A stretch of DNA of 47,592 nt from Candidatus Moranbacteria bacterium RIFCSPHIGHO2_01_FULL_54_31. Lineage in GTDB: Bacteria; Patescibacteriota; Minisyncoccia; Moranbacterales; UBA1568. Under the pieces are notes generated by a model, which was given only the letters and a program-made list of their open reading frames with translations, did no database searches and was not told where the DNA came from. Location of the stretch: NCBI GenBank assembly GCA_001784695.1, contig MFRV01000004.1, forward strand, positions 1 to 47,592, given 5' to 3'. How positions within the stretch are numbered: position 1 is the stretch's first letter; each line of letters begins with the position of its first letter. Both the position numbers and the translations under genes were made by a program. This document shows, piece by piece, positions 1-47,592 of this stretch.

Positions 1-59
1 AGTATGTTTACCGCTATACTGCAAGTCCTATAAGCTGTAATTCATTTTTTTCAACCGCT

Positions 60-626
60 ATGCTGAAAGTAAAGATCATTCTCGGGAGCACGCGCGCAGG
101 ACGCCAGGGCGATAAGCCGGCCCAGTTCGTGCACACGCTCGCCAAAGAACGCGCCGATTGGGAAGTCGAACTGCTGGACCTCAAGGAATGGGATATGCCG
201 CTTGCGATGAGCGCCAAACCGCCCAAGAGCGGAGAATATGACGACGAGATGACCAAAAAGTGGGCAGCGGTTATCGGAGAGGCGGATGCCTATATCATCG
301 TCACTCCGGAATACAATCATGGCTATCCGGCTGTCCTGAAAAACGCCCTGGATCGCATCTACAACGAATGGCTGAACAAGCCGGTCGCCTTTGTCGGCTA
401 CGGCGCCATGCTCGGCGGCGGACGAGCAGTGGAGCAGTTGCGCCAGGTGGCGATCGAGCTGCAGATGGCGCCGATCCGCGAAGCCGTCTTCGTGCCTCTG
501 GTCTGGCAGGCTTTCGATGAGAGCGGCAAACCGGCAAACGAGCAGTTAACAGCCGGCGCCCAAGTGATGTTCGCGCAGCTCACGTGGTGGGGCGAGGCGC
601 TCAAAGCCGCGCGCGAGAAGAAATAA
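60..626 (+). CDS. NADPH-dependent FMN reductase family oxidoreductase
   Basis: 188 aa. N-terminal ILGSTRAGRQGDK flavodoxin-like loop and the TPEYNHGYP motif are typical of the FMN_red family. Opposite-strand ORFs are low-complexity shadows. Confidence 0.8.
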   Translation: MLKVKIILGSTRAGRQGDKPAQFVHTLAKERADWEVELLDLKEWDMPLAMSAKPPKSGEYDDEMTKKWAAVIGEADAYIIVTPEYNHGYPAVLKNALDRIYNEWLNKPVAFVGYGAMLGGGRAVEQLRQVAIELQMAPIREAVFVPLVWQAFDESGKPANEQLTAGAQVMFAQLTWWGEALKAAREKK

Positions 627-676
627 TCTCGACACCCAGCCCTCTTTTGTTATACTAGACAAGAGAATATCTATCT

Positions 677-1393
677 ATGCAGACTGTTTTTCATCCGGCA
701 CAATCGCGGGGGTATGCGAAGCACGGGTGGCTCGAGAGCCATCACTCGTTCAGCTTTGCCAGCTATTTCGATCCGGAACGGATGGGCTTCGGGGCGCTCC
801 GCGTCATAAACGATGACAACATCGCCGCCGGCCAGGGCTTCGGCCGCCATCCTCATAATGATATGGAGATCATCACCATCCCGCTCACAGGGGCGCTCGC
901 CCATCAGGACAGTATGGGCAACGCGGAGGTGATCAAGACGGGCGAAGTGCAGGTGATGAGCGCTGGTACCGGCGTCGAGCACGCCGAGTTCAACGCTTCG
1001 AAGACGGAAAACGTCACGCTGCTCCAGATCTGGATCCTGACCAGGCAGAATGGGATGGCTCCGCGCTATGCTCAGAAACTTTTCAATCGGTCTTTTTTTG
1101 AGAACAGGCTCTCTGTGGTCGTCGGTCCGGAGGGGAGCGAGAAAGAGGGGGCGCTCTTCATCCATCAGGATGCCTGGTTGTCTCTGGGGCGTTTCGATAG
1201 CGACACTGACATCGAGTATGCGCTGCACGATCCGCAGAATGGCGTCTACTTTTTCGTCATCGAGGGCGGAGCGACGGTAGCGGGGCAGAGACTGGAGAAA
1301 CGCGATGCGTTCGGAGTATGGGATACGGAGCGCGTCTCCATGCAGGTGAAAAAAGATGCTTTTCTCTTGGCTATCGAGGTACCGATGGCATAG
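677..1393 (+). CDS. Pirin family protein (cupin; YhhW-like)
   Basis: 238 aa. HGWLESHHSFSFASYFDP and GFGRHPHNDMEIITIPL are the signature pirin N-terminal cupin metal-site motifs. Confidence 0.85.
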   Translation: MQTVFHPAQSRGYAKHGWLESHHSFSFASYFDPERMGFGALRVINDDNIAAGQGFGRHPHNDMEIITIPLTGALAHQDSMGNAEVIKTGEVQVMSAGTGVEHAEFNASKTENVTLLQIWILTRQNGMAPRYAQKLFNRSFFENRLSVVVGPEGSEKEGALFIHQDAWLSLGRFDSDTDIEYALHDPQNGVYFFVIEGGATVAGQRLEKRDAFGVWDTERVSMQVKKDAFLLAIEVPMA

Positions 1394-1445
1394 GTTGTAT
1401 TTGGAAAAGCATTCCTTGTCCTGCAAGAAGAAAATATTTGAGAGA

Positions 1446-1470
1446 AAGAGGGCTGACACCCTCTTTTTTC
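1446..1470 (+). terminator. Intrinsic terminator after the pirin gene
   Basis: AGAGGG-CTGACA-CCCTCT followed by TTTTTT. Confidence 0.6.
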
Positions 1471-1520
1471 TTGATTAATTATGGTATACTGTACTTGAAG
1501 TTTCAGTATCTATAGAAACG

Positions 1521-2141
1521 ATGCCAACAGAAAAAAATGGCGCGCCAGAAAGGCCGCCTGAAAAAACAAATTCTTTTCCTCCGGTGTCTGACGCCGTATT
1601 TCAGAAGTCGCACGAATCTCTGTGGGGAGCGATTCTGTTCGCTTTGATGATTTTGTTCGTTGCGGCGAGCATCGCGGGTATCGGGTGGGTGGCATATGCG
1701 AAGTGGCAGAGCAAGCGTATGGCGACGAAGCAGCCTTCCATATCAGCATTGCAGGCACAATCGAACGAACAGGAAAATGCTCCGGCATCGGACGAACCCG
1801 CGTCACCGGACGAAGACGTCCCGAACACGAAAACCGATACGGACAATGTCGCGGCAGCCAAGAAACTGGATATGAGCGTCCTGAATGGCGGCGCGGCCAA
1901 AGGAAGCGCTGGCACCATCGCCGAGTTTCTGAAGACCGAAGGGTATACGAAGGTCACGGCCGGGAACACGCTCAAGGATTATGCGGGCATCGCCGTATAC
2001 TATGCGGACGGGCTGGAAAAAGAGGCGGATGCGGTCAAGGCGAGTCTCGTGAAAAAATATCCGCAAGCGAAAACGCTGCCGGCCGATGCGAAAAACAAAG
2101 AAACCTCCGTTTCCCAAGTGACGGTCATCCTCGGGAAATAG
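1521..2141 (+). CDS. Membrane-anchored LytR_C (LytR cell-envelope C-terminal) domain protein
   Basis: 206 aa. One TM helix (ILFALMILFVAASIAGIGWVAY), a low-complexity linker, then LNGGAAKGSAG...YTKVTAGN...AVYY, typical of the LytR_C domain. Confidence 0.6.
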   Translation: MPTEKNGAPERPPEKTNSFPPVSDAVFQKSHESLWGAILFALMILFVAASIAGIGWVAYAKWQSKRMATKQPSISALQAQSNEQENAPASDEPASPDEDVPNTKTDTDNVAAAKKLDMSVLNGGAAKGSAGTIAEFLKTEGYTKVTAGNTLKDYAGIAVYYADGLEKEADAVKASLVKKYPQAKTLPADAKNKETSVSQVTVILGK

Positions 2142-2169
2142 CCGCTGAACTTTCCTATATACAAAATAC

Positions 2170-2198
2170 CCCGCTGTATACCGGATACGGCGGGATTT
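2170..2198 (+). terminator. Hairpin after the LytR_C gene (weak T-tract)
   Basis: CCCGCTGTAT-ACCGG-ATACGGCGGG (10 bp with one G-U), then ATTTGCTTT. Confidence 0.4.
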
Positions 2199-2221
2199 GC
2201 TTTATAGAGCCATTTGGCGCT

Positions 2222-4048
2222 ATGCTGACTGTACCAACTATGAGCACTGGAACCACCGAAGAAATCAAGGCGCGGCTGAATATCGTGGAGCTGATCGGCT
2301 CGTATGTTCGCTTGGAAAAGTCGGGCCAGCACTGGAAAGCCTGCTGTCCGTTCCATCAGGAGCGTACGCCGTCTTTTATGGTGAACGAGGAGAAGGCGAT
2401 GTGGCACTGTTTCGGCTGCGGCAAAGGCGGTGACGTATTCGCCTTCGTGATGGAGATGGAGGGTCTGGAATTCCGCGAAGCGCTCAAGATGCTGGCGGAA
2501 CGCGCCGGTGTGGAGCTGCCCCAGTACAAGGGCGAGACGCAGAACAAGGAAACCAAGGATCGCATCTACGACCTGCTCGAGCTTGCGACGAAATTCTATG
2601 AGAAGCAGCTGCAGGGCGGCGTCGGCAAAGAAAAAATCCTCTCGTACCTGACCGGGCGCGGATTGTCAGCAGAAAGCATCGGGAAGTTCCGCTTGGGATA
2701 TGCGCCGGACGGTTGGCGGCACACTCTGGATTTCCTCGTCGGGCGCGGGTTCCGGCCTGAAGAAATAGAACAGGCGGGACTTATTCTGAAAAAAGACGGC
2801 GGCGGAGGCTATTATGATCGTTTCCGCGACCGGATAATGTTTCCCATCTTCGATATTCTCGGCCGGGTGATCGGCTATTCGGCGCGCGTCACTCCGGGCG
2901 GCGATGAATCGCAGGCGAAGTATATCAATACGCCGGAAACCCCGATCTATCACAAGAGCCGGGCGCTCTACGGATTGTTCCAGGGCAAGCAGGCGATGAA
3001 ACAGGCCGGCGCGACCGTCATCGTCGAGGGGAATGTGGATGTCATCGCGATGCATCAGGCAGGCATCGGCAACACCGTGGCCGTGTCCGGCACCGCGCTG
3101 ACGCCGGAGCAGCTGACGATTATGAAGCGTTATGGGAATGAAGTGCGCCTCTTCTTCGATATGGATGGGGCCGGGCAGAAGGCAGCCCGCAAGAGCGCGG
3201 AATTGGCCCTTGAAAAGGAGCTGCTCGTCTCGGTGATCGCGCTCACGTCCGGCAAGGACGCGGCGGATATGGGCCAGGAGAGCCCCGAGAAACTGCGCGA
3301 AGCGGTCGCGCAGTCCGTGCCCGCGCTCAAATATTTTCTCGAAGCCAGTCTGGCGAAAAACGACCGCACTACTCCGGATGGCAAGCGCAAGATAGTCGAT
3401 GAATACACGGAGCTGCTCCTGTTCGTGAAGAACCCGATCGAGCGCGCTCACTGGATCAAGGAATTGGCGCGCGAGATACAAATGGAAGAAAAACTGGTGG
3501 TCGGTGTGGTCAACGCGGCGTTTCTGGCACGCGAGCGGCGCGAACATTACAATGTACCGCAAGCAGGTGCCCCGGTATCTACTCAGGGCGGGGCGTCTTT
3601 CGGCAAGCGTTCGGAACTGCTCCGTGAAGAATTGGTGGGGTTTATGTATGCCGACGCGGCGGTGCGCCAGGCGCTGCTCGCCCTCCTCGCCGACGGTGAG
3701 ACGAAAGCGTTCCTGGAGAAGCACCCGCTCTATTTCTTTCTCATCCAGGCCGGCACTGGGGATCCACTTTCGCTCATCGAGGATGCCGCATTGAAAAGCG
3801 AAGCGACGAAGCTCATATTCCGGGTCCTGGCCTTGCCGGACTTCATCGATGTCGCAGCCGGAGAGCGGATAGCCAAGATGCTCGCCATCGCCCAGGGCTA
3901 CCTGGAAAAGCTCACCACCGAGATCACCAAGCGGGAGAAACTGATCGCGCTCGAACGGGCTATTGGCGAGGCGCGGGAAAAGAAAGACAAGGCGCTCGAG
4001 ACGAAGCTCGTCACCCAATTTACGGAGATTTCTTTGGACAAATCGTAA
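2222..4048 (+). CDS. dnaG: DNA primase DnaG
   Basis: Zinc ribbon CCPFHQERTPSFMVNEEKAMWHCFGCGKGGDVF, the RNA polymerase core, and TOPRIM (IVEGNVDVIAM...FDMDGAGQKAA). The ORF-track start at 1622 overlaps the upstream gene. Realistic starts are ATG 2222 or ATG 2240. Confidence 0.9.
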   Translation: MLTVPTMSTGTTEEIKARLNIVELIGSYVRLEKSGQHWKACCPFHQERTPSFMVNEEKAMWHCFGCGKGGDVFAFVMEMEGLEFREALKMLAERAGVELPQYKGETQNKETKDRIYDLLELATKFYEKQLQGGVGKEKILSYLTGRGLSAESIGKFRLGYAPDGWRHTLDFLVGRGFRPEEIEQAGLILKKDGGGGYYDRFRDRIMFPIFDILGRVIGYSARVTPGGDESQAKYINTPETPIYHKSRALYGLFQGKQAMKQAGATVIVEGNVDVIAMHQAGIGNTVAVSGTALTPEQLTIMKRYGNEVRLFFDMDGAGQKAARKSAELALEKELLVSVIALTSGKDAADMGQESPEKLREAVAQSVPALKYFLEASLAKNDRTTPDGKRKIVDEYTELLLFVKNPIERAHWIKELAREIQMEEKLVVGVVNAAFLARERREHYNVPQAGAPVSTQGGASFGKRSELLREELVGFMYADAAVRQALLALLADGETKAFLEKHPLYFFLIQAGTGDPLSLIEDAALKSEATKLIFRVLALPDFIDVAAGERIAKMLAIAQGYLEKLTTEITKREKLIALERAIGEAREKKDKALETKLVTQFTEISLDKS

Positions 4049-4128
4049 AAAACTGCTAGGATAAAGTATTCTTACAAATATCCGATGAGGCGTCGTAATG
4101 GCCCTCCTCCTTTTAATCCGAAAATACT

Positions 4129-5517
4129 ATGGCGAAAAAGATGAAAAAAGCTCTCAAAAAAGCGAAGAAAGCGCTTAAAAAGAACGTAAAAAAGGCACCG
4201 AAAAAAGCTGTCAAAAAAATAGTTCGCAAAAAGACTGCAAAAAAAGCGCAGAAGAAGCATCGCCCGGTTGCCAAGAAAAAATCCGCGAAGAAGGCCGTGA
4301 AAAAGGCGACGAAAAAGAGCGTCAAGAAAACTGCCAAGAAGAAACAAGTCAAGGCCAAGCCGGTAAAAAAGAGGACTCCGCATAGCAAAGAGCACATCCA
4401 AGAGACGCAAGACGCAGTGACCGAGCTTCTGTCACGCGGCAAGCAGCGCGGTTTCGTCACGGAAGACGAAATCATCCATATCTTGCCGGACGTCGAGCGC
4501 GACATCGATCATCTGGAACGGCTCTACGACAAGCTGGAGACTTCTGGTATCCGGGTGGTCGGCTCCGAAGAGATGCTCAAGCGCGACATAGACAAAGTCG
4601 GAGAAGATTTCGGCAAGAAATCTAAAGGCGGCAAACCGAAAGCTCCACCGAAGGCGAAAGATAAGATGATGGACCTGGGCGAGGAAAGCACGTCCGATCT
4701 CGTGCAGATGTATCTGAAGGAAATCGGCCGCGTGGCATTGCTCTCCGGCGAAGAAGAAGTGCGCCTCGCGAAGCTCATCGAAAAAGGCGACCTGGCAGCC
4801 AAGCAGCGCCTGACCGAAGCCAACCTCCGCCTCGTCGTTTCGATCGCCAAGAAGTACGTCGGACGCTCGCACAACCTCTCGCTCCTCGATCTCATTCAGG
4901 AGGGGAATATCGGGCTGTTCCGGGCGGTAGAGAAATTCGATTATCACAAAGGCTACAAGTTCTCGACCTACGCGACGTGGTGGATCCGCCAGGCGATCAC
5001 GCGCGCACTCGCTGATCAGTCGCGCACGATCCGTATCCCGGTGCATATGGTGGAGACGATCAACAAGTACGCCCAGATCACGCGCCGCTTGGTGCAGGAG
5101 CTCGGCCGCGAACCGCTGGCCGAAGAGATCGCGGCGGAAATGAACCTGGAAGTGGACAAGATCCGCCATATCCAGAAGATCTCGCAGGAGACGGTATCGC
5201 TCGAGACCTCGGTGGGAGACAACGAAGACGATAGCGTGCTCGGAGACTTCATCGAGGATACCGAGACCGTGATGCCGAACCAGTCGGCTTCGCGGAAACT
5301 GCTGAAATCGCACATCGCGGATATCCTGAGCGAGCTGACTCCGCGTGAGCAGAAGATCCTCCGCATCCGCTTCGGACTCGAGGACGGCGTGACGCATACT
5401 CTGGAGGAAGTCGGTCAGGAATTCGGCGTGACGCGCGAGCGCATCCGTCAGATCGAAGCCAAGGCGCTCGAGAAGATCCGCGAACACGAGAACCTGCGGA
5501 AACTCAAGGACTACTAG
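4129..5517 (+). CDS. rpoD: RNA polymerase sigma-70 factor RpoD with a lysine-rich N-terminal extension
   Basis: Regions 2-4 are clear ([37 protein letters not shown]; [22 protein letters not shown]). It lies directly downstream of dnaG, as in the classical macromolecular-synthesis arrangement. The first ~85 aa are KKAxKK repeats. Confidence 0.9.
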
Positions 5518-5555
5518 TTTCTTTTGAGGCTTATGGTTGCCAAAAGGCGTATCTT

Positions 5556-5564
5556 TGATATAAT
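5556..5564 (+). promoter_or_regulatory. Extended -10 element TGATATAAT upstream of tRNA-Asn
   Basis: TGnTATAAT lies 37 nt before the tRNA 5' end. A perfect 10-bp hairpin (5567-5593) lies between them. Confidence 0.35.
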
Positions 5565-5600
5565 CACTCTGTTTCATTTTTCGTGAAACAGAGCGAATAT

Positions 5601-5672
<72 letters not shown>

Positions 5673-5684
5673 CAAGACGGGATG

Positions 5685-5715
5685 AGAGGACGTGAAAGCG
5701 TCTTCTTTTCCTTTT
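5685..5715 (+). terminator. Intrinsic terminator after tRNA-Asn
   Basis: AGAGGACG-TGAAAG-CGTCTTCT, then TTTCCTTTT. Confidence 0.55.
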
Positions 5716-5832
5716 GTAGAGCTACTTTTAGCCAGTTCGAAAATCAAATTGAGCTTAGGTACCCATTCTACGAGAAATTCGAAGCCGAAAGTGTAGTTTG
5801 GACTCACCACGCATTGTGATGGCGATGCGACA

Positions 5833-6090
5833 ATGGCATTTCTCTATCTGGTAGGGCGAATCCCGCAGGAAGCCGTGCCTTTTCTGGAAAAGATACAGCC
5901 TACGAAATGGAAGCTCTGGAAGACGGAAGGAATAGACTTCTCAAAAGACTTCCTCTGGTTGGACGATACGCAATTTGAAGGGGAGAAGAACACTTTGATT
6001 GAGAAAGGAGCTTTGGACAAGTTCATCCTTATTGACCTGAAGGCTAACCCAAATCAGCTCTTGGATATAGTGAATAGCAGGGTGGGGTAA
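5833..6090 (+). CDS. Hypothetical protein (85 aa) in the AT-rich patch
   Basis: ORF only. An in-frame stop lies 39 nt upstream of the ATG. No motif I can name. It could be a remnant of a longer gene. Confidence 0.35.
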   Translation: MAFLYLVGRIPQEAVPFLEKIQPTKWKLWKTEGIDFSKDFLWLDDTQFEGEKNTLIEKGALDKFILIDLKANPNQLLDIVNSRVG

Positions 6091-6159
6091 ATCCTGCATA
6101 AATCCTGCTTGAATTGACAAAAGGGCGCTTTATTGCTATTTTCAAACATAGAAAACCTT

Positions 6160-6768
6160 ATGGATAAAAAAATAATTTTAGGAATTTTTGTAGTCGTAGC
6201 CCTTCTCGGAGGGATTTTTTGGTTCCAGGAGAAGAAATTAGGAGTATCTACACAACCTGAGTCAATCAGTTCTGTTGATAATGGTGACTCTAGAAAAAAA
6301 ACTCTTATTTATACTGAACAGCTCAATCTGAAATTTTCTCTGGATATACTAAAATTTTGGGGAATTAGAGAGGTCTTCCAGTATCCAGTCAACCCAGAGG
6401 TGTTTTATTATATATCCAATTCAAACGCAGGAAAAAGTGCAACAGTATCAAAATTTGATACGAGTAAGGTAGAGGATTTTCTCCATAAGGAATCCTATGA
6501 TTTGCCGAAATACAATGAGAATGTATTTCTAGATAATTTTTACGGAGACCTTGAGCTTCGAGGTGTAGGTTTCGATGGTGATAAGTTTGTATTCGCAAAA
6601 ACCAGCAGAGATAACTCTCCAGGTCCGTGCTTTAGCCCATGGTTTTATGAGAGTTTGAATTACATAGAAGTTGATTCTACTCCAGCAGTTAGGAAGCCGT
6701 ACTCTCTTTCAAACGCAAAACTAACAGAGTTGAAAGAGGAAGAAAAGCGCTGTCGAGAGACTTTATAA
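6160..6768 (+). CDS. Hypothetical membrane-anchored protein
   Basis: ATG at 6160 (MDKKIILGIFVVVALLGGIFWF) gives an N-terminal TM anchor. The TTG at 6133 in the ORF track is less likely. The DNA is very AT-rich. No recognisable domain. Confidence 0.5.
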   Translation: MDKKIILGIFVVVALLGGIFWFQEKKLGVSTQPESISSVDNGDSRKKTLIYTEQLNLKFSLDILKFWGIREVFQYPVNPEVFYYISNSNAGKSATVSKFDTSKVEDFLHKESYDLPKYNENVFLDNFYGDLELRGVGFDGDKFVFAKTSRDNSPGPCFSPWFYESLNYIEVDSTPAVRKPYSLSNAKLTELKEEEKRCRETL

Positions 6769-6942
6769 AGCTTTTGACGTGTATTTGAGAGGTGCTCAAA
6801 ACGTATAAAGGTCAACGCATTTTCGCTGGTTTCAAATATAGAAACAAAATGCCCCGTTCTTACAATCGAGTGCTCGAAAGACATCGAGTGTTCGTAGTGA
6901 TAGCGGGTCTTGTTTTTTGACAACTTGTGAAAGGAGTGGAAA

Positions 6943-8352
6943 GTGAAAAATACTGTGCGTATCATTGCGTTTGCTCTTGCCTCAGTGACTCCATCGCTGG
7001 CAATAGCATACGGTGAAGTTCTCGGGAACTTTGGTGGCGTGACGGTTTATTCCAACGCAAATCCACCATCTGGTTCAAATGGTGGTGACTATCAGTGTGT
7101 CGAATATGTGAGGAGGTACTACGATGAGGTTTATGACCTCGACCTCCGTGCACTGTATACAGGCAATGCCAACACTTGGTATGCCAATGCAGCCACAATG
7201 AACTTATCGAGCTATGCAAATGGTTCAACAACGAGGCCGGAGGTTGGAGATATTCTGACTTCGACTGGGGGCACATTTGGTCACGTCGCCATTGTCAGTT
7301 CGGTCACGGACACTCAGGTTTGTGTTGCGCAGCAGAACTTCGACAACGATGAGAATGACAGCGACGGAACTCACTGCAGAGACATGACTGGAAATGCGAC
7401 CCAGGGCTACACAGTTAGTGCCCTTGGCGCTGGCGGCGGCTATGCTGTTCAGGGTTGGCTTCGTCAGCAACACACGCCTACTACGGAAACGCTACAGACT
7501 AGGGCGTGGGGTGCCATCGAGTGGTATCCACAGAGCACTCAAAGCTGTAGTAGCGCGACCCGTTGGTGGAAAGATGGAATCGAGACCAGCTCAAGTGTCT
7601 GTGGCGAAATCACGACGTTCTGCAGTGTTTCGTCCCCAAATGTTCCCGAGAGTAACAACCGCTTCCAGGCATGGTGGCGGACGGCGAGAGAGTTCTTCTC
7701 AAGTCTGAAGTTGCTTTTTGGAACCTACGCCTCGGCTTGCAGTCAGACAACGGTCTTGCGAACCATCTCTGTTCCGTCGAGTTCTTCGGTTCCGAACTCA
7801 ATCGTGGCTGGGAATGGAGCGTTTCCATCTCACGCTGTCGGTTACGGGAGCGGTGCGTTGATTACCTCGGCAGCTTCATCTGGGCAACCGGATTTTGTTG
7901 CCAAGAGTGTGGTTCTCAAGGACTCAGGCGACAAGGAGCGCTACGCTTTTGCGCTTGGCAACACCGTCAAGGTAGCAGCCAAGTTCAAGAACGAAGGGAC
8001 GGCCAACTCTCCTCAGGCCATTGAAATTCGCTACTATCGCTCCAATGGGCAGAAGGAGGATGCTCATAGCGACTGGGTGCGCGTGGCAACAAGCACCATT
8101 CAGGCAAGCAACATGAAGGTGGGTGATACTCACACCGAGAACATCCAGTTTACGGCTCCATCGACAATTGGAACCTACAACATCGTCGCCTGTGCTGACC
8201 GGACGCAGGACAGCAACAACGGGGATGGCCAGGTTGTCGAAAAGCACGAAAGCAACAACTGCTCCAAGGAAGCAGTATTCACGGTAGCGCGTCGCACCCC
8301 CGAAGACCGCAAGAAGTTTTTGCGGAACATCATGCAAACCATCAACGACTGA
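6943..8352 (+). CDS. Secreted CHAP-domain peptidoglycan hydrolase/amidase with a C-terminal CARDB-like domain
   Basis: GTG start preceded by AAAGGAG. Signal peptide (IIAFALASVTPSLAIAYG). CHAP catalytic Cys context GDYQCVEYVRRYY and His context GHVAIVSSV. The C-terminus (PDFVAKSVVLK...VKVAAKFKNEGTA...GTYNIVACADR...VVEKHESNN) has the CARDB pattern. Confidence 0.75.
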   Translation: MKNTVRIIAFALASVTPSLAIAYGEVLGNFGGVTVYSNANPPSGSNGGDYQCVEYVRRYYDEVYDLDLRALYTGNANTWYANAATMNLSSYANGSTTRPEVGDILTSTGGTFGHVAIVSSVTDTQVCVAQQNFDNDENDSDGTHCRDMTGNATQGYTVSALGAGGGYAVQGWLRQQHTPTTETLQTRAWGAIEWYPQSTQSCSSATRWWKDGIETSSSVCGEITTFCSVSSPNVPESNNRFQAWWRTAREFFSSLKLLFGTYASACSQTTVLRTISVPSSSSVPNSIVAGNGAFPSHAVGYGSGALITSAASSGQPDFVAKSVVLKDSGDKERYAFALGNTVKVAAKFKNEGTANSPQAIEIRYYRSNGQKEDAHSDWVRVATSTIQASNMKVGDTHTENIQFTAPSTIGTYNIVACADRTQDSNNGDGQVVEKHESNNCSKEAVFTVARRTPEDRKKFLRNIMQTIND

Positions 8353-8371
8353 AACGAAAGGAACTGACATC

Positions 8372-8716
8372 ATGAAACGTATCCTCGCATCTCTCCTCGC
8401 CGCCATTCTGTTGGCCTCATCCATTCCGGCTCAGGCAGCTTCCTACGGCGGCTATGTCCGGAACTGGTGGGTTCAGGAAAACGGTGACATCACCTTCTAC
8501 TTCCTGGATGCCACAAATGCCAACTACGTCACCGGCCTTTGCGGCTGGGGACTCTATGTCCTCCAGGCAGGCAAGGCGAACTACGACGAGACTTATTCGT
8601 CGCTTCTCCTGGCTGCTAAGAACAACTACAAGGTGCTCATGGAGGTCACGACCTGCAGTGCCCAAATCAACATCATCAAGATGGCGAAGGTCTGCACCTG
8701 GACTGGTGACTGCTGA
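8372..8716 (+). CDS. Small secreted cysteine-containing protein (hypothetical)
   Basis: 114 aa. Signal peptide MKRILASLLAAILLASSIPAQA and 4 Cys in the mature part. It starts 20 nt after the CHAP gene and is followed by a terminator hairpin. Confidence 0.55.
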   Translation: MKRILASLLAAILLASSIPAQAASYGGYVRNWWVQENGDITFYFLDATNANYVTGLCGWGLYVLQAGKANYDETYSSLLLAAKNNYKVLMEVTTCSAQINIIKMAKVCTWTGDC

Positions 8717-8742
8717 CCGCCGACGGCAACGCCGTGCAACAA

Positions 8743-8779
8743 GGGCTACTCTGGAAATCAGGGTAGCCTCTTCTTTTTT
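8743..8779 (+). terminator. Intrinsic terminator after the CHAP / small secreted protein pair
   Basis: GGGCTAC-(loop)-GTAGCCT, then CTTCTTTTTT. Confidence 0.55.
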
Positions 8780-8917
8780 CTAAAATAGTGAGGAGCGGGG
8801 TGGGGTATATCTTACGCACCTTGCTCCATAAACTTCTTCAAGCCAAAGTAGTAGAACTTTGAGGCTTTATCCTCCTGTATAGAGGTTCTAATAGTGTCCA
8901 GTAGGCGGAGCATAAAG

Positions 8918-8945
8918 AAAAACACCCTCAGAGCAGGGTGTTTTT
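8918..8945. terminator. Orphan bidirectional-looking terminator hairpin
   Basis: AAAAACACCCT-CAGAGC-AGGGTGTTTTT. No ORF of 60 aa or more ends nearby on either strand. Confidence 0.5.
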
Positions 8946-9050
8946 CTTTTCTGTTGAGCCATTTTTTTGTTACGAAGGTTGACAGGTTTCTGAAATAGCT
9001 CCCGGGGATGATGTATAATAGAAAATATATTATCCTTAACTCAAGCCTTT

Positions 9051-9815
9051 ATGTCTCGAAAATTTTTGGTATTTTTAGTGGCACTTGTTCTCGGGGCGAG
9101 CGCCTCAGTCGCGTATGCTACCCACTCCTGGGGCGGATACCACTGGGCGCGTACGGCGAATCCCTTTACCTTGAAGCTCGGGGACAACGTCTCTGTCAAT
9201 TGGGATAATATTCTCACTACAGCTGCGAGTGATTGGACCGTTTCATCAGTTCTGGATACTGCGGTTGCTGCCGGCAGTACCAATCCCAAGAACTGCAAAG
9301 CCGTCACAGGGCGGGTGGAAGTCTGCAACAGCAAATACGGCAATAACGGCTGGCTCGGCATCGCGCAGATATGGGTAAGCGGCAGTCACATTACCAAAGG
9401 AGTAACAAAGCTCAATGATACCTACTTCAATACGCCGATGTACAATACGCCTGCCTGGCGCACTCTCGTTATGTGTCAGGAAATCGGCCATACGCTCGGT
9501 CTTGACCATCAGGATGAAGTCTTCGGCAATGCCAATCTCGGGACTTGTATGGATTATACGAATGATCCCTCCGCGAACCAGCATCCCAATCAGCACGACT
9601 ATGATATGCTGGCGCAGATCTACGCTCACCTCGATGGGAGTACAACCGTGGGACAGAGTGCGACCAATGGCAAAGCCGAAGTGGATCATAATGACAGGCG
9701 CACGTGGGGGAAATCCATCCGTACCAGTAGCGACGGAAAATCCTCGCTTTTTGTTCGCGAATTCGCTGGCAAAGAAAAAGTATTCACCTTTGTCATCTGG
9801 GCTGAGGAAAAATAA
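9051..9815 (+). CDS. Secreted metzincin-like metallopeptidase with the variant motif QEIGHTLGLDH
   Basis: Signal peptide (FLVALVLGASASVAYA). It matches the HExxHxxGxxH layout except that the first position is Q. A downstream CMDYTNDP could supply the Met-turn region. Confidence 0.65.
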   Translation: MSRKFLVFLVALVLGASASVAYATHSWGGYHWARTANPFTLKLGDNVSVNWDNILTTAASDWTVSSVLDTAVAAGSTNPKNCKAVTGRVEVCNSKYGNNGWLGIAQIWVSGSHITKGVTKLNDTYFNTPMYNTPAWRTLVMCQEIGHTLGLDHQDEVFGNANLGTCMDYTNDPSANQHPNQHDYDMLAQIYAHLDGSTTVGQSATNGKAEVDHNDRRTWGKSIRTSSDGKSSLFVREFAGKEKVFTFVIWAEEK

Positions 9816-9861
9816 TTTTCAAACGTTTTTGTCAGGCAACCCCGTTTGAGTAGGTGGAGCT

Positions 9862-9895
9862 AAAAAGAGCCTTATGGAAGGTTCTTTTTTGTTTT
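9862..9895 (+). terminator. Intrinsic terminator after the metallopeptidase gene
   Basis: AAAAAGAGCCTT-ATGG-AAGGTTCTTTTTT (one G-U), then GTTTT. It ends 2 nt before the csoR promoter -35. Confidence 0.6.
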
Positions 9896-9896
9896 C

Positions 9897-9926
9897 TTGA
9901 CAATACCCCCTAGGGGGTATTAGAAT
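9897..9926 (+). promoter_or_regulatory. csoR/copper-operon promoter with an embedded CsoR operator
   Basis: TTGACA (9897-9902), an 18-nt perfect palindrome ATACCCCCTAGGGGGTAT (9903-9920) filling the whole spacer, and TAGAAT (9921-9926). It lies 23 nt upstream of the csoR ATG. Confidence 0.7.
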
Positions 9927-9948
9927 AGAGATACTTATTAATACGCTT

Positions 9949-10212
9949 ATGGCTCCCGCAAAACAGAAGCTCATCCGCCGGCTCAAGATCATCGAAGGCC
10001 AAGTCCGCGGCCTTCAGGAGATGCTCGCGAAAGACGCCTACTGCATCGATGTGATCACCCAGACATCCGCCGTGAAGCAGGGGCTGACTGCCGTGGAGGA
10101 TGCTCTGATGGAAAGCCATCTCGGCACGTGCGCCATCGCCCAAATCAAAGGCGGCAAGGAAGCCAAGGCCAAAGAAGAAATTCTCAAGGTGTATAGGCTC
10201 AAACGCAAGTAA
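9949..10212 (+). CDS. csoR: CsoR/RcnR-family metal-sensing transcriptional repressor
   Basis: 87 aa. RLKIIEGQVRGLQEML, the YCIDVITQ Cys and the ESHLGTC His/Cys pair match the CsoR Cu(I) ligand pattern (C-H-C). It is the first gene of the copper cluster. Confidence 0.85.
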   Translation: MAPAKQKLIRRLKIIEGQVRGLQEMLAKDAYCIDVITQTSAVKQGLTAVEDALMESHLGTCAIAQIKGGKEAKAKEEILKVYRLKRK

Positions 10213-10234
10213 CCTTTTTAAGCATCGTTGTTGT

Positions 10235-11839
10235 ATGCAAAAAAAATCCTTATATCTTTCTCTTATCGGGGTGGCTATAGTGATGGGAAGTCTCATCTGG
10301 TATTTCCAGAAAACGAAGTCTGAACTCCGGGAATCAGAATCTTTGTCTTCTCGTACAGATGATGTGCCGGAAGCGCAGAGCCCTACCGCCATTGACCTTA
10401 CAGATGGACAAAGCGTGGATCTTGTCGTGATGCCAGTCAAGAAAACCATTGCTGGCCGTACCGTGAAAATGCTCGGCTACAACGGTTCTATTCCTGGGCC
10501 GACATTCCGTATTCCTGAAGGATCGGAAATTACAATCAACCTGAAGAACGGTGGAGATATTGCCACCACACTCCATGCTCACGGAGTACGAATGGATAAC
10601 CCCTTTGACGGCGTTCCAGGGGTGACTCAAAAAGAGATTGCGGTCGGAGAATCATTTTCCTATAAGCTCAAATTTTCAGACCCAGGCGTATTCTGGTACC
10701 ACCCTCATGTGAGAACGGACTATGCCCTTGAGTCAGGACTCTATGCTAACATCATTGTGACACCAAAGGGGAGCACCTACTGGTCGCCAGTCAATCGAGA
10801 AATTCCCCTCATGTTGGACGATATTGCTTTGGACAAAAATGGTTTACTGCCATTTGATAGCAAGGTAGCTGATCATACGCTTATGGGACGCTTCGGCAAT
10901 GTGATGTTGGTGAACGGTGAGACAGGTTACCAGCTTCAAGCGAAGCAAGGAGAGGTAGTTCGTTTCTATCTGACCAATGCCGCCAATACCCGGCTCTTCA
11001 ACTTTGCCCTTCCTGGCGCGAAAATGAAACTCGTCGGAGCGGATGTGGGACGGTATGAAAGAGAGACATTCGTGGATACGGTGCTCGTGGCTCCTGGTGA
11101 GCGTCGCGTCGTCGATGTGTTCTTCGAAAAGCCGGGTGAGTACGTGATGAAACACCAAACTCCCGATAAAGAGTATGCTCTCGGAGCCGTGTCCGTCTCG
11201 GCTGAAACCACCAATCCCTCCTATACCAACGAGTTTTCTGTGTTGCGTACCAACATAACTGTCGTTGATGAGTTAGAAAATCTTATGAACATCTACCTGA
11301 CGAAGTCTCCCGACAAGAGTCTAAATCTCTCGCTTGATATGACAGCAGAGATGCGGAAGGGTATGCCAATGGGGATGCACTCGATGGGTGGCGGGATGGC
11401 GATGTCGGACAAAGATATGGGGATGGGCGATGACGGCGATGCGCTCGAATGGGAGGACACGATGGCCAGCATGAATGCCTTGTCAAATTCCGCTATGATG
11501 AAATGGAAGCTCATAGACGGTACGACGGGAAAAGTGAATATGGATATCGGCGACTGGAGCTTCAAGTCTGGTGAAAAAGTGAAAATCCGCATCTTCAACG
11601 ATCCGCAGTCTCTGCACCCGATGCAGCACCCGATCCACTTCCATGGGCAGCGCCTCATGGCGCTCTCAACGAACGGCGTGAAAAATGACAATCCGGTGTG
11701 GGCGGATACCGTACTCGTTGCCAAAGGCGACACGGTCGACATCTTGCTTGACGCCTCTAATCCCGGCGTTTGGGTCGCGCACTGCCATATCCTCGAACAC
11801 GCGGAGAGCGGCATGATGACGTCCTTCAAGGTCGAATAA
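10235..11839 (+). CDS. Multicopper oxidase (CueO/CopA-like) with a Met-rich insert
   Basis: Copper-site motifs HAHGV, WYHPH, HPIHFHG and HCHILEHAESGM. N-terminal TM/signal anchor. Met-rich segment MRKGMPMGMHSMGGGMAMSDKDMGMG. Confidence 0.85.
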   Translation: MQKKSLYLSLIGVAIVMGSLIWYFQKTKSELRESESLSSRTDDVPEAQSPTAIDLTDGQSVDLVVMPVKKTIAGRTVKMLGYNGSIPGPTFRIPEGSEITINLKNGGDIATTLHAHGVRMDNPFDGVPGVTQKEIAVGESFSYKLKFSDPGVFWYHPHVRTDYALESGLYANIIVTPKGSTYWSPVNREIPLMLDDIALDKNGLLPFDSKVADHTLMGRFGNVMLVNGETGYQLQAKQGEVVRFYLTNAANTRLFNFALPGAKMKLVGADVGRYERETFVDTVLVAPGERRVVDVFFEKPGEYVMKHQTPDKEYALGAVSVSAETTNPSYTNEFSVLRTNITVVDELENLMNIYLTKSPDKSLNLSLDMTAEMRKGMPMGMHSMGGGMAMSDKDMGMGDDGDALEWEDTMASMNALSNSAMMKWKLIDGTTGKVNMDIGDWSFKSGEKVKIRIFNDPQSLHPMQHPIHFHGQRLMALSTNGVKNDNPVWADTVLVAKGDTVDILLDASNPGVWVAHCHILEHAESGMMTSFKVE

Positions 11840-11844
11840 CATAT

Positions 11845-13185
11845 ATGAATAAGGTAATTATAGACATCGCCGGGATGCACTGCCGTTCGTGCGAGATGCT
11901 GACGGAAGAAGAGCTCGCGAAGGTTCCCGGCGTGAAAAAAGTGAAGACGCATTTCCGATCCGGCATGGCGGAAGTGTTCTATGAAGGAGAGAAGCCGAGC
12001 GATGAGGCGCTCGAGAAGGCGGTACGGAATGCCGGCTATACGGTCGGCAAAGGCGAGCGTCCGTGGGTGACGAAGAATATGTCCGCATGGGTGGAGTTTC
12101 TGTTCGCTTTCGGTATCGTTCTCGTGCTCTTTCTCTTCGCGCAAGCGGCAGGGCTCTTCAGTATCTCTCTCGGATCGGCACAGCGGCTCGAGAGCCTGCC
12201 GTTCGTGCTACTCCTCGGCGTAGTCGCCGGGTTCTCGACGTGTATGGCGATTGTGGGCGGACTGGTGCTCGCGGTGTCGGCGCGCTTCAGTGAGATGCAT
12301 CCGGAAGCGAGCGTCCGCCAGAAATTCCTTCCAGACGTGTATTTCAATCTCGGCCGCGTGGGAGGATTTGCGATTCTCGGCGCGCTTCTGGGTTGGTTCG
12401 GTTCAGTCTTGCAACTCTCCTCGTTTTCGGTCGGCATCCTTATCGTGGCGGTGAGCGTTGTCATGCTGCTCATCGGACTGCAGCTTCTCGAACTGTTCCC
12501 GCGGCTTTCCGCGTGGAAACTGATGCTGCCGAAATGGATAGCGCGGGCGCTCGGGATCCGATCGCACGCGAAGAAAGAATACAGCCATACGCGGGCGATG
12601 GCACTCGGCGCGGCAACGTTTTTCCTGCCGTGCGGATTCACCCAGGCGGTGCAGCTCTACGTCGTAACGGCGGGGAGCCCGATGATCGGCGCGCTTTCGA
12701 TGGGAGCGTTCGCGCTCGGCACGGCGCCGGGACTGCTCGGTATCGGTGGACTGGCAGCGGCCGCGCGAGGGTCGTTCCGCAGATTCTTCTTCAAGACGGC
12801 CGGCATCATCGTCATCGCACTCGGAATCTTCAATTTCCAGAACGGAACTACTTTGGTGAGGCTCGGGCCTGATCAGCAGGCAGGCGATGGATCCGCAATG
12901 AACGGAGCGATTCTCGGTGACAAGCAGGTGATCCGGATCACGCAGAAGGCCGATGGCTATTTCCCAAATCAATTGACAGTAAAGAGAGGGCGGCCGGTGA
13001 AACTCATCATCGATTCGGAGAATTCATACACATGCGCATCGAGCTTCACGATGCCGAAAATCGGCATTCAGAAAATACTCGAACCGGGTGAAAACGTGTT
13101 CGAATTTGTGCCGGAAAAATCGGGACCGATTCCGTTCAGCTGCAGTATGGGGATGTTCCGCGGCACGATCAATGTGATTGAATAA
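11845..13185 (+). CDS. Fusion protein: HMA metal-binding domain, TauE/SafE (DsbD_2-like) membrane core, and C-terminal cupredoxin-like domain
   Basis: ATG at 11845 ([17 protein letters not shown]), 6 nt after the oxidase stop. The 11770 ORF-track start overlaps the oxidase. GMHCRSC is the HMA motif. Multi-TM core with [11 protein letters not shown] and LPCGFTQ. C-terminal beta domain ends in [11 protein letters not shown]. Confidence 0.75.
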
Positions 13186-13196
13186 TCCGTAAGTCT

Positions 13197-15605
13197 ATGA
13201 AAACAATACCATCAGGAGAAGGAGAAAAAAGAGTGCAGCTTTCCATCGGCGGGATGCACTGCGCCTCATGCGCGAATATCATCGAACGGCAGCTGAAAAA
13301 AGTGCTGGGAGTGAAGCAGGCGAATGTGAACATCGGTACGGAGAAAGCGAGCATCGTGTTCGAGAGCGCGCAAGTCGGTATACCGGCACTGAAAAAAGCC
13401 GTGGAGGCGGCCGGCTATACGGCGGAAGAGATCGACCCGCGGGATACCGAGTATGAAACAAAGAAACGCGCGCGCGTCGAGCATGAGTATCGGCAGAAAT
13501 TCCTCTGGGGACTGACCCTATCGCTCCCGATGTTTTACTTTATGCTGTTCGATTTCTTCGATGTTTTCGGTGAGACGGCATTCTTGTCATATGTGGGCAT
13601 CGTGTCGCTTTTCCTCACGCTGCCTGTGCAGTTTGTGATCGGTGCGGGATTTTACAAAGGCATGTGGTCGTCGCTCCGGATGAAAATGTTCAATATGGAC
13701 AGCTTGATCGCTATAGGGACGACGACGGCGTTCGCGTACAGCGCGGTGAATTATGGGCTGTATGTGGCACGGAATAATTCTCTGGTCGGTCTTTCTGGTG
13801 AAAAAATTCCGGAACTGTATTTCGAGACGGCAGCGTTCCTCATCACGTTCGTGATCTTGGGCAAATGGCTTGAGGCGCGGACCAAGGGCAGGACGTCGGA
13901 CGCGATCCGCAAACTGATGGGACTGGCGCCGAAAACCGCGCGCGTAGTTAGAAATGGCGAGACGAAAGATATTCCGGTAGAAGCAGTGGCGCATGGCGAC
14001 ATCGTGGTGGTGCGTCCGGGAGAACGGATCCCGGTGGACGGCGTGGTACGATCAGGACATTCGGCGGTGGATGAGTCGATGATTACCGGAGAAAGCCTGC
14101 CGGTCGAAAAAAATACCGGTGATACCGTGATCGGCGGGACGGTGAATAAGGTCGGCAGTTTCGAATTCGAGGCGACGCGCGTGGGGAGCGAGACGACGCT
14201 GGCCAATATCGTGCGGCTCATCGAAGAGGCCCAAGGATCGAAAGCGCCAATCCAGGATTTCGCGGACCGCATCTCGGCATGGTTCGTACCGGCGGTGATC
14301 GGTATCGCGATACTGACTTTTATTTCGTGGTATTTCTTTCTCGGTGCGACGCTTTCGTTCGCGCTGATGGCATTCACGGCGGTGATCGTGATCGCGTGTC
14401 CGTGCGCGCTGGGACTCGCGACGCCGACGGCGCTGATGGCGGGGACGGGCAAGGGAGCGGAGAACGGCATCTTGATTAAAGGCGGTGTTCCGCTCGAGAT
14501 GACGAGGAATATCACCGCAATCATCTTCGACAAGACCGGAACGCTTACGAAGGGTCAGCCGGAAGTGACGGACATCATATCTTTCGGAGAAACTTCAGAA
14601 AACGATATTCTCGCGGTAGCCGCGTCGCTCGAACGACAGTCTGAGCATCCGCTGGCGGAAGCGATCTACGTCTACGCCGAAAAGAGCAGTCTCTCCAATC
14701 GGAATGTGAGTGGCTTTTCTGCCATACCTGGCAAAGGCGTGCGAGGGACGATAGATGGCAAAGAATATTCTTTCGGAAACAGCAGACTCGTGGAAGACCA
14801 ACAGATCGTTCTCGAGGCAGATATCGAACGTACGGTGGCTCGATTGGAAACGGAGGGGAAAACAGCGATGTATCTCGCTGCCGGGACGACCCTACTTGGA
14901 GCGATCGCGGTTGCTGATACCATCAAGGATACTTCCAAAGAAGCCGTGATGCAGTTGCAACGTCTCGGGCTCGAAGTCTGGATGATCACCGGGGACAATG
15001 AACGCACCGCGCGCGCGATCGCATCGCAGGTTGGCATCGAGAGCGTGATGGCGAGTGTTCTGCCTGAGGACAAGGTAGCCAAAGTGAAAGCGCTGCAATC
15101 ACGAGGGAACAAAGTGGCGATGGTTGGAGATGGCATCAATGATGCGCCGGCGCTCGCTCAGGCGGATCTGGGGATAGCGATGGGAGCGGGGACGGATGTG
15201 GCGATGGAAACAGGCGACATCGTGCTGATGAAAAACGATCTGCGCGACGTCGTGACGGCGTTCGAACTTTCGAGGGAAACGATGTGGAAGATCAAGCAGA
15301 ATCTGTTCTTCGCGCTCTTCTACAACGTGATGGGCATCCCGATCGCGGCGCGGGTGTTCGTCGATTTCGGCCTGGTGCTGAAGCCGGAGCTTGCCGGGCT
15401 CGCGATGGCGCTCTCGTCGGTATCGGTCGTGACCAACTCGCTGTTCCTGCGCTTTTTCCGTCCGGGCAAGAGGAATTGGCTCTCGCTTGCGGCGCCATTC
15501 ATTATGATTATCGCGTTCTCGCTTCTGTTCCTCCAATTTGCCAAGCTTTCCGGCGCGCAGGATATGCGAGGAACGGAAACGGGGAAAATCGAGATAAGAA
15601 AATAA
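13197..15605 (+). CDS. copA: Copper-translocating P1B-1-type ATPase CopA
   Basis: HMA GMHCASC, TM4 CPC ([11 protein letters not shown]), [17 protein letters not shown]5 YN(x4)P, and TM6 MALSSVSV (the Cu(I) signature). Confidence 0.9.
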
Positions 15606-15630
15606 TACGTAATCACATAATGACTGACAT

Positions 15631-16191
15631 ATGGATACACAATCACCCGTCGAACAGCCGTCGAAGCAGGAGCGCAGGGCGCTGGAAATCGAGCAGCGCA
15701 GGCAGACGCAGGCAAGCGCATCGCGCAAACAGCGGCTGAAGAAAATAATCAAGCGGTCTGCTGGTGCGCTGCTTGTCGCTGGCAGCATCGGAACACTTGT
15801 GTGGTATGTCGCGACACTGCCGCCGCTTCAGGAAGACGAGATAATTTCACGGAACGGCATCCACTGGCACTCGCAGCTGACGCTGTATGTCAAAGGGGTG
15901 AAACAGGATATCCCGAAGGACATCGGCATCGGGTCGGTGCACAAGCCGGTGCACACGCACGATGCGGATGGAGTCATTCACCTTGAATTTCAGGGATTGG
16001 TCCGTCGGCAAGATACGACGCTCGGACAGTTTTTCAAAAACTGGGGCAAGAATCCCGATGACTTCGGCCCGTTGACTGCAATGGCGGTGAATGGCCAAGA
16101 GAATACCGAGTTTATGAACTATCATATGCGGGATACGGACAAGATAGAGATCAGATTCGACGAAGCGGAGAGTGCGGCACAAAACCGGTAG
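15631..16191 (+). CDS. Membrane-anchored His-rich hypothetical protein
   Basis: 186 aa. Basic N-terminus, one TM (LLVAGSIGTLVWYVATL), then IHWHSQLTLYVKG...VHKPVHTHDADGVIHLEF. No family name I can give with confidence. Confidence 0.5.
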   Translation: MDTQSPVEQPSKQERRALEIEQRRQTQASASRKQRLKKIIKRSAGALLVAGSIGTLVWYVATLPPLQEDEIISRNGIHWHSQLTLYVKGVKQDIPKDIGIGSVHKPVHTHDADGVIHLEFQGLVRRQDTTLGQFFKNWGKNPDDFGPLTAMAVNGQENTEFMNYHMRDTDKIEIRFDEAESAAQNR

Positions 16192-16217
16192 ATAATACAT
16201 AACAGGGCAACAATCAT

Positions 16218-16613
16218 ATGGAAACGACGAATTATGGGTTTACCAAGACAGTAGCGCTCCCGTTCGCGGAAGCGGTAGCGAAAGTGAAGGAAGTGTTGGC
16301 GCTTGAGGGATTCGGCCAGCTGACCGAGATCGATGTGCAGGCCAAGCTAAAAGAGAAATTGGGCGCGGATATGGAGCCGTATATGATTCTCGGGATGTGC
16401 CATCCGGCATTGGCGCATCAGGCGCTTCTGATAGAAACCGAGATCGGACTGCTCTTGCCGTGCAATGTGATCGTGTATGAGAAGGGCGGTATCGTGCATA
16501 TCGCTGTCCAGAAGCCGAACCTGATGGCGCAAGTCGTACAGAAGAAAGGGCTTGAAGCGGTGGCAGAAGAAGCGGAAAAGCATATTCTTTCAGCGCTTGA
16601 TTCTATCGCATAA
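16218..16613 (+). CDS. DUF302 domain protein
   Basis: 131 aa. GF..TEIDVQAKLKEKLG...YMILGMCHP...LLLPCNVIVYE matches the DUF302 pattern that recurs in metal-resistance islands. Confidence 0.75.
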   Translation: METTNYGFTKTVALPFAEAVAKVKEVLALEGFGQLTEIDVQAKLKEKLGADMEPYMILGMCHPALAHQALLIETEIGLLLPCNVIVYEKGGIVHIAVQKPNLMAQVVQKKGLEAVAEEAEKHILSALDSIA

Positions 16614-16647
16614 TAAATAATCAAATAACCGAAGGAGGTGAATATAT

Positions 16648-16896
16648 ATGATGGGAAATTATTTCGGAGGAGGGTACGGGTTTATGGGCGGTTTCGGATT
16701 CTTCTGGATGCTTATTTTCTGGGGATTGATTATTTGGGGCATTATCGTGCTCGTGCAATCAGTATCAAAGAATAACAATCAATCTTCCGGCATCCCGCAA
16801 GAAGATGCGGCTCTGAAGACGCTCCGTGAGCGCTATGCCAAAGGAGAAATAAAGAAAGATGAATTCGAGTCTATAAAAAAAGACCTTACGGCCTAG
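16648..16896 (+). CDS. SHOCT-domain small membrane protein
   Basis: 82 aa. GGAGGTG RBS 8 nt upstream. Gly-rich TM N-terminus and a C-terminal LRERYAKGEIKKDEFESIKKDL, which is the SHOCT motif. Confidence 0.7.
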   Translation: MMGNYFGGGYGFMGGFGFFWMLIFWGLIIWGIIVLVQSVSKNNNQSSGIPQEDAALKTLRERYAKGEIKKDEFESIKKDLTA

Positions 16897-16983
16897 GAGA
16901 GGCGGAAGAGAAATTAAAGAGAGCTATCGACGCGGTATAATGGAAAAGTTTTGTTTCAATAACTAATATTTTACATCGCTTTT

Positions 16984-17250
16984 ATGCAAGAACTCTCGCT
17001 ATCATCCTATGTTTGGAAATGTGTAGTCGGATCGGAGATTGCCTATGTACTCTGTCTCGTTGGCGGGTACTTGCCGTGGCGCACGCCAAGAGGGCTGGAA
17101 TTGCATCACACGCTCTTTGAGATGATCCCTGGCTTTATCTGGGGCAGCTTCGGAAGCGCCGTCTGGGGAGCGGTACTCTTGGGAATTCTTTCGGTGATTT
17201 TCGGTTCTTATATTGTCTGGATGCACAATTCCAGCTTGGAGGAAAAATAA
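16984..17250 (+). CDS. Small two-TM hypothetical membrane protein
   Basis: 88 aa with two hydrophobic helices. Its position is conserved-looking inside the metal cluster. No named motif. Confidence 0.45.
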   Translation: MQELSLSSYVWKCVVGSEIAYVLCLVGGYLPWRTPRGLELHHTLFEMIPGFIWGSFGSAVWGAVLLGILSVIFGSYIVWMHNSSLEEK

Positions 17251-17258
17251 CACAATGT

Positions 17259-17471
17259 ATGGACAATCACGCTCACAGTGCATCGTGCTCGCGCACCCGG
17301 TACATTCTGATCGGCCTTTTGGTGATCACCGGAATCTATCTCATCGCTGATCATGGCCAGCATCTGCTGCCATATCTGCCGTTCGCATTTTTGCTTGGCT
17401 GCCTCTTCATGCATCTGTTTATGCATCATGGCAGTCACAGCGGTCATGATCATGGACCCGAAAACAAATAA
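17259..17471 (+). CDS. DUF2933-like small His-rich membrane protein
   Basis: 70 aa. Two TM helices and FMHLFMHHGSHSGHDHG at the C-terminus, which is the pattern of DUF2933 proteins found next to heavy-metal ATPases. Confidence 0.65.
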   Translation: MDNHAHSASCSRTRYILIGLLVITGIYLIADHGQHLLPYLPFAFLLGCLFMHLFMHHGSHSGHDHGPENK

Positions 17472-17577
17472 CGGGTATTGCCCCGATGTTACCGGCACTG
17501 CGCTCGCCTGCCTGCCGGTAGGCAGGGAAACGAAAGTAAACTTTCGTTTCACTTGCTTCATTTGGTAATAAAACAGT

Positions 17578-19803
17578 ATGAATCATCACGAGCATACAAA
17601 AGAACAATATACCTGCCCGATGCATCCGGAGGTGCGGCAGGATATGCCCGGTAGCTGTCCTCAATGCGGGATGACGCTTATGGAGAAAGAGGAAATAAAA
17701 ACCGAGCCCGATACTTATGCCGGCCATGTGATGGGTGACCCATCCAAAATGGGGTTCTGGGGAAAGTTGAAAATAAGCATGTCAATGACTATGGGCATGG
17801 ATCATACCGGGCTGGCCGGGCGGGAGATGGCACGTCTTATGGAAATTGATATTAGAAATAAGTTTTTCTTTGCGTTCATATTAACCATACCGATCATTTT
17901 CTACTCGCCCCTCGGCACAGAATTTCTCGGGCTCAGCCTTCCGTCCCCGCTACCTCTTCCGTGGCTTCTTTTTCTTCTTACCACGCCGGTATTCTTCTAT
18001 TCGGGCTGGATTTTCCTCTACTCGACATATTTTGCGCTGAAGAATAAGACGCTCAACATGGCGGTGCTCATTGCTGTCGGTATTACGGCAGCCTATGGGT
18101 TCAGTGTTTTACTTACTGTGATCGGCAGCGCCGATTCCTACTATGAGGCGGCTGCTATGCTCATCACTTTCGTTCTTTTTGGCCACTGGATGGAAATGAA
18201 GTCTCGGCGCGGGACAACCGATGCCCTGCAAGCGCTTTTCAATCTCGTGCCGCCTCAAGCAAGAGTTCTTAAGGACGGCACAGAAATGCTCGTTTCTACT
18301 GCAAAGATAGAACTCGGAGATATTATTATTCTGAAGCCAGGTGACAAAGTTCCTGTCGATGGCGAAATCATAGAAGGCGAGACGGCTATTGATGAAGCGC
18401 TGGTCACCGGAGAATCAACTCCTGCTTTCAAAAAAACCGGCGATCAGGTGATTGGAGGGTCAATCAACACCGTTGGTTCCGTAAGATTCAAGGCAACAAA
18501 AATAGGCTCTGATACTGCTCTCGCCCAGATTGTCCGCATGGTTGAAGAGGCACAGAATTCAAAAGCTCCCGGGCAAAGAATTGCCGACAGGTTTGCAAAA
18601 TACTTGGTCATTGCGGCTGTCGGGTCAGGACTTTCGGTTTTTATTATCTGGTATTTTATCGTCGGCTCACCGCTCCTCTTGGCGCTCTCCTTTGCCATCG
18701 CTACGGTTGTCATCGCCTGCCCGGATGCTCTGGGGCTGGCTACTCCGACGGCTGTCGCGGTCGGTACCGGCCTCGGTGCCAAATACAATATCCTTATCAA
18801 GGATGCTCCAACCCTTGAACAAGTATCAAAAATTCAAGCTATCGTACTCGACAAAACCGGTACGCTCACCGAAGGAAAGCCGGAAGTAACTGATATAGCC
18901 ACGGTAGAGGGTTTTGATTCAAATGAGGCGCTTCGTCTCGTCGGGGCAGCCGAAGCGAAATCATCGCACCCCTTGGCAGGCGCGGTGCTCGATGAGCTCA
19001 AAAAACGCGGGCTGACTGTGCCAGGGTCAGTTGATACATTCGAGAACCTTTCCGGTTTAGGAGTAAAAGCAGTTGTTGATGGGAAACGTGTGCTCATCGG
19101 TACGACGAAGCTTATGAAAGAAAGCAATGTTGACTTGGGCGTTTTGGGACAAAAAATCAATGAGTTTCTGGAACGAGGAGAGACCATCATGATCCTTGCC
19201 GTTGATGGCGCTGTTAAGGCCGTTATCGGGGCGGCTGATCCGATAAAACCCAATGCGGTAAAAGCGATAGGGCGTTTCAAAGAATTAGGCATTGAGATTG
19301 TGATGATCACAGGCGATAACACAATGACGGCAGAGAAAGTGGCGAGTCAGATTGGTATAGAAAGAGTGTTCGCAGAAGTGATGCCGGAAGATAAGGCGAG
19401 CTATGTCAAAAAACTTCAGCAGGAAGGCAAATGTACGGCCATGGTGGGCGATGGCGTCAATGACGCCCCGGCACTCGCTCAATCGGATGTAGGCATTGCG
19501 ATCGGTGCGGGTACGGATGTTGCGATCGAGACAGCGAAGGTTGTTCTTATGAAATCTGATCCGTTAGATATACTGCGAGCTATAACATTGAGCAAGGCAA
19601 CGGTCCGCAAGATGAAACAGAATCTTTTCTGGGCTTCTATCTACAATATCCTCGCCATACCGGTTGCGGGCGGCATTTTGTACCCGAGTTTCGGCATTAT
19701 GCTTCGCCCGGAGTTTGCGGCGCTGCTTATGAGTATTTCGTCGATAATTGTTGCAACGAATGCCGTATTGCTGAAACGAGTTGAATCGGAACTCAGAACT
19801 TAA
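17578..19803 (+). CDS. Heavy-metal P1B-type ATPase (CopB-like) with an N-terminal YTCPMHPE...CPQCGM metal-binding module and a TM4 CPD motif
   Basis: DKTGTLT, GDGVNDAP, TM5 YNILAIP, TM6 MSISSIIVATN. The TM4 motif reads IACPDALGLATP (codons 18718-18726). The N-terminus is CxxH...CxxC. Confidence 0.9.
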   Translation: MNHHEHTKEQYTCPMHPEVRQDMPGSCPQCGMTLMEKEEIKTEPDTYAGHVMGDPSKMGFWGKLKISMSMTMGMDHTGLAGREMARLMEIDIRNKFFFAFILTIPIIFYSPLGTEFLGLSLPSPLPLPWLLFLLTTPVFFYSGWIFLYSTYFALKNKTLNMAVLIAVGITAAYGFSVLLTVIGSADSYYEAAAMLITFVLFGHWMEMKSRRGTTDALQALFNLVPPQARVLKDGTEMLVSTAKIELGDIIILKPGDKVPVDGEIIEGETAIDEALVTGESTPAFKKTGDQVIGGSINTVGSVRFKATKIGSDTALAQIVRMVEEAQNSKAPGQRIADRFAKYLVIAAVGSGLSVFIIWYFIVGSPLLLALSFAIATVVIACPDALGLATPTAVAVGTGLGAKYNILIKDAPTLEQVSKIQAIVLDKTGTLTEGKPEVTDIATVEGFDSNEALRLVGAAEAKSSHPLAGAVLDELKKRGLTVPGSVDTFENLSGLGVKAVVDGKRVLIGTTKLMKESNVDLGVLGQKINEFLERGETIMILAVDGAVKAVIGAADPIKPNAVKAIGRFKELGIEIVMITGDNTMTAEKVASQIGIERVFAEVMPEDKASYVKKLQQEGKCTAMVGDGVNDAPALAQSDVGIAIGAGTDVAIETAKVVLMKSDPLDILRAITLSKATVRKMKQNLFWASIYNILAIPVAGGILYPSFGIMLRPEFAALLMSISSIIVATNAVLLKRVESELRT

Positions 19804-19817
19804 CCGGGAAGACTTCT

Positions 19818-20414
19818 ATGAAGAAAGGAATCGTTATTATCGTTCTAGTACTCGCTCTTATGGAAGGCGTTTCGTGGTGGGTCTATACATCCTTTGATTC
19901 AAGAGACGGAGAGAAACCAGAGAAATCTTTTGGACAGGAGCAAAGCCCCGTATCTCGTTCAGTCCCTGTTTCTATCAATACATCAGACCCGCGGCAAGAA
20001 ACGAGCCGGGAGAATATACCTGAAGTAACTGAAGAGCAAAGCACGCCTTCCCCGGTATCCTTGTCAGCACTTCCCCCAAAGGGGCTGGGTTCAGATTTCG
20101 CAAACTTCCCTCCACCTAGCACGGAGGTGGTAAATGGAAGAACGGAAAGAACCATCCATATGGGGGTAAGGCAATATGCGTGGGAGCCAGCGACTATCAC
20201 CGCCAAGAAAGGCGAGCTTGTCCGTCTCATTGTCCATAATGCCGATGTGTTGCATGGCTTGGTTATTCCCGATCTCGGGGTCAATCAGGATATTCCTTCC
20301 GATGGGGCAGTCGTAGAGTTCACCGCTAGCAAGGCAGGGACATTCGAGTTTTTCTGTTCAGTCTGGTGCGGAGAGGGGCATATGGAAATGAGGGGAAAGA
20401 TCGTCATCCAATAG
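19818..20414 (+). CDS. Membrane-anchored cupredoxin-domain protein with a CuA-like CxxxCGxxHxxM motif
   Basis: 198 aa. N-terminal TM and a Pro/Ser linker. The cupredoxin fold has an upstream His (VLHGLVIP) and FFCSVWCGEGHMEM (20355-20390), the same spacing as the cytochrome oxidase subunit II CuA site. Confidence 0.7.
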   Translation: MKKGIVIIVLVLALMEGVSWWVYTSFDSRDGEKPEKSFGQEQSPVSRSVPVSINTSDPRQETSRENIPEVTEEQSTPSPVSLSALPPKGLGSDFANFPPPSTEVVNGRTERTIHMGVRQYAWEPATITAKKGELVRLIVHNADVLHGLVIPDLGVNQDIPSDGAVVEFTASKAGTFEFFCSVWCGEGHMEMRGKIVIQ

Positions 20415-20440
20415 CGAAAGGCCTGGGACAATCAATGTAA

Positions 20441-20468
20441 AAAAAGCACCCCCGGAAAAATTCGGGGG
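20441..20468 (-). terminator. Intrinsic terminator of the minus-strand two-repeat protein gene
   Basis: CCCCCG / CGGGGG stem (20449-20468). On the minus strand it is followed by TGCTTTTTTT. Confidence 0.5.
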
Positions 20469-20491
20469 CGGGTCAACGGCGTTGCCGATAC

Positions 20492-21217
20492 TCAGGGAAC
20501 ATTTTGGAGGTCTTCCGGGATACCGCTGACATCATGTGAGACGGGCATCGCGCCTGGTAAAGCGGAATCAATCGTTTCCAATGACGTCAGAACATAATGA
20601 AAGTCGTTGTCCGCAGAAAAAACTTTTACTATACGCACTGTTTTTTTGCCAGTGTGGACAGACACTTCCCCGACAACAGCAAAGGTGATAGTACTGGCGT
20701 TGCAGAGTCCGGCATCCCGTTTGCTATTGAGGAGCGTGTCAGCCTCGTCAGTACCAGTGTTATCAACCAAGGATTCTGCTAGCTGATCAGCATCTTTCTG
20801 AAAGTGACAGTAGTAGGCTTCGCTTTCATAACGTGCGCCAGCAATCAGGCAGAATCTTACTTCTTTACCGGTGATGATATAGTGATGACCATTGGCTGCC
20901 TCGACTTCTACCACCCGTACCGTTCCATTGGCACCGTGGTATACAGCCGCCTCTCGGATGATAGAGAACGCTGCCGGCTTGACTGTGCATAATGCCTCTC
21001 GATTTTTTATACCGAGAAATGTATCAGCTTGAACAGTGTCTGTGGCGGAGAGTTCTGCCAACCTCTTTGTGTCTTCCAGTGACCGGCAGTAGGTGACATC
21101 GCTATCGCCGCTGTCGTAATAAGCTCCGGCAATCAAAGCATCTTCGGCAGATGCAGCGGTTGCGAAGCAGGATAGGCCGAATGCCGTCAGTACAGCTAGT
21201 AGCTTTTTCATCGTCAA
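20492..21217 (-). CDS. Secreted hypothetical protein built from two ~95-aa internal repeats
   Basis: Signal peptide MTMKKLLAVLTAFGLSCFATAASA. Two alignable halves (AGAYYDS...YC...LC...VRVVEVEAANGHHYIITGKE and AGARYESEAYYC...LC...VRIVKVFSADNDFHYVLTS). AT-richer than its neighbours. Convergent with the cupredoxin gene. Confidence 0.6.
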   Translation of the reverse strand: MTMKKLLAVLTAFGLSCFATAASAEDALIAGAYYDSGDSDVTYCRSLEDTKRLAELSATDTVQADTFLGIKNREALCTVKPAAFSIIREAAVYHGANGTVRVVEVEAANGHHYIITGKEVRFCLIAGARYESEAYYCHFQKDADQLAESLVDNTGTDEADTLLNSKRDAGLCNASTITFAVVGEVSVHTGKKTVRIVKVFSADNDFHYVLTSLETIDSALPGAMPVSHDVSGIPEDLQNVP

Positions 21218-21442
21218 TCTCCTTGTAAGGAACAGTGCTTGAATGAAGCAAAAGAGCGCTTCTGTACTTCGCTATGCCACTTTCTGGCAAGAAAGTACGC
21301 GCTTTTGCCATGATTTTTAATATCACGTGTCGAGTATAGCACTCTTGCCCCGCTTGGCAAGCCCGCTCCGCTTTTTATGGTAATATGGAAGCAGGGGTTA
21401 TTCTGGTGACGGAGGAAGAAATAATTCGAATAAAAAACGCAT

Positions 21443-22237
21443 ATGTCGGAAAAAACCATCGGGCAATTGTTTGATTTCACGGGCAAGACCGTCGTGGTGA
21501 CGGGCGGATCGATGGGTATCGGGTATGGGATAGCGAAACGCTTCGCGGAAGCGGGAGCGAATGTCGTCATCGCGGATATCGATGCGGCCTCCGGCGAAGA
21601 GAAAGTAGCGGCTATCGCAGCGGAGGGCAAGCGGGCGCTCTTCGTCAAGACCGATGTCAGCTCCGAGGGCGACGTGAAGCATCTCATCGCTGCGGCTGTC
21701 GAGGCATTCGGCACGATCGATGTGTTCGTGAACAACGCCGGCATCTATCCGAGCGTCCCGGTACTGGATATGGATCTCGCGCTCTGGGAGAAAGTGCAGG
21801 CCGTCAACGGGCGCGGCGTCTTTCTCTGCTGTCGCGAAGCGGCGCGTGTGATGAAAGAAAAATCTGCCGGCGTTATCATCAATGTCGCCTCTGTCGATGC
21901 GCTTCATCCGAGTATGGTCGGCTTGGCGGCCTATGACGCGTCCAAGCACGGCGTCTGGGGTTTCACGAAAAATTTCGCTCTCGAAGTAGCCAAGTACGGC
22001 ATCCGCGTCAATGCGATCGCTCCCGGCGGGGTGCTGACCGAAGGAGTGGAGCATCTGACTGGCGGCGCTATCCAAACGACCGCGACCGATACTGCCGCTT
22101 TCGCGGCCAAGATCCCGATGGGGCGGATGGCACAGCCCGATGAGATGGCGACGATCGCGCTTTTTCTCGCGAGCGATGGCTCGTCCTATATGACCGGATC
22201 GATCGTCGTGGCCGATGGAGGCGTGCTCCTGGCCTGA
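21443..22237 (+). CDS. SDR-family oxidoreductase (FabG/glucose dehydrogenase-like)
   Basis: TGGSMGIGYG cofactor motif, NNAG, and the catalytic S...YDASK. 264 aa. Confidence 0.85.
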   Translation: MSEKTIGQLFDFTGKTVVVTGGSMGIGYGIAKRFAEAGANVVIADIDAASGEEKVAAIAAEGKRALFVKTDVSSEGDVKHLIAAAVEAFGTIDVFVNNAGIYPSVPVLDMDLALWEKVQAVNGRGVFLCCREAARVMKEKSAGVIINVASVDALHPSMVGLAAYDASKHGVWGFTKNFALEVAKYGIRVNAIAPGGVLTEGVEHLTGGAIQTTATDTAAFAAKIPMGRMAQPDEMATIALFLASDGSSYMTGSIVVADGGVLLA

Positions 22238-22267
22238 AATATATATTCGCTGCAAGATATTTATGTG

Positions 22268-22894
22268 ATGCTCGGACTTTCCTCTCAAGAACTGGCGCTG
22301 TTTCGCCGACTGTCTTCGCCTGGCAAAATCCAGGATTACCTCGATACGCTGCCGTTCAATTACGAGAAGCGGGGCGATACCTGCCATTCGCCGCGCCAGG
22401 TGCTTCAGGCAGGAAAAGCGCACTGCATCGAAGGAGCGCTGCTCGCGGCTGCCGCGCTCTGGTTCCACGGCGCGGAGCCGCTCCTTCTTGATCTGAAGAC
22501 GCGGCCGGTCGATTATGACCACGTCGTTGCGCTCTACAAGAAGAACGGCTACTGGGGCGCCATCAGCAAGACCAACCACGGGGTGCTCCGGTTCCGTGAT
22601 CCGATATACCGCACGACGCGCGAGCTCGCGTTATCGTACTTCCACGAATACTTTATGAACGACACGGGGCAGAAGACGCTGCAGAGCTATTCGCGGCCGT
22701 TTTCGCTCAAGCGGTTCGGTACGGAGTGGGTCACGGCCGATGAAGACATGTGGCATATCGCCGATACCCTCGATACCGCCCGTCATTTTCCTCTCGTGCC
22801 GGCATCCAATGCCCGATCGCTCCGCAAAGCGAGTATCGTCGAAAGAAAGGCTGGCCGCGTCAGCGAATGGCAGAAAAAGGATCGCCGGACATAG
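22268..22894 (+). CDS. Hypothetical protein with a transglutaminase-like Cys-His-Asp core
   Basis: GKAHCIEGALLAAAAL (Cys at a helix N-terminus) followed by DHVVALY...GYWGAISK resembles papain/transglutaminase-like folds. A GTG at 22265 is an alternative start. Confidence 0.5.
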   Translation: MLGLSSQELALFRRLSSPGKIQDYLDTLPFNYEKRGDTCHSPRQVLQAGKAHCIEGALLAAAALWFHGAEPLLLDLKTRPVDYDHVVALYKKNGYWGAISKTNHGVLRFRDPIYRTTRELALSYFHEYFMNDTGQKTLQSYSRPFSLKRFGTEWVTADEDMWHIADTLDTARHFPLVPASNARSLRKASIVERKAGRVSEWQKKDRRT

Positions 22895-22906
22895 CGTACC
22901 CATTTC

Positions 22907-22936
22907 TTGACCTTTCTGGTATCTTCTGGTAGACTA
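22907..22936 (+). promoter_or_regulatory. Promoter TTGACC-18-TAGACT with extended -10 (TGgTAGACT) upstream of the SET gene
   Basis: TTGACC 22907-22912 and TGGTAGACT 22928-22936. Confidence 0.45.
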
Positions 22937-23013
22937 TCGTTTGTCAAAATAATATCTCTCAGATTGTCCTTGCGGGCGATTTTTTGTTGGTTCTATTCTC
23001 TTATCATTATGTT

Positions 23014-23406
23014 ATGCCAGAGCAGCAATTTTCGTATATACAAGTGAAGCGTTCCCAGGCCGGTCTTGGATTGTTTGCAGCGGCGCCGATCAAGCGTGGG
23101 AAAACGATCATCGAGTACGTCGGCAAGCGTATTCCGACCAGTGTCGGCGACACGCTCAACAATCGCTATATCTTCAACGTGAGCAGCCGCTGCGACATCG
23201 ATGGCAGCCCGCGCTCCAATACCGCCCGCTATATCAATCATTCCTGCCGTCCGAATTGCGAAGCGATCAATCGTCGCGGGCGCGTTTTCATCGTCGCCAG
23301 GAAAAACATCAAAGTGGGCGAGGAATTGACCTACGACTACGGCACAAGCTATTTCGAAGGCGTCATCCAGCCTGCCGGCTGCCGGTGCCAACAGTGTTTC
23401 GCATAA
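23014..23406 (+). CDS. SET-domain protein lysine methyltransferase
   Basis: GLGLFA, RYINHSCRPNCEA, ELTYDYG and the post-SET CRCQQC. ATG 23014 is preferred over TTG 22984 because a TTGACC-18-TGGTAGACT promoter lies at 22907-22936. Confidence 0.8.
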   Translation: MPEQQFSYIQVKRSQAGLGLFAAAPIKRGKTIIEYVGKRIPTSVGDTLNNRYIFNVSSRCDIDGSPRSNTARYINHSCRPNCEAINRRGRVFIVARKNIKVGEELTYDYGTSYFEGVIQPAGCRCQQCFA

Positions 23407-23479
23407 TTGACTTTTCGCGCAAACCCTGGCATACTTCCTGGATTATAAGCCGGCCGCACAGGCGAACGACGAGTGGACT

Positions 23480-24208
23480 ATGACAGAAGAAATAATCTTT
23501 CCTATCCGGATCAACCGCTACCTCGCTCTGCGTGGATTGGTGACTCGCCGCGCGGCCGATGACCTTATCGCGCGGGGGTTGGTGCTCATCAATGGCCAAA
23601 GAGCCGAACTCGGCGATCGCGTGGCAAGCGCCGAGACCCGGGTCGAAGTGCTCAAAGACAAGAAAACCGCTTCCAAAAAATTTACCTATGTCGCGTACTG
23701 CAAGCCGCGCGGCGTCATCACGCATTCGCCGCAGGGGGAGGAGTCTTCGATCGGAGATATCTCCGGCTTCGCGGGACTCTTTCCGCTCGGGCGCCTGGAC
23801 AAGGCCTCCGAAGGGCTCATACTACTCACCGATGACGGCCGTGTGACGGAACGGCTGCTCCATCCGCGCTATGCTCACGAGAAAGAGTATCTGGTGACCG
23901 TCCGTGAGAAAATCCTTCCCAGCGTGAAGATGATTTTCGAGGCGGGCATCGAGAATGACGACGAACGACTGACTGCCAAGCGGGTGCAGATACTCGGCCC
24001 GCACACGCTCTCGATCGTCCTGACCGAAGGCAAGAAGCACCAGATCAGGCGGATGCTCGATGCGGTGCATCTGACGGTAGAGAAACTGGTGCGCACGCGC
24101 ATTATGGGGGTGCACCTCGGCGCGCTGAAGTCCGGGCAATCCCGCCTGCTGAAGGGTTCCGCACGCGCCTCTTTCCTGAAGAGCATCGGTCTCGAAGAAA
24201 GCCTGTAG
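23480..24208 (+). CDS. Pseudouridine synthase, RsuA/RluB family (S4 domain plus catalytic domain)
   Basis: N-terminal S4 (RINRYLALRGLVTRRAADDLI..G.V.ING). Catalytic GRLDKASEGLILLTDDG and KKHQIRRM. Confidence 0.85.
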   Translation: MTEEIIFPIRINRYLALRGLVTRRAADDLIARGLVLINGQRAELGDRVASAETRVEVLKDKKTASKKFTYVAYCKPRGVITHSPQGEESSIGDISGFAGLFPLGRLDKASEGLILLTDDGRVTERLLHPRYAHEKEYLVTVREKILPSVKMIFEAGIENDDERLTAKRVQILGPHTLSIVLTEGKKHQIRRMLDAVHLTVEKLVRTRIMGVHLGALKSGQSRLLKGSARASFLKSIGLEESL

Positions 24209-24249
24209 AGAGTCTTCAATTTTCGGGCTGAAAAAGGTACTATACGGAT

Positions 24250-24753
24250 ATGGATATCGTATCACACGGATTGTGGGGGTCGCTCGCGTTCGGGCGGAGC
24301 ACCCGGAAAAGCTTTTGGCTGGCTTTCTTTTTCGGCATCGCACCCGATTTATTCTCATTCGGGACTTATATGGCCGCCGCGTTCTTGGGATTGAACAGCC
24401 ACGCCGATTGGAAGTCGGGCGAGCCGCCTGATCCGAGCCAGATCCCGATCTATGTGCACAACCTCTATGATCTCACGCACAGCCTGATCGTGTTCGCGGC
24501 CGTGTTCGCCCTGGTGTGGTGGTTCCGGAAGAAACCGCTCTATGAATTGGCGGCGTGGGGACTCCACATACTAGTCGATATCCCGACCCACGCCTACATA
24601 TTTTTCCCCACGCCGTTTCTGTGGCCACTCTCGGATTTACGTATCGATGGCATCCCGTGGAGCCACCCGATCATCTTCATCCCCAACGTCACGCTGCTCC
24701 TCGTTTCGTATTATTGGTTTTTCATCAGACCGCGGTTTACTGTGAAAGAATAG
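24250..24753 (+). CDS. Polytopic membrane protein, possibly a DUF457/YdjM-type metal-dependent hydrolase
   Basis: 167 aa and 4-5 TM. N-terminal MDIVSHGLWG and later His residues (THSL, HILVDIPTH) resemble the membrane-bound hydrolase family. A strong terminator follows. Confidence 0.5.
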   Translation: MDIVSHGLWGSLAFGRSTRKSFWLAFFFGIAPDLFSFGTYMAAAFLGLNSHADWKSGEPPDPSQIPIYVHNLYDLTHSLIVFAAVFALVWWFRKKPLYELAAWGLHILVDIPTHAYIFFPTPFLWPLSDLRIDGIPWSHPIIFIPNVTLLLVSYYWFFIRPRFTVKE

Positions 24754-24762
24754 CGGGGTCCG

Positions 24763-24796
24763 CCCCGCCTCTCGCGAGAGGCGGGGTTGATTTTTT
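24763..24796 (+). terminator. Intrinsic terminator after the DUF457-like gene
   Basis: The perfect palindrome CCCCGCCTCTCG/CGAGAGGCGGGG followed by TTGATTTTTT. Confidence 0.65.
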
Positions 24797-24815
24797 GGCC
24801 GAGACGTGCTATAAT
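24787..24815 (+). promoter_or_regulatory. Sigma-70-type promoter TTGATT-17-TATAAT with extended -10 (TGcTATAAT)
   Basis: Read directly: TTGATT 24787-24792 and TGCTATAAT 24807-24815. It sits immediately after the terminator of the upstream gene. Confidence 0.5.
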
Positions 24816-24888
24816 GAATGTAGAACTGAAGAAGCGGGTGCTCGAACGGGTACCCGTTTTTGCTTTTTATAAGCCATTTTTTCAGATT

Positions 24889-25512
24889 ATGCCGCACCAA
24901 AAGACTCCCAAAAACCAGCAAAACGAGCCGGAAAAAAAGCCAGTCAATCTGACGACTGTGACGCTGTCTCACAACGTCTTTTTCGGCATCATCCTGTCGC
25001 TCGGAATGGTCATCACGGGGCTGCTCTACGGCGCCTGCTGGCGCACGAGCACGCTCTCTATCGCGCCGCCTTCTCAGCCGGATCGGCAGATAGTGCTCGA
25101 GAGCCGCGTGCGCAAAGTGGTGGCAGGCTATCCGATCGAAACGATGGCGCCGTATATCGCAACGCACAAAAAAACGACGGCGGCGTTCCTCGTCGGTATC
25201 GCCAAGAAAGAAAGCAACTGGGGCAAGCGCATACCGCGATCGGAGGACGGCGCGGATTGTTATAATTACTGGGGGTATCGCGGAGAGGGAAGCCGCGGTA
25301 TGGCGATGGGGCACGGCTGTTTCGCCAGTCCCGAGGAAGCTATCGGCGTCGTCGGCGGACGGCTGGACACCCTGATACAGGAATACAAATTCGATACGCC
25401 GGCGGAGCTCATCGTGTGGAAGTGCGGCTGGAGCTGCGATGGCCATAGCTCAAAGAGCGTCAAGAAATGGATCAGCGACGTGGGATTGTATTCTGGCAAG
25501 ATTAAGAATTGA
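24889..25512 (+). CDS. Membrane-anchored hypothetical protein (possible lysozyme/transglycosylase-like domain)
   Basis: A canonical promoter at 24787-24815 argues against the ORF-track start at 24787, so the first ATG after the predicted TSS region is used. One TM helix. The GIAKKESNWG motif is reminiscent of glycosidase catalytic Glu contexts, but the call is weak. Confidence 0.45.
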   Translation: MPHQKTPKNQQNEPEKKPVNLTTVTLSHNVFFGIILSLGMVITGLLYGACWRTSTLSIAPPSQPDRQIVLESRVRKVVAGYPIETMAPYIATHKKTTAAFLVGIAKKESNWGKRIPRSEDGADCYNYWGYRGEGSRGMAMGHGCFASPEEAIGVVGGRLDTLIQEYKFDTPAELIVWKCGWSCDGHSSKSVKKWISDVGLYSGKIKN

Positions 25513-25584
25513 TCTTTCAATTGATAAAAAACCGCCCTCCGATAAAGACGAGTGGTTTTTTATCGGTGCCGATGCCTCTTGTTG

Positions 25585-25665
25585 TGGGCAGGGAGGGACT
25601 CGAACCCTCACTCCTTGCGGAACCAGTTCCTAAGACTGGCGTGTATACCATTCCACCACCTGCCC
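25585..25665 (-). tRNA. tRNA-Leu (anticodon TAG)
   Basis: Hand-folded 81-nt class II tRNA. Acceptor GGGCAGG/CCTGCCC, anticodon arm CCAGT-CTTAGGA-ACTGG, long variable arm TTCCGCAAGGAGT, T-arm GAGGG-TTCGAGT-CCCTC. No encoded CCA. Confidence 0.9.
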
Positions 25666-25773
25666 GTCGCATTATTTTTTAGTAGGCGTGTCTACCCCTC
25701 CCGTATCGCTATGTAAGCAAGCTTGTTTGCGAAACGTGGCGGGCAGGCATGCTACCTCACCCAGGCGTCATAC

Positions 25774-32858: not shown

Positions 32859-34283
32859 ATGCGATTTTTTTCGAAAAAGAAAATTCTCTCTTTGGCGTCG
32901 GTCGTGTTCGGTGCTCTTTTACTGTCCGGCTGCGGTTTCAAAAGCGCGCCGCCGGAAACGTATCAGGTGAAGCTCGAGATGTGGGGGATATTCGATGACA
33001 GCGATGCCTACACGGAGGTTTTCAATGAATACCGGAGGCTCAATCCCTATGTCGGCGAGATCGTTTATCGCAAGCTGCCGATAGAGACATATAAGGAAGA
33101 CCTTCTGAACGCGCTCGCGGCCGGCAAGGGGCCGGATATCTTTATGATCCGCAATGCGTGGCGTGGCGCGTTCGAAGACAAGATCGCTCCGGCACCGGAC
33201 ACGATGGTGACCGAGAAGCAATACCGGGATGCGTTCGTCGATGTCGTGGCGTCCGATTTCATCGGTACGGAGAACAAGATCTACGGCGTGCCGCTGTCCG
33301 CGGATTCATTGGCCCTCTATTACAACAAGGATCTCTTCAATGCGGCCGGTATTGCAGAGCCGCCCGCGACCTGGGAGGAGCTGCTCGACGACCTGCACAA
33401 GCTCAACCGTATCGATCAGTTCGGCAATCTCACTCAGTCCGCCGCGGCGCTCGGTACGGCCTACAATATCAATCGTTCCACGGACATCCTGACGGCGCTC
33501 TTGCTGCAGATGGGGTCGGGTATCGGGCAAGCAGGACAAGGGCGCGCCGATTTCACCGATAGGAACAGCACCAGAGCCCTGGAGTTCTATACCCAGTTTG
33601 CGAACATCGGTTCCGGGTTCTATTCCTGGAATCCGCGCCTGCACTATTCTATCGATGCGTTCTATGAAGGTACGCTTGGGATGATGGTGAATTATTCCTG
33701 GCAGTATGCGACGATCAAGCAGAAGAATGCCAAGCTCAATTTCGGCGTAGCGCCTCTGCCGCAGTTTGCCGGCTCCGCGCCGGTGAATGTCGCCAATTAT
33801 TGGGGCTTCGCCGTCGCGAAGAATAAGGCCACCGAAGATCCGGCTGCGTCGGCAGGGCAGACGGCGACTGTGGCAGCCGATCCGGTGAAGCAGAATACGC
33901 TCCGCGTGCACGAAGCCTGGCAGCTGCTCAGTTACCTGGCGTTCCCGCATCCGAGAAACACGATCACGCTGGTGAATGGTCTCGCGGGCACTTCCAAGGA
34001 TTTCCCTCTCAGTTTCGATCCGACGAAGAAATATCTCGACAAGACGAGCAAGCCGGCCGCGCGCCGCGACCTGATCGAGGCGCAGAAGAGCGATGTGAGG
34101 CTGGCGCCTTTTGCGGCGGGCAATCTCATCGCGCGCAACTGGTATCAGGGCAATCCGGAGGGAGTCGAGACGATTTTCGCGGAAGCGATCAACGCGGTAA
34201 ATACCGGAGAAAAAAGCGCGTATGATGCCCTGATGACAGCGGAAAACCGTGTCAATGTGCTCGACCGCGGAGCTCCTCGTTGA
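32859..34283 (+). CDS. ABC transporter extracellular solute-binding lipoprotein (family 1, sugar-type)
   Basis: Lipobox LLLSGCG. Length and motifs (GKGPDIFMI, ALYYNKDLF, PATWEEL) are typical of SBP_bac_1. No permease or ATPase genes are adjacent. Confidence 0.8.
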   Translation: MRFFSKKKILSLASVVFGALLLSGCGFKSAPPETYQVKLEMWGIFDDSDAYTEVFNEYRRLNPYVGEIVYRKLPIETYKEDLLNALAAGKGPDIFMIRNAWRGAFEDKIAPAPDTMVTEKQYRDAFVDVVASDFIGTENKIYGVPLSADSLALYYNKDLFNAAGIAEPPATWEELLDDLHKLNRIDQFGNLTQSAAALGTAYNINRSTDILTALLLQMGSGIGQAGQGRADFTDRNSTRALEFYTQFANIGSGFYSWNPRLHYSIDAFYEGTLGMMVNYSWQYATIKQKNAKLNFGVAPLPQFAGSAPVNVANYWGFAVAKNKATEDPAASAGQTATVAADPVKQNTLRVHEAWQLLSYLAFPHPRNTITLVNGLAGTSKDFPLSFDPTKKYLDKTSKPAARRDLIEAQKSDVRLAPFAAGNLIARNWYQGNPEGVETIFAEAINAVNTGEKSAYDALMTAENRVNVLDRGAPR

Positions 34284-34300
34284 CCCTGCTTCGTGCAAGA

Positions 34301-34329
34301 TTGACAAAGCCGCGCCGATGAGGTACAGT
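34301..34329 (+). promoter_or_regulatory. Promoter TTGACA-17-TACAGT upstream of typA
   Basis: TTGACA 34301-34306 and TACAGT 34324-34329. Confidence 0.45.
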
Positions 34330-34387
34330 GCAGAAGCATTCCAAGGCGTTGAGACGCCTTTTTTCAATGATACAATTTTTTGTCCGT

Positions 34388-36175
34388 ATGGAAATCAGAA
34401 ACATCGCCATTATCGCGCACGTTGACCACGGCAAGACGACCTTGACGGATGCTTTGATGCGCCAGACAGGGATGGTGGCCGCTGATGGGGCATCGATGGA
34501 CTCCAACGCCCTCGAACTCGAGCGCGGCATTACGATCTATGCCAAGAACGCCTCCTTGTTCTGGAAAGAGACGAAAATCAACATCGTCGATACCCCCGGA
34601 CACGCTGATTTCGGCTCGGAAGTGGAGCGCGTCCTGCGTTCGATCGATAGCGTCGTGCTGGTCGTCGATGCGCAGGAGGGTCCGATGCCCCAGACGCGTT
34701 TCGTCCTGAAGAAGTCTCTCGAACTCGGCCTGAAACCGATCGTAGTGTTGAACAAGATCGACAAGCCGGCCGCCCGCCCGAAGGAAGTGGAAGAGATGGT
34801 CTACGAGCTGTTCCTGGATCTGGGTGCCAGCGATGAGCAGCTGGATTTCAAAGTCGTCTATGCGATCGCCCGCGAAGGCATCGCCAAGCTTGCTCTCGCA
34901 GATGAAAGCAAAGACCTCTCGCCGCTTCTCGATACGATCCTGGAGCGCGTACCGGTCGCCAAGAATGATACCGAGAGCCCGCTTCGCGCGCAGCCGTTCA
35001 ATCTCGGCTATGATAATTTCGTCGGACGGATGGCCATCGCTCGCGTGTATGAGGGGAAGCTCAAGGTGAATGACACGGTCATTATGCGCAACATCGATGG
35101 TAAGAACGAGACCGGCCGCGTCGTCAAGCTTTTCACCTTCCGCGGTTTGGAGCGCGTGGAAGCCGCTCACGTCGAGGCGGGGGATATCGTGATGATCGCC
35201 GGACTGACGACGATCGATATCGGCGATACGATCTGCGCCACTCCCGAACAGGAGCTTCTGCCCGCGATTGCGATCGATGAGCCGACGATTTCTCTCGAGT
35301 TTGTCGTGAATGATTCTCCGTTTGCCGGCCGCGAGGGCAAGTACGTGACGAACAAGCAGCTTCGCGAGCGTCTGCAGAAAGAACTGGAAATCAACGTCGG
35401 CTTGAAGATCGATTTTTCCGATGATCATTATAAGGTCTATGGCCGCGGCGAGCTGCATGTGGCGATTCTGCTCGAGAATATGCGCCGCGAAGGCTACGAG
35501 GTCCAGGTGTCGCAGCCGCAGGTTATCATCAAGGAGATCGACGGCGTGAAATCCGAGCCGTTCGAAGAAGTGACGGTCGAATGCCCGATGGAAGTGTCCG
35601 GTACCGTCATCGAGAAGATGGGCAAGCGCAAGGGCATTATGATGGAAATGAAAGAGGGTTCCGGCGGCTACACGCGGCTTATCTTCGAAGTGCCGACTCG
35701 GGGGCTGCTCGGCTATCGTGGCGAGTTTATGGTGGATACGCGCGGCGAAGGGACGCTCTATACGCGCGTGATCGGCTTCCGCCCCTATGTCGGTGAGATC
35801 AGGAAGCGCGATGCCGGATCGATGGTGTCGATGGCGACGGGCAAGGCGCTCGCGTTCTCGCTCAACAATCTCCAGGAACGCGGGACGCTCTATATCGCTC
35901 CGAGCACCGAAGTCTATGAGGGGATGGTCGTGGGCAACGTGACCAAGGGTACCGATATGGCCGTCAATCCGATCAAGGGCAAGGCGATGAGCAATATGCG
36001 CTCCTCCGGCGCCGATGAAGCGATCAAGCTGGTCCCGCCACTCGAGATCTCTATCGAACGCGGGCTGGAAATAATGCTTGGCGACGAATATCTGGAAATC
36101 ACTCCGCACAATGTCCGCCTGCGCAAGCAGTTCCTGACAGAAACCGACCGGACCCGCGCGGGACGCAAGAAATGA
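34388..36175 (+). CDS. typA: Translational GTPase TypA/BipA
   Basis: [33 protein letters not shown], and EF-G-like domains. ATG 34388 follows a TTGACA-17-TACAGT promoter at 34301-34329. Confidence 0.9.
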   Translation: MEIRNIAIIAHVDHGKTTLTDALMRQTGMVAADGASMDSNALELERGITIYAKNASLFWKETKINIVDTPGHADFGSEVERVLRSIDSVVLVVDAQEGPMPQTRFVLKKSLELGLKPIVVLNKIDKPAARPKEVEEMVYELFLDLGASDEQLDFKVVYAIAREGIAKLALADESKDLSPLLDTILERVPVAKNDTESPLRAQPFNLGYDNFVGRMAIARVYEGKLKVNDTVIMRNIDGKNETGRVVKLFTFRGLERVEAAHVEAGDIVMIAGLTTIDIGDTICATPEQELLPAIAIDEPTISLEFVVNDSPFAGREGKYVTNKQLRERLQKELEINVGLKIDFSDDHYKVYGRGELHVAILLENMRREGYEVQVSQPQVIIKEIDGVKSEPFEEVTVECPMEVSGTVIEKMGKRKGIMMEMKEGSGGYTRLIFEVPTRGLLGYRGEFMVDTRGEGTLYTRVIGFRPYVGEIRKRDAGSMVSMATGKALAFSLNNLQERGTLYIAPSTEVYEGMVVGNVTKGTDMAVNPIKGKAMSNMRSSGADEAIKLVPPLEISIERGLEIMLGDEYLEITPHNVRLRKQFLTETDRTRAGRKK

Positions 36176-36229
36176 TTCCGCTCTGAGCGGAATCATCCTG
36201 ATCCGCCAGCCGGCGGACGAAGGATCTGG

Positions 36230-36262
36230 AAAAAATCACCCATGTTACGGGGTGATTTTTTT
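36230..36262. terminator. Bidirectional terminator between convergent typA and GH28
   Basis: AAAAAATCACCC-ATGTTAC-GGGGTGATTTTTTT. Confidence 0.65.
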
Positions 36263-36263
36263 A

Positions 36264-37862
36264 TCATTCGCCGGCGTACGAGACAGTCGCTCTGTCGACC
36301 TCTCTGCCCAGCCGCACCGCTTTCGCGGGGTATCCGCTCCTGAAACGTATGTCGCTCGAGCGGCTTCCTTCGATGAGCACGAACGGCCGATACGTCGGGG
36401 GATGTTCAAGGGCGCTGAAAACGGCGTTCTGGACATTGCTCGCAGAGATCAGCGGTCTCTGGCGCGTCTGGATATCGGCATTCTCGAACCGTATGCCGTT
36501 GACATCCTGCAGGACGATGCTTCGTTCGGATCGCATCCGGATATTCTTGAAGGAGAGATTCTGGATAGGACTGTTCGTAGCCCCGATGATCGAGATCGCG
36601 GTGTCCGCCTGCAGGCACTCGATATCCTTGAAAAAGAAATTCCGGAACAGCGGCAGATTCGCTGTCGTCGGTCTGATGAGGTTTTTGGAATCGTAGGATG
36701 CATCGATCTGGATGGCTTCGGCTTGGATATTTTTCATCGCGATATCTTCTGCCCAGACATTTTCGACGATGCCGCCGCGTCCCGGAGCCGATTTTACCCG
36801 TAGGCCTCTTTTGGTGCCATCGAAATCGCAGCGGGATACGAAGACGTTCCGCACATCGCCAGACATCTCGCTCCCGATGGCGATGCCGCTGTTCCCGCGC
36901 CCGATGGAGCAATCGCGGATGACGATATTTTCAGATGGCTTCCCGACGCGTTGGCCTCCTCTGTCGAGGCCTGATTTGATGACGATGGCGTCGTCCGAGG
37001 TGTCGAGCCGGACATTTTCGATGAGGGCGTTCCGCGAGGAATCGATGACGATGCCGTCGTTGTTCGGTCCTTCTGTGGTCACGGTGACGCCCTGGATGAG
37101 GATAGTGTCGGAATATATTGGATGGATGGTCCACATCGGGCCGTTCTTGATGGTGAATCCCGTGAGCTCGATGCGCGTGCAATTCACGAATTGGACGAAT
37201 GACGGTCGGAGTCCGGCGGCCTCGGTACCGAAGACGCGCTCTTCCGTCGGGATGTTTATGTCTGACATCCTATACAGTTTCTTGACGGCTGCCAGCTGCC
37301 GCTTTTGCCAACTCCACCATGCCTCGCCTCTCCCGTTGAGCGTGCCCTTGCCGGTTATCGCGATATCGTGGCAATCGCGCGCATAGATGAGCGGGGAATA
37401 GTTGTAGTACTCCATTCCCTCATAGCGCGAGAAGACGACGGGCAGATAATCGCTGAATGTCTGGCTGAAGAGCACTTCTGCTCCTTCGGCGATATCGAGG
37501 CGGATGTTGCTCTGCAGGCGGATCGGTCCGGTCAGCCATTTTCCGGCTGGGATAGCCACGGTCCCTCCGCCCTGTCTTGCGCAGTCGTCGATAGCGATGG
37601 CGATAGCCTGGGTATTGGAGGTTTCGCCATCGTTTATGGCGCCATACTGATCAATCGAGCAGGTCCGGTCGGGGAAAATGAAGAGCTGGACGGGCGGCAT
37701 AGCGAATGGCAGAGAGAGCGTTTCCCATTCCTGAGAGAAAGCGAGCGGCCGCTCGGCTTCGGGAATATCAGCTCGCTTGAGAGAGTCTCTGACCCGGATG
37801 CTTGAGAGGGTAATGACGAGAATTGCGACGAGTATCACGAGTGTTCTCTTTTGTTCTGACAT
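36264..37862 (-). CDS. Glycoside hydrolase family 28-like (polygalacturonase-type) parallel beta-helix protein
   Basis: N-terminal TM/signal (TLVILVAILVITLSS). GH28-like motif series NNDGIVID, TSDDAIVIKSG, GNSGIAIGSE, RGLRVKS. ATG 37862 is preferred over 38027. Confidence 0.65.
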   Translation of the reverse strand: MSEQKRTLVILVAILVITLSSIRVRDSLKRADIPEAERPLAFSQEWETLSLPFAMPPVQLFIFPDRTCSIDQYGAINDGETSNTQAIAIAIDDCARQGGGTVAIPAGKWLTGPIRLQSNIRLDIAEGAEVLFSQTFSDYLPVVFSRYEGMEYYNYSPLIYARDCHDIAITGKGTLNGRGEAWWSWQKRQLAAVKKLYRMSDINIPTEERVFGTEAAGLRPSFVQFVNCTRIELTGFTIKNGPMWTIHPIYSDTILIQGVTVTTEGPNNDGIVIDSSRNALIENVRLDTSDDAIVIKSGLDRGGQRVGKPSENIVIRDCSIGRGNSGIAIGSEMSGDVRNVFVSRCDFDGTKRGLRVKSAPGRGGIVENVWAEDIAMKNIQAEAIQIDASYDSKNLIRPTTANLPLFRNFFFKDIECLQADTAISIIGATNSPIQNLSFKNIRMRSERSIVLQDVNGIRFENADIQTRQRPLISASNVQNAVFSALEHPPTYRPFVLIEGSRSSDIRFRSGYPAKAVRLGREVDRATVSYAGE

Positions 37863-38046
37863 CTTGTGAGGCAAGCGGAAATGAGAGAAGCGTTTTCTGA
37901 AGCTCTGTATACATAATGCCGCGCGGCCGATCATCTGTCTGATCGAGCGTGTCCCGCTCCCGCGCACTTGTCGAGCGAAGTCCGCTATACGGGCGATTAT
38001 CCATGCTAGGCGGCGGTTTTTCTGCATAAAGCTTTCTTTGCGTTCA

Positions 38047-39858
38047 TTATTTCTCCACTTTGACGACCTTCACGAAGTTCCCGGGCCGGTCATCGATCAG
38101 GAGCTGCCAGGCAGGATGCGGCGCGCCGTAATATCTGTACGCTGTGAGACCGGAGAGCCGCTCCCAGCGATCGGCGCGCGACATATAGCGCATCTGGCCG
38201 CGGCGGGTGAGGACGTAGTAGTCCGGCTGCACGAGGGCGGGATCGAAAGTGTAGGCAGAGAGGCAGCGGCCCACGAAAAATTCGCAGACCCCGTAATAGT
38301 CTATCCAGACGGTGAGGCGTTCGGCATCGGGCAGGCTGTTCAGGTATTGCGCCGCCTCGTAGCCGCCATAGCCCCAGGCATCATTGATGAGTGCGGATTT
38401 CGGCAGGAGGCTATTCGTATAATTGAAATAGAACGGCTGTATGGCGTATAGGCTCGCGAGCGATCCGAAGAATATGACGAGCGTGGCAGCGAGTTTCGCA
38501 TATGGCCAAGAAAATCGTTCCGTGATCTGCCAGACACCGCGCGCGGCGAGGAACGCGAAGAGCGGATAGAGGAGGATGCTGTAGCGCGGCGTCGCGAGGA
38601 CATTGGAAGAGATGAGGAGCACGGAGTAGACAAGGAAGAAAAAAAGGAGCGCATAGGCGAGAAAGGCATACTTCTTCTCTCTCGTGCCGAGAAAAGCGGC
38701 GAGCCCGAGCAGGACGATGGGCGTGAGCGAGAAGACAATCGGGTTCCATTCGAGGAGGAAGACTTCGAAGAAGTTCGGGATGTCGGTATGATAGCGGGCG
38801 TCGCTTATGTCCTTGATATCGAATGGTATCCGCGTGAAGATGTCCCAGTCGGGAAAGAAATTGCGGACGATGATCAGTGCTGCGAAGAGCGCGAGGAAGA
38901 AGAGCGGGAGGGCGCGCCGGGCGGGTGCGGCACGGAGACCGATCCGCCGCACTGTGAAGAGCAGTTTATTTTTCAATACGAAGAGATCAATGAGGAGGGG
39001 GACGAAGAGCCCGAGACCGATAGCAGCGAGCGCTTCTTTATCAGGCACGGTTTGGATGAGTTCGACGATGTATTTGGAGTCGAGAAAGAGCGCTGGTAGG
39101 AAGAGGAACAAGAGCACAACGGACGCGGCAGCGATACCTACGAGCCTGGAGAGGTCTTTTTTGAGGTGCTGCGTGAGCGATGCTGCGTCTGGCTCTTCCT
39201 CTGTGAGGAAGCGGAGCAGCGCGAGCGTCAGATAGAATGGCAAGAGAATGAAAGCGACGTATTTCGTGAGGAGCGCGAAGCCGGTGAAGAGTATGGTGAG
39301 CCAGAGATATTTTCTTTCCCCGGATGCGAGCAGCGCGAAGTACGAGAAGAGTGCTGCCGCCCCCAGCGACCAGAGGAGCGCGTCCGGATTGACGATCTGC
39401 GAGATGCCGAGGAGTATCGGGGAGAGCGCGGCGAGCATCACGGTCCAGAGCGCGATCCAGGGGTTCGTGAGCCGCCCGACGATCCAGAAGAGATATAGCA
39501 GCAACAGAGCATTCATCAGAAGAATAGGCAGACGGAACGCGCGGTACAGCGGCTCGGTGTTGCCGGTGTCGTAGATGAGCACCCGATCATAATTTTCGTA
39601 GAGGTGTTTTTTCGGGTGCGGCTCGAAAAGGAGTCCGATGCCCGAGGTCAGCGCAAGCGTGATGCCGGGCTTGTCATTGATGAAGGTCTTCTTCCATTTT
39701 CCGTTCGCCACGGCATCCCAGTACTGCGGGATGCGCTCATAGACCCAGTAGTGCTCGTCGGCGGTGACGAACTGGGTGAGGTGGCGCAGGCCGAAGAAAA
39801 AATAGCCCGCAAACACGAGACCGAGGAAGATGTATCTGATGCCGGTGGATGAGAACAT
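38047..39858 (-). CDS. Glycosyltransferase family 39 (ArnT/PMT-like) polytopic membrane protein
   Basis: 603 aa with more than 10 TM helices. The N-terminal loop has the DEHYW acidic motif, and the C-terminal soluble domain follows the PMT_2/ArnT layout. Confidence 0.6.
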   Translation of the reverse strand: MFSSTGIRYIFLGLVFAGYFFFGLRHLTQFVTADEHYWVYERIPQYWDAVANGKWKKTFINDKPGITLALTSGIGLLFEPHPKKHLYENYDRVLIYDTGNTEPLYRAFRLPILLMNALLLLYLFWIVGRLTNPWIALWTVMLAALSPILLGISQIVNPDALLWSLGAAALFSYFALLASGERKYLWLTILFTGFALLTKYVAFILLPFYLTLALLRFLTEEEPDAASLTQHLKKDLSRLVGIAAASVVLLFLFLPALFLDSKYIVELIQTVPDKEALAAIGLGLFVPLLIDLFVLKNKLLFTVRRIGLRAAPARRALPLFFLALFAALIIVRNFFPDWDIFTRIPFDIKDISDARYHTDIPNFFEVFLLEWNPIVFSLTPIVLLGLAAFLGTREKKYAFLAYALLFFFLVYSVLLISSNVLATPRYSILLYPLFAFLAARGVWQITERFSWPYAKLAATLVIFFGSLASLYAIQPFYFNYTNSLLPKSALINDAWGYGGYEAAQYLNSLPDAERLTVWIDYYGVCEFFVGRCLSAYTFDPALVQPDYYVLTRRGQMRYMSRADRWERLSGLTAYRYYGAPHPAWQLLIDDRPGNFVKVVKVEK

Positions 39859-39922
39859 AGGGTTTCTTTAGCATACCAGCTGTGGTACTATTATGACAAA
39901 CAAAGCCCTGAAGATTACCCGT

Positions 39923-40585
39923 ATGTCATATTTCTTCGCACGTTTCTTTCTTTCCCTCTTTTTCGTATTTTCATTGTTGTCCGCCGCGCTCCCGCTTTCT
40001 GCGGATGCGGCGCTGGTTCCCTGCGGGCGCTCATCCGGCACCGTCGCCGAGCAAGCGCCCTGCACTATCTGTCACGTCGTCATCGGCGGCCAAGGGCTGA
40101 TCGACTACGGTTTGAGAATTATGACTTTCGCGGCGATCGCGGTGATCGTCGCGATGGCTATCTTCTACATCGTTTCTACGGGCGATGAAGGGATGATGCA
40201 GACGGCGAAGAGCGGCATCAAGGCGGCACTGATCGGTTTCGCGGTGATGCTCGCCGCTTGGCTCATCGTCAACATCGTGCTCACCGTTCTGGTCAATACG
40301 GAGTTTCTGAACGGTATCAAGAAAGATGGTGCATTTACTTTTTCCTGTGATCCCAATTCTTCTTCCGCCGGTACCGCGACGGGAACTACACAGCAGCAGA
40401 CTGGAGGTGCTTCACCAGCTAACAATACAAGCGCTACTGGTACTACTGTAAGTACTGAAGGCGCGCCTTGTAGCGGACAGGATATTGACGGGGCTGTGAA
40501 ATCTGGCACGTGTAGATACACATCGTTTTGCACAGCGCTCACAGGCGCGACAGCGTGCGCTTCTGGTCAAAAGTGTTGTCTTTGA
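39923..40585 (+). CDS. TrbC/VirB2-like two-helix pilin, paralog 1, with a Thr/Gly-rich linker and a C-terminal 6-Cys module
   Basis: Signal peptide MSYFFARFFLSLFFVFSLLSAALPLSADA. Core FAAIAVIVAMAIFYIVSTGDEGMMQTAKSGIKAALIGFAVMLAAWLIV. ATG 39923 is preferred because a TGGTACTAT extended -10 sits at 39883-39891, overlapping the 39893 ATG region. Confidence 0.65.
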   Translation: MSYFFARFFLSLFFVFSLLSAALPLSADAALVPCGRSSGTVAEQAPCTICHVVIGGQGLIDYGLRIMTFAAIAVIVAMAIFYIVSTGDEGMMQTAKSGIKAALIGFAVMLAAWLIVNIVLTVLVNTEFLNGIKKDGAFTFSCDPNSSSAGTATGTTQQQTGGASPANNTSATGTTVSTEGAPCSGQDIDGAVKSGTCRYTSFCTALTGATACASGQKCCL

Positions 40586-40669
40586 GAGAGGTAGGTTTCG
40601 TTATATGGTGATGGTGGCGATCAGTGCGCGGTGCATTTCGGTGTCAATTGCGAAGTACGCTCAAAAAAT

Positions 40670-40954
40670 ATGCACACTTTTTCCCTTATCGATACGGTGC
40701 TGGCTGCCGGCGTGATCACCGATGCTACGCCGATTGCGGAGATACTCTCGAACGTATTGCAATTTTTGTTGTCAATCGTCGGGATACTTGGTATAATCGG
40801 GCTAGTAGTTTCCGGGGCGCTGTATTTTTTCGCGACCGGGGACAATAGGCAGATCGCGGTAGCCAAGCGTGCGGCACTCGCATCGGTGATCGGCATCGTC
40901 ATCGCGCTCGGAGCGTATATACTTATAACTCAGATAGCGAGCTTTTTCTCATAA
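40670..40954 (+). CDS. TrbC/VirB2-like two-helix pilin, paralog 2 (minimal)
   Basis: Core LLSIVGILGIIGLVVSGALYFFATGDNRQIAVAKRAALASVIGIVIALGAYILI. ATG 40670 (MHTFSLID) is preferred to 40631. Confidence 0.65.
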   Translation: MHTFSLIDTVLAAGVITDATPIAEILSNVLQFLLSIVGILGIIGLVVSGALYFFATGDNRQIAVAKRAALASVIGIVIALGAYILITQIASFFS

Positions 40955-41033
40955 CACAAAGGAAAGCATAAAAAATCAAAACGTTCGCGGCCGTTGTCCG
41001 GCAGGCTGAACACACTGAAAGGAGGTGAGAAGT

Positions 41034-41402
41034 ATGAAACAAATCAAACAAGCGGTATACGGAGCATTTGCTCTCGCTCTCGCGACTGCACCGGCAATAG
41101 TCGGAGCTCAGTGGTATCAGGGCAAGACTAACGCCGCTCAGTCCGGGTTGCCGGAGGACAGCATCTACAATATCATTTCCCGCACGATGAACTGGCTTTT
41201 GGCCATTCTCGGTTTTATCGGCATTATCGGTTTCGTGATTGCCGGTATTCTCTATCTCACCGCCGCTGGCGATGAAGGACAGATCGAGAAAGCCAAGAAC
41301 GCTATGATGTATTCCATCATCGGTATCATCGTCGCTCTCATCGGCTTCGTCATTATCCAAGCCGTAGAAGGCTGGCTGACATCCGGATCGACTCAGTTCT
41401 AG
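41034..41402 (+). CDS. TrbC/VirB2-like two-helix pilin, paralog 3
   Basis: GGAGGTGA RBS precedes ATG 41034. Signal peptide. Core LLAILGFIGIIGFVIAGILYLTAAGDEGQIEKAKNAMMYSIIGIIVALIGFVII. Confidence 0.7.
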   Translation: MKQIKQAVYGAFALALATAPAIVGAQWYQGKTNAAQSGLPEDSIYNIISRTMNWLLAILGFIGIIGFVIAGILYLTAAGDEGQIEKAKNAMMYSIIGIIVALIGFVIIQAVEGWLTSGSTQF

Positions 41403-41427
41403 TGTTTCTCGGATCACAGGAGGAAAG

Positions 41428-41456
41428 CCATCTTTCGCAAGGAGGGTGGTTTTTTC
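41428..41456 (+). terminator. Possible terminator after pilin paralog 3
   Basis: CCATCTT...AGGGTGG stem with two G-U pairs, followed by TTTTTT. Confidence 0.45.
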
Positions 41457-41615
41457 TATAACAAAAAAAGCGGACCCGTCCGCATCCCGCTTTGGCTGGA
41501 AGAGTTTCGCGCAAGCCTGCCCGAAAAGCTGGGTTCAATGTCGCTTGGCGTGGTTGTTTTTTTGTCCCGAAAAGAGTAGTATGGAGGAAGAAGAGACTCT
41601 TGTTGAAACAAAAAT

Positions 41616-42197
41616 ATGCGCCTACTCTCTCTCAGCAGCATTCTTTTTTTCGGGGCGCTTTTTCTGTTTCCGGGATACGTTTCCGCAGATACCGCCGGTT
41701 TTTCCTGTGTCGGAAGCAATGGTCAGACCGGTACCTGTATGTTCGGTGCGATAAATTGCAGCGCTACGCCGCTCGCATCGGCCAGCTGCGATGCCGGACA
41801 AATATGCTGTCCTACGGGATCGAGCAACACGAACACAAATACCAATACACAAACGAACGCGAATCCGACCTCTGGTTCCAGTATCCCAGTCTCTTGTCCC
41901 AACGGGACTATAAAAGGAGGGGTGTGTTTTCCTGCCGGGACAGGGCTGTCCAGTATGCCGATTGCGGATCTCCTGATGAGAATTATGGATTGGCTCTTGG
42001 GTATTTTCGGCTTCCTCGCTATCATCGCTTTCGTCATTTCCGGCTTCCAGTATCTCCTGTCAGCGGGCGATGAGGGGACGGCCGAAACTGCCAAGCGCAA
42101 TATGCAGTACGCGGCTATCGGCATCCTGGTCGCGCTCTCCGGCTGGGTGATCATTATGGCGATCGATCAGGCGCTCTCCGGCAATCCGTTTTTCTAG
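41616..42197 (+). CDS. TrbC/VirB2-like two-helix pilin, paralog 4, with an N-terminal 6-Cys module and an Asn/Thr linker
   Basis: Signal peptide, Cys module (41706-41810), NTNTNTNTQTN linker, second Cys pair, core LLGIFGFLAIIAFVISGFQYLLSAGDEGTAETAKRNMQYAAIGILVALSGWVII. Confidence 0.7.
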   Translation: MRLLSLSSILFFGALFLFPGYVSADTAGFSCVGSNGQTGTCMFGAINCSATPLASASCDAGQICCPTGSSNTNTNTNTQTNANPTSGSSIPVSCPNGTIKGGVCFPAGTGLSSMPIADLLMRIMDWLLGIFGFLAIIAFVISGFQYLLSAGDEGTAETAKRNMQYAAIGILVALSGWVIIMAIDQALSGNPFF

Positions 42198-42225
42198 GAT
42201 TTTAGTTTCCATATAACGCGTCATT

Positions 42226-42927
42226 ATGTATAAGAATATCATGCCACTGCTTTTCCTCGGACTGATGGTCAGTGTATTTTTTATGACCACCCCAATCGCT
42301 ATGGGACAGCCTGCTCCAGCCCCAGGTGGTGGCGCTATCCAGCCTAGCGGGACCGCCGGCACCGGCGCTATCCAGCCTAGCGGGACTCCTGCTGCCTCGG
42401 CTCCTCAGACTATCACCTTCACCAACCCTCTACGATTCCAGACGGTGGAAGAGGTGCTTGGCAGCCTCCTCAGTACGCTTCGCGGCATCATCGTCATCCT
42501 CTCTCTCGTCTTCATCGTCATCGGGGCGATACTCTACATCACGTCATCCGGCGATGAGGGCCGGATGAAGGTCGCGAAGGGCGCTATCACCGCCGCGATG
42601 ATAGGTCTCGCCATCGGCCTCGCCGCGCCGTCGTTCTTGAAAGAGATAGGTACTGTCCTCGGCTGGGGCGCGGTCAATAACGCCGAGGTAGCAGCAGCCC
42701 TCACCCTCTCCCAGATCGCGCGCAATGTGCTCGATTTCCTCCTCTCCATCGTCGGCATCCTCGCCATCATTATGCTGGTCGTCGGAGGCATTATGTACCT
42801 GACAGCCGCGGGCAACGAGGATCAGATTGATACCGGCAAGAAAATAGTGAAGTGGTCCATCGTCGGTATCGCCGTCGCACTGGCATCGCTCGTCATCGTG
42901 AGCCAGATCGCCGCGCTTTTCGTGTAG
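42226..42927 (+). CDS. Tandem double TrbC/VirB2-like pilin, paralog 5 (two pilin modules in one ORF)
   Basis: Signal peptide and a Pro/Gly repeat (GAIQPSGT twice). Module a: IIVILSLVFIVIGAILYITSSGDEGRMKVAKGAITAAMIGLAIGLA. Module b: LLSIVGILAIIMLVVGGIMYLTAAGNEDQIDTGKKIVKWSIVGIAVALASLVIV. Confidence 0.7.
   Translation: MYKNIMPLLFLGLMVSVFFMTTPIAMGQPAPAPGGGAIQPSGTAGTGAIQPSGTPAASAPQTITFTNPLRFQTVEEVLGSLLSTLRGIIVILSLVFIVIGAILYITSSGDEGRMKVAKGAITAAMIGLAIGLAAPSFLKEIGTVLGWGAVNNAEVAAALTLSQIARNVLDFLLSIVGILAIIMLVVGGIMYLTAAGNEDQIDTGKKIVKWSIVGIAVALASLVIVSQIAALFV
42331..42386 (+). repeat. Perfect 23-nt direct repeat with 33-nt period inside pilin paralog 5
   Basis: GGCGCTATCCAGCCTAGCGGGAC at 42331-42353 and 42364-42386, encoding GAIQPSGT twice. 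Confidence 0.8.
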
Positions 42928-42940
42928 CATACAAATCAGG

Positions 42941-42990
42941 CAAAAAGAAAACGGACAGCACAAGTGTTACTTGCTGTCCGTTGTTGTTTG
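42941..42990. terminator. Bidirectional terminator between the pilin array and the SPFH operon
   Basis: 11-bp perfect stem AACGGACAGCA / TGCTGTCCGTT (42950-42982), flanked by an A-rich 5' side and a T-rich 3' side. Confidence 0.6.
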
Positions 42991-43003
42991 TGATGAAGGC
43001 AGT

Positions 43004-43750
43004 TCAGCCGCACTTCTTCACGGTGATATGGAGCGTCCCTTCTCCCCCATAATTTATTTCAGTAGGGAAGTTATTCACATCCATATCAATGTCAGTTTTC
43101 CCATTCGCGATGAAGGCATGCTTCGTTCCGGCGAAAATGGGCTGGCCATTGATGTGGAGGATGAAAGCCCCGTATGGTTTGTCAGGAAACAGATTCGGAT
43201 AAACCAAGGGGATACCCTGGTGTTCCAAGTCCGGACCCGCGAGCCATACTGTCCCATCTGGACGTGTGCCATCAGCGCGAATAACCTGATTGAAAATGGA
43301 ATGGGCATCGGTGGTATGGAAGTGATTCTGGGTTCTTTGCCCAGATGCTTCTATGATGTAGCGGCCCGGATCCGTGAAATGGAGAGTCACCAATGCCTGT
43401 CGCCCTTTCGACGGTTCAAAATCCGTTTCGTGGAGGATGAGGCATTGTGCCGGTGACCTGAAGGTCAACCAAGCGATACATACGCCGATGAGAATGACTG
43501 CTGCCCAGCATAGCTTGCCCCACAGCTTGGACTCTTTTGGAGTCTTGGTCTGCGAGGCTGGAGCAGCGGATGTAGCGGATGTGACAGAAGAATTCTGTCG
43601 GCTATTCCACTTTTCTATCGCCCAGATGCTATACTGTTTCCAGAGAAAGACGAGGAAGCCGATGATGAGGCCGATAATTGCGCCCCACCAAAACTGTCCT
43701 GTCAGCGCTCCCGCGATGAACGAGAGTCCTAGAATAATGCCGTAGATCAT
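43004..43750 (-). CDS. Membrane protein partner of the SPFH gene, with a C-terminal beta-rich (possibly PA-IL/LecA-like) domain
   Basis: The start overlaps the SPFH stop by ATGA (43747-43750). Two or three TM helices and a Ser-rich linker. The C-terminal YGAFILHINGQPIFAGTK...DMDVNNFPTEINYGGEGTLHITV resembles the PA-IL lectin sequence pattern by eye only. Confidence 0.55.
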   Translation of the reverse strand: MIYGIILGLSFIAGALTGQFWWGAIIGLIIGFLVFLWKQYSIWAIEKWNSRQNSSVTSATSAAPASQTKTPKESKLWGKLCWAAVILIGVCIAWLTFRSPAQCLILHETDFEPSKGRQALVTLHFTDPGRYIIEASGQRTQNHFHTTDAHSIFNQVIRADGTRPDGTVWLAGPDLEHQGIPLVYPNLFPDKPYGAFILHINGQPIFAGTKHAFIANGKTDIDMDVNNFPTEINYGGEGTLHITVKKCG

Positions 43751-44874
43751 GATGCGTTCCTCCTTCGCGGTGTCAAGGGACCCTTACTTGGTCTTTCAGA
43801 TACTTTTTCCGACGAAGCTTGCGCGACGGCTGCCGCGGGCTCTTGCACGGGAGTATCCGATGCAGGGCTGGCAGGCGGTGTTGGCGAGGGAGGTTGATTT
43901 CCGCCATCGAGGACACCTTTGACCATTCCTGCCATACTGGCTAGCTGGCTCAACATCCCGCTTTCGCTTGTGGCGATGACGGTGGTTGACGTTTTCGCGA
44001 GAGCCTTTGTGGACCCTTGGGCGAGCACGTACGCTGCAGCATTTGCAGGATCAAGCCCGGCACCTGCTACAGCTTTGATCCGGGCAAACTCACCTTCACC
44101 AGCAAGCGAAGCTGCCTGCTTTTCGCCCTCGGCTATCGTTATTTCCGCAGTCTTTTGACTTTCTGCCCCGATGATCAGGACTTGCGCATCCGTCGTCGCC
44201 GCGAGCCGGCGCAGACGAATGGCGGACTCCTTTTCAGCCAGAATGAACTCGATGATGTCCACGGTAATAATTTTGACACCCCACCCTGCGAACATGGCAT
44301 GCAGTGTCTTATTTCCCATAACCTTCTTTTCTACAATAGTCTTCATTTTGTCTGTATTGGCTACGTTGAAATCGTATGATCCGAACAAACTCCGAAACTC
44401 TGCTTCGAGCTTGTTCAGCGTCGCCCGTTCGTAACCCTTGAGGACAATAGAGATTGATTGACCCGATTCGTTAGTAGACTTGAGCTGCAGATCCGTCTCT
44501 TCCACCGCGTAGGTGGCCAGGAGAGGATTTATGACTTGGTAGATGACCTGAATCAGGGCGCCTGCCTGCATATCCGCGAAGTCAATAGGATCCGGCCTGC
44601 CTACTCCCTTGCCCTCGCCCATTCCCATATGGATCGTGATCGGCTTTTCGGCTACGTTCAGTCGGTTTCGGACAAACATAATTGGTTTAATCGGAAACCA
44701 GAGAATATGGAGACCAGGTTCCCATGGATAAGCTATTGTTGGTATTCCTGGGAAGAGGTTAATTTCGATTACCCAGTTATCGGGTTTGTGAGTCCACTTG
44801 ATTGCTAGGGAGAGGTAGAGGACCAGGATTCCGATCACCACTTCCCAAAATGCTGGAGAGAGAAAAAAATTCAT
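43747..44874 (-). CDS. SPFH/Band-7 (stomatin-prohibitin-flotillin-HflK/C) domain protein
   Basis: GGAG RBS. N-terminal TM and an SPFH core, followed by the coiled Ala/Glu-rich region IAEGEKQAASLAGEGEFARIKA typical of the family. Pro/Ser-rich tail. Confidence 0.75.
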   Translation of the reverse strand: MNFFLSPAFWEVVIGILVLYLSLAIKWTHKPDNWVIEINLFPGIPTIAYPWEPGLHILWFPIKPIMFVRNRLNVAEKPITIHMGMGEGKGVGRPDPIDFADMQAGALIQVIYQVINPLLATYAVEETDLQLKSTNESGQSISIVLKGYERATLNKLEAEFRSLFGSYDFNVANTDKMKTIVEKKVMGNKTLHAMFAGWGVKIITVDIIEFILAEKESAIRLRRLAATTDAQVLIIGAESQKTAEITIAEGEKQAASLAGEGEFARIKAVAGAGLDPANAAAYVLAQGSTKALAKTSTTVIATSESGMLSQLASMAGMVKGVLDGGNQPPSPTPPASPASDTPVQEPAAAVAQASSEKVSERPSKGPLTPRRRNAS

Positions 44875-45152
44875 GATGTACTCCTTCTTTATGAAAAATT
44901 GTTAAAGTGCCTATGGTTACAACAGAGAATCTGTCGCTGTTACTTCTTAGGCACCGCCTAATTCTGTAACCTCACATTATACACCTAAAACGTATAAAAG
45001 TCAATAGTTTGATCGATAGGTTCAACAAGTAAGTGCAACACTGTAAGATTCAGTGTATGGCACACGCATATCGACAATTGAATATCGGGGAACAGGAAAG
45101 TATTCAGCAGGGGCTCTGAGAAGCGGGGGATATAATTTATTATATATACAGT

Positions 45153-45187
45153 AAAAAAAGAAAAGCCTTGTTAATCAACAAGGCTTT
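45153..45187 (-). terminator. Strong intrinsic terminator after the repeat-protein gene
   Basis: 11-bp perfect stem AAAGCCTTGTT-AATC-AACAAGGCTTT. On the minus strand it is followed by TCTTTTTTTAC. Confidence 0.7.
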
Positions 45188-45201
45188 AAGTATTGCTTTA
45201 T

Positions 45202-45840
45202 TTAACGAAAGTAGAGATAACCCAAAAAGAGCCAAACTGTTTCAACGACACTGGCGGCAAGGACGTCTTGGAAAATAGGCGGGTAAATTTCGCCATCCAA
45301 TTTTTTCCTAAGACAGAGACTGCCAACATTATCGCATTGCCGAGAATACATATCCGGCAGAGAGACGAGAGTCTCTTCACCTATTCCCACTGTTTCACTG
45401 GAAGCGGTTTGTAAAGAATACGCACGCCAGGTAGGGAAAAAGAAGAGCGCTATTACAAAAGGAATAAAAAGTATAAAGAGAATCATTCCAAAGATAGCAA
45501 GTATCATGAACCCCCAATCAGATGAATCGCTCGAACTTGAAGATGGCACTCCTGAATATCCACCACTAGAAGAACTGGTCTCTCTTTTCTTGGATTCTGA
45601 ACCCCAGAAGATTCCATGGTGAGAATGTTCCACATCACCAGTTTCCGTATTCACGCGCGTTATATTGTCGTTACCATCACGCTTGTCATCCCAAAGAATG
45701 CCCCAACCAGATTCTTCGACGGCACCGCTATCGGTATTGACTCTTGTCATCTGATTGTTGTCATCGCGTTTTGGATCCCAACAAATACCCCAGTCTGACT
45801 CTTCAATAATGCCAGTATCCTTGTTGATCCTTGTAGTCAT
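45202..45840 (-). CDS. Hypothetical membrane protein with three N-terminal ~27-aa repeats
   Basis: GAGGAG RBS. Repeats TRINKDTGIIEESDWGICWDPKRDDNNQM / TRVNTDSGAVEESGWGILWDDKRDGNDNI / TRVNTETGDVEHSHHGIFWGSESKKRE, then a poly-Ser linker, then a long TM segment. A strong terminator follows. Confidence 0.55.
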   Translation of the reverse strand: MTTRINKDTGIIEESDWGICWDPKRDDNNQMTRVNTDSGAVEESGWGILWDDKRDGNDNITRVNTETGDVEHSHHGIFWGSESKKRETSSSSGGYSGVPSSSSSDSSDWGFMILAIFGMILFILFIPFVIALFFFPTWRAYSLQTASSETVGIGEETLVSLPDMYSRQCDNVGSLCLRKKLDGEIYPPIFQDVLAASVVETVWLFLGYLYFR

Positions 45841-46089
45841 GATACTCTCCTCTCAAATTGTAAAAGAACGGATATATCTTTAAAGTCACATAATTCAATT
45901 GATATGTCAAGGGCCTTGCGTTCTCGATTACACATTTTAGTGGATTGACAAATGATAATTTATAAGCTATACTGGGCATATACAGTTGATGGAAGGTATG
46001 GAAGTTCGCTTGATGCGGGCTTTTTTTGTTCCTCATCTGACCATATATAATATGTAATCCATAAATCGTAATTTATTTATTCAAAGACT

Positions 46090-47451
46090 ATGGCAAAGAA
46101 GAAAATCGTCGCCGATGAAGCGGCAGCCGAAGACGGCAGCCTCTCGGGGCGTCTGGGCGAATTCGGCAGCGCGGTGATGCAGATCGCCGAAGAGAAGGGC
46201 ATCTCCAAGGAGCGCGTGCTCGAAGTCGTCGAAGCGGCACTTGCGGCTGCTTATAAAAAAGACTATGGCAAGAAAGGCCAGGTCATCCGCGCCGGCTTCG
46301 ATGAGGTGCAGAAGAGCGCGAGCTTTTTCCTCGTGAAAGAAGTCGTCGATGAGACGACACGCGAGTTCGTGGAGGCAAGCGATGAAGAGGCTGAAGAAGC
46401 AAGCGAGGCCAAAGAAGCGAGCGCACCCGAGGAAATCGACGATGACCGCCTGCCGCGTTTCAATCCGGAGCGCGATATGCTCCTTGCGGAAGCCAAGAAA
46501 TTGAAAAAGGGCATCAAGCTCGGCGAGACGATAGAATTGCCCCTCGAATCGCACGATGAGTTCGGCCGCGTGGCTGCTCAGACTGCCAAGCAGGTGATCA
46601 TCCAGCGTATCCGCGAAGCCGAACGCGAGACGATGTTCGAAGAATACAAGGAGAAGGAAGGCCAGGTCGTGAACGGCATCGTGCAGCGCGTCGAAGGGCG
46701 CAACGTGTTCGTCGATCTCGGCAAATCCATCGGCATCCTGTTCCCTTCCGAGCAGATCGAGGGGGAGAATTACCGTGTCGGCCAGCACCTGAAAGTGTTC
46801 CTCGTGCGCGTCGAATCGGATACCAAGGGACCGGGGCTGCTCCTCTCCCGCACGCATCCTGAGATGGTGCGCCACCTCTTCTCGCTCGAAGTGCCGGAAA
46901 TTTTCACCGGTACCGTAGAGATCAAGGCGATCGCCCGCGAGGCCGGTTCCCGCACGAAGATCGCCGTGTTCTCGGCGGAAGAAGGCGTCGACCCGATCGG
47001 CTCATGCGTCGGACAGAAGGGGACGCGCGTGCAGGCCATCATCGATGAGCTCGGCGGCGAGAAGATCGATATCATCGAATGGAATGAGAGCGAGGAGAAG
47101 TTCATCAGCGCCGCGCTATCGCCGGCCAAGGTGCTTTCCGTCCAGCTGTTCGAGGAAGAGAAGCGCGCCGTGGTCACGGTGCCGCAGGACCAGCTGTCGC
47201 TCGCTATCGGCAAACGCGGACAGAACGTGCGTTTGGCCGCGAAGCTTGCCGGCTGGAAGATCGACGTGACGAGCGAGGAAACAGTAGAGAATCAGGAATC
47301 AGGAATTGAGAATCAGGAAGAAGAAACTCCGGCAGCGCAAGAAAGCGTTGTTCTGGAAGCAGAAGCTGCGGAAGCATCAGAAAGCCTGAAGCCAGAAATA
47401 GAGAGCAAGAATCAAGACGAGGGAAATCAGGAAGCCGGAGAGGTAAAATAA
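46090..47451 (+). CDS. nusA: Transcription termination/antitermination factor NusA with an acidic insert and an acidic C-terminal tail
   Basis: S1 domain ([22 protein letters not shown]) and two KH domains ([17 protein letters not shown]; [25 protein letters not shown]). The tail is [13 protein letters not shown]. Confidence 0.9.
47287..47320 (+). repeat. AATCAGG-type heptamer array inside the nusA 3' coding region
   Basis: AATCAGG AATCAGG AATTGAG AATCAGG (47290-47317). Hand alignment gives 25 of 28 identical to the reverse complement of 27938-27966. Confidence 0.6.
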
Positions 47452-47456
47452 TCATC

Positions 47457-47485
47457 ATTCCAAATTCTTGATTCGAGATTCTTCG
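47457..47485 (-). repeat. Degenerate inverted copy of the heptamer array just after the nusA stop
   Basis: The reverse complement reads AATCTCG AATCAAG AATTTGG. It begins 6 nt after the nusA stop codon. Confidence 0.45.
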
Positions 47486-47553
47486 TTTGTTACGGAAATC
47501 TTTTAAAAAGAATCTCAGCGTACTAGCATAATAATTTCTTAAAAGAAACGCTT

Positions 47554-47592
47554 ATGAATCTCTGGCATGAAATTTCAGCGGGCGACGATGTG
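47554..47592 (+). CDS. ppa: Probable inorganic pyrophosphatase, first 13 codons only (runs off the window)
   Basis: MNLWHEISAGDDV resembles the (H/N)xWHD(I/L)..G N-terminus of family I pyrophosphatases. Only 39 nt are visible. Confidence 0.4.
   Translation, partial: MNLWHEISAGDDV

What the first reader, a model, noticed from the sequence alone, without database searches (positions are those of the whole stretch)
39883..42990. Tandem array of five TrbC/VirB2-like pilin genes (six pilin modules) with no secretion machinery in view
Five consecutive plus-strand ORFs share one core. The core is a hydrophobic helix ending in Y-[ILF]-x-[STA]-[STA]-G-[DN]-[EN], a short charged loop containing A/G-K, and a second hydrophobic helix. 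The six loop motifs are YIVSTGDEG..TAK, YFFATGDNR..VAK, YLTAAGDEG..KAK, YLLSAGDEG..TAK, YITSSGDEG..VAK and YLTAAGNED..TGK. This helix-loop-helix layout matches conjugative/T4SS pilins (TrbC/VirB2), a family reported as very abundant in CPR genomes whose function there is unknown.

The paralogs differ mainly in what is attached to the core:
- Paralog 2 has nothing attached.
- Paralog 3 has a short extension.
- Paralog 1 carries a C-terminal Cys module.
- Paralog 4 carries an N-terminal Cys module.
- Paralog 5 is a full tandem duplication.

That pattern looks like a diversified surface-fibre or adhesin toolkit. No VirB4, VirB6, VirD4 or relaxase gene is present in the window. The flanks are a GT39 glycosyltransferase on one side and an SPFH operon on the other.
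Basis: partly seen in the sequence, partly recalled or inferred. Interest (0 to 1): 0.78.

Follow-up and report, generated by a model that had tools for sequence, protein, structure and literature searches.

The report
Conserved type IV secretion pilin operon
Five neighbouring genes in an ultrasmall (Moranbacteria, candidate phyla radiation) bacterium encode the pilin-like subunits of its type IV secretion system; such arrays were already described in 2025, and this is an ordinary but well-conserved example whose secretion motor is encoded elsewhere.

Summary
Five plus-strand genes (39893-42927) carry six helix-loop-helix modules, and all five proteins pass the Pfam gathering score of PF18895 (T4SS_pilin).

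The kind is already published. Quinonero-Coronel et al. 2025 report 441 VirB2-like arrays of 2-11 genes in Patescibacteria, and Wang et al. 2023 showed that such an array is essential in a Saccharibacterium.

Comparison with 80 Moranbacteria species changes the reading:
- The array is not a freely diversifying toolkit. It is an ancient, ordered operon of five orthologous classes (P1-P2-P3-P4-double P5) in a conserved housekeeping locus: methyltransferase, solute-binding protein, (BipA), array, Band_7 pair, nusA.
- In ten species the P1 and P5 classes lie directly upstream of prgI (VirB3-like) and virB4.
- One 304-kb contig carries both a virB4-attached P1+P5 locus and a nusA-attached P2-P4 locus.
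- The motor is absent from the window and is presumably encoded elsewhere in the genome.
- The P3 class looks like the major subunit, with a strong ribosome-binding site and a downstream hairpin.
- The P1 class is a pilin-like anchor that elsewhere carries a lytic transglycosylase.
- The cysteine module is a pilin-specific six-Cys decoration on termini predicted to lie outside the cell.

Verdict: a new member of a known kind, of moderate interest.

The parts
39893..40585 (+). P1 class. Layout: signal peptide (predicted cut ...SADA|ALVPCG), conserved Cys/CxxC segment, pilin hairpin (aa ~68-139), conserved FSC motif, S/T/G-rich linker, C-terminal six-Cys module. An alternative start is Met11 at 39923.
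   Evidence: PF18895 27.9 bits; hydropathy. Orthologues keep A-L-V-P-C-G...C-T-x-C-H and F-[ST]-F-[ST]-C-D and carry variable C-terminal domains: none, SLT, Cys modules, peptidase.
40469..40579 (+). Six-Cys module of P1 (aa 193-229): C-x13-C-x5-C-x8-C-x5-CC.
   Evidence: BLASTP to the P4 module gives E=0.007 with the Cys aligned. It aligns with 39 other modules with six invariant Cys.
40670..40954 (+). P2 class: bare 94-aa pilin (the ORF is open from GTG 40631) with a short conserved leader M...AAGVITDATP.
   Evidence: PF18895 36.8 bits and TrbC/VirB2 PF04956 29.9 bits, both above cut-off. The orthologue N-termini fix the start. It is called as 94 aa in public assemblies.
41019..41028 (+). Shine-Dalgarno AAGGAGGTGA, 5 nt upstream of the P3 ATG (41034). 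It is the only strong SD in the array.
   Evidence: P3-class genes carry a strong SD plus an in-frame start in 54% of cases, against 0-10% for the other classes.
41034..41402 (+). P3 class: 122-aa pilin (ORF open from GTG 41025) made of a signal peptide, a short N-terminal segment and the hairpin. It is the probable major subunit.
   Evidence: PF18895 50.9 bits. Orthologues reach 90% identity and the class is often present in 2-5 copies. SD and downstream hairpin statistics support high expression.
41422..41457 (+). Terminator-like hairpin plus U tract about 20 nt after the P3 stop, in the 213-nt P3-P4 spacer.
   Evidence: -13.4 kcal/mol. A comparable hairpin plus U tract follows 49% of P3-class genes, against 0-8% of P1, P2 and P4 genes, across about 80 species. 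The whole spacer does not fold better than shuffles (z=-0.37).
41616..42197 (+). P4 class. Layout: signal peptide, N-terminal six-Cys module, T/N/S-rich linker, conserved C94-x9-C104-F-P-x3-G-L-S loop, pilin hairpin (aa 115-187).
   Evidence: PF18895 41.5 bits. A 193-aa homologue at 96% identity exists, and many homologues carry 1-4 modules (regex counts). A3 shows invariant C94, G102, P106. AF2 gives helices 116-149 and 156-187. Public gene calls truncate it to 80 aa.
41706..41810 (+). Six-Cys module of P4 (aa 31-65): C-x9-C-x6-C-x9-C-x5-CC.
   Evidence: No Pfam family matches it. A profile search of 1.84 billion representative proteins finds 15 hits; of the 12 whose family content was checked, 8 are PF18895 pilins.
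42226..42927 (+). P5 class, a fused double pilin. Layout: signal peptide, P/G/A-rich repeat, hairpin a (aa 74-145), hairpin b (aa 161-232).
   Evidence: PF18895 78 bits with two stretches. AF2 pLDDT is 77.7 with four long helices. There are 724 homologues, the best 120 of them 56-91% identical. It is the last gene of the array in most of the 80 loci and lies directly upstream of prgI-virB4 in 10 species.
38047..39858 (-). Divergent PMT_2/PMT (GT-C) glycosyltransferase. It is a possible modifier of the S/T-rich pilin linkers; this is inference only.
   Evidence: PF13231 41.6 bits, PF02366 23.0 bits. A homologue sits in the same position in 4 of 80 related loci.
43004..44874 (-). Convergent gene pair (248 aa and 375 aa). 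They are divergent orthologues of the Band_7 (SPFH) gene and its partner that follow the array in relatives.
   Evidence: No direct Pfam hit. Profile matches to positional orthologues give E=1.9e-9 and 1e-7. Relatives L010 and L012 carry Band_7 there.
32105..36175 (+). Conserved upstream synteny block: methyltransferase (32105-32719), orphan SBP_bac_1 (32859-34283), BipA (34328-36175).
   Evidence: SBP is upstream of the array in 54 of 80 related loci, the methyltransferase in 51 and BipA in 30.
46090..47451 (+). nusA, the conserved downstream anchor of the locus.
   Evidence: nusA follows the array in 43 of 80 loci and in L005, L007, L009, L010 and L012.

Best explanation
The five genes are the chromosomal pilin operon of the Patescibacteria-type (monoderm, MPF-FATA-related) type IV secretion system of a Moranbacteria-lineage bacterium.

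Shown:
- All five proteins are PF18895 family members.
- They belong to five ancient orthologous classes kept in the same order across the order.
- Two of the classes (P1 and the fused double pilin P5) are contiguous with prgI/virB3 and virB4 in sister species.

Inferred mechanism:
1. Each protein is inserted by Sec as an N-out, loop-in, C-out helical hairpin.
2. A VirB4-driven machine encoded elsewhere in the genome extracts the proteins from the membrane.
3. The machine assembles them into a surface filament or conduit through the cell wall.
4. P3 is the abundant major subunit.
5. P2, P4 and P5 are less abundant specialised subunits.
6. P1 is a pilin-like anchor presenting an extracellular domain. 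That domain is a lytic transglycosylase in many species and a six-Cys module here.
7. The six-Cys modules and S/T/G/P-rich linkers sit on the termini that would face outward. There they could act in contact with a host cell, and they may be glycosylated by the neighbouring PMT-type transferase.
For: Family and topology:
- Family membership is shown.
- Hairpin topology and signal peptides come; helices.
- The AxA|ALVPCG cut site is conserved in P1 orthologues.

Organism: hits are named 'pilin [Candidatus Moraniibacteriota]' and 80 related loci are almost all Moranbacteria MAGs.

Ordered orthologous classes:
- The per-locus class order is P1|P2|P3(x1-5)|P4|P5.
- Reciprocal best hits are collinear in 19/19 and 56/60 loci, with median identity 49-68%. 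Window paralogues are 22-39% identical to module 1.

Link to the machine:
- Ten loci read MTase-SBP-P1-P5-PrgI (PF12666, 39 bits)-TraC-like N domain-VirB4 ATPase (PF19044, 109 bits).
- The same 304,559-bp contig holds that locus and a separate P2-P3-P3-P4 array upstream of nusA.
- Moranbacteria VirB4 is highly conserved, at 74-91% identity among the top 120 hits.

P1 as an anchor for wall-active domains: SLT PF01464 scores 23-58 bits (cut-off 21.3) in six P1-class orthologues.

P3 as the major subunit:
- A strong SD occurs in 54% of P3 genes against 0-10% of the others.
- A hairpin plus U tract follows 49% of P3 genes against 0-8% of the others.
- Both features are present in the window.

Literature:
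- VirB2-like arrays are common in Patescibacteria, and the pilin gene was near virB4 in only 1135 of 1948 assemblies (PMC12102498).
- The pilin series is essential in S. epibionticum (PMC10633639).
Against: - No VirB4, VirB6 or PrgI is in the window, and the rest of this genome could not be searched.
- No T4SS pilus has been observed in any Patescibacterium. Reviews call it a possibility (PMC12857230).
- Sequence-profile searches find no solved VirB2/TraA-type pilin.
- Foldseek on the models gives nothing significant. The tie to experimentally characterised pilins therefore rests on Pfam HMMs alone. Only P2 passes the TrbC/VirB2 model.
- The major/minor assignment rests on sequence signals, not on expression data.
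- The P3-P4 spacer as a whole does not fold better than shuffled sequence.
- The glycosylation idea rests only on adjacency, which is seen in 4 of 80 related loci.
Confidence: 0.62

Rival explanations
1. The proteins are T4SS-associated but do not polymerise. They remain integral membrane hairpins that form part of the translocation channel or stalk. Alternatively they simply anchor extracellular domains (wall hydrolase, Cys modules, adhesin-like repeats) at the cell surface next to the machine.
For: - P1-class orthologues are fusions to SLT, subtilase, InlB B-repeat and Ig-like domains, which is what a membrane anchor would carry.
- T4SSs of Gram-positive bacteria normally lack pili, and no Patescibacteria T4SS pilus has been seen.
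- The closest NCBIfam model is a 'pilin-like conjugal transfer protein' of wall-less Mycoplasma ICEs, below its cut-off.
- No similarity to solved pilus subunits was detected.
Against: - All five are members of the pilin family PF18895, and P2 is also a member of TrbC/VirB2.
- A class with a strong SD and a terminator-like hairpin (P3) suits a bulk structural subunit.
- Five to nine hairpin paralogues per locus are many for channel parts.
Confidence: 0.22
2. The array is a variation cassette of interchangeable major pilins, as proposed for Bartonella and Anaplasma VirB2 paralogues and suggested for Patescibacteria. It would let the cell change surface properties or adapt to different host strains.
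For: - The paralogues are divergent, at 22-39% identity.
- Decorations vary between species: Cys-module number and position, and linker repeats.
- The published discussion favours this idea.
Against: - The classes are orthologous and collinear across dozens of species, and each has class-specific conserved features. They are old and non-redundant rather than recently diversified.
- No repeats or recombination signals were looked for, so nothing here supports switching. The repeat finder was not run on this region.
Confidence: 0.1
3. The genes are a decaying remnant of an integrated conjugative element and no longer function.
For: No relaxase, coupling protein or VirB4 lies nearby.
Against: - All ORFs are intact.
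- The locus lies between housekeeping genes and is syntenic in at least 50 species.
- Orthologues reach 90% identity.
- Identical copies were recovered from four independent assemblies.
- No integrase or phage family hit was found.
Confidence: 0.03

Closest known systems
VirB2-like pilin arrays of Patescibacteria: 441 arrays of 2-11 genes in 383 assemblies (Quinonero-Coronel et al. 2025, PMC12102498), and the essential pilin series in the T4SS cluster SEML1_0006-0019 of Southlakia epibionticum ML1 (Wang et al. 2023, PMC10633639)
   Same: - The same Pfam families were used to define them (PF18895, PF04956).
- The genes are tandem, sequence-divergent paralogues (published average 25%, maximum 54% identity).
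- They are chromosomal, with no relaxase.
- The host is a Patescibacterium.
   Different: - Here the array is detached from virB4 and sits in a conserved MTase-SBP-(BipA)-array-Band_7-nusA locus.
- The text of the 2025 paper does not mention ordered orthologous classes, fused double pilins, pilin-SLT fusions, Cys modules or nusA (term search). Its supplementary tables were not read.
VirB2 / TrbC / TraA conjugative pilins of Gram-negative T4SSs (Pfam PF04956)
   Same: - A signal peptide followed by two hydrophobic helices joined by a short charged loop.
- P2 passes the family's gathering score.
- Dependence on a VirB4 ATPase is expected.
   Different: - The host is a monoderm.
- P4 scores below the cut-off, and P1, P3 and P5 give no TrbC hit at E <= 1.
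- No detectable similarity to solved pilus subunits by sequence profile or Foldseek.
- Large N- or C-terminal extracellular extensions and a covalent double hairpin are not typical.
Tandem VirB2 paralogues of Bartonella and Anaplasma T4SSs (as cited in PMC12102498)
   Same: Several divergent pilin genes lie side by side in a non-conjugative, host-interaction T4SS.
   Different: Those are interpreted as antigenic or host-range variants. Here the paralogues are conserved, collinear orthologous classes, which argues for distinct structural roles.
Mbov_0395 family pilin-like conjugal transfer protein of Mycoplasma ICEs (NCBIfam NF045849)
   Same: It is the best NCBIfam match for all five proteins. 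It is a small two-helix protein of a T4SS in wall-less or monoderm bacteria.
   Different: All scores are below the 40-bit cut-off (18.7-38.8), so the proteins are not members. There is no ICE context here.
Major/minor pilin operons of type IV pili and chaperone-usher fimbriae (functional analogy only)
   Same: One highly expressed subunit gene is followed by a hairpin, with several low-abundance specialised subunits in fixed order.
   Different: The protein folds and assembly machines are unrelated. The pilins here lack the class III (prepilin peptidase) leader.

Membership tests
Pfam PF18895 T4SS_pilin | Whole-protein HMM score at or above the gathering score (26.6 bits) | tested here: met
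   27.9, 36.8, 50.9, 41.5 and 78.0 bits for P1-P5; P5 matches with two stretches. P1 is only just above the cut-off.
Pfam PF18895 T4SS_pilin | Two hydrophobic helices joined by a short charged loop, preceded by an export signal | tested here: met
   Hydropathy segments. AF2 helices are 74-106/111-145/161-193/198-232 in P5 and 116-149/156-187 in P4. Signal peptides were judged by eye, with no SignalP. P2 has only a short conserved leader.
Pfam PF18895 T4SS_pilin | Genomic association with T4SS core genes (VirB4, PrgI/VirB3, VirB6) | tested here: inconclusive
   Not met inside the window. Met for the orthologous P1 and P5 classes in 10 related species and on one contig that also carries a detached array.
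TrbC/VirB2 pilin (Pfam PF04956) | HMM score at or above the gathering score (27.9 bits) | tested here: inconclusive
   P2 scores 29.9 (met). P4 scores 19.1 (below). P1, P3 and P5 give no hit at E <= 1.
TrbC/VirB2 pilin (Pfam PF04956) | Similarity to experimentally solved conjugative pilus subunits | tested here: not met
   Profile searches of PDB sequences with A1 and A4 give no true hit; the 'Pizza' designer-repeat matches are artefacts. Foldseek on both models finds nothing at E <= 0.001. Helical hairpins are poorly discriminated by these methods.
TrbC/VirB2 pilin (Pfam PF04956) | Polymerisation into an extracellular pilus with bound phospholipid | not testable with these tools
   This needs microscopy or biochemistry. 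No multimer prediction was available.
Patescibacteria VirB2-like pilin array (PMC12102498) | Two or more pilin genes in tandem or separated by one non-pilin gene, with low identity between members | tested here: met
   Five genes, with gaps of 45, 70, 213 and 28 nt measured from the longest ORFs. Module identity to module 1 is 22-39%.
Patescibacteria VirB2-like pilin array (PMC12102498) | Encoded in a Patescibacteria genome | tested here: met
   The closest homologues and 80 related loci are Candidatus Moraniibacteriota/Moranbacteria MAGs. NusA is 65-86% and BipA up to 91% identical to those genomes.
Patescibacteria VirB2-like pilin array (PMC12102498) | VirB4 present in the same assembly | not testable with these tools
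   Only 47.6 kb of this genome is available. The other public contigs carrying the array are 41 kb or shorter and cover the same region.
Conjugative element (ICE/plasmid) T4SS | Relaxase, coupling protein and integrase or replication genes nearby | tested here: not met
   No such Pfam hits among the large ORFs of the window. The context is DnaG, RpoD, IF-2, BipA, NusA and tRNAs.
Type IV pilus (T4P) pilins | Class III leader (G|F/M-x-x-x-E) and a single N-terminal hydrophobic helix | tested here: not met
   The N-termini read have ordinary AxA-type signal peptides and two helices. No T4P Pfam family matches.

The most novel reading that the evidence does not exclude
Moranbacteria build a heteropolymeric type IV secretion filament from five ancient, non-interchangeable pilin classes. 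These would be:
- a highly expressed major subunit (P3);
- a bare TrbC-like subunit (P2);
- a covalently fused pilin dimer that is ancestrally linked to prgI-virB4 (P5);
- a pilin-tethered cell-wall hydrolase or display class (P1);
- a class carrying a pilin-specific six-Cys module on the filament's outer face (P4).

That would be a T4SS pilus with major/minor-subunit logic, so far known only from unrelated pilus systems. The Cys-module and linker decorations would set host-cell specificity.
Probability: 0.3. Interest if true: 0.7.

Novelty: new member of a known kind. Interest (0 to 1): 0.4.

Why it matters
The role of the type IV secretion system and its pilin arrays in Patescibacteria is an open question. 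They are essential in the one species tested, yet no pilus and no substrate is known.

This locus adds no new kind of system. The comparison made here does give testable structure to the problem for one large lineage:
- a fixed set of five pilin classes;
- a candidate major subunit;
- a universal fused double pilin next to prgI-virB4;
- pilin-lytic-transglycosylase fusions;
- a pilin-specific disulfide module.

These are concrete targets for proteomics, cryo-ET and multimer modelling.

Tried and rejected
- Foldseek of the AF2 models of P5 and P4 against the PDB gave only generic helical bundles, none at E <= 0.001.
- PDB sequence-profile searches with the six-module alignment and with 29 P2-class orthologues gave no hit, or artefactual summed hits to designed 'Pizza' repeat proteins.
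- The AF2 model of the P4 Cys module had pLDDT 40-56 and was unusable, so no fold was assigned.
- The six-Cys spacing recalls the beta-defensin framework. This is from memory only; no Pfam defensin model matched, so no claim is made.
- The sigma-70 promoter and terminator consensus scan of the array was no better than shuffles. The P3-P4 spacer as a whole folds no better than shuffles.
- PHROGs gave no phage or holin family for the five proteins, apart from one weak hit of P5 (E=6e-4) to a family of unknown function, so the holin idea was dropped.
- A direct Pfam search of the two downstream genes for Band_7 failed. Only a profile of positional orthologues connects them.
- I tried to find the VirB4 of this very genome.
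- The 857-aa TPR membrane protein upstream of arrays in 12 loci was scanned as a possible glycosyltransferase or O-antigen-ligase-like enzyme. Only TPR repeats were found.

Full report
**1. The observation**

The interval 39883-42990 holds five consecutive plus-strand ORFs:
- P1: 39893-40585, 230 aa.
- P2: 40631-40954, 107 aa from GTG.
- P3: 41025-41402, 125 aa from GTG.
- P4: 41616-42197, 193 aa.
- P5: 42226-42927, 233 aa.

The six modules align without a single gap and share an invariant Tyr at the end of helix 1, a Gly in the loop and a Lys before helix 2. Identity to module 1 is 22-39%.

All five proteins reach the curated Pfam cut-off of PF18895 'T4SS_pilin' (26.6 bits): 27.9, 36.8, 50.9, 41.5 and 78.0 bits. 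P5 matches twice. P2 also passes TrbC/VirB2 PF04956 (29.9 vs 27.9). The best NCBIfam model is the Mycoplasma ICE 'pilin-like conjugal transfer protein' NF045849, always below its cut-off.

Hydropathy gives a signal-peptide-like N-terminus plus two transmembrane helices for P1, P3 and P4, and four for P5. AlphaFold2 places helices at 74-106, 111-145, 161-193 and 198-232 in P5 (pLDDT 77.7). In P4 the helices are at 116-149 and 156-187.

**2. Gene models**

- Orthologue N-termini ('M...AAGVIxDAxP') put the P2 start at ATG 40670, giving 94 aa.
- P3 most likely starts at ATG 41034, 5 nt after AAGGAGGTGA.
- Public assemblies that carry the same contig call P4 as only 80 aa.
- The 193-aa form of P4 has a clean signal peptide. 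It has a 96%-identical full-length homologue. Many homologues also carry the same N-terminal cysteine module in 1-4 copies. The long form is therefore the real one.

**3. The window as a whole**

Pfam scans of all large ORFs show ordinary chromosomal content:
- DnaG, RpoD, four tRNAs, IF-2, CCA-adding enzyme, BipA and NusA;
- a copper-resistance cluster;
- a solute-binding protein;
- a GH28 hydrolase;
- a PMT_2/PMT glycosyltransferase.

There is no VirB4, VirB6, PrgI, VirD4, relaxase or integrase. tblastn with VirB4, its N-domain ORF and PrgI from relatives finds nothing in the window. tblastn with every gene of a relative's T4SS locus finds only IF-2 and DUF4446.

**4. Organism**

- Homologues are named 'pilin [Candidatus Moraniibacteriota/Moranbacteria bacterium]' by NCBI.
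- A scan of one genome per GTDB species with a double-pilin alignment returned 80 loci. Nearly all are Moranbacteria MAGs; some TPA records carry an evidently wrong 'Bdellovibrionales' label.
- NusA is 65-86% and BipA up to 91% identical to these genomes.
- The window's own species was not among the representatives (best P5 identity 65-75%).
- Moraniibacteriota belongs to the Parcubacteria/Patescibacteria group.

**5. What is already known**

Quinonero-Coronel et al. 2025 (PMC12102498) searched 3,035 Patescibacteria genomes with these same Pfam models.
- They report 441 VirB2 arrays of 2-11 genes in 383 assemblies, with average identity 25% and maximum 54%.
- The pilin gene was near virB4 in 1135 of 1948 assemblies.
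- Relaxases are mostly absent.

Wang et al. 2023 (PMC10633639) showed by Tn-seq that the pilin series inside the T4SS cluster of Southlakia epibionticum is essential.

A 2025 review calls a Patescibacteria T4SS pilus an 'intriguing possibility' (PMC12857230). The function of the system is called 'completely unknown' (PMC11665869).

The kind of feature is therefore published. The finding is a further example.

**6. The array is an ordered set of orthologous classes**

I called ORFs in all fetched loci. I searched them with an HMM of the six window modules. Each hit was assigned to its best-matching window module.

Almost every Moranbacteria locus has 4-9 pilin genes in the order P1 | P2 | P3 (1-5 copies) | P4 | P5(double).

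Reciprocal best hits to the window were counted as follows:

| Class | RBHs among 86 loci | Median core identity | Maximum identity |
|---|---|---|---|
| P1 | 48 | 49% | 90% |
| P2 | 39 | 57% | 70% |
| P3 | 64 | 67.5% | 90% |
| P4 | 55 | 58% | 74% |
| P5a | 81 | 67% | 83% |
| P5b | 84 | 68% | 89% |

All 19 loci with six reciprocal best hits are collinear with the window. So are 56 of 60 loci with at least four.

The paralogues are thus much older than the species and are kept in order. This argues against a recently diversified 'toolkit' or an antigenic-variation cassette, and for non-redundant roles.

**7. Conserved location**

| Feature near the array | Loci (of the 80 scanned plus relatives found by identity look-up) |
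|---|---|
| SBP_bac_1 gene upstream | 54 |
| Methyltransferase upstream | 51 |
| BipA upstream | 30 |
| nusA downstream | 43 |

Close relatives show the full pattern. Examples are L010 (GCA_030648835.1, 635-kb contig) and L012. Their order is IF-2(-) ... MTase, SBP, BipA, six pilins ending in the double pilin, two minus-strand genes (one Band_7), NusA, pyrophosphatase, trigger factor, ClpP.

- The window's two minus-strand genes have no Pfam hit. They match profiles built from those positional orthologues at E=1.9e-9 and 1e-7.
- The PMT_2 gene occupies the same position only in four related loci, and GH28 in none. These two genes are a lineage-specific insertion between BipA and the array.

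**8. Where the machinery is**

Clustering of all neighbouring ORFs revealed a 606-aa P-loop protein in nine loci. Its Pfam matches are PF19044 TraG P-loop at 109 bits, AAA_10, DUF87 and a weak CagE_TrbE_VirB hit. It is preceded by a 228-aa ORF annotated PF26593 TraC-like in precomputed data. Before that lies a ~160-aa PrgI family protein (PF12666, 39 bits vs 27).

These loci read MTase, SBP, P1-class pilin, double pilin (P5), PrgI, VirB4-N, VirB4-C. A tenth locus has PrgI and VirB4-N at its edge.

A search with this VirB4 showed that it is very conserved in Moranbacteria, at 74-91% identity among the top 120 hits. One hit lies on the same 304,559-bp JGI contig that carries a detached array:
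- Contig positions 14841-36658 hold MTase-SBP-P1-P5-PrgI-VirB4 (L093).
- Positions 44437-65210 hold four pilins of classes P2, P3, P3 and P4 followed by nusA (L005).

Another contig (L094) shows a fuller T4SS locus: LysM-CHAP hydrolase, TrbL_3/VirB6-like, PrgI, VirB4 and two weak pilin-like genes, ending next to IF-2.

The pilin set therefore occurs as two sub-modules. P1+P5 is T4SS-proximal and P2-P4 is nusA-proximal. In the window's subclade they are joined into one operon while prgI-virB4 lies elsewhere. That this particular genome has virB4 is an inference, because it could not be tested.

**9. Class properties**

*P1 class*
- Every one of 51 members has at least four Cys.
- The orthologues examined share AxA|A-L-V-P-C-G...C-T-x-C-H before helix 1 and F-[ST]-F-[ST]-C-D after helix 2. 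Both segments are predicted to be extracellular.
- The C-terminal extension varies. It can be absent, or an SLT lytic transglycosylase (PF01464, 23-58 bits in six orthologues). One of those six also has a subtilase. Other extensions are InlB B-repeats, an Ig-like domain, or Cys modules as in the window.
- An SLT tethered to a pilin-like hairpin is the VirB1-type function expected for a machine that must cross a cell wall.

*P2 class*: always bare and never carries Cys modules.

*P3 class*
- A strong Shine-Dalgarno with an in-frame start occurs in 54% of 135 genes, against 0-10% in the other classes.
- A hairpin plus U tract within 110 nt downstream occurs in 49%, against 0-8% for P1, P2 and P4 and 39% for the operon-final P5.
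- The window shows both features: AAGGAGGTGA at 41019-41028, and a -13.4 kcal/mol hairpin at about 41422-41457.
- This is the pattern of a major-subunit gene followed by an attenuator. It is an inference from sequence signals.

*P5 class*: a fused double hairpin with 724 homologues, the best 120 of them 56-91% identical. It is the most conserved member.

**10. The cysteine module**

The P1 C-terminus and the P4 N-terminus share one module (BLASTP E=0.007 with the Cys aligned). Forty instances align with six invariant Cys and a near-invariant Gly: C-x7-13-[G-x-C]-x4-6-C-x8-13-C-x3-5-CC.

Across the related loci the module occurs as follows:

| Class and position | Members with the module |
|---|---|
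| P5, N-terminal side | 36/91 |
| P4, N-terminal side | 8/58 |
| P1, either side | 10/51 |
| P3 | 4/135 |
| P2 | 0/44 |

- It has no Pfam family.
- A profile search of 1.84 billion representative proteins found only 15 significant hits. Of the 12 whose family content was checked, 8 are PF18895 pilins.
- AF2 did not give a confident fold for it.
- In the hairpin topology both termini are outside the cytoplasm. A disulfide module on either end is therefore topologically consistent, and in a VirB2-type filament it would lie on the outer face. That placement rests on established knowledge of F and T pili and is not tested here.

**11. Mechanism and rivals**

*Best-supported reading (confidence about 0.6)*: the operon supplies the pilin-class subunits of the chromosomal Patescibacteria T4SS.
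- Shown: family membership, class orthology and order, and physical linkage of the P1 and P5 classes to prgI-virB4 in sister species.
- Inferred: Sec insertion as N-out/C-out hairpins, VirB4-dependent extraction and polymerisation, P3 as major subunit, decorations facing outward, and possible glycosylation of the S/T-rich linkers by the adjacent PMT-type enzyme.

*Main rival (about 0.2)*: the proteins stay in the membrane as channel parts or anchors and no pilus is made. The P1 fusions and the lack of any observed pilus favour this. The many paralogues and the high-expression signature of P3 argue against it.

*Variation cassette (about 0.1)*: weakened by the collinear orthology.

*Decayed mobile-element remnant (about 0.03)*: excluded for practical purposes by intact ORFs, housekeeping synteny and recovery from four assemblies.

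**12. Verdict**

The feature is a new member of a known kind.

As far as the text of the 2025 survey shows, several findings here are incremental additions:
- the five-class architecture;
- the fused double pilin next to prgI-virB4;
- the pilin-SLT fusions;
- the pilin-specific six-Cys module;
- the candidate major subunit.

They make the Patescibacteria T4SS question more testable but do not change its category. Interest 0.4.

Noticed in passing
window 32859-34283 (and L010, L012, L052-L093): An orphan SBP_bac_1 solute-binding protein gene, with no ABC permease nearby, directly precedes the pilin genes in 54 of 80 related loci. This includes the loci where the pilins run into prgI-virB4. The linkage is as conserved as the array itself and is unexplained.
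   Followed up: partly
window 10235-20414: A copper-handling cluster that is sizeable for a small CPR-type genome. It holds a multicopper oxidase, a DsbD_2+cupredoxin+HMA fusion protein, two heavy-metal P-type ATPases, DUF302 and a cupredoxin protein.
   Followed up: no
window 36264-39858 (- strand): GH28 (polygalacturonase-like) and PMT_2 glycosyltransferase genes are inserted between BipA and the pilin operon. GH28 has no counterpart in any of the 80 related loci, and PMT_2 has one in only four. The start of the PMT_2 gene is 34 nt from the P1 start, on the opposite strand.
   Followed up: partly
L058, L067, L093, L094 (e.g. L093 9308-11818): In Moranbacteria VirB4 is encoded as two adjacent ORFs: a ~228-aa TraC-like N-domain and a ~606-aa ATPase. 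The pair is preceded by PrgI, and the ATPase part is 74-91% identical across the lineage.
   Followed up: partly
L001 9730-9972, L002 6415-6657 (= window 41955-42197): Public gene calls for the same contig truncate P4 to 80 aa from an internal Met. This drops its signal peptide and Cys module, so such decorations may be under-counted in surveys based on called proteins.
   Followed up: yes
window 45202-45840 (- strand), low-GC stretch 45-46 kb (GC 0.41): A 212-aa ORF with three repeats of about 30 aa ('TRVNTxxGxVEESxWGIxWD...') and a C-terminal hydrophobic segment. It has no family in Pfam and no counterpart in related loci.
   Followed up: no
window 6943-8352 and 6001-7000: A CHAP + CARDB protein (a possible wall hydrolase) lies next to a low-GC patch (GC 0.39). 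It has no detected similarity to the LysM-CHAP gene of the T4SS locus in L094.
   Followed up: partly
L015, L011/L025, L039, L071: Several Moranbacteria genomes carry a second, solitary double-pilin gene, in some cases 600-840 aa long, in unrelated contexts such as next to dprA/topA. MAGs CAYLJX01 and CAVURJ01 have both an array copy and a solitary copy.
   Followed up: partly
L007 4460-7045, L009 3742-6339, L053 3729-6302: In 12 loci that lack a P1-class gene, an ~860-aa polytopic membrane protein with C-terminal TPR repeats sits upstream of the P2-P4 pilins. Only the TPR part has a Pfam match.
   Followed up: partly
window 1622-4048: The longest DnaG ORF (808 aa from GTG) has about 200 aa ahead of the zinc ribbon and overlaps another ORF (1521-2141). 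The start is probably over-extended.
   Followed up: no
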